Assembly (NCBI GenBank): GCA_000146465.1 | Contig: CP001951.1 | Length of the DNA stretch: 64,000 bases | Direction: 5' to 3' (one strand) | In this document: positions 1-64,000 of the stretch, piece after piece | Position numbering within the stretch: the stretch's first letter is position 1 | Layout of the letters: the number at the start of each line of letters is the position of its first letter | Notes under the pieces: model-generated | What the model was told of the DNA's origin: nothing | The model's input: the letters and a program-made list of their open reading frames with translations, nothing else | The model's database searches: none | Made by a program: the position numbers and the translations under genes

Positions 1-472
1 GAACTTGCTCAAGATTGTACTTTATCTTCTCTGCATCAAATATCTTTTCGTACATGTTCAATGCGGTAAACATGTGGTTCGTGTCCGAGGATTTCATGAA
101 GCTCGATGCCTTCTGGAACAGTCCATTCAAGTCGTTCAACTTCTCGTTATTGAATATATTCACAAGAATCGCATCGTATGCCATTCTAGTTATCTCGTCT
201 CCATACAAAAACAGATCCAATACATTCTCCACAAGATACTTTCGAACTTCGGAATACTCATCGCTTCCCCATTGCTTTATTATTGCATTCTTGAAGTAGA
301 TGGTTGCAACCCTCTTTATTGTTGCATCGGAATCCTTCATGCATGTATCTGGGAGAGACATCACAAAGCTTGGCTGCTTCTCCAAGTTCATCAGCATCGA
401 CTCTGCTGCACTCCTCTTTCCAGAATCCGGATCAATGGTCTGCAGAAATATTTGGCGTGTTTCTTCTCTCAT
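1..472 (-). CDS. Importin-beta family nuclear transport receptor, N-terminal part; the gene runs off the left edge of the window
   Basis: Reverse-complement translation from the ATG at 472..470 gives MREETRQIFLQTIDPDSGKRSAAESMLMNLEKQPSFVMSLPD...IKRVATIYFKNAIIKQW, the importin-beta N-terminal (IBN_N) pattern. It is open to position 1. The ORF track omits it because there is no stop inside the window, and track ORFs 5..496(+) and 15..299(+) are its antisense shadow. Confidence 0.55.
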   Translation of the reverse strand, partial: MREETRQIFLQTIDPDSGKRSAAESMLMNLEKQPSFVMSLPDTCMKDSDATIKRVATIYFKNAIIKQWGSDEYSEVRKYLVENVLDLFLYGDEITRMAYDAILVNIFNNEKLNDLNGLFQKASSFMKSSDTNHMFTALNMYEKIFDAEKIKYNLEQV

Positions 473-564
473 GAGGGCACCTCAGATATTTTTTGAAAAA
501 TTTTTGGGATATCCTTTCCGGCTCCCTAGGCGGAAAAAGAAAACTTCAACTGTTCGAGATGGTT

Positions 565-2100
565 TTATTGGCTCTTCTCGGCCATGATGGTCGAGTCAAT
601 CATAATGATAGAGGCTACACCATTGAAGGATGCTTTGATCATGTTCTTCTTGACCTCAAGGGCCTCATATATCCCAAGGGCCTTCATATCTTGAACCCCT
701 TTGATACTGACTCCTTCATAGAGACTTCCGCTAGCATGTCTTTTTCGGAGGTCCTGAATTGTGCTTATTGTATCAAACCCAAAGTTCCTGGCTAGAAGAA
801 GAGGAATTTTTTCAAATGCCTGGCCTATGGCCTTTGCAACAAACACCTTCTTATTACCGTATTCCATCGACTTCTCTCGAATCACTTTGGACAACTCCAT
901 CTCCATGGATCCTCCTCCTGTGACCACTTTTCCTGTCTTCAGGGCACTTCTAACAACACACATTGCATCATGTACTGCTCTTCCAATCTCTTCGAGAACT
1001 TCCTGGCCAGGTCCCCTGAGTATCATCGTGCATGCATTCATTCCTCCTCCCTCAAAGTAATTGTATCTGAACTTTCCCAACTGTCTCTCTTCAAAGAGTC
1101 CGCACGACCCCAAGCTTTCCTCTAGATAGTCTGTCGATCCCAGGATCCTTCCTCCGCACGACCCAATCACCCTATTAAGATCTTCCTTGGAAACTCTTCC
1201 TGCACAGAATATCCCATGCTTTGCAAAGTACTGTGTGGCGTAGTCTCCTATCGATAATGAACTTAGAACCACTTTTGCCCCGCTGTCTATTATCTCATCC
1301 AGCTTCCTACGGATTATTTCCCACTCTGCATCAACAACTTTCTGATACTCTTCGACTCCCCCAACCCTTATCTCGGCATTGTCCCTCTCGCTCTTCCACT
1401 CGAGCTCCACATTCAAGCAGAGGATTTTTGGATTTAAGATCTTCTTCGGCTGCTGCTCATATCCTGCATAAGTAAAGCACTTCTCAAATGCAACCCCGTT
1501 TACAACAGTCGAATCCCCAATACTTCCTCCCTGCACTTTCTTCACTCCAATCGAGTCTACATCATCTATACTTGCCTGTCTTATTGCATCAACAACCATT
1601 TGAGAAAAATGCTTCTTTTCATGCCTTATGTTCTTGGAGGTAACACACGTCTCAGCCAGCTTGTAGAGCATTTCATCATTCAGATCCATGCTCATCTTTT
1701 CTAGATGTTCGATACACACCATCCGGAGCTCACTAAGGCATTCTCTGATGGATTCAAGATCAAAATTGTCCTTAATCAACGGCTTCAAGCAACTTAATAT
1801 TTCCGTGGTTAGAATTATCACACTGGTTGTTCCGTCTCCAACTTCATTGTCTTGGGACTCAGACAGCGCCACCAGAAGTTTTCCCACAGGATGATTAACT
1901 TTCATGTGCTTGAGTATAGTTGCCCCATCGTTAGTTACCACTATTTCCTTTCCAGCAAATAGCTTGTCCATTCCGTAAGGTCCTAGAGTGCTCTCCAGGA
2001 ATTCAGCCATCTTCATGCACACATCTATGTTTGATATAACCTGGAGCTTTCCTTCTCGAGGGTCTGCTATCTTCTCTGTCTGTACAAAAAGTTGATTCAT
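565..2100 (-). CDS. T-complex protein 1 (CCT/TRiC) chaperonin subunit
   Basis: The track ORF is 565..2154, but its first codon is GTG; the first ATG (MNQLFVQ...) is at 2100..2098. Motifs LGPYGMDKL, VTNDGATILKHMKVNHP, GDGTTSVIIL and GGGSMEMELS are the group II chaperonin signature. The subunit type cannot be assigned by eye. Confidence 0.85.
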   Translation of the reverse strand: MNQLFVQTEKIADPREGKLQVISNIDVCMKMAEFLESTLGPYGMDKLFAGKEIVVTNDGATILKHMKVNHPVGKLLVALSESQDNEVGDGTTSVIILTTEILSCLKPLIKDNFDLESIRECLSELRMVCIEHLEKMSMDLNDEMLYKLAETCVTSKNIRHEKKHFSQMVVDAIRQASIDDVDSIGVKKVQGGSIGDSTVVNGVAFEKCFTYAGYEQQPKKILNPKILCLNVELEWKSERDNAEIRVGGVEEYQKVVDAEWEIIRRKLDEIIDSGAKVVLSSLSIGDYATQYFAKHGIFCAGRVSKEDLNRVIGSCGGRILGSTDYLEESLGSCGLFEERQLGKFRYNYFEGGGMNACTMILRGPGQEVLEEIGRAVHDAMCVVRSALKTGKVVTGGGSMEMELSKVIREKSMEYGNKKVFVAKAIGQAFEKIPLLLARNFGFDTISTIQDLRKRHASGSLYEGVSIKGVQDMKALGIYEALEVKKNMIKASFNGVASIIMIDSTIMAEKSQ

Positions 2101-2123
2101 GTCTGGGCCTAAAATTTTTATGC
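2101..2123 (-). promoter_or_regulatory. AAAATTTT box plus CCC motif immediately upstream of the CCT start codon
   Basis: The minus strand reads gcatAAAAATTTTaggCCCagacATG. The same architecture, an AAATTT-like box, then CCC, then ATG, recurs upstream of many genes in this window (see findings). Confidence 0.35.
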
Positions 2124-2348
2124 TCGATAAAGGCTCTAAGGAAAAGCTCCTCACCAGTTACGAGCCAAGGACATACCTAAGAAGACCTAGGAAGAAAGAG
2201 GATGAACAGATGTCCCAGACGCCCCTCAGAAGACACGGCTCTCTCTTTAGAGTCGATCTTTCAAGAGTGATAAAAGAAAAGGAGCATTTTGTATTTTCAA
2301 GGTTTCTTAATAGATTCATCAGATAAAGCCAAGATTTATTACACAGAT

Positions 2349-5300
2349 TTACACATCAAGCCTACTTCCGTACACAATAGTCTTCAAGTATTCCCTGTCG
2401 CAGTGCCCCATGTTCTCGGCACAGAGCATAAGATCTTTTAGGCCGAATTGGCTATTCCTGTTGGACATTTCCACATGGAATTTCACCAGATCTTCATCTC
2501 CTCCAGAAAAAGATGCAATGGCAGTCCCCTCCTGTGTTCCATAGCCTTTACAATAAACAACCTTGGTATCCTCCATCAAAGAGTGTTTTTTCCCTTCCTC
2601 AATCGTGAGTATCAGCCTGCTATTTCCAGATTTCTTACAGCTTCCCAGGAAATGTATGTTTTTTATCAAGTAGGTTCTGTCTTCCTGAGACTCCTCTTCC
2701 AACATCCTGTAGATCTTCTCATTGTTTTCCTTGGGCCCTGCCGATATCACAGCCGTTATCGCCATCTTTTCTTCGATAATGTGTGTTGCGATATCGCAAG
2801 CAATTATAAGAGTGTAGTCAAACGGATGCCTTGACATTTCATGAATTAAGCCTTCATATTCATCTTTGGTGTCTGGAAATGTGCTTGAGTAAAAGGAATC
2901 TACACTCCTCGAAATCACATCTCTTACCAAGTTCATATCCGCATCTACCATACCAGCCCACATATTCTCGAAGTTGTCCCTGCACAATCTACTTTCAAGA
3001 ATGGGATATATCACGTTCTCCACATACTCCCTATAAATCCTGAAAGAAAGATGTACTCCATACGCTTCAAAGAAGATTTTACTCTTTCTACCAAACACTA
3101 GATTAAGAATTTCATATACCTCTCTCTTTTTGCTATGCTGTTTGCTGATGCTTCTTTCCTTCTCCAATTTCTTTTTATGCTCGTAGACTTCATTGAGCGG
3201 TGCATGTTCAACTATCAGTTCAAGAAGTCTCTCCTCCAACCGCTCTAGATTCCCTGACTCCTCTGTCTCAAATCTCTCTACAAAACTACAGTTGTATGTA
3301 TATTCCTTGTAAGGATTTGTCTTTGTGCTCGATACCAGTATAATAGAGTATTGTGGATTGTCCATCTGCCGTTTGAGAGCTCTATACACGTCCTTGTCAA
3401 ACCGATCGCATCCATAAACAATGACATCGTTCCCATAGTAGCTGCAGTTGGACAATACCTGCTTGTAGTTTTTATCTTCAAGGCTGGTCGAGATAAACCT
3501 TCTTGCCCTGGTAAGAGCCGAAATGCCACTGCTATGAACAAATCCGTTTCTTTTGCAATGAAGAACCCAGTCGGTGCTCGAGAGAATATACTTTATAGGA
3601 CACAAGTATTTCATTCTTCTCCATTTCTCCACCTCATCAGATAGCTCTCTTACAATCTTATCCATCAGGAGAGCTCTTTCATCTGCCGACTTGATTTCCT
3701 TCTTTATAGACTCAAGCTTAAGAACCGATGCATTATATTCGTCTTTCATTGCCTCAATTTTCTTTTCAATCTGTAAAAGCTTCTTTTCCTCCTCCTCTAT
3801 TTCCTTCCTGCTCTTTTCAACCTCCTTCCCAAGCACTGCTATCTCTTGATCCAGAGGAGAAATCTCCTCCATAGTCTTGGCATATTTATATCTCGCCATC
3901 ACCCACATAAAGAGTGGCCCGCAAGCACTACTTGCCTTCTGTGCCTTTTCATAGCTGAACAGAGGATTCGATATCATATTCTCGAGAACATCAGGTACTT
4001 TTGTACTCCTGCAGTTCAGAACCTTAGAAACAAAATCCTCTCTTTTCATAAACTGGATCAATTGTTTCCATTCAATGCTCCCTCCCTTTGTCTCTCCTTC
4101 CACAATCCAATACACTGCCTCTACAGTGTTTCTAACTATTTCAGGCGGGTTGATCATCACTCTGATCTCCGACAAGCTACTCTTCGGCAGTTCCTCTATA
4201 CTTCTTCTAGACTCAGATAGTAATGTCTTTGCCACTCTAAGCCTTTTGTCTATCACCTCCTGTTTCTTCTGATTCATCATCAACGCTCCTTCTATTTCTC
4301 TCTTCCTGTTTCCGATTGCTCCTTTCTCCCTTTCTAACTGTTTCTGGGTATTGATGATCTTTTCGAGCTGCCCGTCTAGCCTGTCCGTGAGCTTTTCCAG
4401 ATCCTTTTTCTTTCGAGAAGATTCAAGCCCTAGGGCTAGTGCCTCCTTTCCGAAGTCCTCAATCTTCTGCAGCCCCCCTATCAGGAATTTCCTTCTTCTA
4501 GATTCCTTTTCCTTGAACTCTCTTGCAATCCTTGCAAAGCTCATTCCGAACCCAATTGCTTTACAGAGGAAACCAGTTGTCACCACATTGGGATGCTGGC
4601 ATTCCCATGGATGTCCATCTTCCTCGACTCCCATTGCCAAGGAAGATGTTTCCGAAGGAATCCCTTCATTTTCCAAGTCAATGTTGATACCAACATTTGT
4701 TGTAAAGCATTCTTTTACCATATCCAGATCGGATATGTCTTTGCTTCTCACCATATTATAGATCTTAAGTAGGTCCAGAGAATAATAAGCTGTTCTCTTC
4801 AGCTTGAAAATCATACATTGGTTGGATATATCTTTCCTTAGAGAAGACACATCCTCTACAAGAAAAGCAGTTTGCCCATCAATCTTCTTTTCGTCCTCAT
4901 TACTAACTATCCTTACATTTTCCTTCATCTGTCTCATACACTCTCTCACCACCCAATGCTTTCCTGACATCCTACCTCCTTCAATCACAAGATTGTACCC
5001 TCTGTGGAAAATAGACCCTACGTAGGAAATATCGCTGCATCTCTTTGCCCTTCTGAACCTTCTAGTCTCAAGATTAAACTCAATCTCTTCAGGACGTCTT
5101 CCAAAAGCCCTTTGCATCTCTTCTTCCAAATCCTTTGATTCTCCAAAGTAAATCTTTGCTTCAAAGTACATCAGATCAACCAAATCTCCCTCCTCCATAC
5201 ACAGATCCCCTAGTGTCCTGATAAAGCTGGTGATTTCCTTCAGGTTGACTTTGAAGTTTTTGTAGATAAACTCCACCACCTGTAAGACCCTTTTGTAGTC

Positions 5301-8300
5301 CTGGAAATGCTTCGTTGCTTCAAATCTTTTTCTGATTTCCGACTCAAAAAGAAGTTCCGTATCTCTCGGCTCTTCCACAAATATAGACTTTATCTTTCTT
5401 CTCAGTCTTTCTGCTGCCGTGTTCCGAATTGCATCATTCCCTTTCTTTTCATTGATTCCACATATTAAAACCATGTTCTTTACCTCTATCTCTCCAATTC
5501 TTCCACACTCGTTATATTCCCTAACTGCCTCCACCAGACTTACATTCCTACAGTCAAAACCCTCAATGTAAACCACCGATCTTAAATCATATATCTTCTC
5601 TTCTCCTACTCTCTTTATCTTGTCTTCCCCAAGACTTTGAGCGATCATCGAGGTCTCAAATCCGTTTCCCTCAATCACAACAACCTTCTCCTTAAAAACC
5701 TCTTCAACCAACGACCTCTTCCCAACTCCTACTTCTCCTCGCATGAAAAAGACTTTTGAACCGTCTTTTACTAGTGCTTCCATTGCCCTTGCATAAAAGC
5801 TCTGTTCTTCTGTTACCACCAAACCTCTAAATGGGAACACAGGTACCTTTCTTCCATCGTATCTTATGTCCATACCAGTCCCAACAGTGTTTTGGAGATT
5901 CCCTATCTGGTAAAGATCGTCCTCTTCCATGTGAACAAGAAACACCCTGGTTAGGGTGGCAGGTGTTATATTCTCCATAGACGTGCTTTCAAACACAAAC
6001 CTATAGTGGTCTGGAATCCTAATTCTTTCTCCGGAACTCAGGCATAGTAACTTATTTTCGTCTAATATAGAGTTGAAATCTTCAATCCAGAAGGACTCTG
6101 CAATCCCATCAAATACAAACCAGCATTCCTTGCTACTGTCCATGTTCCTTCTTAGATCTCGAACAAACTTGCTATCTTTCCACTCTCCAGTAACCTTGTC
6201 TTGGAATCCAAATATCTTCCCTATATTTCTCGGGTTGTAGTAAAAGCACATCGCTCCTCTGGACTCTCTTGCTAATTTTATCAATGTACTCTTCCCAGCC
6301 CCATTCCCTCCTATGACAAGAGCTCCTCTCCTGTTCTCCAACCCATATAGTAGCATGTCTTTGTGTGCTAGGTTCTGCTCCACTTTCCTTTCAAAAATCT
6401 TCTCAAATTCTTTAACAAATATAGCTTTGTCTTCCCGCCCAAGACAGGCCATATAAAAGTAGATTGCCGATCTCATAATCTCCGCCTCTTCTCTTCCCTT
6501 TGTGATCGTTCTTACTGCTCTTAACCCAAAATCATAATGATCCTGCTTACTTGCCTTGGACTCCACTTCCCTCATTAGCCTGTAGATCTTTTCCGAACTT
6601 TCTTTACAATAGTAGTCTATAATGTCTTTTATGTCTGGTGCATCTATTCTTGTTTCCCCGAGTATGGCTCTTAGGCTTCTAGGCATCCTGTACCGACCCT
6701 TATATCCTATGTTCATCGTAAGGAAGAACTTTGTCTTATTTTTGTTAAGGAGAATCAGCTCAGTCGCCCCACTCATTATCTCTTCACTCAGTCGATTGAA
6801 CTCGTCAAAACATAAGTAAGACCCTGTAAGAACTGCCCCCGAAATAACATTTCTTAAGGTTTCAAGCTCACACCCTTCGTTGCAGCAAAAAACAAAAACA
6901 GGCTTTCCAATAAGCCTACAGTAGTATTTCACCGACTCTGTCTTTCCTGTTCCGCTTCTTCCATACAGAATCACCCCACATAAACTTTTTAGCGAAATGG
7001 CTATACTTGAAAGTACCCTACATACTAAGGGTGTAAATACAATGTCTACCGGTGGGTAGTATTCAAAACCATACTCTATCTCTTCAGTGGAATCCATAAA
7101 GAGCTCCCCACTCTTCAGTACAGGTTTTGGATATAGCCTTATCACTCCATTCGGATGCTTCTCAATCTCCCTTTCTAGTACTCTAAGCTTTGGAGTCATT
7201 TCAAAATCTCTTTTGTTGAAGTACTTAAACTCGGAAATCAAATCGGAAATAATTGACGGACATCCCTCTTTGAGACTCTCCAGACCATCGTGGAACCAGG
7301 ATTTGAGGGTTCTCTTGACCTCTTCTTCAAATGTATCCATAAACCCTCCAATATCTTGGTCAATCTGTACCTTCTGGCGAAGCATCACTGTCTCCCCGTT
7401 ACCTTCAAATCCCAAAATACTGCCGTTTTCGACAATAACACCATCTATGTTGAACATCATTCCCAACATCTCCACATAATAGGATCTACTATTCAGCCCC
7501 CGTATAAGATCGATGTCCGAAACAAGATAAAGCCTAGGTGTTCTTTCCCTACATCTCCTAAGGAATACTTTGAGACCTTTCGATATATCGTCAAAGTCTT
7601 TCTTCATACCGAGAAACTCATCTTTATGAGGTAAAAGAGCCCCAAGCTTAACCTCCCATCCACTGGAAGAACTTGGAGTGCTAAATCTATTCAAGACGTC
7701 CAGGAATCTTTTTTTTATCATGGAGTATTTCTTAGCTTCAAAGTCTAATCCATCAGTGGAAAAAACATTTGCGAACTCCCTTATTCCTCTCTGGACCTCT
7801 TCAAGACAAGCCAGAAAGCTGAGACAATCGTCCATGCGCTCCTTAATCCCATTAAGCTCCTCTATAAAGAAGTTCTTTTCATTGAACCTCGATATTGAGT
7901 CATGCTCCACAAGAAGCTTATTAACTCTCTCCTCAACTTGGCTCAAGTCTGGTATAACTACTTCCTCCTTCCGAAGATGCCTCACCTTCAAACTCACTAA
8001 GAATATTTCAGCCCTAGCCCTCTCTATATACCTTTCAACCTCATACTCCATCCTTGAATCGGCTAGCCTCTTTTCTACCTCATCTTTATCCTGTAGAAGA
8101 AAAAATTCCTTTGTCTCCATCTCTGTGTCAAAGTACTTCTTTTTTACATAGGGACTTTTTGTATGCTGTAGACAATCCAACCCAGATATATAGTATTTTA
8201 TCTTACTCTGAAACTCCTTATAATATTCTGCATGGAATAGAGATACATCAATGGACTTTAGAAAAGAGGAAAGTTGCTCCACATCTACATCACATACTTT

Positions 8301-10337
8301 TTGGGACTCATACTTCTTGAGGATAGTCTCAAACCTACTAAAGGTGGCCCACTCAGCATCCAATCCTCCTATTCTTTCTTGTAAGGAACTGCAAATCAAA
8401 GGATAATCCACAATACCAAGAATCTTGTTGAATCTTTTGATTTTCTCTTCAAGCTCTTCGTATCTTGTCTTAAGAGATTTAAACATAGGCCAAAACATTA
8501 GTCCGTCTCTTTCCTTGGCTGCATTGTCTATCTTTTCCCCAAAATCTCGAATCTCAGAGACCAAGGCCTCTCGTCTTGACTTTATGATGCCAAACGGAAT
8601 ATCATTTAGAAATAAGTTCAAGGCTTCCCTGTTTGCTTCTAGAGCACTATCCCTTTCACTCCGGACAGTCTCAATGGCCACGCTTGGTCTTTCCAGTCCA
8701 TACTCAATGACGGCCCCATTCAACTCTTCAAGAATTCGAAATTCCTCGGACCGGAGATATTCATCAACCAGTATGGAATTGGATATTCCCTCAAGCAGAT
8801 CTCTTCTCTCCATACTGCTTTCTTGGGATCCAGAATCTCCCATGCCCCCAACCATATCCTTCCTTGCAGCTAGCATATCGTAGACTCTGGAGTTTTCTGC
8901 ACTTACAAACCTGCAAACTTCATCGCATACCGTCTCAAACAACCTCGCTTGTTCTGAAGCATCCATAGTATGTTCAAAGGTAAAAAATGGAATTGTATTC
9001 TTAACAAACATCTCGACACTTCTTTGCGAATCCCGGACTCTCAGAAACCTTTCGTAAAGCCCCAAAGGAAGGTCCCAAGTCGGAATCAACTCCAATATTC
9101 TTGTGCAGGTTTCATAATTTGCCACAACCATTCCAATTATTTTTTCCACTTTAGACCTTATTTCCTGGCCTGGCCTGAGCCTTTGAAGAACCTTTTCAAA
9201 GAAATATCCTTCTCCTTCCGAAGGAAATATCTTCTCCAAAATCTTAAAGTACTCAGAAAGAGGAGGTTCAAAACAATGCTCCACACCATTCCCACATCCT
9301 TCGATCTTTACAATTTCTTTCTTAAGCCTATGTTTTGAGGAAAACAGACTGCTGTCTCCTGCTTCTAAGGCCTCCAGTACAGATTCAAGATATTGTAGGA
9401 ACACTCTGCTCATAGACCTATTTATCCCTCGCACTACAATGCTCTTTTCGTAAAACTTAAAAAACTCCAAGTAAGTCTCGCTGTCGAGAGAAAACAGCAT
9501 CTGCTTCTGGATTTGTTTGGAAAATATTGCTTTCATTTCCTCCTTGGCTATCTTTTTTAAAAGGAATCTGTAGGTGTAAACCCTGTTCTCAAGCTCCCGA
9601 ACTCTGTCGTCGATCTCTTCTATGTCTTGGAAGTCCTTTGCATCCTTCCATCGCAGCATCAAGATCTTTTCCATTGATCCAAACACCAAATCTATCTCCT
9701 TGTGAAACAGATCTAGGTCTTCACGCACATCCTCCAATATCCTGTTGATTCTCCTGCATCCATCATCAATTCTTGTGTAAATAGATCTAGCCTCTAATGC
9801 TAAAGCCATTGTCTCATGGATAGGTTGAGAAATCCGAGACCTAACACCCTCCAGAGATACAATAGTCATGTACTCATCCAGCCTCTTTAGAATGGTAGGC
9901 TCAGGTGACACCTTGAACTTCCTGTTTCCATCGGCTTCCCTACTAATGCTCACTATTCTTCCCCAGGAAAATCCATCAGAAAGCACGGAATTTTCCCACT
10001 CATATATTGTGTCACTTACCTGTCTTTCTATGCTCTTTTTCATCCTTCGGATCTCCCACAGCTGCACTATCCCGTCATAATCCTGCCCAAAAAATAGATC
10101 TAGAATCTTCCAGACTTCTCCAAACATGTCGTGAAACATGAACAGTCTAGATAGCTTATTACAGAAATTGTCATCCAGAGATGGAGGACATGACTTTACA
10201 ATAGAGTCTAGGTATCTGACAATCATCATCCTATTGTTAACTGTTTTTCTTGCGAAAATCTCGAACAGGTTGAAGATGGAGAACATTTTCATGACCTTGC
10301 ATAGCTTGTGAAACTTATCTCCATCCTCCTGTGGCAA
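2349..10337 (-). CDS. Dynein heavy chain, linker, AAA+ motor and C-terminal portion
   Basis: A 2662-aa ORF with AAA1 P-loop context (GRSGTGKTESVKYYCRLIGKPVFVFCCNE), further AAA modules (GGNGAGKSTL, GEVGVGKRSL) and the stalk coiled coil. Its first codon is TTG, and the frame stays open upstream into the overlap with ORF 10315..11820, so this is the downstream part of a split gene. Confidence 0.85.
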   Translation of the reverse strand: MPQEDGDKFHKLCKVMKMFSIFNLFEIFARKTVNNRMMIVRYLDSIVKSCPPSLDDNFCNKLSRLFMFHDMFGEVWKILDLFFGQDYDGIVQLWEIRRMKKSIERQVSDTIYEWENSVLSDGFSWGRIVSISREADGNRKFKVSPEPTILKRLDEYMTIVSLEGVRSRISQPIHETMALALEARSIYTRIDDGCRRINRILEDVREDLDLFHKEIDLVFGSMEKILMLRWKDAKDFQDIEEIDDRVRELENRVYTYRFLLKKIAKEEMKAIFSKQIQKQMLFSLDSETYLEFFKFYEKSIVVRGINRSMSRVFLQYLESVLEALEAGDSSLFSSKHRLKKEIVKIEGCGNGVEHCFEPPLSEYFKILEKIFPSEGEGYFFEKVLQRLRPGQEIRSKVEKIIGMVVANYETCTRILELIPTWDLPLGLYERFLRVRDSQRSVEMFVKNTIPFFTFEHTMDASEQARLFETVCDEVCRFVSAENSRVYDMLAARKDMVGGMGDSGSQESSMERRDLLEGISNSILVDEYLRSEEFRILEELNGAVIEYGLERPSVAIETVRSERDSALEANREALNLFLNDIPFGIIKSRREALVSEIRDFGEKIDNAAKERDGLMFWPMFKSLKTRYEELEEKIKRFNKILGIVDYPLICSSLQERIGGLDAEWATFSRFETILKKYESQKVCDVDVEQLSSFLKSIDVSLFHAEYYKEFQSKIKYYISGLDCLQHTKSPYVKKKYFDTEMETKEFFLLQDKDEVEKRLADSRMEYEVERYIERARAEIFLVSLKVRHLRKEEVVIPDLSQVEERVNKLLVEHDSISRFNEKNFFIEELNGIKERMDDCLSFLACLEEVQRGIREFANVFSTDGLDFEAKKYSMIKKRFLDVLNRFSTPSSSSGWEVKLGALLPHKDEFLGMKKDFDDISKGLKVFLRRCRERTPRLYLVSDIDLIRGLNSRSYYVEMLGMMFNIDGVIVENGSILGFEGNGETVMLRQKVQIDQDIGGFMDTFEEEVKRTLKSWFHDGLESLKEGCPSIISDLISEFKYFNKRDFEMTPKLRVLEREIEKHPNGVIRLYPKPVLKSGELFMDSTEEIEYGFEYYPPVDIVFTPLVCRVLSSIAISLKSLCGVILYGRSGTGKTESVKYYCRLIGKPVFVFCCNEGCELETLRNVISGAVLTGSYLCFDEFNRLSEEIMSGATELILLNKNKTKFFLTMNIGYKGRYRMPRSLRAILGETRIDAPDIKDIIDYYCKESSEKIYRLMREVESKASKQDHYDFGLRAVRTITKGREEAEIMRSAIYFYMACLGREDKAIFVKEFEKIFERKVEQNLAHKDMLLYGLENRRGALVIGGNGAGKSTLIKLARESRGAMCFYYNPRNIGKIFGFQDKVTGEWKDSKFVRDLRRNMDSSKECWFVFDGIAESFWIEDFNSILDENKLLCLSSGERIRIPDHYRFVFESTSMENITPATLTRVFLVHMEEDDLYQIGNLQNTVGTGMDIRYDGRKVPVFPFRGLVVTEEQSFYARAMEALVKDGSKVFFMRGEVGVGKRSLVEEVFKEKVVVIEGNGFETSMIAQSLGEDKIKRVGEEKIYDLRSVVYIEGFDCRNVSLVEAVREYNECGRIGEIEVKNMVLICGINEKKGNDAIRNTAAERLRRKIKSIFVEEPRDTELLFESEIRKRFEATKHFQDYKRVLQVVEFIYKNFKVNLKEITSFIRTLGDLCMEEGDLVDLMYFEAKIYFGESKDLEEEMQRAFGRRPEEIEFNLETRRFRRAKRCSDISYVGSIFHRGYNLVIEGGRMSGKHWVVRECMRQMKENVRIVSNEDEKKIDGQTAFLVEDVSSLRKDISNQCMIFKLKRTAYYSLDLLKIYNMVRSKDISDLDMVKECFTTNVGINIDLENEGIPSETSSLAMGVEEDGHPWECQHPNVVTTGFLCKAIGFGMSFARIAREFKEKESRRRKFLIGGLQKIEDFGKEALALGLESSRKKKDLEKLTDRLDGQLEKIINTQKQLEREKGAIGNRKREIEGALMMNQKKQEVIDKRLRVAKTLLSESRRSIEELPKSSLSEIRVMINPPEIVRNTVEAVYWIVEGETKGGSIEWKQLIQFMKREDFVSKVLNCRSTKVPDVLENMISNPLFSYEKAQKASSACGPLFMWVMARYKYAKTMEEISPLDQEIAVLGKEVEKSRKEIEEEEKKLLQIEKKIEAMKDEYNASVLKLESIKKEIKSADERALLMDKIVRELSDEVEKWRRMKYLCPIKYILSSTDWVLHCKRNGFVHSSGISALTRARRFISTSLEDKNYKQVLSNCSYYGNDVIVYGCDRFDKDVYRALKRQMDNPQYSIILVSSTKTNPYKEYTYNCSFVERFETEESGNLERLEERLLELIVEHAPLNEVYEHKKKLEKERSISKQHSKKREVYEILNLVFGRKSKIFFEAYGVHLSFRIYREYVENVIYPILESRLCRDNFENMWAGMVDADMNLVRDVISRSVDSFYSSTFPDTKDEYEGLIHEMSRHPFDYTLIIACDIATHIIEEKMAITAVISAGPKENNEKIYRMLEEESQEDRTYLIKNIHFLGSCKKSGNSRLILTIEEGKKHSLMEDTKVVYCKGYGTQEGTAIASFSGGDEDLVKFHVEMSNRNSQFGLKDLMLCAENMGHCDREYLKTIVYGSRLDV

Positions 10338-11781
10338 TAATACCCCCAGAACTTCGGTTTCTTTCTTTCTCGCCTTCCTCCAGGATATCAGAGTCTATGT
10401 CGCAAATCCTTTCGAAAGCCTCGTTGAAAACATCGGAGACAAACCCCTCCTGTTGGTCAAATACAACTTCTAGTCTAGCCTTAATGTTGAAGAGATCTTT
10501 CTTCATCCATCCTACCACAGGCCTCAAGTCAGGATCTCCAATCTCAGATATCATTTCTTGTAGCAGGCTTCTGTATCTTATTTCATGGGCAGCCTTTTCT
10601 GGAGAACTCTTCAGTAACTTAGGAACAACTGCTCCAAGTCCCTTGAACGACCAAGAAAAGAGAAGGATTTTCTTGATGTCTTTGAATTCGGAGTGAAATT
10701 TGGCCAACTCCTCTCCTCCCCTGAATTCATAGAACAATGACGACTCTAAGGACATGGCCTCAGATTCCTCGCCCTCCCTAGAAACAGTAAGTGAGCACAT
10801 ACTCTCTATAGAGCATAAAAGTAGTTCTTCACAACACTTAAGCCACCCAATCGATAGGTTCTCATGCACCTTGTCGATTATTAGCCAAACTAGTCTATCC
10901 ATCTGGGAAAGAATCAGTTTTCGAGCCATCTTCGACTGTCTTCCAATTCTTCTGCCGATTTCCTTTATAGCACTAACTGTAGAGTCCTTGAACTCGTCCA
11001 AGCTCCTTGGAAAATAAACTCCCTTAAAGTCCATGCCCTCATAGAAGCCATGAAGCCCTCTTCCAAGTTCGAAGTACTTGTTTGATAACATCAAGCTCTC
11101 TAGGGTTGCTGCAGAAACAAACCTTTTACTCCTCTTCAAAACATCATGAACAAATCCAAATACTTCGGACTTTCCGAATTCTCTTATATAGCACATCTCC
11201 ATATAGAATTTGCTCCAGAAGGTCTTTTCCTCATGAAACCCACTTCTTTTGAATCCTACGGACTCATGAAGTCCTCTTATGCAGCTGGTCCACTGTTCCA
11301 CATTCCTATGAATAAGCTCCAGCTCACCACTAGAAAGAAACCTTTCGGGGTCAAGCCCATTCTGAAGCTCCTCACCATGCTTCCTATAAAGCCGATCCAT
11401 TTCCTGGGTTTCCATGCTAAGATAGATCTTTTCTTTCTTATCTTCTTCACTTACGGCTTTGCTGAGATGCAGGGCATGATGCTCTAACAACCGGAGAGCC
11501 TTCTCTACAGCCACAGATACACCCTTCTTTTTAATCCTAGACATGGTGGCTGGTATTACGAAGTTCGACATTGCATCTACCATGAATTCACATGAGCCTT
11601 TGAGTATGAGAAGCCCATCCTTCCTGTGATTGACTATACAGTCTGCTCCGACCTGGGATTTCTCTTTACATTCATAGGAATGTCCATTACTATCCGAGAT
11701 ACATTTATGAAAATCCGTAGTAGACTTCAATTTGTCCACAATTCTGTCTATCTCATCGCAAAGTGTATTGTTTGTGTCCAT
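10315..11781 (-). CDS. Dynein heavy chain N-terminal tail portion, separated from the motor ORF by a +1 frame break
   Basis: The track ORF is 10315..11820, first codon TTG; the first ATG (MDTNNTLCDEIDRIV...) is at 11781..11779. It ends at TAA 10317..10315, only 23 nt inside the start of the 2349..10337 ORF. Both frames are open across 10318..10394, a stretch that includes the C5 homopolymer at 10343..10347. It lies on the same strand and is contiguous with the motor ORF, and together they total about 3,150 aa. Confidence 0.55.
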   Translation of the reverse strand: MDTNNTLCDEIDRIVDKLKSTTDFHKCISDSNGHSYECKEKSQVGADCIVNHRKDGLLILKGSCEFMVDAMSNFVIPATMSRIKKKGVSVAVEKALRLLEHHALHLSKAVSEEDKKEKIYLSMETQEMDRLYRKHGEELQNGLDPERFLSSGELELIHRNVEQWTSCIRGLHESVGFKRSGFHEEKTFWSKFYMEMCYIREFGKSEVFGFVHDVLKRSKRFVSAATLESLMLSNKYFELGRGLHGFYEGMDFKGVYFPRSLDEFKDSTVSAIKEIGRRIGRQSKMARKLILSQMDRLVWLIIDKVHENLSIGWLKCCEELLLCSIESMCSLTVSREGEESEAMSLESSLFYEFRGGEELAKFHSEFKDIKKILLFSWSFKGLGAVVPKLLKSSPEKAAHEIRYRSLLQEMISEIGDPDLRPVVGWMKKDLFNIKARLEVVFDQQEGFVSDVFNEAFERICDIDSDILEEGEKERNRSSGGIIATGGWR

Positions 11782-11804
11782 TGGAGGGTCAGAAGAGCAA
11801 AGAT

Positions 11805-12725
11805 ATGAGAACCTTAACAATTGATGGAAGAGCCCTAGTTATGGACATCCACATGCTAAGAAAGGAAAGAGAAAACTGCATCAATGAAAGAGATCGGCTC
11901 ATTTCTGAAATGGACTCTTTCATCGTAGGGTCGATGGGGGAAATAAGAGAAGCATTGACCATTCCCGAAACTACTGTCTGGGAAATCTCTCAGGAGGATC
12001 TCTTGCTATTTGTCTCCTGGAGGATATCCAAGCTGATTTCTCTAACAAGAGATAAAAAGATAGAAATTCTCAGCAAGCTCGTTTGGGAAAAGGTGAACTA
12101 CAAAGACTTGGAGAACATCCTAGTCGCCGAGTATTGCTACAAAAAAGTGTTGGCAAACGACTTTTCGGAAAGTTCTGCCTGGGATACCGATGTTTACATT
12201 GACATAGGAAATGGGGATGTGGACATAAAAAGCGATTCTGTGGAAAGAATAACAACTGGTTCGGATGGGGTCTTTTACAGATCACTGAATGGTCTATTTT
12301 CGAAGAGGTTCCATGTGAGGGTTAGCAAGGAGCTAATGAGGTCTTATGCCCTGAATATAAAGGTGGAGATGGGCCTGGAGATCTTCAAAAGCCTCTATGA
12401 GAAGGATGAGGAAGACCTGAAAAGGCTGTCATCATACAAACACTACAAGGAGAAAGGGCTTCCCACACTCGTTATGAGCGGTGAAATGACAAGTAATCTG
12501 ATGGAAGACATAAGAGCAAGAGTTTCCCAGGAAGTTACTGGAATAATTGCTGCAGAAATGCCAGACAGAAAAAAGGCGCTTCTCATCACCTACCTCCTTG
12601 TGATGTTTGGAGGAATCGGGTCGGATCTTGACTTAAGCTATTTCAATGGGAAGAAAGAATTATACATGCTGGAATGGACAAAATCCAAAGAAAATATTTT
12701 TATCAAAATACAACTCGAGAGCTAA
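11805..12725 (+). CDS. Hypothetical protein
   Basis: The track ORF is 11763..12725, first codon GTG; the first ATG (MRTLTIDG...) is at 11805. It is divergent from the dynein ATG at 11781, only 24 nt away. I recognise no family. Confidence 0.4.
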   Translation: MRTLTIDGRALVMDIHMLRKERENCINERDRLISEMDSFIVGSMGEIREALTIPETTVWEISQEDLLLFVSWRISKLISLTRDKKIEILSKLVWEKVNYKDLENILVAEYCYKKVLANDFSESSAWDTDVYIDIGNGDVDIKSDSVERITTGSDGVFYRSLNGLFSKRFHVRVSKELMRSYALNIKVEMGLEIFKSLYEKDEEDLKRLSSYKHYKEKGLPTLVMSGEMTSNLMEDIRARVSQEVTGIIAAEMPDRKKALLITYLLVMFGGIGSDLDLSYFNGKKELYMLEWTKSKENIFIKIQLES

Positions 12726-12729
12726 CACC

Positions 12730-13863
12730 TTAATACAGTTTAAGCAGGGATCCTTTTACACATCGGTCCCTGGACCTCTGAGCTTTCTGCAACTGCTTTT
12801 CGCTGTATGTGAAAATAAATTCGTTTCCACTTATTCTCAACATCTTGTATGCAGAAAGAGTACCTACTATGTCGTCCTCAGATATGTGAGTTTCTTTGGA
12901 TATCTCGTTGATGCTTGCTTTGTCGTGTCTTGAAAGATACTCTACAACAACCTCCATCCAATATGCTCTGTAGCTAAGAAGCCCAAGATCACTCAGAGGC
13001 TTTTCAGGCCCGGAAATCACATTTTCTCTTTTGCTGAGTAGGTATGAGAAGTCGATCAGGACTCTCCCATATCCCTTTCTTTGCTCAAAAGGAAGGGTCA
13101 AGATGCATGCAAGATTGTATCCCTGCTCAGACACCTTTTCCTTTGAGAAGTATCCCACTATCTGGTATCCGTTGTCTTCCAGCCTGCAGAGCACATAAAA
13201 CATAAATACATCTATATCGTAATAGAGCGACTTGTGATCCAAAAACAGCTTTGAAAGTAGAGATAAGTTCCTACAGTAGTTTTTCTGTATGTGCCCGTCG
13301 CATTCAAAAAAACTTAAGTCTCCGTCCCGGTATATCTCTCTTCCGGGAGGATGGCGAAGCTTGCATTGCCTTGCATGCTGAGTCAGGCTGTCCATTGTCC
13401 CAAAATAGTAAAGACAGAACTCGCATATGTAAACCACGTCGTTCTCGGCTATTGCCTTTGGATATGGCGAGAAATACCATGCATCCACAAGATAATTCCG
13501 AAGCATGATCTTCTTGACGTTCTTCATCTTGAACTCTTCATCCTGAGGCGGCTTCTCCAGCTTAGGCTCTTCATCCCCTCCTCCATCCTCCTTTTCCGAG
13601 TCTCTTCTCGACTTCTCGGTCTTTGTCTTTTCCGACTTCTTTTTCTTAGGAATCTCCACCTGAGAAGGGTCGCTGAGGTCAACCATCGACGAGTCTATCC
13701 ACTCATCAAGCCTTCTGTTCAGCTCCACATAATGGACATAGAACTCAAGCCTGGAGTTGGTTGTTCTTGTCCCAAGAACCTCTGCTTTGAATACTTCTTC
13801 GGCCCCATCCACAATCTTCTTGACTGGAACTTTGAATCCTATACAAACATCCTCGAGCTTCAT
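12730..13863 (-). CDS. ESA1: MYST-family histone acetyltransferase (Esa1/Tip60-like) with an N-terminal chromo/tudor-knot domain
   Basis: The first ATG is at 13863 (MKLEDVCIGFKV...; the track start at 13884 is TTG). The chromo-like block YVHYVELNRRLDEWI, the C2HC zinc finger CEFCLYYFGTMDSLTQHARQC, the acetyl-CoA site QRKGYGRVLIDFSYLLSKRE and LSDLGLLSYRAYW are the MYST HAT signature. Confidence 0.85.
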   Translation of the reverse strand: MKLEDVCIGFKVPVKKIVDGAEEVFKAEVLGTRTTNSRLEFYVHYVELNRRLDEWIDSSMVDLSDPSQVEIPKKKKSEKTKTEKSRRDSEKEDGGGDEEPKLEKPPQDEEFKMKNVKKIMLRNYLVDAWYFSPYPKAIAENDVVYICEFCLYYFGTMDSLTQHARQCKLRHPPGREIYRDGDLSFFECDGHIQKNYCRNLSLLSKLFLDHKSLYYDIDVFMFYVLCRLEDNGYQIVGYFSKEKVSEQGYNLACILTLPFEQRKGYGRVLIDFSYLLSKRENVISGPEKPLSDLGLLSYRAYWMEVVVEYLSRHDKASINEISKETHISEDDIVGTLSAYKMLRISGNEFIFTYSEKQLQKAQRSRDRCVKGSLLKLY

Positions 13864-13913
13864 AGGCTGGTGGCTTCCATGCAAATTTTTAGGAAATCAA
13901 CTCTTCCCTCCAG
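13864..13913. promoter_or_regulatory. 50-nt bidirectional promoter between ESA1 (minus) and NIP7 (plus), with a shared AAATTTTT box
   Basis: The sequence is ggctggtggcttccatgcAAATTTTTaggaaatcaactcttCCCtCCag, followed by the NIP7 ATG at 13914. Read on the other strand, the same box sits about 25 nt upstream of the ESA1 ATG. Confidence 0.3.
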
Positions 13914-14444
13914 ATGAGGGATTTAAAACAGGAAGAGGAGGAGAAGGTCCTCAAGAAGCTTAAGTTTTTCATTGGCGACAATGTCAACAGGATTCTTTCT
14001 GGAGAAGAAAAGCTCTTTTTGCACAACCAGCGTGTCATGCTCCTTTCGGAAAAGATGAAAGCGGCAACATCTATGATATCCAGGAAAAATCTCATCATGG
14101 CAGGGACGGTGATAGGGAAGTTTACCAAGAATGGGAACTTCCGGCTGGGAATATCGTCTTTGAACCTTCTCTCCAAGTGGGCCATACACAAGGTCTGGAT
14201 CAAGAGCAGTGCAGAAATGAATTATGTGTATGGAAACAACTCTCTGAAATCTCATATATTCCGGAGCTCTGAGGGAATTCCCATCAATGCAGGAGTCTTT
14301 GTATTCAATCAGCATGATGTTCCTCTTGGGTTTGGGATTACTTCCTTGACGCCTCAGGCTTACTCTGCAGCAAAGGGACATGCACTTGTCCTTCTAAGAC
14401 AGTCGGATACAGGAGAGTATGTCCGTAACGAAGAAAAAATATAA
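13914..14444 (+). CDS. NIP7: 60S ribosome subunit biogenesis protein NIP7 (PUA domain)
   Basis: The 176-aa product has FIGDNVNRIL, RVMLLSEKMKAATSMISRKNLIMAGTVIGKFTKNGNFRLGISSLNLL and HKVWIK, in the same order as conserved NIP7. Confidence 0.8.
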   Translation: MRDLKQEEEEKVLKKLKFFIGDNVNRILSGEEKLFLHNQRVMLLSEKMKAATSMISRKNLIMAGTVIGKFTKNGNFRLGISSLNLLSKWAIHKVWIKSSAEMNYVYGNNSLKSHIFRSSEGIPINAGVFVFNQHDVPLGFGITSLTPQAYSAAKGHALVLLRQSDTGEYVRNEEKI

Positions 14445-14538
14445 TCATATAAACGTTTCTTTTACTGAATTCCTCTGAGGAAATGCATATGTCTGTTTTT
14501 ACGATTATTTCTCCCTGGACGGAATAGTCCCGAGTGTT

Positions 14539-16923
14539 ATGTCTGGAAAGAAGGAGAGACTTCTGAAAAAGTATTTGGAAAAGAAAAAGAGGCAGAGGAA
14601 TAGAGATGAGCTGTATGCACAGATAGCTGCATTATGTAGGCCTGAGGAGGATAGAAAGGAACAAGAAAAGTCTGAAAAGAGGAAGCTGGAAGAGGTCCGG
14701 AGTGATTCTGAAGACATCTCGTTGTCAGTCTCAGAAGACTCTCCATCTTCCTCAGAAAATGAGGTAGGCCATTCTTTACAAACCAAGGCGATGGATGTTG
14801 GATGTGAAACCATGAAAGACTCGAATGAGGAGGAGGCAATGGATATGTATTTGTGGGATACCCACGCAAGAAACATCCAAGAAGAAGCCAAGAATGCCAT
14901 GGTATTTTCCGAGGATAAAGAGTCTTCGGAGTGTGAAGACGGCACTGGAGATTCTGTTTCTGAAGACAGAAATACCTACATTTCTGAAGAGACAGGAAAA
15001 GATGTATCCAAAGAGTATGAGACAAAGACTCTTGAAAACCGACGGGAAGACATCGAAGAGTACAGAAAGACATTGCCGATTTACTACGAGAAGGCGGAAA
15101 TCATATTTACAGTCCGGAACTCCTCGATAGTATTTATTACGGGAGCAACTGGATGCGGGAAGACAACCCAAATTCCACAGTTTCTCTATGAAGGGGGGTT
15201 GGGGACATATGGAATGATAGGTGTTACACAGCCAAGAAGAATATCGGCAGTCTCGATATCCGGAAGGATCAACGAAGAAGCTAATGAGGATATTTGTGGA
15301 TACAAAATCCGGTACGAGTCGTCGGTTACTTCTGAAACCAAGATCAAAGTAATGACGGACGGAGTACTACTAAGAGAAATACAAGAGGATTTTCTCTTGT
15401 CAAAGTATTCTGTCATCATCATTGATGAGGTTCATGAAAGAAGCACTAACATCGACCTCCTAGTCTCTATGATTCCTCGGATCATGAAGATAAGAAAGGA
15501 AAGAGGAAATGAGCTTAAGCTAGTTCTGATGAGTGCCACCGGAGATGTGGATGAATTCAAAGCATTCCTTGGAGACATTACTGTCTTTAGATGTCCTGAG
15601 AAGGGATTCCAGGTGAACACGTTCTATGAGGAAAGGACCGAAATGGACTATCTGAATGCAGCATATGAAAGAATAAGAAAGATAATTCTTTCTGGATCCG
15701 ACTCTGGAAAGAGAAGAAAGATGAATGGAGAAAGGTCGGATGTGATTGGCTCTGCCGTTTCCAACGACAAGTCTGCTTCAATTCTTGTTTTTCTTAGCAG
15801 CAAGCAAGAGATATATCAGCTCAAGAGTAGGCTGGAAGGTTCTGGAATGGATTTGACTGCTCTCCCTCTCCATTCATCTCTCTCTCGAGCGGAGCAGGAG
15901 CTTGTGTTTAAAAAAACTCCGAATAGGAAGGTAATACTTGCCACCAATGTTGCAGAAACCAGTATTACAATACCAGACATTGTCTTTGTGGTTGATTCGG
16001 GGAAAGTCAAGAACCGGATGGTTGACTCCGAGGGAATTACAAGATACTCTGTCGACTTTATTACGAAGTCAAGCGCAACCCAAAGAATGGGAAGAGCTGG
16101 GAGAACCGGGCCTGGAATATGCTACCGACTGTATTCTGGAAAGGCTTATGAGAAGTTCTTTGAGTGTATGGAGCCGCAGATTTTGAGAGAACCTCTTGAT
16201 GGAGTAGTGCTCGGCCTTCTGTCTCTGGGAATTGGAAATGTTTATGGATTTCCGTTTCTCTCCAGGCCTGAAAAGAAATCCATAGCTAGTGCCACTATGC
16301 GCCTCCAAGCACTGGGTGCAATTGATGGAAACCTAAGGTTAACAGAGCTGGGGAAGAAGATGTCGATGTATCCTGTAGAACCTAGGCTGGCAAGACTGCT
16401 TTGCGCACAGGGATTTGAGGATATATTTACTGAAATCCTTGTTCTTGTCAGCTTGATTTCCTTGGGTATCGAAGTGAGGAGGAACCACAGCAACGGAAAG
16501 TATTTTGAAGGCTCCAAAAGCGATCTTCTAGTTCTTCTGGGAATCTACAATGATTTCTTGAAGAGTAGAAATAGAAAGTCGTTTTGCACAGAAATGGGCC
16601 TGGGCTATACAACAGCAGTTGAGGCGATGAAGATGATAACACACCTGGCAAAAATCACTGGTGGTACAGTGGACAAAGTTGGGTCCCTAAACTTGACTCC
16701 GGACACATGTTCCCGAATAAGAAACATAATATATCGAGGATTTGCAGATCACCTAGCCATGCCTTTATCCGGCACTCATTTCTTTCAAAAAGAAGAAGTC
16801 TCTCCATCGAGGGATAGCGTCTCGGTTGAAAGCGGGGACTTTGTTGTCTTTGGGAGCCTGGTTTCTAGCAAAGGGAAGCTATATATGAAAAACATCACCA
16901 TTGTCGAGGAAAGCTGGTTTTAA
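14539..16923 (+). CDS. DEAH-box ATP-dependent RNA helicase (Prp43/Prp16/Prp22 family)
   Basis: Motif I GATGCGKTTQIPQFL, motif II IIIDEVHERS, motif III LMSATGD, QRMGRAGRTGPGICYRLYS and the HA2/OB C-terminal region. The N-terminus is acidic and Ser/Glu-rich. Confidence 0.8.
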   Translation: MSGKKERLLKKYLEKKKRQRNRDELYAQIAALCRPEEDRKEQEKSEKRKLEEVRSDSEDISLSVSEDSPSSSENEVGHSLQTKAMDVGCETMKDSNEEEAMDMYLWDTHARNIQEEAKNAMVFSEDKESSECEDGTGDSVSEDRNTYISEETGKDVSKEYETKTLENRREDIEEYRKTLPIYYEKAEIIFTVRNSSIVFITGATGCGKTTQIPQFLYEGGLGTYGMIGVTQPRRISAVSISGRINEEANEDICGYKIRYESSVTSETKIKVMTDGVLLREIQEDFLLSKYSVIIIDEVHERSTNIDLLVSMIPRIMKIRKERGNELKLVLMSATGDVDEFKAFLGDITVFRCPEKGFQVNTFYEERTEMDYLNAAYERIRKIILSGSDSGKRRKMNGERSDVIGSAVSNDKSASILVFLSSKQEIYQLKSRLEGSGMDLTALPLHSSLSRAEQELVFKKTPNRKVILATNVAETSITIPDIVFVVDSGKVKNRMVDSEGITRYSVDFITKSSATQRMGRAGRTGPGICYRLYSGKAYEKFFECMEPQILREPLDGVVLGLLSLGIGNVYGFPFLSRPEKKSIASATMRLQALGAIDGNLRLTELGKKMSMYPVEPRLARLLCAQGFEDIFTEILVLVSLISLGIEVRRNHSNGKYFEGSKSDLLVLLGIYNDFLKSRNRKSFCTEMGLGYTTAVEAMKMITHLAKITGGTVDKVGSLNLTPDTCSRIRNIIYRGFADHLAMPLSGTHFFQKEEVSPSRDSVSVESGDFVVFGSLVSSKGKLYMKNITIVEESWF

Positions 16924-16957
16924 AATCCAAAGTTTTCTTCTTTAAACCTCTGCTTTA

Positions 16958-18331
16958 TTACTTTTTTCTGATCCTTTTTTTAGGTTTAGTCCCCTTTCTC
17001 TCGGTTTTTTCAGGCTTAACAAACTTTTCAAACTTGACGTTCTTCAGCTCTGCCATTCCAGGTATTTTCTCCAGAAAGAAAAGCTCGGCCAAAGAGTTGA
17101 AGTCCAAGCCCTTGTAGTCCAAGATGTAAGACACAAAGTGCTCCTTGTATGACCTTATGTAGGACACAAAGGCCTTAACAGAAAGGTTTAGGAGATCAGA
17201 ATCAATCTTGCTCTTTATGTCGCTATAGGAAGTCGAAGGCTTTATCTTGTAACTGCTCTCTGCCACGGGAATCCCCTTCAGCTTTAGAAACTCGGTATAT
17301 GCTTTCTCATTCGGCATCACAAAGAGGATGGACTCCCCTTTGCATCCATTTCTGGCCGTTCGTCCACTTCTGTGGACTATACTGCTGTATTCCTTTGGGA
17401 TGTCAAAATGCACTACCAAATCCACATCCTGAAAGTCGATTCCCCTTGCCGCCACGTCTGTGCAGAAAAGAAGGCTGTTTCCCTTGAAAAACTCTCTGTA
17501 GACCCTATTTCGCTCATCTTGGGGGATCTTCCCATGTATCTTGCAGATGTTTTGCAGCCCAGCTCTCGAAAGCAGACTAGAAAAGAAGTCCACCTCGTTG
17601 CAAGTTGCAAAGAAAACAATACATCTTCGCCCAGGGACAATATCAACTAGAGCAAATAGCTTGTCCATAGGACTTAGAACAATATATTCGAGAGCGACAG
17701 GCATTGCGTTGTTCCCTACATTGATGCTAACAGGATTCCTTAGAGAAGACATCGAGAGCTTGCTCACAGAGTCGTTGATTGTTGCGGAAAATAGGCCTGT
17801 AACTCTGTTTTTTGGAAGCTTTGCAAGTAGTTGCAGGAGCTTTTCCTCAAACCCAAAGCCCAGTAGCTTATCTGCTTCATCAAGTATAGCATGTCTGACC
17901 CGTGAAAATTTCTTTGTGTCTCTACCGACAATCTCCAAGAGTCTTCCCGGCGTTCCAACAACAATGGGAAATTCCTTCTTCATTCTTTCGTAGTCATCTT
18001 CAATGTTCATTCCGCCGATAAAGCATTCGCATCCCACCCCAAACAGATCGGCTACGTCCTTGATCTGCAAGGCAAGCTCTCTAGTCGGTGTGATAATCAT
18101 CGCTACAATTCCCTTCTCTTCTCTCCTGTCGTATATCGCACTAAGTATTGGTGCAAGAAACGCCATGGTCTTTCCTGTACCTGTTGGAGACTGGACCACC
18201 ACATCCTTTCCCTTCAGCATTTCCGGAACACACATCTGTTGAACATCAGTCATCTTCCCAAACCCGTTCGCTTCTATTTCCTTCTTCAAAATGCTGTTTA
18301 TAGGAATATCTTCAATTCCCCTGGGACGCAT
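16958..18331 (-). CDS. DEAD-box ATP-dependent RNA helicase, ribosome-biogenesis type (Has1/Spb4/Dbp4-like, with a DUF4217-like C-terminus)
   Basis: Q-motif region, motif I SPTGTGKTMAF, PTRELALQ, DEAD (ILDEADKLL), SAT, HRSGRTARNG and a C-terminal KAFVSYIRSYKEHFVSYILDYKGLDFNSLAELF block. Confidence 0.8.
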   Translation of the reverse strand: MRPRGIEDIPINSILKKEIEANGFGKMTDVQQMCVPEMLKGKDVVVQSPTGTGKTMAFLAPILSAIYDRREEKGIVAMIITPTRELALQIKDVADLFGVGCECFIGGMNIEDDYERMKKEFPIVVGTPGRLLEIVGRDTKKFSRVRHAILDEADKLLGFGFEEKLLQLLAKLPKNRVTGLFSATINDSVSKLSMSSLRNPVSINVGNNAMPVALEYIVLSPMDKLFALVDIVPGRRCIVFFATCNEVDFFSSLLSRAGLQNICKIHGKIPQDERNRVYREFFKGNSLLFCTDVAARGIDFQDVDLVVHFDIPKEYSSIVHRSGRTARNGCKGESILFVMPNEKAYTEFLKLKGIPVAESSYKIKPSTSYSDIKSKIDSDLLNLSVKAFVSYIRSYKEHFVSYILDYKGLDFNSLAELFFLEKIPGMAELKNVKFEKFVKPEKTERKGTKPKKRIRKK

Positions 18332-18408
18332 TAAAACCGGGACACATCCTAGTTGATCTAAAAATACAAAATTCCGTAAAACTTATAGCTCTCTCTAAAC
18401 TTTTATTC

Positions 18409-20079
18409 TCAGCTTCCAGAAGGTAGAACCCATGTCTTTAGTATCGAGTTGTATCTTTTGAAAACAGAGCGCGAGATGATTCCGTCCTCAACCAATAAAT
18501 AGCCGTACTTGAAGACCACGTTCATCTTGATGTCAGGTGGGCACTCCCCGAGCCCCTGTATGATGAGATCCATAAGCATCTCCTGCTTCTCTATTTCTCT
18601 CATGTGTCCGTCGAGAATAGAGAAGAACATGGAGGCCTTGATCGTTGATCCATCTATGTCGTTAAAGTCTATCATTTCCACTAAGAACATCGAAAATGCT
18701 TCTATCAGATCGAGAGAGGAAGCGTTCCTCACTATTCTCAGGAGAGTTATTTGCTTGACAACATCGTCCATGTCCACTCTGTCCAGATCCTCCCGCTCAA
18801 CCACAGAAAGCAGATACAGCACAACATCGTCAAAAAAAGATGTTCCTCTTCGGGGCTCCTTCTCCTCGAAAACAGCCTCCTCAGCCTCATCCTCCAAGTA
18901 GTTGTAGTGAATAACTCTTCCCTCAGAAAAGACTATGTGGTCCATAAAGTCCTCCTTTACCGAAATATCATCCCATATAATGCATCTGTCTATGTTTCCC
19001 CCGATAAAGCATCCATGCCCAACCACCGAGTTCTTGATGAAATGATTCATCTTAAACTTCAAGTCGCATCCGATAACAGTATTTGATATCGGTTCATGGA
19101 ACTCCACATCCGGGATGTCGAAGAAAAAGTTGCTTTCCACCTGTACAAAGCTCCGAAAATCCCCAGAGTTATGGCATTTAAATCTCAGTAGGTCCACAGC
19201 TTTTCCCTCCCTGACATCTTCGTTGAACTTAAAGTAGTCGTACAATGTGACAATCTCCCTGCTGTAAAATCTATTTCTTCTTTCAATGCTGAGTTGCTCT
19301 ATGTTTCCATTTACATCCATCATATCTCCCTGTCTGCAGCACATTATCTTGAAGTTATATGCGTTGAACCCAAGAATCCCTCCAACCAGATCCCCAAGAG
19401 TTTTGAAGTCGAAGTTCTCTGTGAAGAGTGGAAAAATTGCCGATGACACAACTGCTATTGTCGGGGAGGATAGATTTGCAGTGAATTCGATCGTCCCATC
19501 GCTTTCTACTGCCTCTCTAACCTTCTCACTGTTACACTTCTCATTGATACATTTGTTGTAGAAGATAACCTCATTGTCCCGGAACCCATATAAGTGCGAC
19601 ACCCTACTGTTGCTTTCGTTAGGGTGCAAAAACAGAGTCATCACAAAGCTTTTGTCTTCTCTATGCCTATTGATAATACTTCTAAGAGGATAGTTCGTAT
19701 AGTGATTTGCATATATGACCAGAAGATCGTCGAACTCAAGTCCGTTGTCATCGATGTGTCTCATCAGATCTCCCAACGATTTCCCATCGCATCCAAGCGA
19801 TATGATATTCATCCTCCCCCCAAGTTCTGTTTTCTTGACATGTTTTATCACCTCTTCGCAATCACTCCCTGCAAGAACCACATTGAAGAATTTCTGATCA
19901 CAAAGGCTCGATAGAATATACTCTATCATGGGTATATTTGCCACAGGAAACAGAGACAAATTTTTCCGGAGGCTGGTCATCTCCGCAGGGATCTGCTTTG
20001 TCTCATAGAAGTCACAAATCAAAAGGATTATCTCTCTGTTTTCCCTTATAAAGTTTTTAATGTCCCTGATTTCCATCAA
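18409..20079 (-). CDS. Translation initiation factor eIF-2B epsilon-like subunit, with a nucleotidyl-transferase N-domain, a hexapeptide-repeat beta-helix and a W2-like C-terminus
   Basis: The N-terminal LFPVANIPMIEYILSSL matches the eIF2B gamma/epsilon and GDP-mannose pyrophosphorylase fold. The middle carries I/V-G hexapeptide-like repeats (IGCDLKFKMNHFIKNSVVGHGCFIGGNIDRCIIW). The C-terminus is acidic and aromatic. Confidence 0.5.
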   Translation of the reverse strand: MMEIRDIKNFIRENREIILLICDFYETKQIPAEMTSLRKNLSLFPVANIPMIEYILSSLCDQKFFNVVLAGSDCEEVIKHVKKTELGGRMNIISLGCDGKSLGDLMRHIDDNGLEFDDLLVIYANHYTNYPLRSIINRHREDKSFVMTLFLHPNESNSRVSHLYGFRDNEVIFYNKCINEKCNSEKVREAVESDGTIEFTANLSSPTIAVVSSAIFPLFTENFDFKTLGDLVGGILGFNAYNFKIMCCRQGDMMDVNGNIEQLSIERRNRFYSREIVTLYDYFKFNEDVREGKAVDLLRFKCHNSGDFRSFVQVESNFFFDIPDVEFHEPISNTVIGCDLKFKMNHFIKNSVVGHGCFIGGNIDRCIIWDDISVKEDFMDHIVFSEGRVIHYNYLEDEAEEAVFEEKEPRRGTSFFDDVVLYLLSVVEREDLDRVDMDDVVKQITLLRIVRNASSLDLIEAFSMFLVEMIDFNDIDGSTIKASMFFSILDGHMREIEKQEMLMDLIIQGLGECPPDIKMNVVFKYGYLLVEDGIISRSVFKRYNSILKTWVLPSGS

Positions 20080-20261
20080 TTGAAGGGTATTTAGATTTAT
20101 TTTTGTTTATCGCCTAGACACTATTGATACATCCCAATCAAAACGGCCACACGTTCAGGTATCCTATTTGTGTTCCCCATCTCAAGCACCATGGCCATCA
20201 AGTTCCTCTACAGTGTTTCAGGCCTGCCTGCCTAACATGCAAACTATTTCATAATCAAAAT

Positions 20262-23057
20262 TTAATTTTCATAAATATTACTTGCCTCTCCTCGCCCTGC
20301 CGATCTTTGCAGTGTTTCCTTTATCCTTTCAGCCCTTTCAACAATTTCTTCCGGAACCCCTGCCATTCTTGCAACATACAACCCATGGGAGTCCCAGGAC
20401 GTCCCATCCATGAGCTTGTACAAAAACACAATGTCCTTTCCCTTAACCGTCGAATTCATATATCCATTACTGACTCCTTCAACCTCTCTGATGATCCTGT
20501 GATAATGGGTTGAAAACAGAACATGGCATCCTCTCTCCTTAAGGTAGTCCAGAACGGCCCTGGCAATGCACTCTCCGTCTCGGGTCGAAGTCCCTCGTCC
20601 AAGTTCGTCCATCATCACAAGGGAGTTTCTTGTTGAGTGCTTCAGGATGCTTGCCGTTTCCCCTAGCTCAACCATAAACGTCGATTCTCCCTTTACCAGG
20701 TCATCCCGTGCCCCTATCCTGGTAAATATCCTGTCAAAGAGAGGCGTCTCCATCTTCTCACAGCACACATCCATTCCTGCCTGGCTGAGAATTACATTGA
20801 AGCACAAAGTCCTTAATAAGGTCGACTTTCCCCCCATGTTGGCACCAGTAAGCACAAGAATTCTCTTTTGTGCATTGTAGTCATTTGCTACAAAGGTAGG
20901 ATATATTGGATTCGACATTCCACAGATGCGAAGCCCTTCCGAAAAGGTGGGGGTTGTTGCTCTGTTCCTTTGCGAAAAGGTAGTAAACGAAAGATAACAA
21001 TCTACATTTGCAAGTTCCCAGAACATCTGGCGGAAGAAAACAACATGTGGAAGAAGTACATCTATGGCTCGCCTAAGCAACGACCCCTTGGATTGGAATA
21101 TCTTCTCTTCGCACTCAACATATCTTTCAACAAGATTTTTCAAATCTCTTGTGTAGTACCTATTGGTTCCCTTGGTGGAAGACATTATGAAGTAGTCTGA
21201 TGGAACTTTCGTCTCCTTTGCTACCTCCATTTGGAATATGTCCTTTCCTACGTCTTTGAACTTTATCGATTGACATTTTAGCCTGGCCTTTTGTTCCCGT
21301 AAATATTCATTCAGGCCTTCCTCAATTTCTCTCCTTTCTTTCATCAACTGGCACAGTTCATCTCCATCCTCCTCTCCAGGAGATATTTCTGTCTCGCTCA
21401 CATCATAGATTTTACGGTGCCATTCAAGCACTTTGCTTATTTCCCGGCTGAATTCTTCTGCCTTTGCAACCATAGATTCTGCGCTATCACTTTTCTGGCC
21501 CTTCAGTGTCTGTACCAAGACATCTCCTGCCTCTCTACAGGCATCCAGACACCTAATGAATTTGTTTAGGTCCTTAGTACCCGGGTTTCCATTGAAGAGC
21601 CTTGTCAAAAGCCTCTCCCCATCCCCTATCCTCGCCAAGGCATTCTTTAGGTTAGAAACCTCCACCTCTTTGAACATACGTGCTGTTTCTTGTCTCTTTG
21701 CAATGTCCTCCCTCCTTACAAGTGGTGCTGCTATCCATCTTCTAAGGAGCCTTTGTCCAAAGGGTGTGCTAGAGAAGTCAATTGCCTTGAAGAGAGTCTT
21801 CTCCCCTGTTCCATTGTAATTGTTCTTGAATATCTCCATATTCCGGAGAGTGGCGTCATCAACAACCATGGTTCTTGCCTCGTCCTGAAGCTTCGAGATC
21901 TTTACATTCTTCAAAGCATCACTTCTCCGAAGCTTCTCCATATACTTTGCCAAATACTGGAAACATACATACTCTCTGGAGTTTGAAAACTCATACTTCT
22001 TGCTTGACACATATCCCGTCTTATCAGGCACAACCCGTGGAATCCCTGGGATGGTGAAGTCTGCAATCATCTCCCGGACATCGTGTTGGGACAGAATTGT
22101 CTTGATTCCATGTCTTGCTCTGTCATCACAGAAAGACGAAAAATACACTTCTCCAATGCTTGCATCATACAGCAAAACAGATGTATGAATCTCTCCATTG
22201 CACTTCTCTGCATAACAAATCTCATCTGTCGCCACACTCATCAAATACATAGGAATTGACGACTTCATGTAGTCTATATTGTATATCGTCCCCTGTGTAA
22301 TAATCTCCTTAAGCTCTCGCCGTATTATTTTGTCCTTGGCCATCCTGCCCTCCACTCCCTTGCTCAGCTCGTCTCTTTCTCGTATCTGCTTTCCAATCAT
22401 GTTTTCGCTTTGGTCTACTCTAGCAATCTTGTATCCGTTCTCCAGAAACTTTCTGGTCCAGTAGTCAAGACTACTCTCAGGGAACCCGGACATCTTCATG
22501 TTTACTCTATCTGTAATTCTCAGATCAAATAGTTTTGCTCCGATAAGTGCATCGTTCTCGTATAGCTCGTAGAACTTTCCCTTCTTAAAGAACACAATCG
22601 TATCAAAATGATCCTTCTTTATGTCCCAAAATTGCTTTTCAAAGGGTGTAAATCTATTGTACTCGCTCTTCGGTATCAAGAGCGTTGAGGGATCATATCC
22701 TTCTTCTCCCACTCTTCTCCCGTTTCTGTCCCTAATATCTTCCAGAAATTTATATCTCTCCTCTGTCTTCTTCTCTTCTTTTTCTTCTTTTCCTAATCCC
22801 TTGTTGCTTCTATAAGATGGCTCCACATCCGAGGGTACTATAGGTTTGGAACCATCTGCTGCCTCTTCTCTTTCCTCGGGACTTGGAGCCTTACAAATTC
22901 TCTTGTGCTCCTTGAGATCCAAAATACCAGTGGAGTTTCTGCTGTTCTCCAAATCAACCATCCGGTCCAATGTCTCCCCAGAATCCTCCTTTTTCTTCGG
23001 AGCTTTAAAGTAGTCAAATAGTGTCTTTCTTTCTTTCATTTCCTGGCCTCTTACCAC
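20262..23057 (-). CDS. MSH6: DNA mismatch repair protein, MutS homolog of MSH6 type
   Basis: The mismatch-binding domain I has GKFYELYENDA (the Phe-x-Glu motif). The ABC ATPase carries TGANMGGKSTLLR, STFMVELGETASIL and MDELGRGTSTRDG. A long basic/acidic N-terminal extension is typical of MSH6. Confidence 0.8.
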   Translation of the reverse strand: MVRGQEMKERKTLFDYFKAPKKKEDSGETLDRMVDLENSRNSTGILDLKEHKRICKAPSPEEREEAADGSKPIVPSDVEPSYRSNKGLGKEEKEEKKTEERYKFLEDIRDRNGRRVGEEGYDPSTLLIPKSEYNRFTPFEKQFWDIKKDHFDTIVFFKKGKFYELYENDALIGAKLFDLRITDRVNMKMSGFPESSLDYWTRKFLENGYKIARVDQSENMIGKQIRERDELSKGVEGRMAKDKIIRRELKEIITQGTIYNIDYMKSSIPMYLMSVATDEICYAEKCNGEIHTSVLLYDASIGEVYFSSFCDDRARHGIKTILSQHDVREMIADFTIPGIPRVVPDKTGYVSSKKYEFSNSREYVCFQYLAKYMEKLRRSDALKNVKISKLQDEARTMVVDDATLRNMEIFKNNYNGTGEKTLFKAIDFSSTPFGQRLLRRWIAAPLVRREDIAKRQETARMFKEVEVSNLKNALARIGDGERLLTRLFNGNPGTKDLNKFIRCLDACREAGDVLVQTLKGQKSDSAESMVAKAEEFSREISKVLEWHRKIYDVSETEISPGEEDGDELCQLMKERREIEEGLNEYLREQKARLKCQSIKFKDVGKDIFQMEVAKETKVPSDYFIMSSTKGTNRYYTRDLKNLVERYVECEEKIFQSKGSLLRRAIDVLLPHVVFFRQMFWELANVDCYLSFTTFSQRNRATTPTFSEGLRICGMSNPIYPTFVANDYNAQKRILVLTGANMGGKSTLLRTLCFNVILSQAGMDVCCEKMETPLFDRIFTRIGARDDLVKGESTFMVELGETASILKHSTRNSLVMMDELGRGTSTRDGECIARAVLDYLKERGCHVLFSTHYHRIIREVEGVSNGYMNSTVKGKDIVFLYKLMDGTSWDSHGLYVARMAGVPEEIVERAERIKETLQRSAGRGEASNIYEN

Positions 23058-23064
23058 CGAAAAT

Positions 23065-24165
23065 TTATACAGGCCTGGGGCTTTTTACAGATGCACTTGC
23101 AACTAGAACAAGCACAACAAAGGCTGCTACAGACATCAGCTCCAAGCTTACATCTGGAGTCCGCCCAGACAGAAGCACGCCCATAGTTACTGTGAGTGTG
23201 GAGAGAAGATGCCTCTGGAACAGCTTCATGGAGTCTTTGCTGACACATTTGTTTATGCAGGGACAATGATGATCAAACCCAAGCACACATCTCTCGCAGA
23301 TAGAGCAATGTTTGGTTCCACCAGCTTTCCGTACTAGGCACGTGTAGCAGAAATGCTCCATTGTGTATTCGTCTTGTTCTATCATCGTAGACACCAACTC
23401 CCTTGCCTCTTGGTATGTACCCACAGGACCGAACCTTGGTCTGGTCAAGAACAAACAAACCAGATTGAAGAAATACTCAAGTGTGTGGGTTGTATGCTCA
23501 AAGTCTTCTCCAAGCACCTTGTAGCTAATGTAGAAAGAATAAAACAGATTGAGATACACAGGAAGTCTTGTGCGTGCCACTCTTCCCCAGAAGATCAGAA
23601 AAACAGCAACAACTCCAACTTGCCATGCCTTCCCTAAGAAAAAAGATCCCCAGTGCATCCCTATCGATATTCCTTCTATCATCCAGATCTTATACCTGTC
23701 CGTAACTCGATTTGCTTCCAGAAACCTCTCCACATTCCTAGCACGCTTTCCCCTTGCATATACACGCAGCGTTCTTCCCTTGAAGTCTTCGACACCCGCG
23801 TCTGCACCATAGCTCAAGAGAAGAACCATTCCTAGCACATCGTCAAATCTGGCACACGTATGCAACAGCCCCATTCCACTTTTGTTCACATAGGTGATGT
23901 CTGCACCGTTTTCTATCAGGAGTTTCATAACCTTATAGTTTGAGTTGTAAAGTGCATAGTATAGGGGCGAGCTATCAAGAGCTCCTCCAACACTGTTAAC
24001 AATCCCAGGATCCTTCACCAGTCTATGGCAGACGTCCAGGTTGTTGTACATCGACGCCCAATGAATAAGACCGGTTCCATCGGAAAAACTGTAGCTGTTT
24101 GGAACCGAATCCAGAAATACTGAGCTATTTGCCATTAAGGCTGCCTTTATTTCCTCATCGTCCAT
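23065..24165 (-). CDS. AKR1: Ankyrin-repeat DHHC palmitoyltransferase (Akr1-like)
   Basis: N-terminal ankyrin repeats (LIHWASMYNNLDVCHRLV..., SPLYYALYNSNYKVMKLLIENGADI) are followed by transmembrane segments and the DHHC-CRD CSICERCVLGFDHHCPCINKCV. The stop lies 7 nt upstream of the MSH6 ATG. Confidence 0.75.
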   Translation of the reverse strand: MDDEEIKAALMANSSVFLDSVPNSYSFSDGTGLIHWASMYNNLDVCHRLVKDPGIVNSVGGALDSSPLYYALYNSNYKVMKLLIENGADITYVNKSGMGLLHTCARFDDVLGMVLLLSYGADAGVEDFKGRTLRVYARGKRARNVERFLEANRVTDRYKIWMIEGISIGMHWGSFFLGKAWQVGVVAVFLIFWGRVARTRLPVYLNLFYSFYISYKVLGEDFEHTTHTLEYFFNLVCLFLTRPRFGPVGTYQEARELVSTMIEQDEYTMEHFCYTCLVRKAGGTKHCSICERCVLGFDHHCPCINKCVSKDSMKLFQRHLLSTLTVTMGVLLSGRTPDVSLELMSVAAFVVLVLVASASVKSPRPV

Positions 24166-24268
24166 CCGATAAACAAAATAGATAAATATAAGGTTGACAG
24201 GAGGCAGGAGAAAATGAACTCCTGGAGCATCTGGGAAGGATCTAATAAAAACATATTCGGAAGACCCT

Positions 24269-25069
24269 ATGATTCATGACGAAAAGATGCTTCTGAAGTC
24301 TCTGGAACACAAAAATATAGAGGAAAAAGAGATCTTCCCCTCAATATGCTCTGTTCTTGGCCTTCAGTACTTCTCGGAGGAGAACGGAGCCCTGGCACAT
24401 ACGCTTGCAAGTCCTTCATTCATCATAGACATATCTGGATTGAGTGCAAAGCTGACTTTTGTTGACGAAAGCTTTTCAAGGTATTTTAAATATGTCGAGT
24501 TCTACTTGTGCCAACATCTTGAGAAGAGGAACATGCGGGACTTCTACTTCTACCTTAGGATGTTTGTGCGGATGGAGACGGGAAACGAGGGGCTTGAGGA
24601 AAAGGACTCGGGAGACATTTGCCAATGTGTCTTTAATGGAGGCTACTGCATAAATCCGTCTTTCAGGGATGTGGCTAAAAGTAGTACCGATGGGATTTAC
24701 GACATATACAGGCACAGATTTGAATATCACATGTACACGAAAAGATTTATCTTCCCCATTCCTGTGAATGATCCTGTAGAAGATGAGGACTCTGGCTTCT
24801 TGGTGGCCGAGGGTGTGAATGGAAAGCAAATGAATGCAAAGGTAAGCCTGAACCTGTCCAGATACTTTGGGCCCAAAGCCTTTGACCGTGAGGTGCTCAG
24901 GATACTTCCCCATATAGGCTTTTATTGGAAAGGAATGGTGGATCATGAGGAAGTGGTTGTTCGGAAGGACCTTGGTGTATATGTCAACGGAGAGCTACGT
25001 AGAGATGCAGCCTTTCTCATGAAGCTTGGGAAGAACTTGCATCTTTCTCTTAACTTCCTCAGGGACTAG
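24269..25069 (+). CDS. Hypothetical protein
   Basis: A 266-aa ORF with an ATG start. It is preceded by aaaaacatattcggaagaCCCt, the AAATTT-like box plus CCC. Confidence 0.4.
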   Translation: MIHDEKMLLKSLEHKNIEEKEIFPSICSVLGLQYFSEENGALAHTLASPSFIIDISGLSAKLTFVDESFSRYFKYVEFYLCQHLEKRNMRDFYFYLRMFVRMETGNEGLEEKDSGDICQCVFNGGYCINPSFRDVAKSSTDGIYDIYRHRFEYHMYTKRFIFPIPVNDPVEDEDSGFLVAEGVNGKQMNAKVSLNLSRYFGPKAFDREVLRILPHIGFYWKGMVDHEEVVVRKDLGVYVNGELRRDAAFLMKLGKNLHLSLNFLRD

Positions 25070-25141
25070 TCTCCCATGGCCAAGACTCTTCTTATCGCAC
25101 CCTGTACTTGAAAGTTCACAGGAGACAACCCTCCTCTCATA

Positions 25142-25645
25142 ATGCTGGTTGTGAACGGGACTGGTCTAAGAAGAAACTCAATTATAGAGTTATGTGTGTT
25201 TCCGGACATGAATGTTCATAGAATGATGGTTGAGCTGAGCAAACAGACAGACAATCCTGTATTCTTCGACACCGTTGGAAACCTAAGAGTAGTAGCAGAT
25301 GCCTCGTTTATCCTGAGCTATAGAAAACTTGTGAAGGCACTTCTGTCCCTGAAATCTAGAAGAGGATTTGTGCTGTTCATTGATTCCATTTCATTTCTTG
25401 CAGATAAATCTGTGGCAAATCTCCAGAGGTTTTACAACATTCTGTGGATGCTGATATACGAGAACGATGCCACTATTGTTGTATCGAACCACTACAGGAT
25501 CGTTAGAAATCGAGGAGCTCTTGACTTTGCACTTGAGTTGGGACAGAGGTGGAAAATGATGGTAAGCTACAGGATTATGTATAAATATGTTGGGGACAAG
25601 GTTGTTGCAAAGATCTATAGCGACGAGTTATTTGAGAAAGTTTGA
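25142..25645 (+). CDS. Hypothetical protein, possibly a divergent RecA/Rad51-fold paralog that lacks a Walker A motif
   Basis: GFVLFIDSISFLAD (a Walker-B-like hydrophobic strand plus D) and ATIVVSNHY resemble Rad51-paralog core strands. No GxxxxGK[ST] is present. The resemblance is weak. Confidence 0.3.
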   Translation: MLVVNGTGLRRNSIIELCVFPDMNVHRMMVELSKQTDNPVFFDTVGNLRVVADASFILSYRKLVKALLSLKSRRGFVLFIDSISFLADKSVANLQRFYNILWMLIYENDATIVVSNHYRIVRNRGALDFALELGQRWKMMVSYRIMYKYVGDKVVAKIYSDELFEKV

Positions 25646-25710
25646 ATACATGAAAGTTTATAAAACCAATTCACACAACCCCTGTCTTAGATGTTTTATT
25701 CTAAAGCGAC

Positions 25711-25810
25711 TGCCGATGATGAGAGCTCTTGGCTTAGGCTTGCTAGTAGGGATTAAACCCACCCTCTGCAATATCCATATGATGAGAGCAACAAAGAGTC
25801 TCTGAGGCCT
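25711..25810 (+). ncRNA. Candidate box C/D snoRNA
   Basis: C box ATGATGA at 25716..25722, C' box TGATGA at 25780..25785, D box CTGA at 25802..25805, and a short GCC/GGC terminal pairing flanking the C and D boxes. It is about 95 nt and intergenic. The D' box is degenerate (CTGC at 25765). Confidence 0.25.
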
Positions 25811-25889
25811 TCAAATTAATGTTTATTCCATCTTCCCCCATCGCTTTCCAGAAAGGTCATTGAGGCCAAGCATCATGCATCAAACTGCT

Positions 25890-26990
<1,101 letters not shown>

Positions 26991-27110
26991 TTATCGGCTT
27001 GCCATAGCATTTCATTGGGAAACATTATTCTCTAATAACACCAACAGCCCGAACGGCCATAGGCCCCAACCTACAACCAAAGGACTTCCAAACCACATAA
27101 ACATATTAAT

Positions 27111-29822
27111 TTATTCATCGAAGAATCCATTCAGAACCCTTTCGGTTTCCAGAATCTCCTCCATCTTCTCGTTATACCTTCTCCTCCCAGCCTCCACAAT
27201 GCTGTCTGCAATCCTTGTCAGAGAATGGTCTTCTCCATTGTATTTTCTGCAGTTGCTACGCATAAGCTCCAAATCGTCCAGAAACTCGTTGAATTTCCTA
27301 TACTTGTTGTGTCTGGCCTTTGTTTTGATTGTTGTTAGGTCAATTGGGTTGTCCACAATCAAGGGATAGTCTGGAAATTTCTTGATAGACACAGGCCTAT
27401 GGAATGCAATAGAATATGGAATCTGAAAGAACTGAGCAAGAAGATCCAGCATGATCTCCTGCAGATACACTCTGGCTTTTCTTTTTTCCGCTTCAATCTT
27501 CTTCTTCGTCATCTTTGCTGCAGATGCAAACTTAGGACATGCCTTGTTCGTCTTCATATGCCCCACTTGTCCACAGCTTCCACATGTCAGCACTCCCTTC
27601 CTTTCCTCGGATATTTTCTTCTTCCGTGCCTTCAAATACGCCTTGATAACACGAGGATCAGAAATCCTTTCAGTTTCTACATAGGAAGATTCCCCCTCCC
27701 CGTAAGTACGTCTAATAGTAAGGAATGTCTCTTCAGACAGCACCGTTGTCTCACTCGCCACATCTGTATTTCTTCTTCCTTCTTTATGTCTCCGGGCAAG
27801 GAAGGAATCATTAAATGGAATCTCTTCAACAGAGCTTAGAGATGCAAGCTGCTTGTTCCATATCCTGTCGATCTCTTCCTTGTATCTTAGCTGATGCTCG
27901 TTAATGATCTTCCGGTTTTCAACCTCGTTCCCTCTCTTAAGCCTGATCTTTCTAAAGCTAAACCCTTCTCCAATCCCCGTGGGGTCTCCAGGCCCGCTCA
28001 ACTCAAGAAGACCTCTTCCGTTGCATGCATTTACAAAGTTCCGGCTGAGGCACCATGGAGGCGGAACCATCTCCTCCTCATTTTCCTCATCGTCACTTTC
28101 GACAACCATTTTGTATCCCGAGTCCTGGAGTTTTCTTTCCCCTGCCAACATGCTCTCGTATTGGCATATGTTCTCGGGAGTAACAAGCTTTCTGAGATCT
28201 TCTTCTCCAAGCAATGCAGAGCTCGGCCTCAGAACCCATACATTATCTCGTCCTTTCTTAACACAGTCTGCATACTCCTTCAGCCACTTTCTCTTGCTAC
28301 CCTCGCTGAAATAAGGAAACATTTCGTCCAGCTGCGAAATCCTCAGCTCCTTGCTTCCCCCCACCTTGCTGTTGAACAAGCGGAATGCTGCAACCTTAAG
28401 TCTGTTTTTGCAGAATATATTGAGCTTTCTAGAATGCGGTGCATAAACCTCCTCCAGTGGAAACTGCTGCCCTACACAATAGAGATTGTCAATGTTTCTG
28501 TACGTCAGGAACTCCCCATCAGCCGATGACTCCACAATGCACAAGTAGTCTCTGGAGCTGTGTTTGAAAACAGGTGCAATGAACAAGTTGTTTGTGATGG
28601 CCTGTATAGATGTCCCAGGCATGACATCTCCAAACCCAGAGAATGGAGAAGGATCCTCGGGGTCCAGAATAGTGTATTGTGACTGGTCAGGCGCATACTC
28701 GTCTCTTACATTACTCTTTCTATAATAGATATTGAGTAGACTCACCATCCCCGGATTCACAAGGAAAAACGGTTCCTCCTCAGAATATTCAAACAGCGAG
28801 AACGGGCCTCCATCCTTGATTGTTAGCTCTCCCGCTTTCTTTATGATGCTTTGCCCTTTTCCCCTGTTGCCTTCCACTGCTTTGAACCTTATACCACTGC
28901 CATTTACCATAAATCTTGGCCTATGGAAGTTCCTAAGCTCCTCCCTTGTATGATTGTTTTTGTAAAACATCGGATCTAGTCGCAACGCAGGAAGAGAATG
29001 CTGAACCCCAAACGTCCCCAGGCTGTTCTTTGTCCTCGACTCCTGTCCATAATACTTGTCAAGTGAAATATTATACTTTCCCTTCAGAGGTTTGTCCACA
29101 GAAAATACCTCTTTCTGTTTCTTCTTGGGCTTTCCTTGCTTCTTCTCGTCCACCTTTTCGAAGATTAAGTTGGGGTCCTCCAAATAGAGTGTGAGAAACG
29201 ATTTGTAGTTCTTCATGTCGTTCTCATCCACAACCACGTACTTTTCCCAGTCTTCCTCCAGAATACTGTCCACCAGCTCCATGGTAACCGTATCAGAAGT
29301 CCCCAAACTTCCAATCTTGTCGGTGTCGTAGACTACATCGTTCTCCCATTCCACCAAATCAAAAGGATACTTGATCTCCTCAACCCTCTCCAAGACATCC
29401 TTGGAAACTTTCCGCTTCAAAATCTCTTTCTCAAGCTGCTTTCTCTTGAGATACTGCTTCAGTCCCGTGCTTCTTGTGGATCCTGAAAGAGCTTGAAGTG
29501 TTGTGTTGCTATCCCTTGCATATGTCATGCTGTTTCTGAACTTGCCCTGGTCATCCACTTCATAGCTCATCGACTCGTTCGGAACCTTCCGCCCTTTATA
29601 CTTCCTAAGCTTGTATTCATAGGACTTCTCAATCACCAGCAGGTCTAGAAACCCCACATTTGCAGGCCTTGTCTCCAAAGTCTCATCCCCGTCTTCCGTA
29701 GTTCTCCTTTCTCCACCCTGTGCTACCTTCCTCGAGCAGTTGTCAAACTCAGTCTGCATTCCTGGATGTTTAGGGGGATGTCTTTCAATTCCGAATCGAT
29801 GGAGAAGCAGATGTTTTTTCAA
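27111..29822 (-). CDS. TAF1: TFIID subunit TAF1-like protein (DUF3591-type core, zinc knuckle, C-terminal bromodomain)
   Basis: Zinc knuckle CGSCGQVGHMKTNKACP. The C-terminal bromodomain is YSIAFHRPVSIKKFPDYPLIVDNPIDLTTIKTKARHNKYRKFNEFLDDLELMRSNCRKYNG. Confidence 0.6.
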   Translation of the reverse strand: MKKHLLLHRFGIERHPPKHPGMQTEFDNCSRKVAQGGERRTTEDGDETLETRPANVGFLDLLVIEKSYEYKLRKYKGRKVPNESMSYEVDDQGKFRNSMTYARDSNTTLQALSGSTRSTGLKQYLKRKQLEKEILKRKVSKDVLERVEEIKYPFDLVEWENDVVYDTDKIGSLGTSDTVTMELVDSILEEDWEKYVVVDENDMKNYKSFLTLYLEDPNLIFEKVDEKKQGKPKKKQKEVFSVDKPLKGKYNISLDKYYGQESRTKNSLGTFGVQHSLPALRLDPMFYKNNHTREELRNFHRPRFMVNGSGIRFKAVEGNRGKGQSIIKKAGELTIKDGGPFSLFEYSEEEPFFLVNPGMVSLLNIYYRKSNVRDEYAPDQSQYTILDPEDPSPFSGFGDVMPGTSIQAITNNLFIAPVFKHSSRDYLCIVESSADGEFLTYRNIDNLYCVGQQFPLEEVYAPHSRKLNIFCKNRLKVAAFRLFNSKVGGSKELRISQLDEMFPYFSEGSKRKWLKEYADCVKKGRDNVWVLRPSSALLGEEDLRKLVTPENICQYESMLAGERKLQDSGYKMVVESDDEENEEEMVPPPWCLSRNFVNACNGRGLLELSGPGDPTGIGEGFSFRKIRLKRGNEVENRKIINEHQLRYKEEIDRIWNKQLASLSSVEEIPFNDSFLARRHKEGRRNTDVASETTVLSEETFLTIRRTYGEGESSYVETERISDPRVIKAYLKARKKKISEERKGVLTCGSCGQVGHMKTNKACPKFASAAKMTKKKIEAEKRKARVYLQEIMLDLLAQFFQIPYSIAFHRPVSIKKFPDYPLIVDNPIDLTTIKTKARHNKYRKFNEFLDDLELMRSNCRKYNGEDHSLTRIADSIVEAGRRRYNEKMEEILETERVLNGFFDE

Positions 29823-29836
29823 AGTAGGGGCCCCTC

Positions 29837-30382
29837 ATGAGTATCTCCGGCCCTCAAGACATTCCCCAGGAATACATAAACAACGAGAATCCTTTTGCAT
29901 ACATGAAGGAATACTTTGAAAATCCATTTTTGGATCCAGAGATCAAGCTTCGCCTCAATGCTTTGCAGCAGATGCAGCCTCGGTTTGTTCCTCTTGGAAT
30001 CAACGGTTCAGTACTCAAGGCAGAGCAGGCAGCCAAAACTAAAGCCATAGTCGAGTCCCAGATAGAGAGATTACTCCAAGAAGGAATGAGTCTAATAAAC
30101 AGCACCGATCCAGAAAGAGAGGCTGTTTTGAAGAGCAATGCCAACGACCCAAGAATCCTTGATATCTTGATTAGCATAGGTAGGCTGAAGCTCTTGAGTA
30201 ATCAGGAGAAGCTTAGAGAAAAGGTTTATTGTGCTTTGAAGAGCACGATCCCATCCGATGTGGTGGAGTCCGTTGACTATTCCTCTCCTTTGAAAGAAGA
30301 CTACCTCTTGGGTGCAATGGAGTATGGGGAACTGGAGGAGAAGTCCAATAAGACAGAGCCGTTGCCATCCCCAAACTATTAA
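29837..30382 (+). CDS. Hypothetical protein
   Basis: A 181-aa ORF tightly packed between TAF1 and RFC. No confident family. Confidence 0.4.
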   Translation: MSISGPQDIPQEYINNENPFAYMKEYFENPFLDPEIKLRLNALQQMQPRFVPLGINGSVLKAEQAAKTKAIVESQIERLLQEGMSLINSTDPEREAVLKSNANDPRILDILISIGRLKLLSNQEKLREKVYCALKSTIPSDVVESVDYSSPLKEDYLLGAMEYGELEEKSNKTEPLPSPNY

Positions 30383-30386
30383 ATCT

Positions 30387-31451
30387 TCAGATGTATCTCT
30401 TTTCGTTGAGCACACACATCGATGCTGCCACAAACCCTTCTAGATGATATATACTTTTCATTCCAAGCCTTATCCTCTCCTCATACTTCAAAGCATGGCG
30501 TGACAGGAGAAGAAACGTCTTGAAGTCCTCCCCAAGAACAAGGTTGCGCAGTAGCCCGATAAGAATGGTCCTGGGAGATATGCATGTGTTCAGAAGTGCA
30601 TACAGACTCTTTCTAATTTCAACCAGTCCTTCCGATGTCGGATTACGCTTAATGACTCCTGCCATCGACCCCACTTCTATTTCCCAATCAAGCTTCATTG
30701 CCTTACAGTTGTTCTTCGGCCTTTTTGCTTCCTTCTCGTTCATGTTAAAGCAAAACAGCTCGAGAATGCAGAGAGCCCTCCTCATGTTTCCCTCCGACTC
30801 TCTACATATCTCTTCAAGTGTTTCCTCCGGGACAGTATAGTTTTCCTTTTCCAGTATCCTACGCATGTTAGACATAATATCTTCGTCGGAAAAGCCTGGG
30901 ATTCTCAAGAAGAAGCATCTGCTTCTTATTGGCTCTATCAGCCTTGAGAGTTCGTTACACATCAATACGACACGGAGAACATTACTGTACATTTCAATTG
31001 TTCTTCTGAGGGCTGCTTGTGCCTCCAGGCTCAACTCTTCCGCAGATGTTATAACAATGAGCTTGATTGGGGTTCTTTTAGCTCTTGAAAGCATCGACAG
31101 TATAGGTTTTGTCTGCCCCATCTCCTTAATGATGTTTTGGATGACAGCCTTGTCGTGATGCCCGTACTGGGATGGAGATATCTCGACATACTCGTCAGAC
31201 TCCATGTACGACACCTCAATCTTTTTGGTTCCGCTTAGAACCTCAACCGTCCTTATCTTTGGCTCAGAGTTTCCTCCATACAAATGGTTTATCAGACACA
31301 GGAGAGTGGTTTTCTTTCCGTGCCCAGACTTCCCATGTAGTATCATGTGAGGAATTGTCTCCAGAGTATAACTTTTCAAGAGGCTCGAGATCTTGTCCCG
31401 TCCAACCACCTTATCAAACGACGTTGGCCTATACTTTTCAATCCATATCAT
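30387..31451 (-). CDS. RFC5: Replication factor C small subunit (yeast Rfc5 / human RFC3 type)
   Basis: The track ORF starts on TTG; the first ATG (MIWIEKYRPTSFDKVVG...) is at 31451. The degenerate P-loop HGKSGHGKKT is typical of Rfc5/RFC3. Sensor and box motifs are present (LIVITSAEELS, SRC-like RSRCFFLRIP). Confidence 0.8.
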   Translation of the reverse strand: MIWIEKYRPTSFDKVVGRDKISSLLKSYTLETIPHMILHGKSGHGKKTTLLCLINHLYGGNSEPKIRTVEVLSGTKKIEVSYMESDEYVEISPSQYGHHDKAVIQNIIKEMGQTKPILSMLSRAKRTPIKLIVITSAEELSLEAQAALRRTIEMYSNVLRVVLMCNELSRLIEPIRSRCFFLRIPGFSDEDIMSNMRRILEKENYTVPEETLEEICRESEGNMRRALCILELFCFNMNEKEAKRPKNNCKAMKLDWEIEVGSMAGVIKRNPTSEGLVEIRKSLYALLNTCISPRTILIGLLRNLVLGEDFKTFLLLSRHALKYEERIRLGMKSIYHLEGFVAASMCVLNEKRYI

Positions 31452-31587
31452 CTGGGGTGCATGTTCCAAGAGACCTTTTATCTAAGTATATGGTCGGGTA
31501 CCTTCTGGATTGACTGTTCCTTTACACTCTCTTCTGACACTTCTCTAAAGACGGGCTTCAGATTTCTATGCAGTAAAATACAAGTCC

Positions 31588-32358
31588 ATGGACTTTGAGA
31601 GTAAAGACAGGAGATATGGAGATCTTCCCGGGAGACAGACAAAGATTTTCATGAAAAATGAAATTTCCGACGGAGACAGTGCAGCAATAGAAAACACAAG
31701 CAGACAAATTCCCCACAGTGAGTTCGAGGCTTTTCTTAAAGATTATTTTGCAGAAGCAGACGAGAAGAAGTTTAATCAGACTGTTTTAAGGACGCCTTTA
31801 GACGAGGAATGGCTTGAGGAGATAGTTGGGAAGGAGACTGAATGTGCAAGAGAGGCCATGATAAAGGGTCTTATGGGATGTCTTATAGACGAAGGAGATA
31901 TTCTTAATGGCTTTTCCGAAGTTCTGGAGGAGGAAGGATCTGCAGAAATGGAAGTGGAAGACTGTATTGAGGTGGAGAAGACTCTAAGATCCTTTTCCCT
32001 AGAGAATATAAGGGATCTGGTTAGACTGTACAAAGAACAAGTTTCGATTAACAACAAGAGGAAGGACCTTCTTCGCAAGAAGTTAAAAGAGAGATTGGCC
32101 TACTATGGATACTGGATGGTACTGAGGGCCATTGACTCGGAAATTGAGGATTTGGTTTCCCGAGAGAAGGGAAGAAAGAAGGGAATTGAGGAGGAAAGAG
32201 CTCGGGAGGTTCTAGAAAAACGTTCCGAATTCATGGAATTATTCAAGGATTTCTCGGTACTTGAGGAGGACTATAGAAACTATGAGGATCTATTTGATCC
32301 CAAGGAGAATGTGGATGCAAGTAGGCATGGAGTGTTTCCATACGACTACTTTTCATAA
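31588..32358 (+). CDS. Hypothetical acidic protein
   Basis: A 256-aa ORF with an ATG start and Glu-rich sequence. No confident family. Confidence 0.4.
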   Translation: MDFESKDRRYGDLPGRQTKIFMKNEISDGDSAAIENTSRQIPHSEFEAFLKDYFAEADEKKFNQTVLRTPLDEEWLEEIVGKETECAREAMIKGLMGCLIDEGDILNGFSEVLEEEGSAEMEVEDCIEVEKTLRSFSLENIRDLVRLYKEQVSINNKRKDLLRKKLKERLAYYGYWMVLRAIDSEIEDLVSREKGRKKGIEEERAREVLEKRSEFMELFKDFSVLEEDYRNYEDLFDPKENVDASRHGVFPYDYFS

Positions 32359-32408
32359 AGAGGGAAGGCTATTAGGAAGGAAAAGATAATGGGCCGGGAG
32401 CCCCTGGA

Positions 32409-33041
32409 ATGAGTCTTGAGGAAAAGCTAATGAAAAGGCTAGAGGGAGGGATGTTTCGGATACTGAACGACAAGATGTACCATGGAAAGGGCTTAAAGAA
32501 GAGGGACTTGAAGCTATATCATGAGCTGTATGATCAGCAGGTTAAGCGATGGCCAGTTAATCCTCTTGATGTTATTATTGAGAAGATAAAGAAGAAAGGA
32601 AATGGCATGGCGATAGCAGACATAGGATGTGGAGATGCTCGGATTTCCAGGGAGTTTGAAAATGTAATGTCCTTGGATCTGAATCCTTCTCGAAAGGATA
32701 TAATCCGCTGCGATATGAGACAAAGGATCCCTTTAGATGACAAGAGTGTGGACATTGCAGTTTGCTGTTTAAGTATGATGGCTGAGAACATTTCGGTTCC
32801 TATGAAGGAGGTAAACCGGATACTAAGGGAGTCGGGGTACTGGTATATAGCAGAAGTCAAGAGCAGGATACCTAATATAAAGCATCTGGAGAAGAAGTTT
32901 GAGAGCTTTGGGTTTGAAGTTGAGCATACCGACATGTCAAATGCACAGTTTATTCTTTTCGTTTTGAAAAAGAATCTAGATAAGAATCCGAAGAAACTTC
33001 CACCGGTCAGATTGATTCCATGGGTTTACAAGAAGAGATGA
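32409..33041 (+). CDS. RRP8: rRNA-processing protein 8 (Rrp8)-like SAM-dependent methyltransferase
   Basis: A Rossmann methyltransferase with motif I IADIGCGDARIS, an acidic strand SLDLNPS, motif IV region SVDIAVCCLSMMAEN, and YWYIAEVKSRIPNIKHLEKKFESFGFEV resembling the Rrp8 C-terminus. Confidence 0.65.
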   Translation: MSLEEKLMKRLEGGMFRILNDKMYHGKGLKKRDLKLYHELYDQQVKRWPVNPLDVIIEKIKKKGNGMAIADIGCGDARISREFENVMSLDLNPSRKDIIRCDMRQRIPLDDKSVDIAVCCLSMMAENISVPMKEVNRILRESGYWYIAEVKSRIPNIKHLEKKFESFGFEVEHTDMSNAQFILFVLKKNLDKNPKKLPPVRLIPWVYKKR

Positions 33042-33078
33042 AGGTGGAAAGAGGAAACTTGATGTTTACTACCTTTGG

Positions 33079-33495
33079 CTACTTGGCGGAAACTCCGAAG
33101 AAGAAGACAAAAGCTGTTGAATACACCGAGTAGTATATGAAGAACAGGATTGATACAACGATGTCTGGCGTGGTCATAGTGAAGCACTCTCTGCAGTTCT
33201 TGTATCCCATCCTCATTACAAACACATTATTCATGATGATGAAGAATGCCAGGAGGTTCATTATCTTTGCAATAACATGGAGAGCTTAAATTAAAGATAG
33301 CACTTACCATTTATGATTCTAAAATACAGCTTTCCTTTCTTTGCCATTGGTTTTACAAGAGACAGAGCTGTGGAATATGTTATTATAACTATGAGAACCT
33401 GGCTTCCGTAGAAATATCTTGGTGCTAGGGATGCAGTGAGGATCAGTCCGAGGAGCGATGAAATCTTTGAATTAGTAGGGCAAGGCACTTACCAT
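33079..33495 (-). CDS. Small multi-pass membrane protein of about 121 aa, encoded by three exons with two tiny spliceosomal introns
   Basis: Exon 1 is the ATG alone (33495..33493). Intron 1 is 33492..33465 (gtaagtgccttgccctactaattcaaag, 28 nt). Exon 2 is 33464..33308. Intron 2 is 33307..33285 (gtaagtgctatctttaatttaag, 23 nt). Exon 3 is 33284..33079. The splice joins two track ORFs in frame (33291..33488 and 33079..33261). The product is M-ISSLLGLILTASLAPRYFYGSQVLIVIITYSTALSLVKPMAKKGKLYFRIIN-A-LHVIAKIMNLLAFFIIMNNVFVMRMGYKNCRECFTMTTPDIVVSILFFIYYSVYSTAFVFFFGVSAK. Confidence 0.45.
33285..33307 (-). other. Spliceosomal intron of 23 nt (phase 1)
   Basis: Minus strand: AAATG|gtaagtgctatctTTAATttaag|CTCTCC. 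Removing it keeps the upstream exon in frame with the downstream 60-aa ORF. 23 nt is at the minimum of Encephalitozoon intron lengths. Confidence 0.4.
33465..33492 (-). other. Spliceosomal intron of 28 nt immediately after the ATG
   Basis: Minus strand: ATG|gtaagtgccttgccCTACTAATtcaaag|ATTTCA. It has a GTAAGT 5' splice site, a CTAAT branch-like element 3 nt from the 3' AAG, and is almost the same length and sequence as the RPL27A intron. Confidence 0.5.
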
Positions 33496-33645
33496 TTCCA
33501 TCTTGTCTTTGAACATCATTGTGGTCTGGGGTTGGGTGTTTAGATGGTTTGTTGATGCCAAGAAGGGAGGCCATGGTAGCTTGATGGGCTAGAGACAGCA
33601 AGGGTTCCCTTGGACACATTGGGAATGGATGGCTAGAACGGAGAA

Positions 33646-33668
33646 GTAAAAAATATTTCGGGATCCCT
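33646..33668 (+). promoter_or_regulatory. AAAAAATATTT box plus CCC motif upstream of the NDC80 ATG
   Basis: The sequence is gtAAAAAATATTTcgggatCCCtATG. Confidence 0.3.
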
Positions 33669-35303
33669 ATGACTCGGAGATTCACCATGACGCCGAACTC
33701 CAGGAATTCTATTAAGACACCTATTTCAGGGGCGAAGGTTGCTCTATTTCCAAGACACTCTGTAGCGGCTGAGGAGATCAAGAGGAGGGATATGAGGCTG
33801 GTGAGAGAGAAAGGATACAAGCAGCAGTGTGTTGACACTATTTTAGGGTTTTTGATGGAAAATGGATACGATGGACAGATATCACAGAAGATCATGCATA
33901 ACCCGTCTTCGAAGGACTTCCAAAGTATCTTCAAGTTCCTGTATGGATTTGTGGACGACTTTGTGTTCTCCTCAAGGTTTGAGGACGAAGTTGTGAATGT
34001 GATGAAGAATTTGAGGTATCCATATTGCGGGGAGATTACGAAAAGCCAGCTGAGTGCAATAACACCCCACACATGGCCTGTAATTCTAAGCATGTGCAGC
34101 TGGCTAGTGGAGCTGATAAGGCATGGAGCAACTCTTCTCGAGCAGGAGGAAGAGAAGAGTGTTGAGAGCTGTTTCTTTGAGTATGTGTGTGATGGGTATA
34201 TGAGATTTATGGAAGGAGATGAGGATGATGCGGCTCTTGAGGAGGAATTTGAGAGGAAGGTCACAGAGATATACACGGGGATATTTAAGGAGATCGATCG
34301 AAAGAAGGAGGAACTTTCCCGGATTGAGGAGATGATAGGGAAGTCTCGAAGGATGTCTGAAAGCCTTGGAGAGCTGGAGAGAAAGAAGAGAGAGTTGACA
34401 GATGATCTGAACATGCTGATAGCTTCTGAGAAACAGCTTGAGGGGAAGAAGAAGAAGTATCTAGGGGCTATTGAGCGTCTTTGCGAAGATATTGCAAGGG
34501 TTGAGGAGGAGATTGAAAGCCAAAGGGTACAAGAGGAAGGATTGAGGGTTCAAATAACGAAACAGAAGATCAATCCTGAAGACGTAAGGGAGATGAATAC
34601 CGAGAAGATGGAGTTATTTAAGGAGCTAGAAAGAATGAAGCCGGAGAAGGAGGGGCTTATGAGAGAGGTAGGAGAACAAGAAAGAGAAGCACAGGAAAAG
34701 GTTGAAGAGGTTGAGAAGTTGTTTTTTGATCTGAAGGGTCTTCGAGATGAGATTTCATTGAGGATAGTGAAGGACACAAAGGGAGGGGTCCAAGTAGTGA
34801 ATGAGGTAAGCAACGAGGTGTTTGACAACGGAATAGCTTCGGTGATTGTACGTCTTGAAGAGGAGCTAAATGGAAGAAGTGATGTTCTTGTGGCAGGGGA
34901 GATGAACAAAGGTATGCTTGAGGAAGCAAGGGCAGAGAAGGAAGGAATGTCTAGCGAACTAAGCAACAGACTCAAATATTGCAGTGATAAGCTTTTGATG
35001 GCAGGAAAGTTGTATCTGGAGAAGAAGGAGATATCTGAGAACGAGCAAAGGAAGAGCAAGACCGAAATGGAGCTGCTGGAGAACGAACTTCTGAAGCTCA
35101 ATCTGGAGTCCAACACGTCTCTGCTGATGAGTGAGCAGAAGCTACAAAAAGCCAAGATACTTCTTGACAGAACACTCAACACCATAAACTATGAGAGAGA
35201 GGAGATTAGCAAGATGGTGTTTAACTTCTACAACACAGTTGTTGATGTTCATACATTGATCCAGTCACAGGTTGGAGACCTGAGGACCTTACTGAACAGG
35301 TGA
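33669..35303 (+). CDS. NDC80: Kinetochore protein NDC80/HEC1
   Basis: The N-terminal calponin-homology region has the NDC80 pattern (QQCVDTILGFLMENGYD...SSKDFQSIFKFLYGFVDDFVF...LRYPYCGEITKSQLSAITPHTWPVILSMCSWLVELI). It is followed by a long coiled coil. Confidence 0.7.
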   Translation: MTRRFTMTPNSRNSIKTPISGAKVALFPRHSVAAEEIKRRDMRLVREKGYKQQCVDTILGFLMENGYDGQISQKIMHNPSSKDFQSIFKFLYGFVDDFVFSSRFEDEVVNVMKNLRYPYCGEITKSQLSAITPHTWPVILSMCSWLVELIRHGATLLEQEEEKSVESCFFEYVCDGYMRFMEGDEDDAALEEEFERKVTEIYTGIFKEIDRKKEELSRIEEMIGKSRRMSESLGELERKKRELTDDLNMLIASEKQLEGKKKKYLGAIERLCEDIARVEEEIESQRVQEEGLRVQITKQKINPEDVREMNTEKMELFKELERMKPEKEGLMREVGEQEREAQEKVEEVEKLFFDLKGLRDEISLRIVKDTKGGVQVVNEVSNEVFDNGIASVIVRLEEELNGRSDVLVAGEMNKGMLEEARAEKEGMSSELSNRLKYCSDKLLMAGKLYLEKKEISENEQRKSKTEMELLENELLKLNLESNTSLLMSEQKLQKAKILLDRTLNTINYEREEISKMVFNFYNTVVDVHTLIQSQVGDLRTLLNR

Positions 35304-35396
35304 GAAGGCTGGGACTAATAAAGTTGTGTTTCTTGTTACAAAGATAAGAGCGAGGAGGAGTTTTATTCTGGAATTTTTTGCCCTTTCAAAGGAGGC

Positions 35397-36251
35397 ATGA
35401 AGAAGACCAATAAAAAGCCCAACGGAGGGAAATTCCGGAAGGAAAGTAGAATGGCTCGGCCTGACAAAAGAGGGGGGAGAGAAAGGATGAATAACAAGAA
35501 GAAGGGGAGTGTACGGGCCGGGCTTGATAAAAAGGTCTTAGTTGAGCCGCATAGGAGGTTTCCAGGGGTTTATGTTAGTCGGGGGAAGGAGGATCTTTTG
35601 CTTACAAAAAGCTTGGCACCAGGGATTAGCGTGTATGGAGAAAGGAGGATTACTGTTGATGTTGAGCAAGAAAGAATCGAGTATCGGGTCTGGAATGTTT
35701 ATCGAAGCAAGCTTGCAGCAGGAATTGTTTGTGGGGTTGAGAACATCCACATGGGCCCGGGAAGCAAAGTGTTGTATCTAGGGGCTTCATCCGGTACAAC
35801 GGTTTCCCATGTCTCGGACATTGTTGGGAAGGACGGAGTGGTGTATGCCGTGGAGTTCAGTGAAAGATCTGGAAGAGATTTGATCAACATGTCTATGAAG
35901 CGTCCCAACATCGTTCCGATAATAGAGGATGCAAGACATCCATCGAGATACAGAATGCTTGTGCCGATGGTTGACTGCATCTTTTCGGATGTTTCACAGC
36001 CCGACCAGACAAGAATTGTTGCCTTGAATGCCCAGTACTTCCTAAAGGAAGGAGGAGGAGTTGATGTGTCGATCAAGGCCAACTGTGTCAACTCGTCAGT
36101 CCCTGCAGAAACAGTCTTTGCAGAAGAGGTGAACATCCTGAGGAAGCACAACATCAAGCCAAAGGAGCAAGTGACTCTCGAGCCGTTTGAAAAGGACCAT
36201 GCAATGATAGTCGGGAAGTTTAGGCTGTCCAAGTCTGGAGAAAAGAAATAG
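35397..36251 (+). CDS. NOP1: Fibrillarin (Nop1), the rRNA 2'-O-methyltransferase
   Basis: A basic Arg/Gly-poor N-terminus is followed by [87 protein letters not shown] and [13 protein letters not shown]. Confidence 0.9.
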
Positions 36252-36345
36252 TTCCCCCAGGGAAACTCAAAAGCCCTGAAGATGAAATCAGACCTTCATA
36301 TCCAAATCTTTATTTTGACCAAATAAACGACCTAAAAGTATTATT

Positions 36346-37053
36346 TCACCATTTCATGGCAGTCTTCTTAGTTTTCTTGTCCGCCTTCTTTTCTACTCCA
36401 CAGGATTCCTCTTCAAGAATTCCATCGCTTTCTTCCAACTCGGCAACATATCTCTTCTTTCGATTCTGTTTCTTTTCTCTTTCTACTGCAGCCTTGTTTG
36501 CCAAATGGAATCTGTCCTTGAGCTCTGTCCCATAGATTCCACTCTCAAGCCTGAGCATGAGCTCGTCTCCTATGTTCTTCTCGAAGTTGATTTTGTTTAA
36601 AGTTTTGAGTGCTCGGAGCTTTTCTCTTCTATTCATCTTCTTTCTTCTCACCATATACTTTGTCTTCCCGTGCTCCTTGAAGCGCTCCAACCTTCGGAGA
36701 TACTGCGTGAGTTTCGAAAGCTTCTGCTTACATTTGTGGATAATCTTTTCATCCCAGAACTCAAGATTCTCTTCTATCTGCCTGAGAGCTTCTTCGTAGT
36801 TTGAAGACAGCTTGATCTCTTCGTAGACATCTCTAGGAACATGCACCCGCTCAGGCTCCTTGATAAACAGGAAAAGCTCTTCGCCCATTTCCCGGACTGT
36901 TGCATACTTCGAGTTGGCTAGTGGGCATGAAAATCTGTCGCACAACCCAGTTACATTGTTCTTGTTCCTGCACAGAGCGTTCTCTTCTGTCTTCATCTTG
37001 AACGAGCAATAGCCTTCTCCACCTATGTTCCTCCATATGCTCTCGTCGGACAT
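36346..37053 (-). CDS. MAK16: Mak16 (60S subunit biogenesis; Ribosomal_L28e/Mak16 family)
   Basis: The N-terminal IWRNIGGEGYCSFKMKTEENALCRNKNNVTGLCDRFSCPLANSKYATVRE matches the Mak16 cysteine cluster. The C-terminus is acidic and Lys-rich. Confidence 0.8.
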   Translation of the reverse strand: MSDESIWRNIGGEGYCSFKMKTEENALCRNKNNVTGLCDRFSCPLANSKYATVREMGEELFLFIKEPERVHVPRDVYEEIKLSSNYEEALRQIEENLEFWDEKIIHKCKQKLSKLTQYLRRLERFKEHGKTKYMVRRKKMNRREKLRALKTLNKINFEKNIGDELMLRLESGIYGTELKDRFHLANKAAVEREKKQNRKKRYVAELEESDGILEEESCGVEKKADKKTKKTAMKW

Positions 37054-37114
37054 CTATCGTGGGTACTGGGTCATACAAATATTAACCGAATATAGACTCA
37101 AACATCCCATGCTG

Positions 37115-37849
37115 CTAAAGGGATGAAGAGAAGGGGTGGCTTCTCAAGTGCTTGAATAAAAACCCATCTGGAAATATCTCTGCTACACTAGTGATTCCAA
37201 ACTTCTCTAAGAGGTCGGCTAGCTTACTTCGGACTAAAAGATGTCCCTTGTGAAGTCTTCCCTTTATGTGCCTGTCTATCTTCACTTTTGTATCACTTAA
37301 AACTATGCCTGCTCCGCACACAGTGCATCTCCCCATCCCTTCTCCGTTGTTCTTTGCATAATATGCTTCCTTGATTCTTTCCAGCTCCCATTTTACCTTC
37401 TCGCATTCATCAAAGGCGTGGCACGCTTCCTCCACTTTTCCTTCCATCCCAAGCTGCTCGATACTTTCATAAAGCTTCTTGAACAACTCCTCCTTTTCTT
37501 TTATTCTCTCAAGCAGAGGAAGATCTGAAGTATCAGAAGCAGTGCATTTCTTGGCAACATTTCGAACATCCAAAACAATCTCAACAAGTAAACGAAGGAG
37601 CTCCCATTCATACTCTTCAGCCCTCTTTCTTCCATTTTTGTTGTATTCAGCCCGGTAATATTCCTCATGGTTACCATATCTGCACTTTCCAATGCTTCTT
37701 CTCGTGTTGCGGAACAACTCAAATGGGCAGAACGAAGCAAGCATGTATATGCAGGTGTCTCTCCTCTCCGAAGATAGCTTGTCAGGGTTGTAGATGTCTC
37801 TTTCCCGCCCAAGAAGCATGTCAAGAACTTCCCTTGCTCGATCTGTCAT
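37115..37849 (-). CDS. LUC7: LUC7-like U1 snRNP protein
   Basis: The N-terminal DRAREVLDMLLGRERD...RDTCIYMLASFCPFELFRNTRRSIGKC..H.E is the Luc7 first zinc finger. A second C2H2-like CTVCGAGIV...H...H follows. The gene's upstream region is 37850..37994. Confidence 0.65.
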   Translation of the reverse strand: MTDRAREVLDMLLGRERDIYNPDKLSSERRDTCIYMLASFCPFELFRNTRRSIGKCRYGNHEEYYRAEYNKNGRKRAEEYEWELLRLLVEIVLDVRNVAKKCTASDTSDLPLLERIKEKEELFKKLYESIEQLGMEGKVEEACHAFDECEKVKWELERIKEAYYAKNNGEGMGRCTVCGAGIVLSDTKVKIDRHIKGRLHKGHLLVRSKLADLLEKFGITSVAEIFPDGFLFKHLRSHPFSSSL

Positions 37850-37994
37850 TCTAATGGGGGACGATACTTGAACATAGGTAAAGCGATGATGTCTTTCTCA
37901 GAGAGAAACAAGCTTTGTTGCTATTCTCCGTTTCCCGGAAGCCGTCATCCTTATCTAAAAACAATCGCATAGAACTTCTGGAGGCCCTTTTAGC

Positions 37995-39089
37995 CTAACC
38001 TGGTAATGATACAGAGGATCTCCCCCCAATCATAATAAACTCGCCACTCTTCAACTTTATGGAGCAGAAGCTCAAGGTCTTCTTCAGAAAAGAAACATAA
38101 TCATGTGGAAGTCTGGACGAGGTAAGGTCCAAATATCTTAGAGAACCTTTGAAGTGCATGATGACCTCATAGAAAGAAGCCCCATCAAAAGTACATCCAA
38201 CAAACCCAAGCCCAACCAAATTTGGGTATCTCAAATATACCGTCTTGAACATCCTACTGTCGATCTCCGCCTCTGTCACATGAAGCAGCCTCAAATTAGG
38301 AAGACTTTCCCTCATACACTTCAAGTCTCTTCCTCCAACATACATTATCTCTGCCATCTCGAGACCAAGGTTGGTAAGGCACTTCAGAAAGCCCATGCAT
38401 CGTACAGCGTTCACAAAAGAACACAGTCTTACATCCAAACAGACCCCTTCATCAATAATCTTAAACCATACCAACTCCCTTGAGATACACAGGTCAACGA
38501 AGGATTGAAAGTCAATTCCCATGTTGACAAGCTCTATCTTCTTCAATTTTGGCATCTCTTGGAGCTTTTTCATAAGGCCTTCTCTCCACTCATGGCATCC
38601 TAAGACATCAACATTCACTAGTGACACACTTACTAGTGACCCTACACCAAGAATATTCATAAGATCCTCATACGCCACAGTAGTGTCCCTCATAACTATT
38701 TCCTGCAGCACAGTGTCTATGTTGCTCCTCATCTTTACATTTGCAACTTTTAGAATGCTCAGCTTTCTAATGCATGTATTGTTGATCGAAGCCAAATCAA
38801 AAGAACACGAATCACAGACCCTCAGGACCCGAAGGTTGATAAAGGGGTGGAGGTCGACGTCAAATGCAGGCCTTGCCTCATAATACACCTTCCTCTCATA
38901 TGGTTTCCTCCACGGCGAAAGAATGGGTACTTCCCTTGGAGGCACAGATTTGCACAGAGCCTTTAGACGTCTATCGTATTTTCCAATCAGATATACCAAG
39001 TCCCTGGGAATCTGGAACTCAGGCTTGCATGTCTCTCTTGGAATCAAGCGCTTCTTGTTCCCGATCTTAAGATCAGCTATTCTTCTCAT
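37995..39089 (-). CDS. Leucine-rich-repeat (RNI-like / F-box-LRR-like) protein
   Basis: It has a periodic L..L..L..C/N spacing: LRVLRVCDSCSFDLASINNTCIRKLSILKVANV..., KLKKIELVNMGIDFQSFVDLCISRELVWFKIID, LKCLTNLGLEMAEI. I see no other recognisable domain. Confidence 0.35.
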   Translation of the reverse strand: MRRIADLKIGNKKRLIPRETCKPEFQIPRDLVYLIGKYDRRLKALCKSVPPREVPILSPWRKPYERKVYYEARPAFDVDLHPFINLRVLRVCDSCSFDLASINNTCIRKLSILKVANVKMRSNIDTVLQEIVMRDTTVAYEDLMNILGVGSLVSVSLVNVDVLGCHEWREGLMKKLQEMPKLKKIELVNMGIDFQSFVDLCISRELVWFKIIDEGVCLDVRLCSFVNAVRCMGFLKCLTNLGLEMAEIMYVGGRDLKCMRESLPNLRLLHVTEAEIDSRMFKTVYLRYPNLVGLGFVGCTFDGASFYEVIMHFKGSLRYLDLTSSRLPHDYVSFLKKTLSFCSIKLKSGEFIMIGGRSSVSLPG

Positions 39090-39148
39090 ACCTCAAGGGA
39101 TCTCCTCATCGGCATATTTCAGCATTCTTGCTTCTCCCCTGAAGCAGA

Positions 39149-39499
39149 ATGAGTCTAAAAGAGTCTGGAGTAATGGTTATGACAATAGGAGTGACTGTAT
39201 TCCTTGCTGGTGCCATTCTTCTGATGGACAGGGCGCTCATGATATCCGGGAATCTCCTGATAATCATAGGAATTGCTCTTCTTGCCCGGTCCAGGATGTT
39301 CTCCTTTCTGCGCCCAGAGAAAATGCAAGCCATGGTGATTTTTGGAATGGGAATTCTGTTTCAGGTTTACAAGCTCCTTGTCTTTGGCTTTTTTCTGGAG
39401 GTCTTGGGCCTGTTCCTTCTTCTGAAAGACAGCATCCCCACATTCAGGACTGTGCTAACAACCTTACTCTTTGGAAAGTTGCAGAAACTTATAAAGTAA
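39149..39499 (+). CDS. GOT1: Got1/Sft2-family Golgi transport membrane protein
   Basis: The 116-aa product has four predicted TM helices. FLAGAILLMDRALMISGNLLIIIGIALLARSRMFSFLRPEKMQAMVIFGMGILFQVYKLLVFGFFLEVLGLFLLL parallels yeast Got1 ([28 protein letters not shown]...). Confidence 0.6.
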   Translation: MSLKESGVMVMTIGVTVFLAGAILLMDRALMISGNLLIIIGIALLARSRMFSFLRPEKMQAMVIFGMGILFQVYKLLVFGFFLEVLGLFLLLKDSIPTFRTVLTTLLFGKLQKLIK

Positions 39500-39578
39500 A
39501 GATCTCGATTAAACACCAACGAATTTATTTCATTTACGAGGAAGACCAGAGCCCATCTCTGTGTTTCTTTTTGGATTC

Positions 39579-41366
39579 CTACTCCAATGAAGAACTGCTC
39601 TGAAGTTCTCCCCTTAAGATTTTCAGCCCATATGTATTGAGCATTCTTATAGCATCTACTTCCTCACGGTTGCATCGGTCTGCATCCCATCTATGCTTCC
39701 TCTTGAATATCTCAAGAACTTTCCCAAGACACCGATAGGCCTCCTTTACATCTATAAGCCCAATCATCAGCCTGTTGCAGAGCACATCGCATATCCTGAC
39801 AGCCATCTCGTTGTCTATGCAGTACTCCACTTCTTCGACAAGGTAGGTGTATTTCTCTGATAGGTGATCTTTCTTCTTCCCCCTTCTTCTATACTTTGCA
39901 AGCTTCAAAGCCATTGTTCCGTAGAATCTCGTAAGCCTCTCTGCAGTATCCTTTCCCACCCCTAGTTTCCTTTGGATCGAGACATATGTGTCTTCGGAAT
40001 ACCCATCACTCCCAAGTATCTGAACATATTTCGTCACACAAGGGCCCTTTGGCTTCAATGAAAACTCTCGGATTGCCAAGTCTATGGCATCTTCTGCTAT
40101 TTTTCTATATATCGTCCACTTCCCTCCTGTGACCGTTAGAAGTCCATTCTTCTCAATCTTGACAAAATGCTTCCTAACAATAGAACTTGTTTCCGAAACC
40201 TCGTCATCTTTGACCAGCGGTCTTATTCCTGTCCAGATAGCAGAGACCTCGTCCTTGACCAGCTTTAGGCCCTGCGAAGTGTATGCCCTAACCTCATGCA
40301 TCAGAAACTTTAAATCCTCCTTTGTTGGAGATGGCGACAACTCATTCTTTGCCTTGATGTCCGTGGCCCCCACAAGAGTCTTCCCCATCCATGGCATGAA
40401 AAAGGCTATTCTGTTGTCTCCTGTAAGAGGGTCCAGAAACCCCATTTCCTTGGGTGCATATTCCTTTGGAATAACAATATGTGTTCCCGAACTCTGGGAT
40501 ATAATCTCTCCCGTGCTTGAATCGCTCTTCTTCCTTAGATCATCTGCAAAGCTGCCTGTGCTATTGATAACCCCAAGTCCCTTAATCTCCATTTCCGAGC
40601 CTGTAATCCCGTCTTTGCATCGAACTCCCGTAATCTTTCCACCCGAGCTTATCAAGGATTTCACAGACAGGTAGTTCGTTGCCACTGCTCCATGATAAAC
40701 TGCAGTCATCACTAGCATCACATTGTTTCGAACATCGTCTTGCTGCCCATCAAAATAAACCATTGCTCCACAAAGATTCTTCTTGTTGACATGAGGAAAT
40801 ACATCTATAGCCTCCTTCCTTCCAATAAAATAGCTTCCTCCCAATGATTTCAGCCCTGAGATCCAGTCATAGAGCTTCAGCCCAATGTAATAGTAAGGAA
40901 TAAGTATCCTGCTGTATACCGGAACCATTATCTTGATGCTATTTGTAAGATATGGCGATATTCTAAACATGGTACTTCTTTCTTCCAACGCTTGCCAAAC
41001 AAGCTTGTACTGAGACCAATCTAAGTTACTAACTGCACTTGCAAGATACCTTACTCCACCATGGACAAGCTTGGTCGATTTCGAACTAGTTCCTGACCCG
41101 AAGTCCCCTGCATCTACCAGAGCTACTTTCAGCCCCCTCGTTGCTCCGTCAAGGGCACATCCCGCCCCACTGCTCCCTGCACCAACTATGATCAGATCAA
41201 ACACCTCCGACCGAAGTCTCTCCATCATGGCCTCTCTTGTAGGCACCTCCCAGTTCTTGCAGGGCTTCCTGATGCATTTCAGCCTACCCATTACAAATAT
41301 CTTCTTGTAGAGATATCTGAAGGCCATAAGTACCGAAAGAAACAAAACCACCAGTGCAGCCAGCAT
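39579..41366 (-). CDS. GUT2: FAD-dependent (mitochondrial/mitosomal-type) glycerol-3-phosphate dehydrogenase
   Basis: An N-terminal hydrophobic leader is followed by the FAD-binding fingerprint DLIIVGAGSSGAGCALDGATRGLKVALVDAGDFGSGTSSKSTKLVHGGVRYL. The C-terminal is a DAO_C-like domain. Confidence 0.85.
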   Translation of the reverse strand: MLAALVVLFLSVLMAFRYLYKKIFVMGRLKCIRKPCKNWEVPTREAMMERLRSEVFDLIIVGAGSSGAGCALDGATRGLKVALVDAGDFGSGTSSKSTKLVHGGVRYLASAVSNLDWSQYKLVWQALEERSTMFRISPYLTNSIKIMVPVYSRILIPYYYIGLKLYDWISGLKSLGGSYFIGRKEAIDVFPHVNKKNLCGAMVYFDGQQDDVRNNVMLVMTAVYHGAVATNYLSVKSLISSGGKITGVRCKDGITGSEMEIKGLGVINSTGSFADDLRKKSDSSTGEIISQSSGTHIVIPKEYAPKEMGFLDPLTGDNRIAFFMPWMGKTLVGATDIKAKNELSPSPTKEDLKFLMHEVRAYTSQGLKLVKDEVSAIWTGIRPLVKDDEVSETSSIVRKHFVKIEKNGLLTVTGGKWTIYRKIAEDAIDLAIREFSLKPKGPCVTKYVQILGSDGYSEDTYVSIQRKLGVGKDTAERLTRFYGTMALKLAKYRRRGKKKDHLSEKYTYLVEEVEYCIDNEMAVRICDVLCNRLMIGLIDVKEAYRCLGKVLEIFKRKHRWDADRCNREEVDAIRMLNTYGLKILRGELQSSSSLE

Positions 41367-41534
41367 CTATGGGCACGAACTCCTTCTTCTCTCTTATACT
41401 TCCGGACATCCAATTACTGGTTGACAGGTACAGAGACAAACAAGTATTTCAAGCCTCCTATGAAGAGGCCAATAAAACCGGGTTCGATTGGTCTTCTATC
41501 CCTCTACTGCAAATAAAAAAATTCCTAGAGGCCT

Positions 41535-42464
41535 TTGCAGATGGAAGGAATCAGGTTTGCTGATGTGCTACAATCCTTTGAAAAGAAAACAGAAGATGGC
41601 GAATATGTGAGTGTGGAAAGAGATTACAACGAAAGAAAGGTGATAGAAAACGATGTCAAGCGCACAGAGCTGCTGGGTGTGGACAAGAGGAATCAGGAGG
41701 CAATTAAGATTCTGAAGAGGCTGCTTTTTGTGGAGCTAGACAAGATTCCAGTTAAGTACACACAGGGGATGAGTGAGGTTGCGTCTGTGTTTGTCCTCTA
41801 CTACTTTCAGGAAATTGTTGAGGAAGAAGTGGCCAAGGGAATGTTTATCGCCGAGCGGGAAGAGAAGCCTGAGGGAGAAGCTTCGACGGCGGAAGGCTTT
41901 TCGGAGCATTTTATTGAGCTACCTGAAGAGGAAACCACAGAGCTTAAGAAATTTCTTTCAAGGCACAAGGACATAATAGCCAAGCTTGGGGTGGTGCTTA
42001 CAAACGTGTTCAAAAGAAAGCTGGAGCCATTAGTTGCAAACGACTTCAAGCTGTACAAGGAGAATATGAAGATATTTGTGGAGATGATGAAGAAGCGGGG
42101 AGTGAAGATTCCAGAGCTGGAAAGCTACAAGTTCATGGGATCTATTCTGACGTTTTTCTTAAGAAACCTGACGAAGATGGAGGATGTCCACAAGGTGTTT
42201 GAAATAATCTTGTCATGTCCCAACACCTGCCCGTTTCTTTTGTTAGTACTTTTTTATGGCCAGATCTCGAGTGGCAAGGCTATAGAGAGTATAAATAACA
42301 AGCTGTTCCCGAAGGTGGTTAAGCTTGAGGAAGAGTTTATTGAGACTCGGAAAAGAATCGAAAGCAAGGAGGTTTGCCCTTCAAAAAGGAAAATCATGCT
42401 GATAGGCGGAGTTATTAGTATAATCACCGCGGTTGTTGTGTATAAGATAACAAGAAAGGAATAA
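41535..42464 (+). CDS. TBC-domain Rab GTPase-activating protein with a C-terminal TM anchor
   Basis: The arginine-finger motif IENDVKRT (IxxDxxR) and the glutamine-finger region YTQGMSEVASVF (YxQ) are present. The C-terminus is hydrophobic (IMLIGGVISIITAVVVY). Confidence 0.55.
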   Translation: MQMEGIRFADVLQSFEKKTEDGEYVSVERDYNERKVIENDVKRTELLGVDKRNQEAIKILKRLLFVELDKIPVKYTQGMSEVASVFVLYYFQEIVEEEVAKGMFIAEREEKPEGEASTAEGFSEHFIELPEEETTELKKFLSRHKDIIAKLGVVLTNVFKRKLEPLVANDFKLYKENMKIFVEMMKKRGVKIPELESYKFMGSILTFFLRNLTKMEDVHKVFEIILSCPNTCPFLLLVLFYGQISSGKAIESINNKLFPKVVKLEEEFIETRKRIESKEVCPSKRKIMLIGGVISIITAVVVYKITRKE

Positions 42465-42520
42465 AGCCTTTTTCTCAAGTGCTGTTTGTCTTATAAACAA
42501 AAGAATTTTGTATGTATCAA

Positions 42521-42955
42521 GCCATGGCGGGTAGACAAAAATCAAATCAAGTTGACACCATTATTTAATCCCAAGAGTCTTGTCAATCTCCTCTGCAAAG
42601 TACTTCTCCACAAGCGCCCTTTTCTTCTTCGCTGTCGGCGTAAGCAGATCCGCGCCCTCAAAACTCTCAAACCCACGCCGCAGCACAACAACCTTCGACG
42701 GAATCTCAAGCCTCGTGATCCTCCTCTGCTTCACCAGCTTCTCTCCAACCTCCCGCAGGTGCTCCATAATCTCCTTCTCACTCCTCTTCTCGTCAGGACA
42801 CACAACAATCGCAATTATCCTCTCGCTCTCAGACCTCCGTGGAATAAACACATCCTGTATAATGTCTCCGTCAATGTACAGCGTCTCAAGCTTCTCAGGG
42901 TCAATGTACTCCCCCTGTGCAGTCTTGAATCCATCCTTCAGATGCCCAATCCCAG
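42521..42955. repeat. Left arm of a ~435-bp near-identical inverted repeat (a copy of the acyl-CoA synthetase 3' end plus about 40 bp of its 3' flank)
   Basis: The reverse complement of 42521..~42955 matches 46475..46910 nearly base for base, for example gccatggcgggtagacaaaaatcaaatcaagttgacacc at both outer ends. The encoded peptide LKDGFKTAQGEYIDPEKLETLYIDGDIIQDVFIPRRSESERIIAIVVCPDEK[R/K]SEKEIMEHLREVGEKLVKQRRITRLEIPSKV[V/I]VLRRGFESFEGADLLTPTAKKKRALVEKYFAEEIDKTLGIK differs at only 2 aa. Confidence 0.8.
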
Positions 42956-44651
42956 AAATCACCTTACTTATAGATATAGCCAAAATATCATCCGCATAGC
43001 TGCTCTTCCATTCAAGTATAACCTCCTGTCCAGACAGCTTGACATGGATGTTTCCAATCATAAGCCCAGACTCCACCTCAACAAGCTCCTCAAACCCATC
43101 CATAAGCACTTGCTTCAACAATACCCCTGTCGAGTTGTATGGGATCCTTTGCCTCTCGTATATGCTCATCTCCTTGTATTTAGATTCCATCAAATCGTCT
43201 CTCTTGTATATCCTAATGTCGTTCTCTGTCCCTACGATAATCCCCTCAAATTCCCCCTCAGCATTGGTAAATATTTTAGCCTCATTATCCTTGACTAGAT
43301 CAAATCCTGCCTCTTCTCCATTCCGTAGAGTATAAAGCTCCATCTCAATCCCTTTCTTTTCGTTTCTCTGCTGAATCACATTCCTGAGTCTCTGCATCTC
43401 ATTCATCTCTCCATGCACAAAGAAGAGGTGCCGAGGTTGGCATTCTTCAATGAACTGGCTATTTTGTGTAAAATCCACATGCGCACTGAATGAGATGTAT
43501 TCCACCGACATGTTAAGCCGAAGCCTCTTTCCATTCAACGCCTCTATCTCCTTGGGCTCGCTGAGTATCTCCTTTGCAAGTGTTCCGTCTACACAGTATC
43601 CAGGTATTATCACGGCATTCTTACTGTCCGAACACCATCGCTCAAAGAGATCTCTTGAAAGCCCGCTCTGCAGCATTCCCGGGCTGGCCATGATCACACA
43701 TGGACCCTCATCATCAAAAGAGTCTATTCCCTTCAGATTCTTGACATATTTGAATGCAAACGGGTTTCGGACCAAGCTTAGTTTTTGAATCCTCTCGTTC
43801 ATCATTCCTATGTAGGTCTGATATACCCCCATACACCTTTTTGCCAATGCAGATGCATAGTAGATTGGGATCTTCTGCAGAGAAGCATTTGAGCTCCAAT
43901 GTTCCTCAAGAATAAGAAGAAGCTCCTGTGCCCTTCCAAGAGCAAACACCGGAAGTAGACATCTCCCCCCTCTTTGAACAACATTCTGAACAATGCTTGT
44001 AAATCGGCCCTCCCTCTCTGATCTCGGAAGATGGCATTGCACTCCATATGTCGATTCCGTTATAAGTGCATCGATTTTGCATCCAGGAGACTCTGCAGCC
44101 TTAAGATGTCTGTCTTCTTCCCTACTGAAATCCCCGGTATAAAGAATCTTGCTCTTCTCTATTTCAACCAAAAACATGGCTGCCCCTAGTACATGCCCTG
44201 CATTCAATGCCTTAACCTTAATCCCCTTCACATTGACTTCTTGATGGTAATCGATAGGTATGATTCTGTCGTAGCATTTAACCAGGTCTGTTTCGGTGTA
44301 GAAGTCTGCATCCGATGCTGCATTGATCAGCCGGATATAATCGTTCAGAAGCCATTTAAGAATGGCCTTTGTAGGATGTGTCATATAAACCTTTCCTTTG
44401 AAGCTTGTCTTTTCCGTTAGAAACGGCAGTGCCGCTGCATGGTCTAGGTGGAAGTGTGTAACAAATATGGCATCGATCTTCGAAAGATCTACAAGATCCA
44501 GAAAAGGAAGGGATGCCACGCCGGTGTATGCCGGATGAACCCCGCAGTCCAGCATTATAGTCCTGCCCCCACACTCGACAATAACGCATGATCTTCCAAC
44601 TTCGTTTCCTGCCCCAAGAGGCATCACTTTTATCTTCTCGCTAGAGAACAT
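42561..44651 (-). CDS. YSH1: Cleavage and polyadenylation specificity factor 73-kDa endonuclease (CPSF73/Ysh1) with a chimeric C-terminus derived from the acyl-CoA synthetase tail
   Basis: Metallo-beta-lactamase (VTHFHLDHAAALPF, HxHxDH), beta-CASP and RMMBL regions are present (IKVMPLGAGNEVGRSCVIVECGGRTIMLDCGVHP...). The last ~140 codons (42561..~42955) are the inverted-repeat copy of the acyl-CoA synthetase C-terminus. Confidence 0.8.
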   Translation of the reverse strand: MFSSEKIKVMPLGAGNEVGRSCVIVECGGRTIMLDCGVHPAYTGVASLPFLDLVDLSKIDAIFVTHFHLDHAAALPFLTEKTSFKGKVYMTHPTKAILKWLLNDYIRLINAASDADFYTETDLVKCYDRIIPIDYHQEVNVKGIKVKALNAGHVLGAAMFLVEIEKSKILYTGDFSREEDRHLKAAESPGCKIDALITESTYGVQCHLPRSEREGRFTSIVQNVVQRGGRCLLPVFALGRAQELLLILEEHWSSNASLQKIPIYYASALAKRCMGVYQTYIGMMNERIQKLSLVRNPFAFKYVKNLKGIDSFDDEGPCVIMASPGMLQSGLSRDLFERWCSDSKNAVIIPGYCVDGTLAKEILSEPKEIEALNGKRLRLNMSVEYISFSAHVDFTQNSQFIEECQPRHLFFVHGEMNEMQRLRNVIQQRNEKKGIEMELYTLRNGEEAGFDLVKDNEAKIFTNAEGEFEGIIVGTENDIRIYKRDDLMESKYKEMSIYERQRIPYNSTGVLLKQVLMDGFEELVEVESGLMIGNIHVKLSGQEVILEWKSSYADDILAISISKVISGIGHLKDGFKTAQGEYIDPEKLETLYIDGDIIQDVFIPRRSESERIIAIVVCPDEKRSEKEIMEHLREVGEKLVKQRRITRLEIPSKVVVLRRGFESFEGADLLTPTAKKKRALVEKYFAEEIDKTLGIK

Positions 44652-44722
44652 TCTAGGGCGATCAGAGCAAGTTGAATTTCTTGCAACTGGTTTCTTTCAG
44701 AATAAAAGATAAATGTAGAAGT

Positions 44723-44742
44723 CTATTCATATTAATGAATAG
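44723..44742. promoter_or_regulatory. Perfect 8-bp hairpin with a 4-nt loop in the divergent CPSF73/acyl-CoA-synthetase promoter
   Basis: ctattcat-atta-atgaatag (44723..44742), inside the 147-bp AT-rich spacer 44652..44798. Confidence 0.2.
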
Positions 44743-44798
44743 TATTACTATAAGCAGTAAATTGGAAACTATATAATAATAAATGTTATACAATTAGG

Positions 44799-46868
44799 AT
44801 GGGAACAATCAGGTTTATATCTATAATCTCTTTTCTTAGTGATATGATGATTTGGTGCATTGATGGACCTGGTAAAGAAGCCAAGGATAATCTTAAGGCT
44901 CCTCTATTGACAAGTGATAATAAGCCCAATGATTTTAAGGCATCACCTATTCCATGTAGTGAAAGTACCGTTAGAATGTCTCGTTTCAAGGATATGATGA
45001 ACAGAATAAGGATTATGGAAGATGGATCTGTGCAACACGTCAACTTCCAGAGAGATGTTGTGTGTACCCCAGACGGCTCAAAAACCATCCTCGAGCTCCT
45101 TCTCTCGCGCTGTGCAACAATGGGCAACGAGCCCTTCCTCGGCACAATCGTCGGCAACAAGGTCAAGTACAAGACTGCAAACGACATCCGCAGAGAGGCA
45201 GAGGGCCTTGCCTCGTTCCTGGCACAGACCACAAGCCCCGGAGACATGGTGGGCATCTACTCTGTCAACAGATACGAGTGGATAGTTGCCGAGATGGCAA
45301 CTTACATGTGCGGATGCACCAATGTCCCCCTGTACTCCATGTTCTCGCCCGAGAACGTCCAGATGATTCTGAAGGAGACGGGGATGAAGGTGTGTGTTGC
45401 GTCTCGGGAAAAGGCCGAGCAGCTGGTTGAGACTGTGCTGGAGGGCAGGGAGACGATGCTCGAGCACATTGTGCTGATGGACAAGGCGCCCGAGCTGGTG
45501 GCGAGGCTTGAGAATGCCGGGCTGCGGGGACATTACCTCAAGGAAGTGATTTCTCATCGGGGAGGGATAACCAAGGAAAGGTACTCGAAGGGGGAGGATC
45601 TTGCAACGATATGCTATACAAGCGGGACATCTGGGTGTCCCAAGGGGGTGATGCTGACACACCGGAACTTTATCTCTGGGGTTTCTGGGATATTCCGTGG
45701 GTCTCGGAAGGAAGAGATGGTGTCTCTTGACAAGGAGGATGTGTATCTGTCGTACCTGCCGCTAGCACATGTGATGGAGAGGATATGTGTCAACATCTCG
45801 ATGGCATATGGGTGCAAGATAGTGTTCTACAGGGGGAACATGAAGGAGATCAAGGAGGACTATCTTGTGGCGAAGCCGACATTTATTATTTCTGTGCCGC
45901 GGGTGCTGAATCTGTTCAAGGACAAGATTGAGGAGAAGGTGAGGCAGAAGAACTTTGTGCTGCGATGGATTTTCCGGGGGGCCCTCCGGTACAAGATGTG
46001 GAGAGTGGGGCGAGGAGAGCTGAAGAGCAAGTTTGCAGACTGGCTTGTGTTCAACAGGATTGCAAAGGAGTTTGGAGGGCGGATTTCGCGGATTCTGTGT
46101 GGGTCTGCACCTCTTCGGAAGGAAGTTCTGGTGTACATGCAGGCTGTGCTCTCGTGCCGGATTATCCAAGGATATGGGCAGACGGAGAATGTAGGGTCGG
46201 GGATTGTGCAGCCGCTGGACACGAACCTGTACGACAATGTTGGGATTCCCTTTCCGTCGAACGAGGTGAAGCTTGGAGAGATACCAGCGGAGCTTGGGAG
46301 CGAGTATGGGCGCCGGTATCCTGGAAGGAAGTTTGGAGAGATTCTGTTGCGCGGGGACAATGTGACGCAGGGGTACTTCAAGAGGCCTGAGGAGACGGCG
46401 GAGCTGTTTACTAAGGACGGGTGGCTCCGGACGGGGGACATTGGGATGTTTGATGTGTCGACGGGGATGTTTTCTGTGATTGGGCGTCTGAAGGATGGAT
46501 TCAAGACTGCACAGGGGGAGTACATTGACCCTGAGAAGCTTGAGACGCTGTACATTGACGGAGACATTATACAGGATGTGTTTATTCCACGGAGGTCTGA
46601 GAGCGAGAGGATAATTGCGATTGTTGTGTGTCCTGACGAGAAGAAGAGTGAGAAGGAGATTATGGAGCACCTGCGGGAGGTTGGAGAGAAGCTGGTGAAG
46701 CAGAGGAGGATCACGAGGCTTGAGATTCCGTCGAAGGTTATTGTGCTGCGGCGTGGGTTTGAGAGTTTTGAGGGCGCGGATCTGCTTACGCCGACAGCGA
46801 AGAAGAAAAGGGCGCTTGTGGAGAAGTACTTTGCAGAGGAGATTGACAAGACTCTTGGGATTAAATAA
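44799..46868 (+). CDS. Long-chain fatty-acid-CoA ligase (acyl-CoA synthetase, AMP-binding family)
   Basis: AMP-binding motif ICYTSGTSGCPKGVMLTHRNFISG, the ACSL linker and gate region, YGQTENVG, and the C-terminal lid GWLRTGDIGMFD...IGRLKDGFKTAQGEYIDPEKLE typical of ACSL. The first ~70 codons are AT-rich with a TM-like segment; the true start may be an internal ATG. The body from ~45030 is markedly GC-rich. Confidence 0.8.
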   Translation: MGTIRFISIISFLSDMMIWCIDGPGKEAKDNLKAPLLTSDNKPNDFKASPIPCSESTVRMSRFKDMMNRIRIMEDGSVQHVNFQRDVVCTPDGSKTILELLLSRCATMGNEPFLGTIVGNKVKYKTANDIRREAEGLASFLAQTTSPGDMVGIYSVNRYEWIVAEMATYMCGCTNVPLYSMFSPENVQMILKETGMKVCVASREKAEQLVETVLEGRETMLEHIVLMDKAPELVARLENAGLRGHYLKEVISHRGGITKERYSKGEDLATICYTSGTSGCPKGVMLTHRNFISGVSGIFRGSRKEEMVSLDKEDVYLSYLPLAHVMERICVNISMAYGCKIVFYRGNMKEIKEDYLVAKPTFIISVPRVLNLFKDKIEEKVRQKNFVLRWIFRGALRYKMWRVGRGELKSKFADWLVFNRIAKEFGGRISRILCGSAPLRKEVLVYMQAVLSCRIIQGYGQTENVGSGIVQPLDTNLYDNVGIPFPSNEVKLGEIPAELGSEYGRRYPGRKFGEILLRGDNVTQGYFKRPEETAELFTKDGWLRTGDIGMFDVSTGMFSVIGRLKDGFKTAQGEYIDPEKLETLYIDGDIIQDVFIPRRSESERIIAIVVCPDEKKSEKEIMEHLREVGEKLVKQRRITRLEIPSKVIVLRRGFESFEGADLLTPTAKKKRALVEKYFAEEIDKTLGIK

Positions 46869-46910
46869 TGGTGTCAACTTGATTTGATTTTTGTCTACCC
46901 GCCATGGCTC
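46475..46910. repeat. Right arm of the ~435-bp inverted repeat (native acyl-CoA synthetase 3' end plus 3' flank)
   Basis: See the left arm. This copy is in its native ACSL coding context, where the C-terminal lid domain is canonical, so it is the likely source copy. Confidence 0.8.
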
Positions 46911-46941
46911 TGATAATTTTTGTCTACCTTAAAACCCTGAA

Positions 46942-49248
46942 ATGGAAAATTCGTTGAATAGCAAAAGAGTCAAATCGGAGAAGCTTAAAATAGATATGGT
47001 CCGAGGCCAAATAGAAGAATACACCAATCTTCTCAAGCTCCAACATGTAAATGTCGATGAGCTGATGGAAAAGATAGCGTCTGGATGGTGCGAAGACATG
47101 ACCAGAAAGGAAATTGTAGATTACTGTAGTGAAACCGCAGCCTCGATGATCACCAAACATCCTGAGTATGGATGGATCTCGTCCCGAATCATTGTCTCAT
47201 ATATCCACGATATCACCATGGATTCTTTTGTTGAAAAGATCAAATACATACAAAAGTACCAGGGAACGATTTCTGAAGAGATGTACAAGATAATAGTGGA
47301 GAATGCAGAAATAATTGATTCGATTATAGACTACGAAAAAGATTTCCTTTTCAACTACTTTGGAATACTTACCTTGATGAAATCTTATCTGATAAAGGTG
47401 GGGGAGGAGATTGTTGAAAGACCCCAGGATGTATTTATGAGGACAGCCCTTCAAGTCCATAAGTCTGACTTTGGGAAGGTCAAGGAGACATATGAAATGC
47501 TGTCAAGACACTACTTTACCCATGCAACACCGACCTTGTACAATTCATGTCTCAAGGAAGCACAATTGGCCAGCTGTTTTCTCATAACACCTCGGGAAGA
47601 TTCGATTGAGGGGGTATACCACATGATCAACCAAACGGCAATTATAACTAAGTACTCTGGGGGCATAGGACTCAATCTTCATGGGATTAGGTCGAAGGGA
47701 AGCCCTCTGAAAAGAACTGGGGGAAAGAGTAATGGAATCATTCCGCTGATCCAGGTTTTGAATGCCACAAAGAGATACATCAATCAGGGTGCCGAAAGAA
47801 GACCCGGGTCGATAGCCATTTATCTTGAGCCTTGGCATATGGAGATATTTGACTTTCTGGACCTTAGGAAGAACACAGGCCCTGAGGAATTCCGGGCAAG
47901 GGACATCTTCATTGCACTATGGATCAACGATCTATTTATGGAAAGGGTCAAGAACAATGAGGAATGGTCGTTGTTTTGCCCTAGCCAGGCTGTTGGGCTG
48001 AATGAGACATGGGGAGAGGAGTTCAATGCCTTGTACTGCAAGTACGAGAAGACAATCAGCAGGACGGTGGTTCCTGCGCAAAAGTTGTGGAAGGCCATAA
48101 TCGAGGCGCAGATCGAAACCGGAACACCTTACATGTGTTATAAGGATGCATGCAACAGACTTAGCAATCAGCAGCATCTTGGAACTATTAAATCATCGAA
48201 CCTTTGTGCAGAGATAGTTGAATATTCCTCTGGAGAAGAGACCTCGGTGTGTAATCTTGGATCTATTTCTCTTCCTATGTTTGTCAAGAACAAGAAGTTT
48301 GACTTTGAATCTCTTAAAGACGTGGTCCGGATACTTACAATCAACCTCAACAAGGTGATCGACTTCAACTACTATCCTGTGGAAGAGTCCAAGAGATCGA
48401 ATATGAAGCACCGGCCGATCGGAATAGGAGTGCAGGGTCTAGCAGATTTGTTTGCAATTCTAAGGCTTCCGTTTGATAGCGATGAGGCCCGTAATCTGAA
48501 CAAAGACATCTTTGAGACGATGTACTATTCGGCACTGGAGACCTCGTGCAAGTTGGCCGAGAAAGAGGGGCCGTTTGAGTCATATGAAGGATCTCCCATA
48601 AGTAAAGGGATCTTTCACTTTGAGCTGGCAGGCAAGAAGGCTTCCAACAACTGGGACTGGGAAGGGCTTCGGGAAAGAATTAAGAAGTATGGAACCCGGA
48701 ATAGCCTTCTGATTGCGCTAATGCCGACTGCAGGAACGTCGCAGATCTTTGGAAACAACGAGACATTTGAGCCGTTCATATCGAACATATATACCAGGAG
48801 AACACATGCTGGGGAATTTCAGATTGTTAATAAACATCTGATTAACGATCTTTCCGAGCTGGGGCTGTGGTCATATGAGATGAAGAACCTGATTATTGAA
48901 AACGAAGGATCTATCCAGAACATCACAACGATTCCAAAAAAGATCAGAGACATATACAAGACAGCATGGGAAATAAAGATGAAGGCTGTGATAGACCTGG
49001 CGGCGGATAGACAGGTGTTTGTTGACCAATCGCAGTCTTTGAACGTCTTTGTGGCAAAGCCGACCTACTCACAGCTCACATCGATGCACTTCTACGGATA
49101 TCATTGCGGTCTGAAGACGGGAATGTACTATTTGAGAACAAGGCCGATAACATCTGCAATCAAGTTTACAGTGGACAAGAAGCTTGCAGAGAAAACCTTA
49201 TCCTCCATGAATGATACGGACGAGCCCTGTTCGATGTGCTCCTCTTGA
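46942..49248 (+). CDS. RNR1: Ribonucleoside-diphosphate reductase large subunit (RNR1)
   Basis: ATP-cone N-terminus. ATPTLYNSCL, CFLITPREDSIEGVY, KYSGGIGLNLHGIRSKGS, NGIIPLIQVLNATKRYINQG and the C-terminal CxxC tail (CSMCSS). Confidence 0.9.
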   Translation: MENSLNSKRVKSEKLKIDMVRGQIEEYTNLLKLQHVNVDELMEKIASGWCEDMTRKEIVDYCSETAASMITKHPEYGWISSRIIVSYIHDITMDSFVEKIKYIQKYQGTISEEMYKIIVENAEIIDSIIDYEKDFLFNYFGILTLMKSYLIKVGEEIVERPQDVFMRTALQVHKSDFGKVKETYEMLSRHYFTHATPTLYNSCLKEAQLASCFLITPREDSIEGVYHMINQTAIITKYSGGIGLNLHGIRSKGSPLKRTGGKSNGIIPLIQVLNATKRYINQGAERRPGSIAIYLEPWHMEIFDFLDLRKNTGPEEFRARDIFIALWINDLFMERVKNNEEWSLFCPSQAVGLNETWGEEFNALYCKYEKTISRTVVPAQKLWKAIIEAQIETGTPYMCYKDACNRLSNQQHLGTIKSSNLCAEIVEYSSGEETSVCNLGSISLPMFVKNKKFDFESLKDVVRILTINLNKVIDFNYYPVEESKRSNMKHRPIGIGVQGLADLFAILRLPFDSDEARNLNKDIFETMYYSALETSCKLAEKEGPFESYEGSPISKGIFHFELAGKKASNNWDWEGLRERIKKYGTRNSLLIALMPTAGTSQIFGNNETFEPFISNIYTRRTHAGEFQIVNKHLINDLSELGLWSYEMKNLIIENEGSIQNITTIPKKIRDIYKTAWEIKMKAVIDLAADRQVFVDQSQSLNVFVAKPTYSQLTSMHFYGYHCGLKTGMYYLRTRPITSAIKFTVDKKLAEKTLSSMNDTDEPCSMCSS

Positions 49249-49337
49249 TTAAACTTCGTTGCTTTCTTTTCAGCCTTGTTTTTCTGTTTGAACGCCGTAC
49301 CTCCAGCAGATGTATTGAGGAGCTTTAAAACCCATAG

Positions 49338-50921
49338 ATGAACTTTTTCAAGGAAGGAGAGAGACTGAAGGCAATCTTCGACGACCTGGTGAAGCAGCAC
49401 AAAAAGAGTAAGAGGAAGGTTGTTGATAACAAGAACGTGAGCAAGGAGATGCTACAGACATATGAAGAGAACAGGATGAAGCTGATGCATTTTTTCGAGA
49501 TGCACTCGAGATTTATTAGGCCAAGGAAGAACAGTATTGGAATCTTTTCTGTGGATGACTTTGTCAAAGTCAAAACCTCGGAATCGATGATGTTTCCCAA
49601 AAAGGAAGATTTTAGGAGGGAAGGGAGACCAGGAATGCCATTTTCTGTTGGAAGGCCTATGCAGTGGGGAGGAATGAATGGGAGAGAGCCTTTTTACATT
49701 CAGGATAGGATTCCCACACAAGGATGGAAGGGGTGTGGTCGGGATGGAAAGCCGATGTGGATGGGGTTTGGAGGGTACCCGGGGGCTCCTGGGCAGGAAA
49801 GCATATTACGAGGCTGGGGTCCTATGAACTTCCTGCATCAGAATAGCAGAGGGTTTTTTGGGGCCGGGTCATATGAAATGGAAGGTGGGAGTTTTGAAGG
49901 AGAACATGGTAGCTATGGATATGGAATTCGGATGGCACCGGGGCCAGGAGTTAGAAGACGGTTTGATATTGGAGGAGGGGGCCCAAGTGATGGGTACGGT
50001 ATGTTTCCTAAGAGAAGACCACCTGACATGGACTCCAAGACAGCAGAAGTATCTAAAATGGGTTTTCCACATGAGAGAGAGGAAATAGGAAGGAATGGAG
50101 TTCCACCATCGATGAGTTGGACGGGTAGTAGGAGGCCATACATCCCTACGGAAAGGAGAGAGGAAATGATAAGGCCTCCCTTCTACTATCCGATTTTAGG
50201 GGGATACGGCTATCCTGTCCATGGAAATGGTACGTTTCCTGGTGTTCCAGTGGAAGAGACCTTTGCAACAGCATGCTCGATATATCCAGAAACATCCAGG
50301 AAAGAACAACACTTTGTAAAATACCCACAAAGCTTTCCAGGTAGTGATGTGATAGACTGGATGCCGGAGAAGAAAAGTTCTAAGACGAAGACACCAAAGG
50401 AAACGAAAGTGCCAACCTCTCCAAAAGAAAACGAAAGCTCTATTTCAGGGAAAGAGGATCCCTGGAGGCTAGACATAACAACAGACTTAGAGAAAAGAAA
50501 GTTGTGTGATGAAGATCAGGGCAGAGACGAGAATAAGGAAAAGGCTTCTTTCGCAGACTTCCCAGATGGCAAGAACAACTCCCATGGGGAACTTTCCACA
50601 AACCACGGGAAGGATCTGAATATAATGACCATAGAGGATCTAATTGGAGACAAGACGATTGACAAGGATGCAAAAGAGTTCATCTATGAACTTTGCGATG
50701 GATTTGTCGATCATATTATCCATATGTCATGTGCATTGGCTTACCACAGGAAAAAAAATACTGTGGAGGTCTGTGATGTCAAATTAGCATTGAAAACAGA
50801 GGTTGGGATCGAGCTCCCCTCGGATGGGGATTCGGAAGAGGAGTCTTCCTTAAGTCCCGGAAGAGAAGTGAAGGTTGTAAGAAATGAAGAGAAACAGCCC
50901 CGGATGGCCAAAAAAGACTAG
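49338..50921 (+). CDS. Protein with a C-terminal TAF12-like histone-fold domain and a long Gly/Pro/Met-rich N-terminal region
   Basis: The C-terminal KEFIYELCDGFVDHIIHMSCALAYHRKKNTVEVCDVKLALKTEVGIELP parallels the TAF12 histone fold (...[34 protein letters not shown]...). The N-terminal 300 aa is low-complexity (GGMNGREPF, GFGGYPGAPGQ). Confidence 0.4.
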   Translation: MNFFKEGERLKAIFDDLVKQHKKSKRKVVDNKNVSKEMLQTYEENRMKLMHFFEMHSRFIRPRKNSIGIFSVDDFVKVKTSESMMFPKKEDFRREGRPGMPFSVGRPMQWGGMNGREPFYIQDRIPTQGWKGCGRDGKPMWMGFGGYPGAPGQESILRGWGPMNFLHQNSRGFFGAGSYEMEGGSFEGEHGSYGYGIRMAPGPGVRRRFDIGGGGPSDGYGMFPKRRPPDMDSKTAEVSKMGFPHEREEIGRNGVPPSMSWTGSRRPYIPTERREEMIRPPFYYPILGGYGYPVHGNGTFPGVPVEETFATACSIYPETSRKEQHFVKYPQSFPGSDVIDWMPEKKSSKTKTPKETKVPTSPKENESSISGKEDPWRLDITTDLEKRKLCDEDQGRDENKEKASFADFPDGKNNSHGELSTNHGKDLNIMTIEDLIGDKTIDKDAKEFIYELCDGFVDHIIHMSCALAYHRKKNTVEVCDVKLALKTEVGIELPSDGDSEEESSLSPGREVKVVRNEEKQPRMAKKD

Positions 50922-50993
50922 GAGAGACGAAGTCTTTCTTTTGGGAGAAGGTATGTTTTGTTTCTAAAAAGTTTTAACCCTCTATTTCTGGAG

Positions 50994-51470
50994 ATGGCAA
51001 CAACTAAAGGCAAAAATAGCAGGCTGGCAATTGAGATGGAGTCTATGTCGAGAGACCCACCACCAGGATGCAGCGCAAGCCCAATAAGCCCCAACGAACT
51101 AGACAAGTGGATTGCAGTTATAACAGGGCCCCCAGGATCGGTCTATGAGGATGGGATATTTGAACTTCTGATTGTCTTTCCTCCATTTTATCCATTCAGC
51201 CCGCCAAAGGTGACGTTCAAGACACGGATATTCCATTGCAACATATTTGAAAAGAATATCTGCCTAGATATCTTAAAGGACCAGTGGAGCCCAGCACTAA
51301 CGATAGATAAGATCCTCTTGTCCATAGTTTCCCTGCTCCAGGATCCCAATCCCGACGATCCTCTGAACAAGGAGGCAGCCGATCTGTACCGAAACAATAG
51401 GATGGAGTACAATAGGAAAGCAAAGGAATGGGTGCGGCTTCATGCCTCGAAACATAAGTCTGAGGAATAA
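50994..51470 (+). CDS. UBC4: Ubiquitin-conjugating enzyme E2 of the UBC4/UBC5 (UbcH5) class
   Basis: The track ORF starts at 50958; the ATG for MATTKGK is at 50994, preceded by aaaaagttttaaCCC. RDPPPGCSA, YPFSPPKVTFKTRIFH(C)NI, active-site NICLDILKDQWSPALTIDKILLSIVSLLQDPNPDDPL and EWVRLHA all match. The HPN tripeptide reads HCN here. Confidence 0.85.
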   Translation: MATTKGKNSRLAIEMESMSRDPPPGCSASPISPNELDKWIAVITGPPGSVYEDGIFELLIVFPPFYPFSPPKVTFKTRIFHCNIFEKNICLDILKDQWSPALTIDKILLSIVSLLQDPNPDDPLNKEAADLYRNNRMEYNRKAKEWVRLHASKHKSEE

Positions 51471-51586
51471 GAAGTTTCTTGATGGAACAGATGATTCTGT
51501 TATATTAAATTGTTCTGTTTATTTCTGTACAACCAGGATGCCAAAACAAGGAGCAAAGGAAAATTCTGTATGAAAACAGAGTCCCT

Positions 51587-52135
51587 ATGATTTTTGGAGA
51601 AGCAGGCACATGGCTCCTCGAGGACCTCAAGTCAAGTGTCCTTAAACCCTATAGACATGCAGAGATAAAGGCAATACAAGGAGAAAATGGAGATCTGGAC
51701 AAGAAGATGGAGGAGATTAGAAGGGCAGCAGGGTCTGGGATATCTGAGGAGCTCTCAGTGAACTACGTCATGATGAAGCATTTCAAAGAGCGTAACGAAA
51801 GAATAGTCAGGAGTTACAAGTTCCATCGAATCCTGGGTCTTTTCGACTGCTTTTTTGGCAGAAAGGAAACTTCTGGAATACTTTCTCCTGAAGAGGAGGA
51901 ATGTGCAGAGGAATACTACGCAACTCTCAAGGAGTATCTTGAGCCTTTTGCTGACATGGACTTTACCACGGAAACACCGCCCACACAGTTTTTTGTGCAG
52001 GTGATCACGCTGGAGGACTGTGGAGTGGTGATGGATGAGGGAGACCTCATAGAACTCAAGAAGGACAGAATATACTTTATCAAGAAGAGTTCTATTGCTC
52101 ATCTGATCAGCGATGGACTTGTACGAATCATTTAA
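51587..52135 (+). CDS. SLD5: GINS complex subunit, Sld5-like
   Basis: The C-terminal PPTQFFVQVITLEDCGVVMDEGDLIELKKDRIYFIKKSSIAHLISDGLVRII mirrors the Sld5 C-terminus (PPDFVRVL..G..L.....V.L.R.S.HLLRRSDVEPLI..G.LE.I). Confidence 0.45.
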   Translation: MIFGEAGTWLLEDLKSSVLKPYRHAEIKAIQGENGDLDKKMEEIRRAAGSGISEELSVNYVMMKHFKERNERIVRSYKFHRILGLFDCFFGRKETSGILSPEEEECAEEYYATLKEYLEPFADMDFTTETPPTQFFVQVITLEDCGVVMDEGDLIELKKDRIYFIKKSSIAHLISDGLVRII

Positions 52136-52144
52136 TAAAATCAC

Positions 52145-52681
52145 CTATGGGATGTCTACAGAAGATTCCGGGCCTATCTTTTTACTGATAATGCACATTG
52201 CTTCCTCTGAAGTCAATCCTCCTTCCTCTTCTCCAATGGTATGGTAATTATCTCCAAAGAGGCCCTCAACCTCCTCTTCAACAACTCCGAAGATCTCGCA
52301 TTCAATATTCTCCTTGATCTTGTCTTCGTCGTATCCTCTCTCCTTAAGTCTCTTGTAAAGAACTTCAACAGGAGCCTTCATCAGAAAGACTAAATCAAAG
52401 GCTATATTGGCTGCCATCCCACAACTGTGGGTGTCTATGATGTATGACTCCTTGCCAAGGAGATATCCTTCTAGAGATTTTCTCACCACTTCATCATCGA
52501 AGAGAAGCGATTTGTATGTCTCGCTGTACTCCTCATATAGGTTGTTTTCCTCGATGTACCGGCTCATCTCGACATGGGGAATCCCAAATCTTTTCGATAT
52601 GTCCAACGAAAAAGTTGTCTTTCCTACTCCAGGCGTCCCAGTAACTAGAATCTTCATTGGGAGGAGTGTGGAGACATTCAA
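52145..52681 (-). CDS. FAP7: Adenylate kinase isoenzyme 6 / Fap7 (18S rRNA maturation NTPase)
   Basis: P-loop ILVTGTPGVGKTT, IIDTHSCGM and the Fap7-like C-terminus with LYKRLKERGYDEDKIKENIECEIFGVV. Confidence 0.8.
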   Translation of the reverse strand: MNVSTLLPMKILVTGTPGVGKTTFSLDISKRFGIPHVEMSRYIEENNLYEEYSETYKSLLFDDEVVRKSLEGYLLGKESYIIDTHSCGMAANIAFDLVFLMKAPVEVLYKRLKERGYDEDKIKENIECEIFGVVEEEVEGLFGDNYHTIGEEEGGLTSEEAMCIISKKIGPESSVDIP

Positions 52682-52687
52682 ATAAAT

Positions 52688-53959
52688 TCAGCCTTTAATC
52701 CTCGATTCTACAAAGTCCTTGAACCAGATGGACTCCTCAAATCCCTCGCAGAATCTCTTTACTATCTCTCCAGCTCCCTTCTTGTCAAGCATGTTCAGGA
52801 GATAAAAAGATCTATACACCTCAAATGCGCTGTCTCCTGACGGAAGGCAAAATCTGTTTTTTCCGAAGCTCTTGAAATCCTCGAGAAACTTCTTATGGAC
52901 TGGAGAACCTCGGATCCTGTCGTTGAGTATCACACAGAGGAGCTTCATCACAAGGCCGTGGTTTGGAGGCTGCACCTCAGAACACTTTGAAAGAACTTCA
53001 AACGAGGTCTCGAAGTCTCCACTGCGGAACGAAGACAATCCAAACTCCCCTAGAACTTCTTGCTCAATCTTCCCCTCTCCTATTGTGTCCTTGATCGACT
53101 CATAGTACTTCCTTGACTCCCCATATCCTTGGGTTCGATCAATGTAGAGAAGCCTGAACAACCTGTCCTCTGTTTTTGCCGGCCTTCCCAGCTTGAAAAA
53201 CTCAAACTGTAGAACTCTTCTTTCGACAAGCTTCGGGTCTATTTCCAAAAGCCTTTTAAGAAGGCCATTGTAAGTACTTATCTTCGGAGAGTCAAGAATC
53301 TCATACAGAGTCTCAAGATAGAAGTCTATGTTTTCCAGAAGCGTGTTTTTTTCTCTATCCCCAAAGCAATCAAGCAACTCGTTGATCGTCTTCATGATCT
53401 CCACCCCATCCTTGGACTTCATGTGGATAGACAGGAGAGTCCTTAAGGCTTTGGCCTTCATTTCTTTATCCTTTGCACTATCCTTGAACTCTTCTAACTC
53501 TTTTCTTCTCTCCTCTGTGTCTTTGATGACCAGTATCTTGCTTAGATCCCTGGACAGCCTCTCCTCGTCTCTCCGATCCTCTTGTTGCCCATTCTCATCT
53601 TCTTTGGGCTCGTGATGGGCCAGCAGCTCGTCAATTGTCTTCTTGTGGGTCTTAGTGTATACTCTCGGCGACTCCAAGAACTTCTTCAAAAACGGAGGAA
53701 GGCCCCTGCTCAAATACCCCTCCATCTTTCGGATGTCGACAAGTATCTTCTTTAGTTGCTTGTCAAAAATCTTCTGGTTTTCTTCCTCCTCCAGCTCCAT
53801 CACTCTGCACTGGAGATCATGGAGTCTCTTCTCCTTCTTCCCCTGCTTCTCAGATGCCTCATAAGTCTTTTCTTTTATCTTTACTCGGCTACTTTCCTCT
53901 CTCTCCTCGTCAATCGACTCAAAAAATCTAGACATCAGGGGATGAATGGGCTTCTTCAA
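52688..53959 (-). CDS. Hypothetical protein
   Basis: A 423-aa ORF starting 6 nt downstream of the FAP7 gene. Acidic N-terminal third, helical remainder. No confident family. Confidence 0.4.
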   Translation of the reverse strand: MKKPIHPLMSRFFESIDEEREESSRVKIKEKTYEASEKQGKKEKRLHDLQCRVMELEEEENQKIFDKQLKKILVDIRKMEGYLSRGLPPFLKKFLESPRVYTKTHKKTIDELLAHHEPKEDENGQQEDRRDEERLSRDLSKILVIKDTEERRKELEEFKDSAKDKEMKAKALRTLLSIHMKSKDGVEIMKTINELLDCFGDREKNTLLENIDFYLETLYEILDSPKISTYNGLLKRLLEIDPKLVERRVLQFEFFKLGRPAKTEDRLFRLLYIDRTQGYGESRKYYESIKDTIGEGKIEQEVLGEFGLSSFRSGDFETSFEVLSKCSEVQPPNHGLVMKLLCVILNDRIRGSPVHKKFLEDFKSFGKNRFCLPSGDSAFEVYRSFYLLNMLDKKGAGEIVKRFCEGFEESIWFKDFVESRIKG

Positions 53960-54001
53960 ATTCTCTCCAGAACACTGTATTTATTACACATCTTTCAAGC
54001 A

Positions 54002-54907
54002 TCATAGATATCGCCAGTCCGAGTCCACAATCCCCTCCTTCATCCAGAACTCCAGCGACCTACTGTTCTTGGTCAGAAGGTCGTTCAGTTGAGTAAACGA
54101 TACCACCAGATCTCTTCCATTTATCTGTACATCGGCATGAGAAAGCGGATGGAACAGCTCTGCACACACCTCCGAGCTTAAACGCATCTTGTCCTTGAGT
54201 TGGGGGAAAAACTCCATGGCATCCTCACACTTTTCTTCATCTTCGCACCAATAAGAAGATGTAATGATTCTCCCTCCCTCAGGAATGCATCCCGAAAATT
54301 CTTCGAAGAGCTCCAGATCTTTCTCAATGATGTCAAAGCACTGTAGGTTCTTATGGAGTCTATCCCTAAGCGCCTTGAGGATCTTCTTCTTGGGAGCTTG
54401 TTGAAGGACCAGAGATCTCACAAAGTATTCTTTATACCTTTCTAGAAGATCAGGCATCAGCTCGAGAAAAAAGCTTAGGACATCAGATGTCTTCAGCCCC
54501 GGATACCATGAGAAGAGCTCGTCCTCTATCACTTCCATACTTTCTACCTGGTCCAAGATACACTCAAAGAGGTCGTCTCTTTTGGTCAGCTCCTCCTTGA
54601 TTCTTTCAAGCTTCTTTATTATCTTTTTGTTGATATTCCGAAATGATTCGGAAACTGCAAACAGTATATTTCTGGTGCTCATGTTTCTTATCTTCAAGCT
54701 AAGCATCCCAGGCCTTGCGCTCTTCTTCGTGGCTTCTGTGCTATTCATTGCAACAAGATTTGGAATGTAGCTGATCCTTTTACTTTTCAAGCTTTCGTTG
54801 CATGCATCTTCCATCGATTCCCTGTCAAATTTCTTCATCCTCCTTACAATTTCCCGATCTCTTTCAATCTCCTCCATCCCAAACAAAGAATTTATAGGAT
54901 AGATCAA
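54002..54907 (-). CDS. Hypothetical protein
   Basis: A 301-aa ORF. No confident family. Confidence 0.4.
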   Translation of the reverse strand: MIYPINSLFGMEEIERDREIVRRMKKFDRESMEDACNESLKSKRISYIPNLVAMNSTEATKKSARPGMLSLKIRNMSTRNILFAVSESFRNINKKIIKKLERIKEELTKRDDLFECILDQVESMEVIEDELFSWYPGLKTSDVLSFFLELMPDLLERYKEYFVRSLVLQQAPKKKILKALRDRLHKNLQCFDIIEKDLELFEEFSGCIPEGGRIITSSYWCEDEEKCEDAMEFFPQLKDKMRLSSEVCAELFHPLSHADVQINGRDLVVSFTQLNDLLTKNSRSLEFWMKEGIVDSDWRYL

Positions 54908-55008
54908 ACTCGTTATTTTTACTTGTTTTAGATGCAGAGACAGTTATCAAAAGGCTACAAGACATGGAAAGAAAGAGCCCGTAGTAACAACTATCAAAAG
55001 AAGACAAT

Positions 55009-55480
55009 TTAATAAGTAATTATCCACTTCCCCCCAACTCTTGTGATCTCTTCTTTTGCTGATGGCGTGAAATACCTGGCTTTGACAACAATCGGCCTTT
55101 CCAAAGGCAGCTTTCCTCCAATAACAATGTGATATCCAAACTCCCTGACATCGATCACAGGAACCTTCTCAACGTTATCCAGGAACTCGTATCTTTGCTC
55201 CTTTGGGATCATCCCCCACAGCCTTGCAGAGCTGATTGGGCGGGCATAGTTCGAGTTCTCCTTCCTGTGGTAAACCCTCATTCCTCTCTTTCCATGGTAG
55301 TCCGGATGGAATCTTGTGAAAAGAGTCTTCATGTGGCTGAATCCTCCTGCCAGCCCTCGGCCTCCAGAGTGTTTTCTATGCTTTCCTACACGTCCATGTC
55401 CGTGCGATACATGCCCTCGCATCTTTCTAGTCTTCTTAACCTTTTCTGCCTTCAAATTAGCTCAGATAGCCACTTACCAT
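55009..55480 (-). CDS. RPL27A: 60S ribosomal protein L27a (uL15) with a 28-nt intron immediately after the start codon
   Basis: Exon 1 is the ATG at 55480..55478. The intron is 55477..55450 (gtaagtggctatctgagctaatttgaag). Exon 2 is 55449..55009. The spliced product [37 protein letters not shown]... matches eukaryotic L27a ([30 protein letters not shown]). The track ORF 55009..55455 starts on TTG inside the 3' splice site. Confidence 0.8.
55450..55477 (-). other. Spliceosomal intron of 28 nt at the start codon of RPL27A
   Basis: Minus strand: AAAATTTTATCCCTGAAATG|gtaagtggctatctgagCTAATttgaag|GCAGAAAAG. It has a GTAAGT 5' site and a CTAAT element 3 nt before the 3' AAG. The upstream AAAATTTT box plus CCC motif is also present. 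Confidence 0.75.
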
Positions 55481-55635
55481 TTCAGGGATAAAATTTTTAC
55501 CTCGACAAATACAAGCAATCCAATTTTCTTCAATGGCCATCCATTTTCCACTCAAGCCGTTGTACAGGCGCCTGATGCAGGAATGTGAAACTGTCGTTTG
55601 AGCAAGGTTCAAAAGAAGTGCAAGCACACTCTGAA

Positions 55636-57009
55636 ATGCACTCCACACACAAGAAGATCAAGGTCAGCATAAGGCTAAGGCCCTCTACAGGGAACAGAGA
55701 GATATGGAAGACCTCTGAAGACGGTTTGTGGCATATCCGTGGGGAGAGGAGAGTGAAATACAGCGGGTTCCAAAGCATCCTGTCGAACATGACAAACGAA
55801 GAGGTTTACAAGCTGTGTGTGCAGGAGGAGGTTTGGAAGTTTTTGAACGAAGAGAACTGCACGGTGTTTGCATATGGACAGACAGGCTCTGGAAAGACAT
55901 ACACAATGCTGGGAGGAGATGAGGAGGGGATTATAAAGCTGGCAATAAGAGATGTTTTGAAGAAGAGGTCTGTGGGGATATCGTATCTAGAAATTTACAA
56001 CGAGAAGCTCTTTGATCTTTCGAACAACAACGAGGTTCAGATGTTCAGTGTTGGAAACAAGAATGTGATCTCGAACTTGTGGGTCGAGCATGTGGATAAG
56101 TGGGAAGATGTTGTGCCTTTTATTGAGAAGTGTGAGAAGAACAGGAGGTTTGGAACTACGGAGTTCAACACAAAGAGTAGTAGGTCACATACTGTGGTTC
56201 AAGTGACATACAGCAGCAACAACCGAGTCCGGACTTTGAATATGATAGACCTTGCAGGGAGCGAAAGAGCAAGCCGATCGAATGACAGGAGGAAGGAAGG
56301 GTCCTTTATTAACAGGAGCCTTCTTGCACTCTGCACGGTTGTCAACAACATAGGAAATGGGAAGTATCTGGGGTTTCGGAACTCGAAACTGACAAGGGTG
56401 CTTCAGCCGTCATTGGACGGACTTACGAATCTGATTGCAATCTGCACGTTGTCACCTTATGAAGATTGTGTTGAAGAGTCTGTAAGTACATTGAAGTTTG
56501 CGGCAAGGCTGTGCAATCTCGAGCTGAAGACGGAAGAGATGCAGATATCAAGCGATGGGGATGGAAGATGTGGAGGAGATGGATTGGAAGGAAGTTCCAG
56601 ATGCGAGGTGAAACACAGATGCTGCAGAAAGTTTCATCCTGAAGTTAGTAAAGAAACAAGCGATGTTCTGGAGAAGACAGAGTCCATGACCTTTGAGAAG
56701 TACTTTGAAGGATACGGCTTTTCGGAAGCTCCTGGGCTGGAAGAGCATAGAGAGCATGACAAGGTGTGTAGTGAGAAGGATTCTGTAGCAGGGATACTCC
56801 GGACCTTTGGAAGGGTGATTATGGAGAATCTGGAGTGGAAGGTAAAGCTTATGGAGGAGCTGAACATAATTAACAACGATAGAATACATTTGCTAGAGAG
56901 AATGGTAGGAGAGTTACTTGGTAAGAACCCATCAAGAAGAATGAATGAGATCTTCATACTCGAGAAGTACAGGTTCAACCTTCGTAGGAAGATGGTTGGA
57001 AGAAAATGA
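55636..57009 (+). CDS. Kinesin-like motor protein
   Basis: The track ORF starts on GTG at 55585; the first ATG (MHSTHKKIKVSIRLRPS) is at 55636. P-loop AYGQTGSGKTYTM, switch I SSRSH, switch II LIDLAGSE, then a short coiled-coil tail. Confidence 0.8.
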   Translation: MHSTHKKIKVSIRLRPSTGNREIWKTSEDGLWHIRGERRVKYSGFQSILSNMTNEEVYKLCVQEEVWKFLNEENCTVFAYGQTGSGKTYTMLGGDEEGIIKLAIRDVLKKRSVGISYLEIYNEKLFDLSNNNEVQMFSVGNKNVISNLWVEHVDKWEDVVPFIEKCEKNRRFGTTEFNTKSSRSHTVVQVTYSSNNRVRTLNMIDLAGSERASRSNDRRKEGSFINRSLLALCTVVNNIGNGKYLGFRNSKLTRVLQPSLDGLTNLIAICTLSPYEDCVEESVSTLKFAARLCNLELKTEEMQISSDGDGRCGGDGLEGSSRCEVKHRCCRKFHPEVSKETSDVLEKTESMTFEKYFEGYGFSEAPGLEEHREHDKVCSEKDSVAGILRTFGRVIMENLEWKVKLMEELNIINNDRIHLLERMVGELLGKNPSRRMNEIFILEKYRFNLRRKMVGRK

Positions 57010-57040
57010 TTATGCACTGTTGATTTTACCCATAGAAGGA

Positions 57041-57466
57041 ATGGGACCGAAGATCAAAACACTTGTATTTTTGAAAGTAATGGTTCTTGTTATACTTCTG
57101 CACTTTCTTCCTGTGGTCTTGAAGGAGATAGGGCTAAAGAAGAGGGTGGAAATGATGAAGAGGGACTTCAATAGAAGGCTTCTCGAGGGAAGTGAGAGCT
57201 TGGAGAGGCTTAGGATGCTGAAGACGCTAATAAACAATGCAAGATACTGCAAAGACGGAGATATACCGCTGGACGGTTCCATGGCCGAAACCAAGAGGGC
57301 TTATGAAGGGCTAAGGGTATGGAGCGACCCTGTTTTCCTGAGGCTTTCGAATATATACAATATTTCTATTTTTTTTCCTGTGTTTGCGCCTGTGGTGATA
57401 CAGAGCATAAAGATTCTGAGGTATAGAGACTCTTGGGGGAGCCGGGGGGAGAAGGTTGAACCATAA
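57041..57466 (+). CDS. Hypothetical small protein with an N-terminal TM helix
   Basis: The track ORF 56945..57466 overlaps the kinesin 3' end. An internal ATG at about 57041 (MGPKIKTLVFLKVMVLVILLHFLPVV...) avoids the overlap. No family is recognised, and the coordinates are uncertain. Confidence 0.3.
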   Translation: MGPKIKTLVFLKVMVLVILLHFLPVVLKEIGLKKRVEMMKRDFNRRLLEGSESLERLRMLKTLINNARYCKDGDIPLDGSMAETKRAYEGLRVWSDPVFLRLSNIYNISIFFPVFAPVVIQSIKILRYRDSWGSRGEKVEP

Positions 57467-57485
57467 TAAATGTAATATGTTTTAG

Positions 57486-58205
57486 ATGTGTTTAGGGCTT
57501 TCTGAACTGTGTCTGCAGAAAGAACAAAATGGCAACTACGATGCCCAGGGGATGAATGAGGAGAGTGGAAAGGAATGTTCGAAGCAGCAGAAGAGGCTGG
57601 CAGAGGCTCTCAGAAGAAGAGATGGCCTGAAGGAGGAGATGGAAAAAGTCAGACAGGATCTTCAAAAGCTGGAGATCCACCGGAGAGTACTATTGGACAT
57701 GGTAAGGATTGGAAATGGAGGAATGGAAATAGACGTTAACAGATACAGACCGATCTATAAAGCAGAAGTCGAGGGAGCAAAAGGCCTGATACATGTTCCG
57801 GGAGAGCGATACCATCTAGCAATATATAACCTCGGGAGGATTCCGATGGCGAGTATGAAGCCCTTTTATAACCAGAAGAACATCTATCCAATTGATTACA
57901 TGTGTAAGAGAGCCTACTACAAAAGTAGAGGGAGCCCTGGAGGAGACGGGTATGCCCTGTATACATGTACAATAAGGAATGTTTGTAGCAAGCCTCTGTT
58001 TGAGATATCTGAGAGGGACCTATGCATAAGAGGGAAGGCTGGGGAGGTCTTCAATGCATTTAAAAGTTTGTTTTCCTGGGAGATTGAGTTTGGAAGCATA
58101 ACGGAGTTTTTTGGGCTGAACAATCTGTATGTTCGGAGACTGATCAGCGAGCAAGAAGGATTTAGAGGGCTTGGAATTGGAGATAGATGGGAAAGGAAGG
58201 CCTGA
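57486..58205 (+). CDS. Hypothetical protein
   Basis: A 239-aa ORF with an N-terminal coiled-coil-like region (KQQKRLAEALRRRDGLKEEMEKVRQDLQKLE). No confident family. Confidence 0.4.
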   Translation: MCLGLSELCLQKEQNGNYDAQGMNEESGKECSKQQKRLAEALRRRDGLKEEMEKVRQDLQKLEIHRRVLLDMVRIGNGGMEIDVNRYRPIYKAEVEGAKGLIHVPGERYHLAIYNLGRIPMASMKPFYNQKNIYPIDYMCKRAYYKSRGSPGGDGYALYTCTIRNVCSKPLFEISERDLCIRGKAGEVFNAFKSLFSWEIEFGSITEFFGLNNLYVRRLISEQEGFRGLGIGDRWERKA

Positions 58206-58279
58206 GAGTGTTAGCCTGTTTATATTAAAGGTTGTGACAATTTTTGCAGAGTATTGTTTGTGAAGACTAACCCCAAGGG

Positions 58280-60085
58280 ATGATTCTAGATGAGATTGTG
58301 AAGGAAGCGGCAGCGCTGCAGCTGAGGAAGGAAGACGAGAATACATGGTCTCGGGTGAACGATGTACTCATGAGGCTTTCCGGGGCAGTTGTGGGGCCGG
58401 AAGATGTGCGAAGAGTGTTAGAGAGTGTTTCCGACCTGATTGTAAGGTCGATGCAGAGTGACAGATCGAGGCTTGCAGGAACAGCCCTTGGATTTCTCAA
58501 GAACTGCATTTGCATCTTGGGAAATGAGTTTGGGATGGCAGGGCAATATCTAGTGCCTCTAGCGAAAGTATGTGGAAAGAGCAGTAAGGTGTTTTATTCA
58601 AGGGGAGAGGAAGTGCTTGTAGAACTTTGTAAGAGAGTGAATATTAAGGGACATGCAAGGTTTTTTAGCGAATACTGTGGAAGTGCCAATAAGAATGTTA
58701 GGCTTGCTATTTTCCGGGGGATTGAAGCATGGGGGAGTGAGTCTGGAAAGATAGAAGGATTGGAGAATCTTGTTATAAAGGGAAGAGAAGATGCATTTTC
58801 GGAAGTTCGAGAGGTGTGCAAAAGAATGATGGAGAAGTTCAGTATTGGGGAGAGAAAGGAAGGATGCTTTAGAAGACAGCGTTTGGAAGAGAGTCTTGAG
58901 AGTGGGGTAAAGAAAGGGCCTGTTAGAATGGCCAGGATGCCGGTGCGAGGGGGATATGGAGGAATGGAAGGAATCGGGGCAAGAGAGATGGAAAAGAAAG
59001 AGCTTGCACCCAAGTTTTCTCCGGCTAGAAAGCAAACAAAAACAGGAGATAAAGACTATGACAAGATAAGGGAGCTTTCAAGACAGGTCAAGGACATAGC
59101 CGAAGACATAAGGCCGAATGTGGGGGCTGAGAAGAGCTCAAGCGGTAGAATAAGAACCAAGATAAAAGAGATGTTCTCCAGAGGAAGTGATAAGGCAGGG
59201 ACTGTGTATCCAGAAAGTAAGGTTGAGATACCAAAGGAGGTGATGAACCATGAGGATCTAACTCCAGTGAGGTTGGACAAGTATCTCAGTAGATATCGTG
59301 AAGAGTATGGAAGGCTTATTCCCAAGAATATAACTGGAGTTAGCAATGGATTTGAAGTTGAGGATACCGAGCTAGGGGAAGAATTTCTAGAAGCCAAAGA
59401 AGTCTCTGATGAAGACAAGGCGAGGATTGGAGAAACAAAGGAAGAAGATAAGCTTAATGGGTCTTGCGAAGAGAAGAAGGAAAGGATTGTTGTTGGGAAT
59501 GAAAGCTTTGATGAGGAGATGGGACATGATTTAGAGGGAGGAGATGAAGTGTGTGCAGAGCTTGAGATCGGAGAACTTTCGAAGAGCTTAGCGAACATCT
59601 CGATCAATGAAGGAGATGTGGAGGATAAACCACATTCCGATGGAGATGGGATGTTGTCGGAGGCTTCTGGAAATCCCTACGAGAATCTTGTTGAAGGACA
59701 AGAGATGGAAAGCTCTCTTAAAGAGTACACCATAATGGATTCTGGGAAGCTAGAAGAACACAAGGAAAATAACAGGGATGAATCCCGGCTTTGTAGAGGA
59801 TCTGGGGCCTCGATCGGAGAGTCAACAATTTCGATTGACTCGGAGGTTGAGAACCAAAGAAAGGAGAGAAAGAAGGGATGTAGGAATGCTCTTGAGATGA
59901 TGAAGGGAAATCGATTTGCAGGGTTTCTTGAGTTGAGTGAAAGCAGCGAGGAAGAGACTGTATTTTCTAGAAGGCAGGGGGAAAGGAAGGAAGGAGTGGA
60001 GAAGCAAGATGCAGACAACACAGGCGACTTTACGGCGATGGACTCCCTTGTGGAGGTTAGAAGAGGGGTTTTTAGAAAGAAGTAA
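58280..60085 (+). CDS. Hypothetical protein with a HEAT/ARM-like N-terminal domain and an acidic Glu-rich C-terminal half
   Basis: A 601-aa ORF. The N-terminal 190 aa look like helical repeats, and the C-terminus is highly acidic and low-complexity. Confidence 0.4.
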   Translation: MILDEIVKEAAALQLRKEDENTWSRVNDVLMRLSGAVVGPEDVRRVLESVSDLIVRSMQSDRSRLAGTALGFLKNCICILGNEFGMAGQYLVPLAKVCGKSSKVFYSRGEEVLVELCKRVNIKGHARFFSEYCGSANKNVRLAIFRGIEAWGSESGKIEGLENLVIKGREDAFSEVREVCKRMMEKFSIGERKEGCFRRQRLEESLESGVKKGPVRMARMPVRGGYGGMEGIGAREMEKKELAPKFSPARKQTKTGDKDYDKIRELSRQVKDIAEDIRPNVGAEKSSSGRIRTKIKEMFSRGSDKAGTVYPESKVEIPKEVMNHEDLTPVRLDKYLSRYREEYGRLIPKNITGVSNGFEVEDTELGEEFLEAKEVSDEDKARIGETKEEDKLNGSCEEKKERIVVGNESFDEEMGHDLEGGDEVCAELEIGELSKSLANISINEGDVEDKPHSDGDGMLSEASGNPYENLVEGQEMESSLKEYTIMDSGKLEEHKENNRDESRLCRGSGASIGESTISIDSEVENQRKERKKGCRNALEMMKGNRFAGFLELSESSEEETVFSRRQGERKEGVEKQDADNTGDFTAMDSLVEVRRGVFRKK

Positions 60086-60204
60086 GAGCCTAAGGGCGAA
60101 GAAATAAAGTCTTTAAGTTAGCCAGGTTTTTGTGTTTTATGTGTGGGACGTAGAAAAAGAAGACATACTTTGAAGGTTTGTTTAAATTGTCCTGAGGAAG
60201 AACT

Positions 60205-60394
60205 AGTGGTTAGATGGCAAGTCGACCGCTCTGGGCAGTAAGCGCGGGTCTAGAGATCTCCTTGTGGGTAGTTGGGGAGTCTGTAGGGACTCTGCACCTA
60301 CCATTAAAGCGGAGGGGAACGCATGAGGGCGGAAACGCAGCAATGAGTACCTCCTGCAAGGCAGAGTCTCCAGCCTTCCGCGCCAGTCCTTTTT
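60205..60394 (+). ncRNA. Candidate signal recognition particle RNA (reduced, S-domain-like), probably a Pol III transcript
   Basis: It lies in a 375-bp GC-rich gap between genes that has no ORF. catGAGGGCGGAAACGCAGCAatgagtaCCTC (60321..~60355) closely parallels the SRP RNA helix 8 apex (human GAGGUCGGAAACGGAGCAGG: a GNRA tetraloop followed by AC-G.AGCA). Flanking complementarity gggactctg/cagagtctcc and gcggagggg/ccttccgc is consistent with a long helix-5-like stem. A T5 run at 60390..60394 serves as a terminator, and a TTTAAAT box sits about 25 nt upstream of the proposed 5' end. The ends are approximate. Confidence 0.4.
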
Positions 60395-60460
60395 GTGGAG
60401 TATGGCTTTTGCTTTTGAAGAAGGGATGGGGATATTGCTAAAAAAAACAAAGATCCCTAC

Positions 60461-61894
60461 ATGCTTGAGAACATAAGGATAGAGCCGAAGATGAGCTACA
60501 GGAAGATAGTGGGGGTCAATGGGCCTCTTGTGATAATGGACAACATCGGGTTTCTAAAGTATGCAGAGATAGTCAGTCTGACGCTTCCTGATGGAAGTGT
60601 TAGGCAGGGACAGGTTCTGGAGGTGTGTGGAAAGAAGGCTGTGGTCCAGGTGTTTGAGGGGACGTCTGGAATAGACATCAAGGAGACACAGGTTACATTT
60701 ACAGGAGAAACATTGAAGATGGGGATTTCGGAAGACGTGCTGGGAAGGATATTCAACGGGAGCGGAAAGGTCATTGACGGAGGCCCGAACATCATTGCCG
60801 AAGACTACTTCGACATCCAGGGACAGCCCTTGAATCCATACTCCAGGATATATCCCGAGGAGATGATCCAGACTGGAATATCATCGATTGATGTGATGAA
60901 CTCGATTGCCAGGGGACAGAAGATTCCTATATTCAGTGCATCGGGGCTTCCCCACAACGAAATAGCTGCACAGATATGCAGGCAGGCAGGGCTTGTGAAG
61001 AGAAAGGACTCGATAGATAGTAGTGACGACAACTTTGCAATAGTTTTTGCAGCAATGGGGGTGAATGTAGAGACTGCAAATTTCTTCCGGAACAGCTTCG
61101 AAGCATCTGGATCGATTGGGAGGACAGCATTGTTCCTGAATCTGGCCAACGACCCCACCATCGAAAGGATCATCACGCCACGACTGGCGTTGACGGCAGC
61201 AGAATATCTTGCATATGAGAAAGAGAAGCATGTTCTTGTGATCATGACAGACATGAGTTCGTATGCAGATGCGTTGCGTGAGGTTAGTGCTGCAAGGGAA
61301 GAGGTTCCAGGAAGAAGAGGATATCCAGGATACATGTATACAGACCTTAGCACGATATACGAGAGAGCAGGGAGGCTGGAGGGAAGAAACGGATCTATCA
61401 CCCAGATCCCGATTCTAACAATGCCAAATGACGACATAACGCATCCGATTCCAGATCTCACGGGATACATCACCGAAGGACAGATTTACGTTGACAGGCA
61501 GATGCACAACAGACAGATCTATCCACCCATAAATGTGCTTCCATCATTGTCTAGGCTGATGAAAAGCGCAATTGGGGAAGGGATGACGAGAAAGGACCAT
61601 GGAGATGTGTCGAACCAACTTTATGCAAAGTATGCAATAGGCAAGGATGCCCAGGCCATGAAAGCTGTTGTGGGTGAGGATTCTCTTTCTTTGGAGGACA
61701 AGATCTCGATAGAGTTTTTGGAAAGGTTTGAGAAGGAGTTTATAAGCCAGAGACATAACGAGCTTAGGACAGTGAACCAGTCCCTGGACATTGCATGGGA
61801 TCTCCTTCGAACGTTTCCACGAGAAATGCTTAATAGAATCCCATCGGACATATTGGATGAGTTCCATTCTGTGGCGCCCTCGAGATCGGAGTAG
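60461..61894 (+). CDS. VMA2: V-type proton ATPase subunit B
   Basis: [26 protein letters not shown], the degenerate P-loop region, [22 protein letters not shown] and the [34 protein letters not shown] signature of V-ATPase B. Confidence 0.9.
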
Positions 61895-61963
61895 ATCCAC
61901 GTTCTTGTTTCCGGGGATGGATAACTCGGAAGAGGGGAAAAAGGCGATTTCCAGCAAACCCCG

Positions 61964-62128
61964 ATGAACGGAATGGGCACAGACCAGAAAGTCTTTACAT
62001 ATGTATGCATACAGTGTCCCTCGCTGAGGGAGCTGAAACTGAAGGATCCCATCAGATGCACGGAATGCGGCAACAGGGTTCTCCGCAAGAAGAGGACAGA
62101 CAATGTGGTGCAGCTGGATGCCGTCTAG
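61964..62128 (+). CDS. RPB12: RNA polymerase I/II/III common subunit RPABC4 (Rpb12, ABC10-alpha), 54 aa; it falls below the ORF-track size cutoff
   Basis: ATG at 61964, stop TAG at 62126..62128. The product is MNGMGTDQKVFTYVCIQCPSLRELKLKDPIRCTECGNRVLRKKRTDNVVQLDAV. The C-x2-C...C-x2-C zinc ribbon and LKPKDPIRC.ECG.R...KKRT are the Rpb12 pattern. It is preceded by ggaaaaagg...aaaCCCCg. Confidence 0.65.
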   Translation: MNGMGTDQKVFTYVCIQCPSLRELKLKDPIRCTECGNRVLRKKRTDNVVQLDAV

Positions 62129-62204
62129 TTTACTCAATAAATATGTTCTCTGTCAGTACGACTCTTATAATAGTCTTTATAAAAAAGTGTGTTGGAAACC
62201 CCAA

Positions 62205-62564
62205 ATGGAAGAGGGAAGGAAAAGAAAGGCAAAGGACCAATTGTCGCCATATTCCAATCCGGTTGAGGAGAGTGACCAGCATAGTGGTGTTGTAGAGCCT
62301 CTTCCATTGATTCACAAGAAGAGGGCCAAGGCAAGGGTTGGGGATTCATCAATGATTGCAAACTCCGAATCTCTGAAAGGGGTGCTGAGTTCTGTGAATA
62401 TCCTAAAGCCGAGGGGAGGAGGCAACGATAGAATAAGCGGTCTGAACAGATGCTTTGTCAATGCTGTGCAGAAGGTGGTTGAGAAGGAATCCAACAAGAG
62501 TCTTTTGTATTTATTTAGGCAATACGAGAAGTATTACAGGGAGTTGACGGAATCGAATGATTGA
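62205..62564 (+). CDS. Hypothetical small basic protein (about 119 aa)
   Basis: The track ORF 62103..62564 begins inside the Rpb12 gene. The ATG at 62205 (MEEGRKRKAKDQ...) is preceded by tataaaaaagtgtgttggaaaCCCCaa, so this is the likely start. No confident family. Confidence 0.4.
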   Translation: MEEGRKRKAKDQLSPYSNPVEESDQHSGVVEPLPLIHKKRAKARVGDSSMIANSESLKGVLSSVNILKPRGGGNDRISGLNRCFVNAVQKVVEKESNKSLLYLFRQYEKYYRELTESND

Positions 62565-62622
62565 ATTCCAAGTTGAATAAATGACGATATTATTTAAGAA
62601 GTTGTAAACAGATAGATTTTTG

Positions 62623-64000
62623 ATGAGAAATGTGTGTTTGGTGGTGATAGACGGATGGGGGCATTTGGAATCAAGGACGCAGGGGAATGCTGTGTCGGAG
62701 TCGGAGTGCCGTTGGATGAGGGCTTTAAGCTGGGGACGTTGCAGTCTTCTTCTGCATGCCCATGGTAGATATGTGGGGCTCCCTGACGGGTTAATGGGGA
62801 ATTCCGAGGTAGGGCATCTAACTATAGGGAGCGGGAGGATTATCGAGCAGGACATACTAAGGATAGATCGAGCCATTGAGGAGGGAAGGCTGAAGAAAAT
62901 AGTGGATGAAGTGCTCCAGGGAGGCCGAGGTAGAATACATGTGGTGGGGATGGTTAGCGACGGAGGAGTCCACTCACACATAAGACATCTGAAGGGGATT
63001 TTGGAGTCTCTGAAAGGACGTAACGAAGAAGTGTTTATCCATTGTATAAGTGATGGGAGAGATACAGAGCCACAGGTGTTTTTAAAGTATCTTGAAGAAA
63101 TTAAGAATTTCTGCCGGGATATTGGCACAGGAAAGATTGCTTCTGTGGCCGGGAGGTTTTACTCAATGGACAGAGCAAACAACGAGGAAAGAACAGAGCT
63201 TAGCTTCAAGACAATGACAAGTGGGAAGGAGATAGGAGAAGATGCCGAGGATTATGTCCTTGGAATGTACAAGGAAGGTCTGGGAGATGAGACCCTTAGG
63301 CCTTTTCTTGTTGATAAGGCCGGAAGGATAAGTAGAGAAGATACCATCATCTTCTTCAACTTCAGAGCAGACAGGATGAGACAAATTGCTTCTAGGTTTG
63401 CCAAGAACGGAAACAACATAGTGACAATGACCGAGTACAAGAAAAATCTTAAGTCCAAGGTTCTCTTCGGGAAGGTCTGTGCGAAGAACACCTTGGCAGA
63501 GGTTTTGTCAGACCGCGGAATAAGACATACACACATAGCAGAAAAGGAGAAGGAGGCACATGTGACATACTTCTTCAACGGGGGTAGGGAGCAGCCATTT
63601 CTCTGGCAAAAGACGATAATACTTCCCAGCCCAGACGTTGAATCTTTCGACACAGTACCATCAATGGCCTCGAAGGAAGTGACAGAGTATGTGATTGCAG
63701 AGATTAGAGACGGAGTACCGATGGTAATTGCCAACCTTGCACCCCCCGACATGGTAGGACATACAGGAAACCTTGAGGCAACAAAGATGGCTGTTGAGGC
63801 AGTGGATGGATGCATAGGGACAATATACAGAGCCTGCATAGAGAACAAATATACTCTAATCGTAACTGCAGACCATGGAAATGCCGAAAGAATGACGGAT
63901 GGAAGAGGAAACTGCTGCAAAACCCATACAACAAGTAAGGTTCCTCTAATAGTCTGTGGAGAAGAAGTGGGAGAATTCTCTTCCTCATGGGGATACACAG
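62623..64000 (+). CDS. 2,3-bisphosphoglycerate-independent phosphoglycerate mutase (iPGM), N-terminal ~459 aa; the gene runs off the right edge
   Basis: ATG at 62623. The translation has no stop to 64000: MRNVCLVVIDGWGHLE...GLMGNSEVGHLTIGSGRIIEQD...VVGMVSDGGVHSHIRHL...HCISDGRDTEP...SMDRANNEERTEL...HVTYFFNGGREQ...DMVGHTGNLEATK...LIVTADHGNAE. The catalytic-Ser region DGWG, the Mn sites and the ADHGN motif are the iPGM signature. The ORF track omits it because there is no stop in the window, and track ORFs 62511..63128(-) and 63252..63998(-) are its antisense shadow. Confidence 0.8.
   Translation, partial: MRNVCLVVIDGWGHLESRTQGNAVSESECRWMRALSWGRCSLLLHAHGRYVGLPDGLMGNSEVGHLTIGSGRIIEQDILRIDRAIEEGRLKKIVDEVLQGGRGRIHVVGMVSDGGVHSHIRHLKGILESLKGRNEEVFIHCISDGRDTEPQVFLKYLEEIKNFCRDIGTGKIASVAGRFYSMDRANNEERTELSFKTMTSGKEIGEDAEDYVLGMYKEGLGDETLRPFLVDKAGRISREDTIIFFNFRADRMRQIASRFAKNGNNIVTMTEYKKNLKSKVLFGKVCAKNTLAEVLSDRGIRHTHIAEKEKEAHVTYFFNGGREQPFLWQKTIILPSPDVESFDTVPSMASKEVTEYVIAEIRDGVPMVIANLAPPDMVGHTGNLEATKMAVEAVDGCIGTIYRACIENKYTLIVTADHGNAERMTDGRGNCCKTHTTSKVPLIVCGEEVGEFSSSWGYT

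Follow-up and report, generated by a model that had tools for sequence, protein, structure and literature searches.

The dynein heavy-chain gene of Encephalitozoon intestinalis ATCC 50506 is interrupted by a frame break in the 2010 sequence of chromosome X, and alignment with other data from the species has shown this break to be caused by the gain of one 4-nt tandem unit that, among the sequences compared, is unique to the 2010 record. The extra unit (GAAA) is, we infer, most likely an artifact of sequencing or finishing in the 2010 assembly. If so, the organism itself would make one full-length dynein of 3,142 aa, and the extra unit would be no feature of it.

Both reading frames are read from the minus strand of the window (the whole 64,000-nt stretch of DNA analyzed here), and on that reading the original prediction had placed both ORFs, their stops, the zone open in two frames and the C5 run correctly (Table 1). 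The second frame (“frame B”) is open from 10394, just past the TAG, to its stop at 2349, and both frames are open together over 10318..10394. The 23-nt overlap described for the two ORFs depends on the start that is chosen: it exists if the second ORF is begun at the mechanically chosen TTG (10337), and with the ATG used by GenBank it becomes a gap of 22 nt. By exact-sequence look-up, the two ORFs are ADM12385.1 and ADM12384.1, proteins of E. intestinalis ATCC 50506 in a record of 234,890 bp; each is already labelled “dynein heavy chain” in GenBank/RefSeq, and the adjoining gene is Eint_100600. Within the 488-aa ORF, residues 1-473 are the true N-terminal tail of dynein, followed by an out-of-frame read-through to the TAA that makes up residues 474-488 (RNRSSGGIIATGGWR).

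Table 1. Features of the split dynein heavy-chain gene, in positions of the window
Feature	Position	Strand	Details
5' ORF	11781..10315	minus	ATG 11781, TAA 10317..10315; 488 aa = ADM12385.1/XP_003073745.1
3' ORF per GenBank	2349..10292	minus	first ATG; 2,647 aa = ADM12384.1/XP_003073744.1
Whole cytoplasmic dynein-1 heavy-chain gene	2349..11781	minus	without the extra 4 nt, 9,429 nt and 3,142 aa
TAG closing frame B upstream	10395..10397	minus	bounds the 77-nt zone open in both frames
Lesion tract AGAAAGAAAGAAA	10358..10370	minus	(GAAA)3 at 10358..10369; (GAAA)2 in the others
G5 run (C5 on the plus strand)	10343..10347	minus	encodes L-G-V of ...EVLGVLL... in intact alleles

On sequence criteria the two ORFs are parts of one cytoplasmic dynein-1 heavy chain, encoded by the organism's only dynein motor gene. 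The 3' ORF continues the tail and then carries the linker, AAA1, further AAA modules, a probable microtubule-binding stalk and the C-terminal end. In its translation, Pfam finds the DHC_N2 linker (PF08393; residues 652-1014, E=7e-19, above the curated cut-off), AAA_6 with the hydrolytic site of AAA1 (residues 1089-1318, E=1.7e-35) and AAA_5, and the Walker A P-loop GRSGTGKT is visible. The microtubule stalk family (PF12777) stays below threshold (22.7 bits for a cut-off of 24); in a phmmer alignment, residues 1919-2227 pair with the stalk of human DYNC1H1 (3183-3492). No Pfam family matches the 488-aa ORF, and no DHC_N1 is detectable in the tail; the ORF is identified through its agreement with the N-terminal end of the intact protein from the same species and through homology to the N-termini of orthologues. 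Among solved structures, yeast Dyn1 and human DYNC1H1 match best (E about 1e-73 to 1e-66), with dynein-2 and axonemal chains ranking lower, and the assignment to cytoplasmic dynein-1 follows this ranking of PDB sequence matches.

The lesion itself can be seen directly when the junctions are aligned. The tract reads GGCG-AGAA-AGAA-AGAA-ACC in the 2010 sequence and has two units in the other four assemblies. The additional unit is an exact copy of the adjacent repeat unit and the sole indel in 20.9 kb; BLAST sets it, as TTTC on the plus strand, at 10358..10361, although its placement within the tract is arbitrary. It affects codons 471-474 and its net effect on the frame is +1 nt, so that the +1 break originally described is borne out in frame terms, through a gain of 4 nt. 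When 10358..10361 was removed in silico, the resulting protein was identical to UTX46217.1 over all 3,142 aa (zero differences), and the true junction reads ...ILEEGEKETEVLGVLLPQEDGDKFHKL.... Tandem Repeats Finder reports no array in 10200..10500, the 13-nt tract being too short for it; the repeat was recognized through the direct alignment. With three GAAA units instead of two, the frame shifts and the shifted reading meets a stop 15 codons on, which is why GenBank lists a pair of neighboring CDSs, of 488 and 2,647 aa, that are both named “dynein heavy chain”.

The break had been placed between a tail ORF and a motor ORF. It lies instead inside the tail, at residue 473, and about 650 residues of the 3' ORF precede the linker.

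Intact alleles came from four other E. intestinalis assemblies, reached via neighboring genes, and from one Logan contig. The assemblies are a telomere-to-telomere (T2T) re-assembly of ATCC 50506 itself, built from Illumina, Nanopore and PacBio data (GCA_024399295.1, CP075167.1; PMC10158259), and draft assemblies of ATCC 50507, 50603 and 50651 (PMC12697097). In all four, dynein is a single gene of 3,142 aa. The T2T sequence of the same isolate has two GAAA units and encodes UTX46217.1; the dyneins of ATCC 50507, 50603 and 50651 (KAL7344864.1, KAL7346825.1 and KAL7348772.1, respectively) are likewise intact and identical to one another, and the repaired 2010 product differs from these three isolates by G997E only. 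The Logan contig, from the unrelated run ERR13302946, is identical to 10096..14053 except that it is without the 4 nt. Over 20.9 kb, just two differences separate the 2010 and T2T sequences, the lesion indel and a synonymous SNP (15199), and both are private to the 2010 sequence; across about 38 kb of unique sequence, its private differences from T2T number approximately one SNP and one indel. The other 9.4 kb of the dynein gene show no further defect and are 100% identical to the intact allele.

The orthologues tell the same story of a continuous protein. Searched against 1.84 billion representative proteins, the 488-aa ORF finds proteins 3,142, 3,076, 3,209 and 3,040 aa in length, in each case at the N-terminus. 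Its alignment to the 3,142-aa protein covers residues 1-474 at 100% identity, with an exactly identical prefix of 473 residues; together with the homology to the orthologues, this upholds the original view that the two ORFs belong to one dynein heavy chain. The orthologues of 3,076, 3,209 and 3,040 aa run continuously through the junction, where conserved residues (F-x-SDVFN before it, LG-x-L...F-x-KL after it) resume in frame B. The comparison of orthologue length and alignment that had been proposed as a check therefore gives continuous proteins of 3,040 to 3,209 aa: no sampled relative is split at the E. intestinalis break, and the sampled microsporidian relatives keep a full-length gene. 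In Ordospora pajunii, dynein is also annotated as two adjacent CDSs, KAH9411481.1 (2,182 aa) and KAH9411482.1 (972 aa), but the break is elsewhere, after ...ECVDRVLN in the region of the AAA ring, and an intact version of 3,197 aa exists in another record of the same 90% cluster.

Several observations favor an artifact of the 2010 assembly. The same ATCC isolate is intact on re-sequencing with three platforms, four other data sets are intact as well, and the remainder of the gene is flawless. Against this, the errors of Illumina sequencing are mostly substitutions, with 4-nt insertions rare; the gain of a tandem unit is a product of replication slippage in vivo; and the 2010 sequence is otherwise very accurate here. 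For the 2010 sequence, Corradi et al. assembled 31-nt paired Illumina reads with Velvet (k=19) at 40x coverage and closed breaks and joins via PCR, cloning and Sanger sequencing (PMC4355639). Finishing in 2010 relied on cloned PCR products (PMC4355639), which speaks for an artifact. A probable mis-join 32 kb away in the same assembly, at a chimeric CPSF73 gene, also counts in its favor. Since the 13-nt tract is shorter than the k-mer of 19 and Illumina errors are mostly substitutions, a 4-nt gain is an atypical error for Velvet and Illumina, and it needs either an artifact of finishing from PCR clones or real reads that carried the extra unit. On balance we favor an error of sequencing or finishing, and in this respect the sequencing error suggested at the outset has become the leading explanation, although the homopolymer then held responsible is not the site.

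The main alternative, in our view less likely, is a genuine slippage mutation private to the stock that was sequenced in 2010, which would knock out the only dynein heavy chain of the organism; the gene would then have become a pseudogene only very recently, or the culture would be polymorphic for the extra unit. Slippage classically produces tandem-unit gains such as this lesion, and the 2010 consensus is nearly error-free elsewhere in the 64,000 nt. DYN1 is non-essential in yeast, so that loss of dynein in cell culture is conceivable. Further, the tract is shorter than the k-mer of the assembler, and reads therefore probably supported it, to judge from the published methods (PMC4355639). The source of the DNA also counts against an artifact: in 2010 it was taken from spores that a collaborator had prepared (PMC4355639), and for the T2T assembly the parasite was grown from a culture supplied by ATCC (PMC10158259), so the stocks were probably different, with the 2010 passages silent on where theirs originated. 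A real mutation must, however, be reconciled with the intact T2T assembly of the same ATCC isolate, with four further intact data sets and with the full-length gene in all sampled microsporidian relatives; because the other 9.4 kb are free of defects and 100% identical to the intact allele, inactivation would have to be extremely recent.

Were the allele real, its product would be a tail fragment of 488 aa, and with no evident way of expressing the 3' part the allele would be null. That the 2010 stock truly carried (GAAA)3, and was thus a natural null for its only dynein while still growing and sporulating in cell culture, seems to us doubtful. If it were true, dynein would be dispensable for the microsporidian intracellular cycle, and a parasite that resists genetic manipulation would have yielded a dynein null mutant free of charge; on balance the evidence speaks against this.

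Two further readings keep the break as a working feature of the gene, and we consider both extremely improbable. One is that programmed +1 ribosomal frameshifting, or transcriptional slippage, joins the two frames. The 77 nt open in both would allow it, and shifting by +1 at AGA-TAA-G would lead into frame B; but the break is absent in every conspecific (n=5 sequences) and in the orthologues, leaving nothing conserved to program, no known +1 shift motif is present, and in the product 15 aberrant residues would replace conserved ones. The other takes the public annotation of two CDSs in GenBank/RefSeq at its word, as two separate functional genes for a tail protein and a motor protein. Here the product of 488 aa ends with 15 out-of-frame residues, the CDS of 2,647 aa begins at an arbitrary internal ATG 22 nt past the stop, and without the 4 nt this DNA forms a single gene in every other assembly, which bears out the original dismissal of two genes. 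The break shows no conservation of any kind, which in practice excludes both programmed frameshifting and two genes.

A change of length at the C5/G5 homopolymer, whether by error or by mutation, is the site that had first been proposed, and it is now ruled out for practical purposes, the run being of the same length in the broken and the intact alleles: removing one G does reopen a frame, as had been noted, and this frame has 3,143 aa, but all five intact sequences keep the same G5, they differ solely in the 4-nt unit, which lies 11 nt upstream of the run on the coding strand, and the repair yields ...EKERNRSSGVLLPQ..., with RNRSSG where the real protein of 3,142 aa reads TEVLG. This is a caution for readings made from one sequence: a homopolymer in a zone where two frames overlap is a tempting culprit and was here the wrong one.

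The main value of these results is for curation. The reference for E. intestinalis ATCC 50506 lists its single dynein as two entries (XP_003073745.1 and XP_003073744.1), and gene counts, inferences of pseudogenes and dynein phylogenies that draw on the 2010 record would be misled by them; UTX46217.1 should be used instead. Neither frameshifts nor dynein are discussed in the T2T paper (PMC10158259) or in the 2010 paper (PMC4355639), and none of the papers searched names ERR13302946, the protein accessions or the locus tags.

Elsewhere in the window, the CPSF73-like ORF (42561..44651, minus strand) is a chimera of 696 aa that ends in 127 residues from the C-terminus of an acyl-CoA synthetase; CPSF73 has its normal 643 aa in the T2T and ATCC 50507 sequences. 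In the T2T assembly two synthetase paralogues, 99.8% identical and inverted, flank CPSF73, and the 2010 sequence holds only a 442-nt remnant of one synthetase arm (42520..42961, compared with 46468..46909). The central segment of this region has opposite orientations in different assemblies, and a mis-join at CPSF73 in the 2010 assembly is probable.

The dynein gene is of a known type that is already annotated, in its reduced microsporidian form, and its corrected sequence is already public. The module order is the same as in Saccharomyces cerevisiae Dyn1 (4,092 aa) and human DYNC1H1 (4,646 aa), to which the matches cover AAA1 with the module that follows it and the region of the stalk. The E. 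intestinalis protein is, however, approximately 950 to 1,500 aa shorter than these two and, unlike them, has no detectable DHC_N1 and several AAA modules that fall under the Pfam cut-offs; such reduction and divergence of dynein is usual in microsporidia.

Besides the extra GAAA unit in the dynein gene of the window, only one difference private to the window separated it from the telomere-to-telomere (T2T) assembly of the same strain, ATCC 50506, over 20.9 kb: position 15199 is T in the window and C in all four other E. intestinalis assemblies, a synonymous change within a DEAH-type helicase gene (14539..16923). The dynein gene itself carries a true isolate polymorphism at position 8788 (codon 997), where the plus strand reads C, encoding Gly, in the two assemblies of ATCC 50506, whereas the DNA comparison gave T (Glu) in ATCC 50603 and ATCC 50651; codon 997 is likewise Glu in the intact dynein protein common to ATCC 50507, 50603 and 50651.

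Apart from the dynein tract, the window contains a single (GAAA)3, at 23026..23037, against a chance expectation of 0.06. It lies at the extreme 5' end of a MutS-family gene and is identical in the window and in one of the E. intestinalis loci with an intact dynein gene (L001). The public sequencing run ERR13302946 also contains E. intestinalis DNA; its Logan contig ERR13302946_279832 corresponds to 10096..14053 of the window at 100% identity except for the 4-nt GAAA unit. No mention of this run was found in the literature.

Coordinates of features in the window
Feature	Position	Strand	Description
MutS-family gene	20262..23039		as called in the other assemblies
Inverted repeat	arms 42520-42961 and 46468-46909, region 42515..46915		442 nt, 99%
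CPSF73-like ORF	42561..44651	minus	696-aa chimera

Farther along the window, the two inverted repeat arms enclose a 3.5-kb segment. The CPSF73-like ORF found here joins 569 aa of CPSF73 to the C-terminus of an acyl-CoA synthetase, which supplies the last 127 aa, whereas CPSF73 has its normal length of 643 aa in both the T2T and the ATCC 50507 assemblies; in the T2T assembly, it lies between two inverted synthetase paralogues of 689 and 623 aa that are 99.8% identical. The orientation of the central segment varies between assemblies. The region is probably an inverted duplication that was collapsed or mis-joined in the 2010 assembly, and it possibly exists as flip-flop isomers.

Outside E. intestinalis, the dynein of another microsporidian, Ordospora pajunii, is annotated as two adjacent CDSs (KAH9411481.1, 2,182 aa, and KAH9411482.1, 972 aa), with the frame break falling after ...ECVDRVLN. 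The 90% cluster of this split form (P0002 and P0018) also includes a JGI/IMG record (P0019) with an intact protein of 3,197 aa.

Follow-up and report, generated by a model that had tools for sequence, protein, structure and literature searches.

We analysed a small gene lying on the minus strand of a 64-kb stretch of DNA (64,000 nt, hereafter the window), between RRP8 and NDC80, on chromosome 10 of Encephalitozoon intestinalis ATCC 50506. This gene is very probably the already annotated Eint_100755, the orthologue of ECU10_0805, composed of three exons separated by two mini-introns and encoding a 129-aa membrane protein with four helices. We established its structure, its identity with the public annotation, its conservation, the purifying selection acting on it and the predicted four-helix fold of its product. 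The features of the locus, listed in the direction of transcription, are as follows.

33528..33531, minus strand: CCC-like motif (CCCC) located 8 nt before the start codon
33079..33519, minus strand: Eint_100755, between RRP8 and NDC80
33493..33519, minus strand: exon 1, 27 nt, ATG ATG TTC AAA GAC AAG ATG GAA ATG, translated as MMFKDKMEM
33465..33492, minus strand: intron 1, 28 nt, phase 0, GTAAGTGCCTTGCCCTACTAATTCAAAG
33308..33464, minus strand: exon 2, 157 nt, encoding TM1, TM2 and the basic loop up to ...KKGKLYFRIIN and the first nucleotide of the following codon
33285..33307, minus strand: intron 2, 23 nt, phase 1, GTAAGTGCTATCTTTAATTTAAG
33079..33284, minus strand: exon 3, 206 nt including the stop codon TAG (33079..33081), encoding TM3, the NVFVMRMGYKNCREC loop and TM4
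33065..33070, minus strand: AGTAAA, a variant of the orthologues' AATAAA, within the 37 nt that separate the gene from the convergent RRP8

The original prediction, made from the raw sequence, had described an unannotated gene for a protein of about 121 aa. A search with this 121-aa product retrieved four annotated proteins of 129 aa, i.e. Eint_100755 itself, KMI_02g03350 (E. hellem), ECU10_0805 (E. cuniculi GB-M1) and EROM_100680 (E. romaleae). The three orthologues, annotated as 'uncharacterized/hypothetical protein', share 66-72% identity with Eint_100755 and are each 129 aa long. As the spliced translation from the ATG at 33519 is identical to Eint_100755 (P0001, 129 aa) residue for residue (100% identity), the public CDS contains exactly the two introns predicted, and the description of the gene as unannotated has to be abandoned. 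The splice junctions match exactly those of the public CDS in the four Encephalitozoon species, where a genomic span of 438-441 nt is found for a 390-nt CDS. For these four species GenBank/UniProt already contain the two-intron gene model, which is therefore known. No paper was found in a literature search on ECU10_0805 and Eint_100755.

The gene order fibrillarin, NDC80, Eint_100755, RRP8, Ada3, RFC is kept in E. cuniculi, E. hellem, E. romaleae and a second E. intestinalis assembly. Neighbour genes likewise match in three relatives represented by SRA/metagenome assemblies (L006, L008 and L010), whose sources are syntenic Encephalitozoon/Ordospora-like microsporidia. These three relatives and the four named Encephalitozoon species are referred to below as the seven syntenic taxa. 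The small gene that had been anticipated between RRP8 and NDC80 in related species was therefore found, and both its full-length identity and its position between NDC80 and RRP8 agree with membership of the Eint_100755/ECU10_0805 orthologous group.

Two minus-strand ORFs from which the gene had originally been assembled (33291..33488 and 33079..33261) both exist. Additionally, a mechanical ORF of 323 aa (window 33443..34414, minus strand) runs antisense to NDC80 and enters the exon 1/intron 1 region in a different frame; we regard it as most likely spurious. Prokaryote-style gene calls fragment or misread the orthologue in the three relatives (L006:4001-4183, L008:4001-4168 and L010:317-664). 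Among the Logan and JGI calls, P0024 corresponds to exon 3 only, P0006 to exon 2 running into intron 2, and P0023 reads through a 24-nt intron 2 devoid of in-frame stop, in line with the claim that ORF-based pipelines would mis-annotate this gene.

Two short elements flank the coding region. AGTAAA (33065..33070) is a probable polyadenylation signal, a role suggested by its position, since AATAAA occupies the corresponding position in E. cuniculi, E. hellem, E. romaleae and L006; an AAUAAA signal is used in E. cuniculi (PMC2803860). On the other side, a CAACAAACCA motif (window about 33545..33554, minus strand) lies ~25-35 nt upstream of the start codon, in the 149-nt divergent spacer common to NDC80 and Eint_100755. 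It is conserved in E. intestinalis, E. cuniculi, E. hellem, E. romaleae and L006 (equivalent positions L002, L003, L004 and L006) and may represent a promoter element. Scanning 32800..33800 against Rfam yielded only a sub-threshold chance match (Spd-sr37, 22 bits vs a gathering score of 45).

Start codon and introns of Eint_100755

The annotated start codon of Eint_100755, which begins with MMFKDKMEM, lies at 33519..33517. It had been proposed instead that translation starts at the ATG abutting intron 1 (33495..33493), which would reduce exon 1 to ATG alone and the protein to 121 aa. This downstream start is very unlikely. In its favour, an ATG stands immediately before GTAAGT here and in five of the seven syntenic taxa, RPL27A in the same window truly has an ATG-only exon 1, and a transcript beginning between 33519 and 33495 would make the ATG at 33495 the one used. 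However, L006 and L010 have ATC immediately before intron 1, a codon that cannot initiate translation there, whereas the upstream ATG is invariant in all seven taxa and is used in all four public annotations. The eight codons between the two ATGs retain the pattern M-[ML]-x-[KRQ]-D-K-[MLI]-E and vary chiefly at third positions (summed pairwise differences of 32/10/47 by codon position for exon 1 codons 2-9, in six of the seven taxa). Finally, a CCC(C) run is present 4-9 nt upstream of the annotated ATG in six of the seven taxa, i.e. upstream of 33519 and not of 33495 in E. intestinalis; a CCC-like start-proximal motif has been described (Peyretaillade et al.). Because of the invariance of this ATG, the codon pattern, the ATC of two taxa and the CCC(C) run, exon 1 is taken to be 27 nt long, with a product of 129 aa, in place of the ATG-only exon and the shorter protein. 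An ATG located directly before GTAAGT is thus no proof of an ATG-only first exon.

The coordinates and lengths predicted for the introns (28 nt and 23 nt) were all verified, as were their borders. Both 5' sites read AAATG|GTAAGTG and both 3' ends AAG, the latter being preceded by a YTAAT element (CTAAT, 3 nt before AAG, in intron 1; TTAAT, 2 nt before AAG, in intron 2). Removal of both introns, counted from the downstream ATG, leaves an open frame of 366 nt (...RIIN-A-LHVIAK...). The 64 kb contain the 12-mer AAATGGTAAGTG only three times, always on the minus strand; the third copy belongs to the RPL27A intron (55450..55477), and the chance expectation is near 0.01 according to our own arithmetic. 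A looser regular expression (GTAAGT...YTAAT...AG, spanning at most about 88 nt) did not qualify as statistical evidence, because it was observed three times vs 1.16 in dinucleotide shuffles, which is not significant alone; the case for the introns therefore rests on comparative evidence.

Intron 1 (phase 0, 25 or 28 nt) and intron 2 (phase 1, 23, 24 or 26 nt) each occupy the same position in the seven syntenic taxa, in all of which exon 2 is exactly 157 nt long. GTAAGT is invariant in these taxa and the branch-point and 3' region is conserved, the intron interiors having diverged. When intron 1 is retained, an in-frame stop is met after 15 codons in E. intestinalis (14-16 across taxa); when intron 2 is retained, translation stops after 65 codons (63-73 across taxa). 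The length variants are mostly 3 nt apart (25 vs 28 for intron 1, 23 vs 26 for intron 2), with a single one of 24 nt; this 24-nt intron 2, that of L010, is without in-frame stop and translatable. As judged from the aligned sequences, the introns are real and old within this clade, and we infer from conservation and annotation that both are spliced in E. intestinalis.

The join of exon 2 to exon 3 through a phase-1, 23-nt intron, as predicted, corresponds to the public CDS junctions of four Encephalitozoon species. Independent validation comes from the distant homologues (110-151 aa), each of them one uninterrupted ORF that aligns collinearly with the spliced protein where exon 2 meets exon 3. 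Were intron 2 not spliced, or were it a 43-nt intron, two small proteins (...GKCYL* and M-NLLAFF...) or a truncated product would result. Both halves are indeed ORFs themselves, and average splicing levels are low in E. cuniculi (PMC3629993), so that unspliced transcripts probably coexist with spliced ones. The 43-nt version, which had been named as an outcome that would overturn the three-exon model by giving two genes, is nevertheless excluded because the LHVIAK segment that it removes is conserved coding sequence, also in intronless homologues: the deleted ALHVIAKI aligns with the uninterrupted ALYVLSRI of P0009 and AAYVIAKI of P0023. According to our own reading of the sequence, it would moreover shift the frame into an early stop, whereas an intron 2 of 23-26 nt keeps phase 1 and frame in seven taxa. 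We consider the probability of two separate or truncated products, as the outcome of this gene, to be close to negligible, and retain the three-exon model with a 23-nt intron 2.

The predicted membrane protein and its family

Pairwise dN/dS values range from 0.15 to 0.31, and the protein is therefore under purifying selection; pairwise differences by codon position sum to 473/332/868. Hydropathy analysis gave four hydrophobic segments, in agreement with the helices of the AlphaFold2 model. A model built with 4 sequences was too uncertain (pLDDT 57) and was rerun with 15 family sequences, which raised pLDDT to 89, with a pTM of 0.80 and helices at residues 2-26, 30-52, 54-83 and 100-122. The protein is thus confidently modelled as a four-helix transmembrane bundle. 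Six residues are invariant family-wide (N81, V82, F83, C92, C95 and Y113), and the family signature NVF[VL]x-x-x-G-x-x-x-C-x-x-C runs from the last part of helix 3 into the loop leading to helix 4. Four hydrophobic helices and a CxxC loop, as announced by the original prediction, are thus present. The TM2-TM3 loop is strongly basic (KPMAKKGKLYFR).

The reduced microsporidian spliceosome would remove both introns to yield an mRNA for a 129-aa integral membrane protein with four long helices. Because the TM2-TM3 loop is strongly basic, the positive-inside rule would place this loop and the N and C termini in the cytosol, and the short TM1-TM2 loop and the TM3-TM4 loop (NVFVM-x-x-G-x-x-x-C-x-x-C) would face the lumen or the outside. 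The luminal or external cysteine pair of the CxxC could then form a disulfide or provide a binding site for a metal or a partner. Our best guess, of low confidence, is that the secretory pathway or the plasma membrane may use this small tetraspan protein as a structural or accessory membrane subunit.

To retrieve homologues, we searched 1.84 billion representatives with a profile and ran a second search that was word-indexed. The distant ones come from SRA/metagenome contigs (Logan or JGI) and from one 'UNVERIFIED_CONTAM' entry of a louse genome assembly. One hit, P0010 (1224 aa, with tandem repeats containing GWSNCQTCTSY), reached E=1.8e-09 against the family profile via four short stretches and was discarded as a repeat-driven false positive. 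The family would be a fast-evolving one, probably restricted to microsporidia.

Profile searches with the spliced product, advised by the original prediction and run as Pfam and PDB profiles, gave no family match. At E<=10, Pfam returned nothing for the 121-aa product and only scattered noise for 11 relatives, PMP22_Claudin reaching E=0.013 in one of them. PDB sequence-profile searches with alignments of 4 and 11 sequences gave chance matches only (COX Vb-like, E=0.64; OSTM1, E=4), and a Foldseek comparison of the AlphaFold2 model with PDB had a best E-value of 0.23, with no specific fold match. The earlier suggestions of a DAD1/Ost2-like, DPM-like or translocon accessory subunit are therefore unsupported. 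That the protein would be a highly divergent member of one of these groups (DAD1/Ost2, DPM2/DPM3 or a translocon accessory subunit) agrees with its size and multi-pass character, and sequence searches often miss microsporidian proteins because of their divergence. However, the protein itself has no Pfam match. For DAD1/Ost2 (PF02109), this holds at E<=10, DAD being also absent among the matches of the 11 relatives; DPM2 had no match, and DPM3, the one hit that could speak for such an origin, was found in 1 of the 11 relatives at E=4.8, far below its cut-off. We thus regard membership of these endoplasmic reticulum membrane families as highly improbable.

The CxxC membrane thiol oxidoreductases VKOR and DsbB were considered as well. 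In these proteins, the CxxC lies within or at the end of a TM helix and a second Cys pair is present in a loop. Neither had a Pfam match, and only two cysteines are conserved in the present family, in a polar loop; both candidates were rejected.

Possible roles of the family and of its introns

The proteins of 110-150 aa gathered here may form an uncurated tetraspan family, probably microsporidia-wide, and this family could replace a membrane component lost in genome reduction. The invariant, outward-facing NVF...C-x-x-C loop might have a redox, metal-binding or partner-docking function. The introns, long retained in this clade and absent from distant homologues, might act as a splicing-efficiency throttle on expression, intron retention leading in all seven taxa to premature stops and a truncated product. 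Taken together, a functional NVF...C-x-x-C tetraspan family and introns serving as a throttle make up an unlikely reading, which we put forward only tentatively.

The discovery value of the locus is small, the gene model being in GenBank/UniProt and mini-introns of non-ribosomal genes being documented for the genus. Reading of the raw sequence alone nevertheless revealed the three-exon structure of a gene which is split or misread by ORF-based callers. The product belongs to a conserved family of small membrane proteins with a clear signature (NVF...CxxC), which could be curated.

Comparison with known systems

Among known folds, the closest systems may be tetraspan four-helix proteins, i.e. 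MS4A/CD20/FcεRIβ, MARVEL/synaptophysin, sarcospan and claudin/TARP; the values obtained were E=0.013 for PMP22_Claudin, once, and a best Foldseek E-value of 0.23 against PDB. As regards the gene itself, Eint_100755, ECU10_0805, EROM_100680 and KMI_02g03350 are the same gene, with the same junctions and the same neighbours, the sole difference from the original prediction being its start, placed 24 nt downstream.

In E. cuniculi, 37 short spliceosomal introns of 22-76 nt have been described, all 37 junctions being confirmed by RNA-seq (Grisdale et al. 2013, PMC3629993). Non-ribosomal genes hold many of these introns, and two introns occur together in a few genes; a non-ribosomal gene with introns is therefore not unusual here, contrary to the original claim. 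[quoted passage not shown]

The introns of Eint_100755 share with the Encephalitozoon introns (PMC3629993) the GT-AG borders, a strict GTAAGT and a branch-point-like YTAAY near the 3' AG. Their lengths (23-28 nt) fall inside the 22-76 nt range, and intron 1 is 5'-proximal. Their removal restores the frame, and their position and phase are common to the orthologues, as for Encephalitozoon-type mini-introns. A further term of comparison is provided in the same window by RPL27A (uL15), whose 28-nt intron (window 55450..55477, minus strand) comes right after the ATG (cctgaaATG|GTAAGTGGCTATCTGAGCTAATTTGAAG|GCAGAAAAG), the first exon being ATG only. As had been noted from its YTAAT element and 3' AAG, this intron has the same design as introns 1 and 2, including the shared 12-mer. 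The two genes differ in where the intron falls: intron 1 of Eint_100755 comes after nine codons, whereas that of RPL27A follows the ATG alone.

Follow-up and report, generated by a model that had tools for sequence, protein, structure and literature searches.

Arm-to-arm gene conversion is known from the palindromes of the human Y chromosome, and flip-flop isomers from the inverted repeats of plastids. Collapsed repeats are a known kind of misassembly in genomes that were sequenced with short reads and finished by PCR. The endonuclease CPSF73 (Ysh1) is taken as essential, and its C-terminal region comprises CTD1 and CTD2, for heterodimerisation with CPSF100, and CTD3, for binding of Symplekin/Pta1. 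In Encephalitozoon cuniculi CTD3 is needed for Symplekin binding (PMC10688271), and no eukaryote is known with a smaller nuclear genome than the 2.3-2.9 Mb of this genus (PMC4355639, PMC10158259). The locus described here lies in the 2010 assembly of E. intestinalis ATCC 50506 (GCA_000146465.1, contig CP001951.1) within a stretch of 64 kb, the whole of which was analysed and is referred to as the window. In it, CPSF73 ends in the C-terminus of a long-chain acyl-CoA synthetase (ACSL), a combination that is almost certainly an assembly error.

As it stands in the window, the locus carries an inverted repeat of 442 nt, with arms at 42520-42961 and 46468-46909 that are 99% complementary and separated by 3,506 nt. 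A sequence-only reading had already reported an inverted duplication at this place, together with an identical string at its outer ends, and both were recovered, the string being the 39-nt gccatggcgggtagacaaaaatcaaatcaagttgacacc. A repeat this long and this identical cannot have arisen by chance. Base-by-base comparison places the near-identical core of the left arm at 42520-42942, with two mismatches (42689/46740 and 42784/46645) that give rise to the R/K and V/I differences between the CPSF73 tail and the ACSL end; three additional mismatches fall in the following ~19 nt (42943-42961), which constitute the junction and microhomology zone. The earlier estimate of about 140 shared ACSL codons has to be lowered to 126 plus the stop codon, and that of about 40 bp of 3' flank proved accurate (41 bp). 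Likewise, the two amino acid differences that had been listed are correct, and a third, at the junction, had been missed: the private base 42943 makes codon CAT (His570), vs CGT (Arg) in every ACSL copy. The plus-strand gene is an ACSL by its PF00501 match and by homologues named long-chain fatty acid CoA ligase, and it begins with 190 nt for a hydrophobic N-terminal extension that is specific to this paralogue. Its start codon and that of the divergent CPSF73 are 147 bp apart, as had been proposed, and this intergenic region falls in the unique spacer between the arms of the true inverted repeat (Table 1).

Table 1. Features of the CPSF73/ACSL locus in the window. L001 denotes the corresponding locus of the same-strain long-read (T2T) assembly.
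Feature	Position	Strand	Details
RabGAP-TBC-like gene, left flank, orientation marker	41535..42464	+	
Left arm / ACSL-B stump	42520..42942	-	423 nt: last 126 codons, stop and 41 bp of 3' flank
Chimeric CPSF73::ACSL ORF, 696 aa	42561..44651	-	annotated in 2010 as ADM12410.1 / XP_003073770.1
Chimeric junction	42943..42958	-	private base 42943 and 15-nt microhomology 42944-42958
Native CPSF73/Ysh1 part, codons 1-569	42944..44651	-	metallo-beta-lactamase, beta-CASP, RMMBL, CTD1, CTD2
Divergent CPSF73/ACSL-A intergenic region, 147 bp	44652..44798	.	colinear with L001 9854-10000
ACSL-A, long-chain acyl-CoA synthetase, 689 aa	44799..46868	+	PF00501 AMP-binding, aa 122-527
True inverted repeat, one complete arm (~1.92 kb)	44989..46909	+	alignment to T2T locus
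Right arm as visible in the window	46468..46909	+	inverted-repeat comparison
Ribonucleotide reductase (RNR) large subunit, right flank, orientation marker	46942..49248	+	

The chimeric ORF is identical at 696/696 residues to XP_003073770.1 of E. intestinalis ATCC 50506, and its end (LKDGFKTAQGEY...TLGIK) matches that of the plus-strand ACSL save for the R/K and V/I replacements. The tail of 126 residues corresponds to ACSL aa 564-689, C-terminal of the PF00501 match of that protein. Upstream of it the endonuclease is normal: codons 1-569 show 100% identity to the 643-aa E. intestinalis protein, the catalytic core is complete (PF00753/PF16661, PF10996 and PF07521 at aa 18-432) and the window CPSF73 matches PDB 6v4x_H with E=1e-181. 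The PF11718 match ends at aa 570, and everything beyond it (aa 571-696) is ACSL. Since 8BA1 (CTD1-2) aligns with aa 450-566 and 8B7T (CTD3) with aa 567-641, the latter in the 643-aa form only, the segment replaced in the window is exactly CTD3; the CTD1-CTD2-CTD3 architecture is complete in the same-strain T2T copy and lacks its last member in the window ORF. Neither the native aa 566-643 nor the accompanying 297 nt (coding plus spacer) were found anywhere in the 64-kb window. In an apparently single gene that is taken as essential, one would expect a real replacement of CTD3 to do harm.

In the long-read T2T assembly of the same strain (GCA_024399295.1), the order of the locus, labelled L001, is RabGAP, ACSL-A (689 aa, minus strand), CPSF73 (643 aa, plus strand), ACSL-B (623 aa, plus strand) and RNR. 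ACSL-A is divergent from CPSF73 and ACSL-B lies immediately downstream of it, so that the two ACSL genes form the arms, of 1,921 nt, of an inverted repeat around a 2.3-kb spacer carrying CPSF73. Removal of L001 11709-13484 and inversion of the middle turn this locus into that of the window. The missing 1,776 bp cover the end of CPSF73 (codons 570-643), the 73 bp between the genes and, from the start of ACSL-B, 1,479 bp; a second copy of this segment is absent from the window, and 297 bp of it (L001 11709-12005) lack any equivalent there. The left arm, whose core matches L001 7738-8165 and 13504-13932, is the sole remnant in the window of the 1.93-kb ACSL-B arm, that is, its outer stump, and neither a recent duplication nor a gene fusion.

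The same conclusion is reached from other genomes. CPSF73 of 643 aa with its own C-terminus is present in the T2T assembly, in three other isolates and in one Logan run, and ACSL-B follows it wherever an assembly spans the locus. Orthologues of 641-644 aa with a conserved C-terminus occur in E. cuniculi, E. hellem, E. romaleae and Ordospora; the comparison with related microsporidia that had been suggested thus yielded a normal C-terminus in all orthologues compared, and upheld the view that the ACSL copy is native and the CPSF73 tail foreign. Coverage of the 696-aa chimeric query stays at or below 88% for every other one of 5.8 billion proteins, and its 90% cluster contains nothing but the 2010 protein and the form of 643 aa. 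An exact look-up of the 696-aa protein in the contig index gave no match; its absence from Logan assemblies is weak negative evidence. It is very improbable that the ACSL 3' end was genuinely duplicated in inverted orientation in recent times and grafted on CPSF73, giving a functional endonuclease with an ACSL lid domain inside a 4.4-kb invertible cassette with 442-bp arms. Such a structure is visible in the sequence as given, its arms are near-identical and the segment between the ACSL repeats is found in both orientations among related assemblies; however, all complete assemblies have arms of 1.9 kb made of two full ACSL genes, the native CPSF73 C-terminus is present everywhere else, the same strain included, and the same-strain T2T assembly contradicts the graft. 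The recent fusion envisaged by the sequence-only reading is not supported: outside the 2010 record the chimera is found nowhere, and the strain's complete assembly has a normal gene. Its invertible cassette survives in part: the orientation of the spacer does vary between assemblies, but the real arms measure 1.93 kb instead of 442 bp. No recombinase gene or other dedicated machinery was found in or beside the unit, where only the RabGAP-like gene, CPSF73, ACSL and RNR occur, and with whole genes as arms the segment does not conform to the Hin/Gin/FLP type.

Very probably, the chimera is an artefact of the 2010 assembly that combines a collapsed ~1.93-kb ACSL inverted repeat with a PCR or finishing chimera; an assembly artefact at a repeat was among the options listed by the earlier reading, and it is the one favoured by the evidence. 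For the 2010 assembly, 31-bp paired Illumina reads were run through Velvet (k=19), with cloned nested PCR products and Sanger sequencing used to link scaffolds. The ACSL gene of the window links an A-specific 5' end with the B-specific GGAAGAT at 45020/45023 and with an A-type allele at 45159, whereas in five other E. intestinalis data sets GGAGGAC is found on the A copy and GGAAGAT on the B copy only. Positions 45020/45023 sit 32-35 nt inside the repeat, and 31-bp reads cannot phase that far. As the window ACSL carries B alleles, the 2010 reads must have included the B inner arm that is missing from the assembly, and 44989..46909 is, judging from this mosaic, a collapsed consensus of both arms. 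Two signs of a collapsed repeat are found together, namely fewer copies with loss of the adjacent unique sequence relative to a same-strain long-read assembly, and a mosaic of paralogue-specific variants in the copy that was retained.

The distribution of base differences points in the same direction. Alignment of 20.1 kb to the T2T assembly leaves just three private differences, at 42689, 42784 and 42943; all are transitions, all lie within the 424-nt left arm and none occurs in the remaining ~19.7 kb, and those at 42689 and 42784 are absent from every other copy compared. According to our own arithmetic the probability that all three private changes fall in the left arm is ~(424/20124)^3, or ~1e-5, and such a cluster is the pattern expected of one cloned PCR molecule. 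At the junction itself, the alignments of the window to the ACSL arm and to CPSF73 of L001 overlap exactly at 42944-42958, a microhomology (TTTCTG[G/T]GATTGGGC) common to both genes and followed in both by CTGAAG. The probable course of events is that the 31-bp reads were unable to resolve the ~1.93-kb repeat, so that both arms were merged into one ACSL copy, and that the gap from the RabGAP flank to CPSF73 was closed by a sequence skipping 1,776 bp between two direct copies of the ~20-nt microhomology TTTCTG.GATTGGGC(...)CTGAAG. This junction would most likely stem from cloning and sequencing of a template-switch (jumping) product of the PCR; by chance the skip is in frame, and it was annotated as a 696-aa CPSF73::ACSL protein. 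Velvet alone was rejected as the maker of the junction because the two sequences share no 19-mer; with k=19 it cannot join sequences that have only 8-15 nt in common, and the PCR-chimera step is an inference.

Genuine replication slippage or microhomology-mediated end joining (MMEJ) also leaves a microhomology-flanked deletion. A real 1.78-kb deletion of this kind, in the 2010 stock as a whole or just in a sub-population or one homologue, would have taken CTD3 of CPSF73, the spacer and most of ACSL-B and left an in-frame CPSF73::ACSL fusion allele. Two direct copies of the ~20-nt microhomology 1.8 kb apart are what slippage or MMEJ predicts, the DNA of the 2010 assembly and that of the 2023 T2T assembly came from different laboratory stocks (culture lineages) of ATCC 50506, and error-prone repair could explain the private junction base. 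This deletion is nevertheless unlikely: the B-specific inner-arm alleles in the window ACSL imply that B inner-arm DNA was present in the sample, two more private transitions lie 159 and 254 nt away from the junction while the surrounding ~19.7 kb match the T2T assembly, the Symplekin-binding domain would have been lost from apparently the only CPSF73 gene, one taken as essential, and the fusion is absent from every other E. intestinalis data set compared. Neither the 2010 paper nor the T2T paper mentions the locus, and the latter has no passage on misassembly or inversion.

Behind the artefact lies a true palindrome. The arms of the real locus are 99.7-100% identical within a genome and 75-82% identical between species. 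The spacer of E. hellem ATCC 50604 is in the opposite orientation to those of ATCC 50504 and GCA_029215505.1, the long-read assemblies of E. intestinalis and of E. cuniculi differ in spacer orientation as well, and the breakpoints fall inside the arms. Concerted arms together with both spacer orientations, the marks of a palindrome, are features of the true locus and not of the 442-bp pair of the window. Three draft Illumina assemblies were rejected as unsafe evidence of orientation within E. intestinalis; their contigs end at the repeat and were merged by 100% overlap with reference guidance, so that the links between arm and spacer may be arbitrary. The orientation of the window itself was set aside as well, since overlap extension during PCR across an inverted repeat can yield either isomer and finishing had been guided by E. 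cuniculi. On balance, these data favour an inverted duplication of ACSL around CPSF73 in the ancestor of Encephalitozoon, with arms homogenised since by gene conversion and a spacer that flipped repeatedly between species, between E. hellem strains and possibly within a strain. No description of the locus, of the inversion or of ECU10_0890/0900/0910 was found, and in the literature searched the true palindrome is described nowhere.

The flagged CPSF73::ACSL fusion should not be read as biology. The RefSeq and UniProt entries (XP_003073770.1 / E0S9M5, 'Endoribonuclease YSH1') are products of misassembly without CTD3, and the 2010 gene set is short of one ACSL paralogue, which affects users of this assembly in gene counts ('smallest nuclear genome'), orthology assignments and domain-fusion screens. 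On the other hand, a concerted palindrome with both spacer orientations is direct evidence that homologous recombination is active in the chromosome cores of these reduced genomes. Coexistence of both isomers in one culture would make the locus a flip-flop palindrome at the core of a eukaryotic nuclear genome that is among the smallest, and mitotic or meiotic recombination could then be read directly from it in an organism without a known sexual cycle.

Compared with known systems, the window resembles the collapsed-repeat misassemblies of short-read, PCR-finished genomes in having one repeat copy against two in the same-strain long-read assembly, in its mosaic alleles, in the lost CPSF73 3' end and spacer and in a microhomology join accompanied by clone-type base errors; it differs in that the error is in frame and gave an annotated full-length protein in RefSeq and UniProt that resembles a domain fusion. 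With the CPSF73/Ysh1 architecture known from E. cuniculi (8BA1, 8B7T), the window ORF agrees over residues 1-569, through CTD2, but ACSL residues 564-689 stand in place of the Symplekin-binding CTD3, which the real gene keeps. The true locus shares with the Y-chromosome palindromes and plastid inverted repeats arms that are near-identical within a genome and a spacer found in both orientations; unlike them, it lies in the core of a tiny nuclear genome, its arms are coding ACSL paralogues and its spacer carries CPSF73.

Within window 41000-48500, a repeat search returned a single inverted repeat, with arms at 42520-42961 and 46468-46909 (442 nt, 99% complementary, 3,506 nt between them). In a base-by-base comparison, 42520-42942 was near-perfect against the other arm, with two mismatches (42689/46740 and 42784/46645), and three extra mismatches (42943, 42952, 42959) fall in the final ~19 nt of the left arm. 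The CPSF73 ORF that runs into this arm ends in ...ISGIGHLKDGFKTAQGEY...TLGIK and shares its last 126 residues with the neighbouring long-chain acyl-CoA synthetase (ACSL) ORF except for one K/R and one I/V difference; the start codons of both genes are separated by 147 bp. Pfam assigns metallo-beta-lactamase, beta-CASP, RMMBL and CPSF73-100_C domains, reaching residue 570, to the chimeric ORF and an AMP-binding domain (residues 122-527) to ACSL. Repeat, ORFs and domains bear out the sequence-only reading that an inverted duplication places the ACSL end on CPSF73 in the sequence as given, although the tail, put at ~140 codons, measures 126. Nearby, a glycerol-3-phosphate dehydrogenase-like ORF (39579-41366, minus strand) has 595 aa in the window and one draft and 582 aa in the annotation of the telomere-to-telomere (T2T) assembly, which looks like a choice of start codon with the sequence unchanged.

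The best protein match of the 696-aa ORF was a 643-aa E. intestinalis "cleavage and polyadenylation specificity factor 3" (100% identity, 82% query coverage), and no match covering more than 88% of the query was found among 5.8 billion sequences. Its 90% cluster has two members, the 643-aa and the 696-aa forms. The former occurs in UTX46244.1, KAL73... entries (n=3) and one Logan contig; the latter is ADM12410.1/XP_003073770.1 of E. intestinalis ATCC 50506 (234,890-bp record). Since the window ORF is identical to this protein at 696/696 residues, the window comes from the Corradi et al. (2010) assembly.

The same locus in the T2T long-read assembly of ATCC 50506 (L001) contains, in order, a RabGAP-like gene (+), ACSL of 689 aa (-; ACSL-A), CPSF73 of 643 aa (+), ACSL of 623 aa (+; ACSL-B) and ribonucleotide reductase (+). 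The ACSL pair makes up inverted arms of 1,921 nt, with identity close to 100%, on either side of a 2,342-nt spacer. Within this spacer lie the 5' 190 nt of ACSL-A, the 147-bp intergenic region from which ACSL-A and CPSF73 diverge, the CPSF73 gene and 73 bp downstream of it. BLAST of the window against L001 showed that 11709-13484 of L001 (1,776 nt) are missing from the window. Lost with this segment are the end of CPSF73 from codon 570 to 643 and its stop, the 73 bp that separate it from ACSL-B, and the initial 1,479 nt of ACSL-B itself. Nowhere do the 64 kb of the window contain the C-terminus native to CPSF73 or the accompanying 297 nt of unique DNA. What the window shows as its left arm is ACSL-B's outer stump.

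Features of the CPSF73/ACSL locus (L001, T2T assembly GCA_024399295.1; other L numbers, the locus in further assemblies; R, RabGAP-like; A, ACSL-A; B, ACSL-B; C, CPSF73; RNR, ribonucleotide reductase)
Feature	Position	Strand	Remarks
Window segment equal to L001 1-8181	window 34778-42958		BLAST
Window segment equal to L001 11708-7738	window 42944-46915	reversed	BLAST
Window segment equal to L001 12006-21932	window 44989-54915		BLAST
CPSF73::ACSL chimeric ORF	window 42561..44651	-	696 aa, CPSF73-typical start
ACSL ORF (ACSL-A)	window 44799..46868	+	689 aa
ACSL-A-specific N-terminal extension	window 44799-44988		residues 1-63, about 66 aa, outside repeat
ACSL inverted-repeat locus	L001 7738-13932; window arm 44989-46909		equivalents in L006, L008, L009, L011, L012, L014, L015
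Order R, B(-) C(-) A(+), RNR			E. cuniculi (3/3 assemblies); E. hellem ATCC 50504 and GCA_029215505.1; E. romaleae; window
Order R, A(-) C(+) B(+), RNR			long-read assemblies of E. intestinalis ATCC 50506 and E. hellem ATCC 50604

At the junction, the two L001 alignments of the window share 42944-42958. The sense strand is TTTCTGGGATTGGGC-TGAAGA in CPSF73, TTTCTGTGATTGGGCGTCTGAAGGA in ACSL and TTTCTGGGATTGGGCATCTGAAGGA in the window; the join therefore lies inside an imperfect microhomology of ~20 nt. By coincidence CPSF73 and ACSL both read this patch in one frame, as S-G/V-I-G-(R)-L-K, hence the in-frame fusion, and base 42943 of the window (His for Arg) is found in neither parent. As CPSF73 is followed by a same-strand ACSL arm in either orientation of the spacer, the patches lie in direct repeat, 1.8 kb from each other. 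Such a pair is a classic deletion substrate, in vivo or in the PCR tube, and a real deletion allele in the stock sequenced in 2010 could have arisen from it; this is nevertheless improbable, given that the long-read assembly of the same strain is intact, that the native 643-aa CPSF73 recurs in three further isolates and one Logan run, and that the chimera was found in the 2010 record only.

With considerable confidence, the best explanation for the chimera is an artefact of repeat collapse or of finishing in the 2010 assembly. Over 20.1 kb aligned between the window and the T2T assembly, just three differences are left that arm choice does not account for (42689, 42784 and 42943), all transitions and all inside the 424-nt left arm, with none in the ~19.7 kb elsewhere (chance of this confinement ~1e-5 by our own arithmetic). 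An error density near 0.7% restricted to the stump is what is expected from a single cloned nested-PCR molecule, whereas genomic DNA of that strain would show no such pattern, and it also speaks against a real deletion. So do the alleles of the inner ACSL-B that the window's ACSL carries: in five further E. intestinalis data sets GGAGGAC stands on the copy joined to the ACSL-A-specific 5' end and GGAAGAT on that joined to the CPSF73-downstream spacer, and the single window copy is a mosaic of an A-specific 5' end, B-type GGAAGAT (45020, 45023) and the A-type base at 45159. The published methods of the 2010 assembly are in keeping with an artefact: paired reads of 31 bp with a 337-bp insert were assembled by Velvet (hash 19) into 137 scaffolds. 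Sites 45020/45023, 32-35 nt into the repeat, are beyond phasing by 31-nt reads at k=19, and with the mosaic this means that the 2010 reads included the inner ACSL-B, precisely what is missing from the assembly. Data of this kind are unable to resolve an inverted repeat of 1.9 kb, and a 0.5-kb product of jumping PCR would presumably have won out over the true 2.3-kb amplicon.

Function, too, speaks for an artefact. The segment replaced in the chimera is exactly CTD3, as PDB entries 8BA1 (CTD1-2) and 8B7T (CTD3) align with residues 450-566 and 567-641, respectively; removal of CTD3 abolishes Symplekin binding in the E. cuniculi orthologue (PMC10688271). The chimera is a correct observation of an incorrect sequence, of low intrinsic interest, that has spread into RefSeq and UniProt.

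The true locus is of moderate interest. The same architecture recurs in all Encephalitozoon assemblies that were compared (E. cuniculi GB-M1, EcunIII-L and ATCC 50602; E. hellem ATCC 50504, ATCC 50604 and GCA_029215505.1; E. romaleae), with ACSL-A (~690 aa; 673 aa in E. romaleae) divergent from CPSF73 and ACSL-B (~623 aa) downstream. Their arms (1,926-1,947 nt; 1,921 nt in L001) are 99.7-100% identical within a genome and merely 75-82% identical between species, a contrast that, on sequence comparison, indicates concerted evolution by gene conversion. The extension of ACSL-A, with a hydrophobic stretch (MGTIRFISIISFLSDMMIWCI...), is fast-evolving but homologous, and conserved in outline, in all four species (about 40-47% identity over the aligned N-terminal region) and absent from ACSL-B and Ordospora. 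A role as membrane anchor or targeting signal, by which two otherwise identical enzymes would differ, is possible.

The 2.3-kb CPSF73 spacer is inverted between the chromosome-scale assemblies L001 and L012, and within E. hellem (L014, ATCC 50604, versus L009/L015, ATCC 50504 and GCA_029215505.1) a clean inversion has its breakpoints inside the arms. The "invertible cassette" proposed from the window therefore does correspond to something real, although its arms measure 1.9 kb and its genes are intact. The window's own orientation is unsafe as evidence, having been obtained by E. cuniculi-guided PCR across the inverted repeat, as are Illumina draft contigs, which stop at the repeat and are overlap-merged. 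In the 2025 Illumina drafts of three further E. intestinalis isolates, contigs break precisely at the repeat (L002/L003 contig ends at 12040; a 2,412-bp contig in L005), and two of these drafts attach the arm to opposite flanks. Short-read assembly is therefore still limited by the repeat, and such joins are not trustworthy.

No account of this locus was found in the T2T paper or in full-text literature searches. Ordospora colligata lacks the repeat and has just one ACSL, located downstream of CPSF73. On the simplest reading, ACSL underwent one inverted duplication in the ancestor of Encephalitozoon, and gene conversion between the arms has continued ever since. A conserved palindrome around CPSF73, probably homogenised by gene conversion and recurrently inverted, belongs to one of the smallest eukaryotic nuclear genomes.

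Follow-up and report, generated by a model that had tools for sequence, protein, structure and literature searches.

A GC-rich island within an acyl-CoA synthetase gene of Encephalitozoon intestinalis corresponds to one arm of a conserved palindrome

A gene whose base composition changes abruptly within its own reading frame raises the question of how only part of a gene can come to differ from its surroundings. Such a step is found in the acyl-CoA synthetase gene (ACSL) of Encephalitozoon intestinalis ATCC 50506, in a stretch of 64,000 nucleotides (“the window”) taken from the 2010 short-read assembly. An earlier note on this DNA had proposed horizontal acquisition, a recombination or gene-conversion tract, or codon optimization of a highly expressed gene. 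The island is one arm of a palindrome homogenized by gene conversion. We consider it probable that this conversion is biased towards GC, that a strand-asymmetric component adds to the composition, and that the second arm was collapsed in the assembly. The features of the locus are collected in Table 1.

Table 1. Features of the ACSL/CPSF73 locus, with positions counted from the first base of the window.
Feature	Position	Strand	Basis or remark
Outer 442 nt of the second arm (ACSL tail and 41 nt of 3' flank)	42520..42961	-	
Chimeric ACSL tail/CPSF73 junction	42942..42961	.	Three-way alignment; imperfect microhomology (CTTCAG..GCCCAATC)
CPSF73/Ysh1 endonuclease gene, core of the palindrome spacer	42962..44651	-	Pfam, cluster look-up
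Divergent intergenic region between CPSF73 and long ACSL, part of the spacer	44652..44798	.	AT-rich
ACSL long-isoform ORF, 689 aa, Eint_100850	44799..46868	+	AMP-binding PF00501
N-terminal extension of the long copy	44799..44996	+	Spacer-encoded, outside the arm; AT-rich, GC3 0.30
Full palindrome arm, equal to the GC-rich island	44989..46909	+	Aligned to both long-read arms; GC 0.53, GC3 0.68
Antisense ORF, 371 aa	45762..46877	-	Composition by-product
Antisense ORF, 329 aa	45860-46849	-	Composition by-product

Extent and edges of the island

The abrupt GC-rich island that had been described by eye at 45030-46870 is confirmed by calculation. Its GC content is 0.536 (53.6%), compared to a mean of 0.439 (sd 0.015, maximum 0.485) over all other windows of 1840 nt in the stretch, which corresponds to a z-score of approximately 6.4, and in the sliding-window profile it is the sole GC outlier in 64 kb. 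The comparison of genes suggested at the time gives the same picture, with a GC3 of 0.646 for the ACSL ORF and 0.45-0.57 for the 42 other ORFs. The start of this ORF is indeed AT-biased: codons 1-66 have a GC3 of 0.30 and codons 67-689 a GC3 of 0.68, the latter to be compared with approximately 0.50 elsewhere.

The identity of the gene is clear from its AMP-binding domain (Pfam E = 7e-69) and from its orthology to annotated long-chain acyl-CoA synthetases in the homolog list. Its product shares 100% identity with the ACSL of E. intestinalis and exactly matches ADM12411.1/XP_003073771.1/UTX46243.1.

Maximum likelihood places the left composition change-point at 45024 (support 45008-45068) and the right one at 46824 (support 46778-46866). 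Position 45024 is also the first base at which the two arms of the palindrome described below become perfectly identical in long-read E. intestinalis. GC content is raised within the arm relative to both the flanks and the spacer, with the boundaries at the arm ends. Along the arm the GC3 excess is even (+0.15 to +0.37 in each 40-codon window), and no fall-off near the arm edges was found at this resolution. The non-coding arm tails, which at 41-56 nt are too short to inform, show no clear enrichment in GC, at 0.29-0.45 compared to an intergenic mean of 0.40.

The two long antisense ORFs of Table 1 had been regarded as symptoms of the composition, and this is upheld; as genes they are ruled out. 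The 371-aa ORF sits in the codon-aligned frame, where its stops correspond to sense TTA, CTA and TCA, and it is long because these A-ending codons are scarce on the sense strand (A at four-fold sites of the window ACSL: 0.15 vs 0.30). The ACSL copies of all four Encephalitozoon species contain antisense stretches of 245-459 aa without a stop, compared to 53-216 aa in neighboring genes.

The palindrome and the probable collapse of its second arm

In Encephalitozoon two inverted copies of ACSL are arranged around a spacer of approximately 2.3 kb that carries CPSF73. Each arm spans the ACSL start codon to approximately 25-55 nt past the stop and measures 1935 nt in E. cuniculi, 1946 nt in E. hellem, 1901 nt in E. 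romaleae and 1921 nt in long-read E. intestinalis; the palindrome is likewise present in EcunIII-L, in long-read E. cuniculi and in two long-read E. hellem assemblies. The arm in the window aligns to positions 5928-7848 and 10191-12111 of the long-read E. intestinalis sequence (L011); it starts approximately 8 nt before the ATG of the short copy and ends 41 nt beyond the ACSL stop.

The two copies differ at their N-terminus. The short copy (623-626 aa) begins at the arm edge, whereas the long copy (673-693 aa) reads in from the spacer, which adds a hydrophobic extension of 50-67 aa. This extension opens with a conserved MG.[IV][RK] and comprises a hydrophobic stretch of approximately 20 aa (Kyte-Doolittle 19-aa maxima of 1.6-2.3 at aa 3-25) and a variable linker, and its ORF stays open across the four species, with all indels in frame. 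Judging from these sequence features it is probably a membrane anchor. In all four species its GC3 (0.30-0.42) lies below that of the ACSL body (0.66-0.76).

Within the window the second arm appears only as an inverted repeat (42520-42961 / 46468-46909; 442 nt, 99% identical), the only repeat of at least 60 nt in 64 kb. The earlier note had called it a copied tail with the composition of the island. The repeat and its composition are real (GC 0.52 vs 0.39 upstream), but it is most likely the remnant of a full second ACSL that has been collapsed. The adjacent CPSF73 gene (Pfam domains Beta-Casp, Lactamase_B, RMMBL and CPSF73-100_C), which is separated from long ACSL by intergenic DNA with a GC content of approximately 0.28-0.32 in 200-nt windows, is truncated at its 3' end and continues into the ACSL tail as a 696-aa ORF at 42561-44651 (ADM12410.1/XP_003073770.1). 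Approximately 1.77 kb are missing at the junction, namely approximately 1.48 kb of arm, the small intergenic stretch and some 74 codons from the end of CPSF73. The long-read assembly of ATCC 50506 holds both full ACSL copies, and a full-length CPSF73 of 643 aa is found there and in three other isolates.

The 2010 assembly was built from 31-bp reads using Velvet with k=19 and PCR joins. In an assembly from such reads the second arm would have been lost by collapse, with its last 442 nt joined in frame to the truncated CPSF73, and the copied tail would be an artefact in place of a genuine complete copy. We regard this collapse as the most likely origin of the fusion. A true deletion in the culture sequenced in 2010 appears improbable to us, even though the fusion is in frame with microhomology at the junction. 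Over the 10.4-kb left flank the window differs from the long-read sequence at four positions, all of them within 42520-42961 (42689, 42784, 42943 and 42952), and the remnant differs from both long-read arms by clean A>G changes at the first two, which would fit a deletion. Against it stand the two complete copies in the same ATCC strain, the 643-aa CPSF73 encoded by the three other isolates, the fact that 31-bp reads at k=19 with PCR joins cannot resolve an inverted repeat of 1.9 kb, and the loss of the CPSF73 C-terminal domain, which would probably be deleterious.

Concerted evolution and the source of the GC excess

The arms evolve in concert by gene conversion. Within a genome they are 99.7-100% identical (0-5 mismatches per approximately 1.93 kb), while the nucleotide identity of the ACSL arm between species is 76-82%. 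The duplication predates the species, as the same structure is present in four Encephalitozoon species and absent in Ordospora, and the ACSL paralogs pair by species in a neighbor-joining (NJ) tree. Seven SNPs that distinguish strains, three in E. hellem and four in E. cuniculi, are found in both arms, and homogenization is therefore ongoing. The few of these common SNPs that could be polarized comprise two W>S and two S>W changes. The proposal of a recombination or gene-conversion tract is thereby supported, in that the island coincides exactly with an arm of this conserved palindrome evolving in concert.

The orientation of the spacer differs among long-read assemblies, which implies crossovers between the arms. 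Its orientation in three draft isolates from 2025 was dropped as evidence, because overlap-merged SPAdes contigs of 151-bp Illumina reads cannot phase a repeat of 1.9 kb. One could go further and assume a flip-flop palindrome, with both orientations coexisting or interconverting in Encephalitozoon populations and with a strand-asymmetric bias (sense A>G) of conversion or repair; we consider this rather unlikely. If true, flipping would swap the flank and the 3' context of the long, membrane-anchored ACSL against those of the short one, and the bias would leave a signature other than that of classical GC-biased gene conversion, in an organism for which a sexual cycle has yet to be proven.

The relatives without the palindrome are informative for both the origin of the gene and its composition. 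Ranked by similarity, ACSL is followed from Encephalitozoon to Ordospora, Nosema/Vairimorpha, other microsporidia and finally fungi. An acquisition or introgression of the gene body from a GC-richer donor, for which atypical composition alone speaks, is scarcely credible: the best matches and the NJ tree agree with the species tree of the microsporidia and place Ordospora as sister, and foreign acquisition is therefore rejected. The gene order TBC-CPSF73-ACSL-RNR is kept from Ordospora to Encephalitozoon with no insertion, and the divergence of the ACSL protein from Ordospora (0.44) lies within the range of its neighbors (0.17-0.62). Tree, best matches and synteny together refute a non-microsporidian donor.

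Compared to ten neighboring genes, the GC3 of ACSL has z-scores of +6.2, +5.2, +10.8 and +3.3 in the four palindrome-bearing species, but of +0.5 and +0.1 in Ordospora colligata and O. pajunii, where the gene is single-copy. In Vairimorpha bombi, also single-copy, the GC3 difference is approximately -0.015. A GC excess was thus found in none of these three single-copy genes.

We infer GC-biased gene conversion between the arms as the source of the excess. Recombination between the arms keeps the copies nearly identical within a genome while the gene diverges between species, and repair of arm-arm heteroduplexes may favor G/C alleles. Over the history of the genus the arms alone would have gained 0.15-0.21 in GC3 and approximately 0.05 in GC at positions 1 and 2. 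With GC raised inside the arms only, composition would have to step up at the arm edge, that is, within the ORF of the long copy.

Pure GC-biased gene conversion is strand-symmetric. The excess observed in ACSL consists mostly of sense-strand G, which speaks for an additional contribution by codon selection or by a process that acts asymmetrically on the strands. At four-fold sites G amounts to 0.44-0.60 in ACSL compared to 0.23-0.34, and A to 0.07-0.15 compared to 0.23-0.32, with C and T nearly unchanged; expressed as odds, G/A is increased approximately 4-6 fold and C/T approximately 1.1-1.6 fold. G/(G+A) at third positions is 0.80-0.91 vs 0.48-0.64, and GC skew across the island ranges from +0.19 to +0.36. 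A mild skew of G over C is already seen in the single-copy ACSL of Ordospora. When this Ordospora baseline is subtracted, position 3 changes by -0.10 for A, -0.06 for T, +0.11 for G and +0.05 for C. Replacement positions move as well (GC12 z of approximately 2), with positions 1 and 2 losing A and gaining G. The second component might stem from an A>G bias tied to transcription or from preferred use of G-ending codons, and it would already have been faintly present in the single-copy gene.

A rival main cause would be selection favoring codons that end in G, on the assumption that ACSL is dosage-sensitive and highly expressed, that the duplication reflects a need for more ACSL and that conversion merely spreads the optimized sequence; we consider this unlikely. 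It agrees with an excess that is nearly all NNG over NNA, with the elevated Arg CGN and Leu CTN codons, with the skew in Ordospora, and with ACSL being noted as a stage marker from scRNA-seq in PMC11972355. The codon optimization suggested by the earlier note may contribute, as the excess is mainly G-ending, but accounts neither for the first 66 codons nor for the lack of an excess in Ordospora. The codon bias covers only part of the ORF, for the 50-67 codons of the N-terminal extension, although part of the same mRNA, remain at the low GC3 given above; replacement positions are shifted too; and single-copy orthologs have no net GC3 excess. The bias is also unmatched in the window, where G/(G+A) is at most 0.61 in any other gene; with 38 genes covered, of which few are likely to be highly expressed, this is a weak test.

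A mutational asymmetry associated with transcription or replication would account for the strand bias. With transcription of both arms running outward from the spacer, A>G would accumulate on the non-transcribed strand, and conversion, itself unbiased, would only share the changes. The shortage of A and surplus of G on the sense strand, with C and T hardly altered, the positive skew of the island and its weaker counterpart in Ordospora are as expected from such a process. It leaves unexplained that the effect is confined to the duplicated ACSL, however, and neither the shifts in C and T that persist after subtraction of the Ordospora baseline nor the unaffected N-terminal extension, which is transcribed together with the ACSL body, are in its favor. 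As the main driver we consider it improbable.

The equilibrium GC3 estimated by parsimony at saturated sites on the terminal branches lies above that of the neighbors in three of four lineages (0.53/0.32, 0.57/0.57, 0.60/0.48 and 0.81/0.67), only a modest contrast and as such a point against GC-biased conversion. Third positions are only 55-72% identical between species and hence saturated, which is why the contrasts of W>S with S>W changes are weak.

Comparison with known systems and implications

The palindromes of primate sex chromosomes (human Y P1-P8, and X) reportedly undergo arm-to-arm gene conversion. The ACSL locus resembles them in its inverted, gene-bearing arms around a unique spacer, in an arm identity above 99.7% within a genome despite divergence between species, in the inversion polymorphism of the spacer, and in the GC enrichment of the arms, there attributed to GC-biased conversion. 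It differs in scale (arms of 1.9 kb instead of 10 kb to 1.5 Mb) and in its location in the core of a chromosome of a 2.3-2.9 Mb microsporidian genome. Furthermore, each arm is a single gene cut exactly at the start codon, the spacer contains an essential housekeeping gene and supplies one copy with an alternative N-terminus, and the gain in GC is strand-asymmetric.

GC enrichment under concerted evolution is also said to occur in mammalian Hsp70 and histone paralogs. Common to these and ACSL are a GC3 raised in the converting copies only, sharp tract edges and flat non-converting relatives; those cases, however, involve for the most part tandem or dispersed copies within large isochore genomes, whereas ACSL forms just one inverted pair, in a genome that is flat in composition and poor in introns. 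The inverted repeat of plastids likewise has identical, homogenized copies around a single-copy region in both orientations, but the ACSL locus is nuclear, and its isomers are known as differences between assemblies.

Within the same genus, the subtelomeric EXT/SUB blocks are, according to Dia et al. 2016 (PMC4704409), which discusses GC-biased gene conversion in general terms, repeats shaped by recombination as well. They are blocks of multigene families at chromosome ends, in contrast to the palindrome in the core of chromosome X. A term search of that paper for ‘palindrom’ or ‘CoA ligase’ gave no match, and in the telomere-to-telomere paper ‘inversion’, ‘inverted’, ‘gene conversion’ and ‘misassembl’ are absent. 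Outside subscription-only papers such as Katinka 2001, we found no published description of the ACSL/CPSF73 palindrome in the Encephalitozoon literature.

For users of the sequence data the consequences are practical. On the reading given above, XP_003073770.1 from CP001951, part of a widely used reference, is a chimera of CPSF73 and ACSL, and the gene count of E. intestinalis of 2010 is short of one ACSL gene. Eint_100850 is used in scRNA-seq to mark a stage, and this single entry would collect the reads of two identical genes.

For the parasite itself, the identical catalytic bodies of both copies, one of which is probably anchored, suggest two differently localized ACSL isoforms that are forced to co-evolve. 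The step in composition within a gene can be explained without gene transfer. Evidence on recombination, sex and GC-biased conversion is scarce in microsporidia. The locus represents a natural experiment, in which the same gene and the same neighbors occur with or without the palindrome, and it ties intragenomic recombination to base composition in this group.

The GC-rich island and its palindrome

The earlier note had described an abrupt GC-rich island in the acyl-CoA synthetase (ACSL) gene, Eint_100850 (PMC11972355), whose protein has an identical match in Encephalitozoon intestinalis. Measurement bears this out: positions 45030-46870 contain 53.6% GC, compared to a mean of 43.9% (sd 1.5, maximum 48.5) in the other 1840-nt windows and 44.1% overall. 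With a third-position GC content (GC3) of 0.646 the ACSL ORF ranks at the top of 43 long ORFs, the others ranging from 0.45 to 0.57, and no other gene in the window approaches its codon profile. The proposed intragenic boundary is also found, GC3 being 0.30 in the first 66 codons and 0.68 in the other 623. A two-segment likelihood scan gave the composition steps listed in the Table. A slight upward GC drift (0.47-0.48 near the window end) is seen at 60001-63000, and GC2 is unusually high, approximately 0.50, in ORFs 62511-62981(−) and 63252-63839(−).

Both long antisense ORFs, previously regarded as symptoms of composition, are present, the 371-aa one in the codon-aligned antisense frame. Stops in that frame correspond to sense TTA, CTA and TCA, A-ending codons that are depleted in ACSL, and stop-free stretches reach 245-459 aa in the ACSL copies of four species compared to 53-216 aa in neighbouring genes. 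The antisense ORFs are by-products of composition.

The inverted copied tail reported in the earlier note is the only repeat of at least 60 nt within the 64 kb. At the orthologous locus of E. cuniculi GB-M1 the gene of the endonuclease CPSF73 is flanked by two inverted ACSL genes, and this palindrome occurs also in EcunIII-L, long-read E. cuniculi ATCC 50602 and two long-read E. hellem assemblies. The arms start within a few nt of the ATG of the short copy and end approximately 25-55 nt beyond the stop; the long copy gains 50-67 codons by read-in from the spacer. Four of the five arm-arm mismatches in long-read E. intestinalis lie within 35 nt of the inner arm edge, so that perfect identity starts at window position 45024, which is also the composition change-point. 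In E. cuniculi GC steps up at the arm edges (approximately 0.59 inside, 0.48 outside, 0.38-0.53 in the spacer). The island is almost certainly one arm of a palindrome whose two arms evolve in concert.

Table. Features of the window and of the palindrome loci compared. Orientation A: long copy adjoins RabGAP-TBC, CPSF73 as in Ordospora; orientation B: long copy adjoins RNR.
Feature	Location	Strand	Remarks
Copied tail (442-nt remnant)	42520-42961		
Join	42942-42961		
Chimeric protein, 696 aa	42561-44651	−	exactly ADM12410.1 / RefSeq XP_003073770.1 / UniRef100_E0S9M5, E. intestinalis ATCC 50506, contig of 234,890 nt
ACSL ORF	44799-46868	+	
N-terminal extension	44799-44996	+	
Right arm	44989-46909		
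Left composition step	45024		support 45008-45068
Right composition step	46824		support 46778-46866; about at ACSL stop codon
Window palindrome			orientation B
E. intestinalis ATCC 50506, long-read telomere-to-telomere	CP075167.1		arm 1921 nt
Same assembly, as L011	5928-12111		orientation A
Long-read E. hellem ATCC 50604 (L013)	1921-8127		orientation A
Long-read E. hellem GCA_029215505.1 (L016)	1921-8127		orientation B
E. hellem			arm 1946 nt
E. hellem ATCC 50504			orientation B
E. cuniculi GB-M1			arms 1935 nt, spacer 2361 nt; orientation B
EcunIII-L; long-read ATCC 50602			orientation B
E. romaleae			arm 1901 nt; orientation B
L002, L003, L004 and L015, also compared for spacer orientation			

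Concerted evolution and spacer inversion

Within each of eight assemblies the arms differ at 0-5 positions per approximately 1.93 kb; nucleotide identity of ACSL between species is 76-82%. Ordospora colligata, O. pajunii and Vairimorpha bombi each have one ACSL and no repeat, the Ordospora gene order being TBC(+) CPSF73(+) ACSL(+) RNR(+). Single-copy outgroups and a palindrome in all Encephalitozoon species compared place the duplication after the Ordospora split and before the Encephalitozoon radiation, and despite this age the paralogs pair by species in the ACSL tree. Strain SNPs within the arms (three in E. hellem, four in E. cuniculi) are common to both arms of a strain, therefore homogenisation is recent and ongoing. 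Concerted evolution is thereby shown, in agreement with the recombination or gene-conversion tract that had been considered. As to paralogous copies with the same GC-rich body, long-read E. intestinalis has a second, inverted ACSL in an arm that differs at five positions. A foreign origin of the ACSL body, also suggested originally, is rejected: the ranking of hits and the tree both agree with the species phylogeny, and the locus has kept its synteny.

The unit that flips relative to the flanks is the spacer, composed of CPSF73 and the long copy's N-terminal extension. Orientations in short-read assemblies, among them the window and the 2025 drafts, are untrustworthy. Two long-read E. hellem assemblies, one of them GCA_029215505 (long-read according to PMC11592040), have opposite spacer orientations. 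Crossover between the arms is the best account of this disagreement, which supports arm-arm recombination independently. The ancestral CPSF73 orientation, that of Ordospora, is matched by long-read E. intestinalis and E. hellem ATCC 50604. The SPAdes contigs of drafts ATCC 50507 (L001, 1-35) and ATCC 50651 (L012, 1-35) stop within the short-copy arm, 35 nt from its inner edge and precisely where the arms become perfectly identical, yet they traverse the other arm into different flanks; these ends are the footprint of an unresolved repeat and not orientation evidence.

A probable collapsed arm and a chimeric CPSF73

Compared to E. cuniculi, long-read E. intestinalis and draft contig JBLUPJ010000026.1, the window lacks approximately 1.77 kb, comprising roughly 1.48 kb from the inner part of the second arm, the short stretch between the genes and the final ~74 codons of CPSF73. 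The join shows imperfect microhomology, is in frame by chance, and so yields a chimera of ~569 aa of CPSF73 and ~127 aa of the ACSL C-terminus, annotated as ‘beta-lactamase fold exonuclease’. The true CPSF73 protein has 643 aa (UTX46244.1), and the 2010 assembly, from which the window comes, lacks one entire ACSL gene (623 aa, UTX46245.1). That assembly was built with Velvet (k=19) from 31-bp paired reads, its scaffolds joined via PCR and Sanger sequencing (PMC4355639).

The copied tail is very probably an assembly artefact, a collapsed arm, since the long-read assembly of the same strain, ATCC 50506, has complete arms, a CPSF73 of 643 aa is also encoded in three other isolates, all four mismatches between window and long reads in the 10.4-kb left flank fall inside the remnant, and a 1.9-kb inverted repeat is beyond the resolution of 31-bp reads. 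It is improbable that the culture of 2010 had truly lost the segment. At 42689 and 42784 the remnant differs from the right arm of the window and from both long-read arms, and at both sites the change in the sense of ACSL is A>G (K>R and I>V); these differences could be sequencing errors of the 2010 assembly or real arm-arm heterogeneity.

Cause and meaning of the GC excess

The GC excess follows the palindrome. Scored on shared codon columns against ten neighbouring genes, the GC3 z-score of ACSL is +6.2 in E. intestinalis, +5.2 in E. hellem, +10.8 in E. romaleae and +3.3 in E. cuniculi, compared to +0.5 and +0.1 in the single-copy O. colligata and O. pajunii; in V. bombi the GC3 difference is about −0.015. 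It extends evenly through the arm (+0.15 to +0.37 in each 40-codon window) and ends at the arm edge, the N-terminal extension having a GC3 of 0.30-0.42 in four species. GC at codon positions 1 and 2 is also raised (z of approximately 2, compared to 0.6-0.9 in Ordospora). Codon optimisation for high expression may contribute, but it does not account for the AT-rich extension of the long copy, for the change at replacement positions or for the absence of an excess in single-copy orthologs.

GC-biased conversion is probably the main cause: repair of arm-arm heteroduplexes that favours G/C would render the arms GC-rich. The same process has been proposed for the palindromes of primate sex chromosomes and for paralogs that undergo conversion, e.g. 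the Hsp70 and histone genes. The fit is imperfect. At 4-fold sites (window 44997-46868 and the arms in L002, L003 and L004) sense-strand G is 0.44-0.60 in ACSL compared to 0.23-0.34, and A is 0.07-0.15 compared to 0.23-0.32, while C and T are nearly unchanged; strand-symmetric conversion alone does not predict this asymmetry. Part of it is intrinsic to ACSL, as the single-copy Ordospora gene shows a weaker form of the skew (more G, less C than its neighbours). After subtraction of the Ordospora baseline and neighbour drift, position 3 shifts by −0.10 (A), −0.06 (T), +0.11 (G) and +0.05 (C), hence both directions of A/T to G/C change are increased, with a 2:1 purine bias. We conclude that GC-biased conversion and a strand-asymmetric component act jointly. 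The latter could be a transcription-associated A>G bias: transcription runs away from the spacer in each arm, so that such a bias would survive homogenisation. The alternative is selection for NNG codons. Parsimony equilibrium GC3, on saturated sites, is higher in ACSL than in neighbours in three of four lineages, polarised strain SNPs are balanced (two A/T to G/C, two G/C to A/T), and the non-coding arm tails offer too little sequence to judge a GC bias.

That palindrome arms under gene conversion turn GC-rich is known already, and within the limited searchable literature we found no paper on this palindrome, its concerted evolution, the GC effect or the reference misassembly. The present palindrome is a new case, located in the smallest genomes of eukaryotes, and its single-copy orthologs make an unusually clean control. 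The extension of the long copy has a conserved MG.[IV][RK] start and a hydrophobic segment of approximately 20 residues (Kyte-Doolittle 19-aa mean 1.6-2.3), which leads into a variable linker whose indels keep the frame. These sequence features indicate that the extension is truly coding and probably a membrane anchor. The two ACSL genes have a forcibly identical catalytic body and a different N-terminus. If the extension anchors, the palindrome would encode anchored and unanchored isoforms with identical catalytic bodies.

What the first reader, a model, noticed from the sequence alone, without database searches (positions are those of the whole stretch)
55450..55480. RPL27A has a 28-nt intron directly after its ATG, and a shared extended splice consensus across three introns
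On the minus strand the sequence AAAATTTTATCCCTGAAATG|gtaagtggctatctgagCTAATttgaag|GCAGAAAAGGTTAAG yields [14 protein letters not shown]..., the canonical L27a N-terminus. The track ORF instead starts on TTG within the 3' splice site. All three introns found in this window share AAATG|GTAAGTG at the 5' end, a C/T-TAAT branch-like pentamer, and AAG| at the 3' end, with lengths of 28, 28 and 23 nt. Two of the three sit immediately after the initiator codon. This is the reduced spliceosome signature described for Encephalitozoon-type microsporidia, and it can be used as a search pattern for further introns.
Basis: partly seen in the sequence, partly recalled or inferred. Interest (0 to 1): 0.55.

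Follow-up and report, generated by a model that had tools for sequence, protein, structure and literature searches.

The report
Known tiny intron in microsporidian RPL27A
The 28-base interruption right after the start codon of the ribosomal protein L27a gene is a genuine miniature spliceosomal intron of the parasite Encephalitozoon intestinalis. It is already in the public annotation and belongs to an intron class described since 2001, so the finding is correct but ordinary.

Summary
On the minus strand, ATG (55480-55478) is followed by the 28-nt sequence GTAAGTGGCTATCTGAGCTAATTTGAAG (55477-55450). Removing it gives a 147-aa protein identical over its full length to the NCBI entry [quoted passage not shown]. 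The public gene span (472 nt = 444 + 28) already contains this intron.

The intron sits at the same site in E. cuniculi, E. hellem, E. romaleae, an unnamed relative and Vairimorpha bombi. It is absent in Ordospora.

The other two introns (28 and 23 nt) lie in the annotated gene Eint_100755 and are conserved as far as Ordospora. The shared consensus occurs 3 times in the window and 0 times in 300 shuffles. A regular expression published for this intron class hits exactly these three sites.

Two corrections. First, only the L27A intron follows the initiator. Intron 1 of Eint_100755 follows codon 9.

The consensus, the position after the ATG and the enrichment in ribosomal protein genes are all published (Katinka 2001, Lee 2010, Grisdale 2013). 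Verdict: real, correctly interpreted, already known, low interest.

The parts
55485..55498 (-). AAAAATTTT...CCC promoter-like signal upstream of RPL27A (AAATTT-like box 55498-55490, CCC 55487-55485)
   Evidence: Read and conserved in all relatives. It matches the E. cuniculi L27A entry 'AAAATTTTTATCCCTGAA (intron)' in Additional file 3 of PMC2803860. Its role as a transcription signal comes from that paper and was not tested here.
55478..55480 (-). RPL27A coding part of exon 1: the initiator ATG only
   Evidence: The annotated gene span in the identical public record starts here.
55450..55477 (-). RPL27A intron, 28 nt: GTAAGTGG / variable spacer / TGAGCTAATTTGAAG. The putative branch A is 7 nt from the 3' end.
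   Evidence: It is conserved at the same site in E. cuniculi, E. hellem, E. romaleae and Logan DRR353006, and in a shorter AT-rich form in V. bombi. If retained, the reading frame stops after MVSGYLS.
55009..55449 (-). RPL27A exon 2 (codons 2-147 plus the stop codon)
   Evidence: Pfam Ribosomal_L27A scores E = 3e-10. It is 100% identical to ADM12419.1.
33493..33519 (-). Eint_100755 exon 1 (9 codons, MMFKDKMEM)
   Evidence: Coding conservation and the upstream CCC motif are shown.
33465..33492 (-). Eint_100755 intron 1, 28 nt: GTAAGTGCCTTGCCCTACTAATTCAAAG
   Evidence: It is conserved in E. hellem (25 nt), E. romaleae (28), E. cuniculi (28) and O. colligata (29).
33308..33464 (-). Eint_100755 exon 2
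   Evidence: The annotated span of 441 nt equals 390 coding + 51 intronic nt.
33285..33307 (-). Eint_100755 intron 2, 23 nt: GTAAGTGCTATCTTTAATTTAAG
   Evidence: It is 23 nt in all four Encephalitozoon species and 24 nt in O. colligata. Exon-only ORF fragments in other assemblies break at this point.
33079..33284 (-). Eint_100755 exon 3 (including the stop codon)

Best explanation
The window is Encephalitozoon intestinalis chromosomal DNA.

The 28 nt at 55477-55450 (minus strand) are a canonical GT-AG spliceosomal intron of the miniature Encephalitozoon class. It splits the uL15/L27a gene directly after its initiator ATG.

Inferred mechanism, from the literature:
- Transcription starts a few nucleotides upstream of the ATG, next to the CCC signal, so exon 1 is probably only about 5-10 nt long.
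- The 5' splice site G|GUAAGU is the perfect complement of the ACUUACC 5' end reported for the Encephalitozoon U1 snRNA.
- The CUAAUUU element supplies the branch adenosine 6-7 nt from the 3' AG.

Shown here: removing the intron joins ATG to GCA GAA AAG..., which gives the conserved N-terminus [10 protein letters not shown]. Without splicing, the ATG frame stops after 7 codons.

The two introns of Eint_100755 use the same signals.

In E. cuniculi such short introns are removed from only a minority of transcripts. Splicing here is therefore probably inefficient, though it is required to make the protein.
For: Identity and prior annotation:
- The spliced product is 100% identical over 147/147 aa to NCBI ADM12419.1, L27A of E. 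intestinalis ATCC 50506.
- The public gene span is 472 nt for a 147-aa product, so the intron is already annotated.
- Window 53509-56980 is identical to CP075167.1.

Conservation:
- The same site carries an intron with the same signals in E. cuniculi (28 nt), E. hellem (27), E. romaleae (27), an unnamed relative (31) and V. bombi (23).
- 22 of 28 intron columns are invariant among four Encephalitozoon species, against 47% of synonymous third positions. All variation falls in a 5-nt spacer and one position near the 3' end.

Need for splicing:
- Retention gives a stop codon in every species.
- The TTG used by the ORF caller is TTA in E. hellem and E. romaleae. Met11 is Leu in E. cuniculi and E. 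hellem. Neither alternative start is conserved.

Statistics:
- The full consensus occurs 3 times against 0 in 300 shuffles.
- The published expression GTA[AG]GT..TAATT.{0,4}AG hits exactly these three sites in 128 kb of both strands.

Literature:
- 37 introns of 22-76 nt, and all annotated ones confirmed as spliced by RNA-seq (PMC3629993).
- Branch consensus CTAAYTT (PMC2483917).
- U1 with ACUUACC (PMC5499648).
- The E. cuniculi and N. ceranae L27A genes are listed with '(intron)' (PMC2803860 Additional file 3).
- E. intestinalis and E. cuniculi share the same intron complement (PMC4355639).
Against: - No transcript data for E. intestinalis were available here, so splicing at this locus is inferred from annotation, conservation and the E. 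cuniculi RNA-seq statement.
- Short introns in E. cuniculi are spliced at low levels, under 20% on average (PMC6349667). 81% of junctions are spliced below 50% (PMC3629993).
- A 5' RACE clone of a different ribosomal protein gene (L7A, ECU02_0750i) was unspliced (PMC2803860).
- The transcription start, and hence the length of exon 1, was not measured for this gene.
- The branch adenosine is assigned by consensus and has not been mapped.
Confidence: 0.93

Rival explanations
1. There is no splicing. The gene is a single ORF that starts at the TTG inside the supposed 3' splice site (as the ORF track has it) or at the internal Met11 (as the E. romaleae record AFN83903.1 is annotated, 137 aa).
For: The mechanical ORF list gives 55009..55455 with a TTG start. 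The E. romaleae public protein starts at MRGH. An unspliced RACE clone was reported for another ribosomal protein gene (PMC2803860).
Against: The TTG is TTA in E. hellem and E. romaleae. Met11 is Leu in E. cuniculi and E. hellem. Residues 2-10 (xxxVKKTRK) are conserved as coding sequence and belong to the conserved uL15 N-terminus. The ATG + GTAAGTGG + TGAGCTAATTT blocks are invariant while the spacer varies. E. romaleae DNA carries the same ATG and intron upstream of its annotated start. RNA-seq confirmed splicing of all annotated E. cuniculi introns.
Confidence: 0.03
2. The three matches are chance occurrences of a short motif in AT-rich sequence.
For: GTAAGT alone is at the chance level (17 against 17.7). 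A looser pattern gives 88 hits, nearly all inside long ORFs.
Against: The full consensus occurs 3 times against 0 in 300 shuffles. Each site restores a conserved reading frame. Each is conserved at the orthologous position in 4-6 other genomes. All three are in the public annotation.
Confidence: 0.01
3. The intron is real, but its main role is regulatory. Most transcripts keep it and are therefore untranslatable, so the start-codon-adjacent intron throttles or autoregulates uL15 output, as some yeast ribosomal protein introns do.
For: Splicing levels of short E. cuniculi introns are low, and 11 of 37 junctions change between time points (PMC3629993). An autoregulatory role for microsporidian ribosomal protein introns has been suggested (PMC3486916). 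The intron sequence is more conserved than synonymous sites (PMC4355639).
Against: The conserved positions are exactly the generic splice signals (5' splice site, branch point to AG), with no gene-specific extra element. Grisdale et al. found no strong compensatory role of splicing for ribosomal protein genes. Ordospora dispenses with this intron.
Confidence: 0.1

Closest known systems
Orthologous RPL27A intron of Encephalitozoon cuniculi GB-M1 (protein NP_586214.1/CAD25818.1, chromosome X record AL590449.1)
   Same: Same gene and same neighbours (kinesin upstream). Same position directly after the ATG, same length (28 nt) and the same GTAAGTGG...TGAGCTAATTTGAAG blocks. Same AAAATTTTTATCCCTGAA upstream signal.
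   Different: Five substitutions in the central spacer. Codons 2-4 differ (TDR against AEK). Nothing differs in kind.
Encephalitozoon short spliceosomal intron class (Katinka 2001; Lee et al. 2010; Grisdale et al. 2013)
   Same: GT-AG boundaries, a GTAAGT 5' site, a CTAAYTT branch motif a few nucleotides from the AG, length 22-76 nt, enrichment in ribosomal protein genes, extreme 5' position, and a stop codon or frameshift if retained.
   Different: None for RPL27A. Intron 1 of Eint_100755 has CTAATTC rather than CTAAYTT.
Yeast ribosomal protein gene introns (e.g. autoregulated RPL30, RPS14, RPS9)
   Same: [quoted passage not shown]
   Different: Yeast introns are roughly 50-1000 nt, use TACTAAC and are spliced efficiently (about 80%). 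The ones here are 23-28 nt, use CTAATTT 6-7 nt from the AG, and are probably spliced poorly.
Long microsporidian introns (poly-A binding protein gene ECU09_1470 / Eint_091220, and S23)
   Same: Same spliceosome and the same 5' site and core branch motif.
   Different: Those are about 76 nt, have a hyper-extended branch point and a conserved internal stem-loop, and are spliced at about 80%. The introns in this window belong to the short, weakly spliced class.

Membership tests
Encephalitozoon-type short spliceosomal intron | GT...AG boundaries with a GTAAGT 5' splice site (complement of U1 ACUUACC when the exonic -1 G is included) | tested here: met
   All three introns read G|GTAAGTG...AAG. 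The U1 motif is taken from PMC5499648.
Encephalitozoon-type short spliceosomal intron | Branch motif TAAYTT / CTAAYTT close to the 3' AG | tested here: met
   RPL27A has CTAATTT, Eint_100755 intron 2 has TTAATTT, and intron 1 has CTAATTC (one position off). The putative branch A lies 6-7 nt from the intron end. The consensus is from PMC2483917.
Encephalitozoon-type short spliceosomal intron | Length within 22-76 nt | tested here: met
   28, 28 and 23 nt. The range is from PMC3629993.
Encephalitozoon-type short spliceosomal intron | Retention gives a premature stop or a frameshift, and removal restores a conserved protein | tested here: met
   One search covers all three introns. One search covers the L27A orthologues, including the 27-nt versions, which carry an in-frame TGA. 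The spliced products equal the annotated proteins.
Encephalitozoon-type short spliceosomal intron | Same position in orthologous genes of related species | tested here: met
   RPL27A: four Encephalitozoon species, Logan DRR353006 and V. bombi. Eint_100755: four Encephalitozoon species and O. colligata.
Encephalitozoon-type short spliceosomal intron | Spliced transcripts observed | not testable with these tools
   No RNA data are available here. [quoted passage not shown] The E. cuniculi L27A intron is annotated.
Start-codon-adjacent ribosomal protein intron (Katinka 2001 subset) | [quoted passage not shown] | tested here: met
   Met for RPL27A. Tested and not met for Eint_100755 intron 1 (after codon 9) and intron 2 (inside codon 62), a gene that does not encode a ribosomal protein.
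uL15 / L27a ribosomal protein (host gene) | Pfam Ribosomal_L27A domain and the conserved N-terminal KKTRKxRGHVSHGxGR | tested here: met
   PF00828 scores E = 3e-10, above its cut-off. There are 274 homologues at E <= 1e-20. N-termini are compared.

The most novel reading that the evidence does not exclude
The RPL27A intron is more than a leftover. With a first exon of perhaps 5-10 nt, the 5' splice site lies essentially at the cap. Splicing would then be deliberately inefficient, and the intron would act as a conserved gate on uL15 synthesis, because unspliced mRNA yields only a 7-residue peptide. The evidence does not exclude this reading, but nothing here supports it specifically.
Probability: 0.08. 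Interest if true: 0.4.

Novelty: already known. Interest (0 to 1): 0.08.

Why it matters
It matters little as a discovery. The intron, its consensus and its position are in the public E. intestinalis annotation and in several papers.

It is useful as a check on the scan: a reader without tools correctly recognised the organism type and three real 23-28 nt introns from raw sequence.

It also has practical value for annotation. Prokaryote-style ORF callers mis-start or fragment these genes. Examples seen here are the TTG start in the window's ORF list, the 137-aa E. romaleae record, and the read-through or split ORFs in Logan/ENA assemblies.

Tried and rejected
The Fig. [quoted passage not shown] The text and primer table show that rib is ECU02_0750i, L7A on chromosome II. 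The neighbours of the window gene do not match that locus either. I rejected it as evidence about this intron.

(2) A search for further introns with a loose pattern gave 88 hits. All but the three known sites lie inside long ORFs or antisense to genes. The one intergenic candidate (60168-60111, minus strand) lies in the same intergenic gap as an SRP RNA gene.

(3) The function of Eint_100755 could not be assigned. It has no Pfam family. The AlphaFold model has a mean pLDDT of 57, too low for a fold search, which I therefore did not run.

(4) Lee et al. 2010 and Pombert et al. 2012 could not be read because they are not held. Their content is cited only through papers that quote them.

(5) The tRNA scan found none in the window.

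Full report
OBSERVATION

The minus strand reads AAAATTTTATCCCTGAA ATG GTAAGTGGCTATCTGAGCTAATTTGAAG GCAGAAAAGGTTAAG. The ATG is at 55480-55478. The 28-nt GT...AG segment is at 55477-55450. The downstream frame runs to a stop codon ending at 55009.

Joining the ATG to 55449 gives a 147-aa protein, [21 protein letters not shown].... Read without splicing, the ATG frame stops after MVSGYLS.

Exact ATGGTAAGT occurs three times in the window, all on the minus strand: 55480, 33495 and 33310. The two others are GTAAGTGCCTTGCCCTACTAATTCAAAG (33492-33465, 28 nt) and GTAAGTGCTATCTTTAATTTAAG (33307-33285, 23 nt).

CHANCE

GTAAGT alone is not enriched (17 observed, 17.7 expected). ATGGTAAGTG occurs 3 times against 0.07 expected. 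The full pattern ATGGTAAGTG..YTAAT..AAG occurs 3 times against 0 in 300 dinucleotide-preserving shuffles.

WHAT IT IS

The spliced protein is 100% identical over its full length to NCBI ADM12419.1, '60S ribosomal protein L27A [Encephalitozoon intestinalis ATCC 50506]'. It carries the Pfam Ribosomal_L27A domain.

The public gene span for that protein is 472 nt, which is 444 coding nt plus 28. The intron is therefore already annotated. Window 53509-56980 is base-for-base identical to CP075167.1 of the telomere-to-telomere E. intestinalis assembly. Introns in that assembly were added by hand (PMC10158259).

The other two introns lie in the annotated gene Eint_100755. Its product has 129 aa, is uncharacterised and has no Pfam family. 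Its 441-nt span equals 390 coding nt plus 51 intronic nt.

CONSERVATION OF THE RPL27A INTRON

The orthologous loci carry an intron at the same point:
- E. cuniculi: 28 nt.
- E. hellem: 27 nt.
- E. romaleae: 27 nt.

The blocks GTAAGTGG and TGAGCTAATTT and the final AAG are invariant. A 5-6 nt central spacer varies. In all, 22 of 28 columns are invariant among the four species, against 47% of synonymous third positions in the same gene. This agrees with the report that Encephalitozoon introns are more conserved than synonymous sites (PMC4355639).

An unnamed relative (Logan DRR353006) has the same arrangement with a 31-nt intron, although its neighbouring genes differ.

Vairimorpha bombi has ATG|GTAAGTTGAAATTATAATTTTAG| at the same site. 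N. ceranae L27A is listed with an intron in Additional file 3 of PMC2803860.

Ordospora pajunii and O. colligata lack the intron.

ALTERNATIVE STARTS ARE NOT CONSERVED

The TTG is TTA in E. hellem and E. romaleae. Met11 is Leu in E. cuniculi and E. hellem. Every orthologue hits a stop codon if the intron is retained, including the 27-nt versions.

THE 'TWO OF THREE AFTER THE INITIATOR' CLAIM

For Eint_100755 the annotation starts 27 nt upstream (MMFKDKMEM|intron). Three lines of evidence support that start.
- The nine codons are conserved as coding sequence: M[ML][FV]KDK[ML]EM, with synonymous changes.
- O. colligata has ...GAA ATC|GTAAGT, with no ATG next to the intron.
- A CCC-like motif lies 4-10 nt upstream of the first ATG in all five species. 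That motif marks transcription and translation starts in these genomes (PMC2803860).

Only the RPL27A intron therefore abuts the initiator.

MECHANISM

Shown here:
- The sequence signals.
- Frame restoration on removal of the intron.
- Conservation across species.

Taken from the literature:
- The Encephalitozoon U1 snRNA carries ACUUACC, the exact complement of G|GUAAGU (PMC5499648).
- The E. cuniculi branch consensus is CTAAYTT (PMC2483917).
- 5' UTRs are under 7 nt (PMC2803860).

From these I infer a first exon of only about 5-10 nt. I also infer a branch adenosine 16-20 nt from the 5' site and 6-7 nt from the AG.

In E. cuniculi all annotated introns are spliced, but mostly at low levels. 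81% of junctions are below 50%, and short introns average under 20%. Inefficient but necessary splicing is the most likely state here too.

COMPARISON WITH WHAT IS KNOWN

[quoted passage not shown] Run on this window, it returns exactly the three introns and nothing else.

It finds 3 of 3 if the gap is counted from the A of ATG.

The RPL27A intron meets every testable defining feature of the class. Transcript evidence could not be tested here.

A TRAP AVOIDED

PMC2803860 reports an unspliced RACE product. Its Fig. 2 legend names the gene 'L27A'. The gene is in fact ECU02_0750i, which is L7A, and the neighbours of the window gene differ from that locus. The result does not bear on this intron. 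It does illustrate the low splicing levels.

VERDICT

The feature is already known and annotated. Interest is low.

Noticed in passing
window 60240-60384 (+): A signal recognition particle RNA gene (Rfam RF00017, 70.7 bits, E = 9e-16) lies in the 376-bp gap between two plus-strand genes. It matches only model positions 101-249, consistent with the reduced Encephalitozoon SRP RNA, which has been described as lacking a canonical Alu domain (PMC5499648).
   Followed up: partly
L009 1444-1473 (E. romaleae CP003529.1): The public E. romaleae L27A protein (AFN83903.1) is 137 aa and starts at Met11. The DNA upstream carries the same ATG plus a 27-nt intron (GTAAGTGGCGTCTGAGCTAATTTAAAG), so that record appears to have missed the intron.
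   Followed up: yes
L017 601-644 (Vairimorpha bombi JAWUGJ010000002.1): The annotation implies a 41-nt intron, giving MTRKLRGH. A 23-nt intron (604-626) ending at the first AG after TATAATTTT gives MIKQVKKTRKLRGH, the conserved uL15 N-terminus. The annotated 3' splice site is probably wrong.
   Followed up: partly
L016 601-640 (Ordospora pajunii); proteins P0002, P0154: Ordospora L27A has no intron. It has exactly six extra bases, GTGAGG (Val-Arg), directly after the ATG, at the site where relatives carry the intron. This fits loss by a 22-nt internal deletion of a 28-nt intron that left GTAAG+G in frame, rather than precise cDNA-mediated loss. This is inference only.
   Followed up: partly
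window 33079-33519 (-); proteins P0139-P0152: Eint_100755 belongs to an unnamed family of small, predicted helical, hydrophobic proteins with the shared motif NVFVM..G.KNC..C. A profile search finds 14 relatives. Several are contiguous 110-135 aa ORFs from unnamed assemblies, and one is labelled a contaminant in a louse genome. Others are exon-2-only or exon-3-only ORFs broken at intron 2. There is no Pfam family, and the AlphaFold model is poor (pLDDT 57).
   Followed up: partly
window 31579-35019 and 53509-56980: Both stretches are identical to CP075167.1. They are 21,930 bp apart in the window but 23,724 bp apart by the record coordinates returned, a difference of 1,794 bp. Either the window comes from another E. 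intestinalis assembly or there is an indel between the two loci. This was not resolved.
   Followed up: no
window 33443-34414 (-): A 323-aa ATG-started ORF runs antisense to the Ndc80 gene (33669-35303, +) and straight through intron 1 of Eint_100755. It has no support as a gene and is an example of the long spurious antisense ORFs in this genome.
   Followed up: no
L018 (Logan DRR353006 contig, 9.8 kb): An unnamed Encephalitozoon-like organism has an L27A 79% identical to the window's. It has the same promoter-like signal and start-adjacent intron (31 nt) but different neighbours (a MYST acetyltransferase and a CPSF73-like gene). The ORF caller read through the intron from a GTG, giving MSESEVNFKAEH...
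   Followed up: partly
literature: PMC2803860 Fig. 2 legend: The legend calls the 'rib' gene L27A, but the text and primer table identify it as ECU02_0750i, which is L7A. Anyone using that paper as evidence about L27A splicing would be misled.
   Followed up: yes
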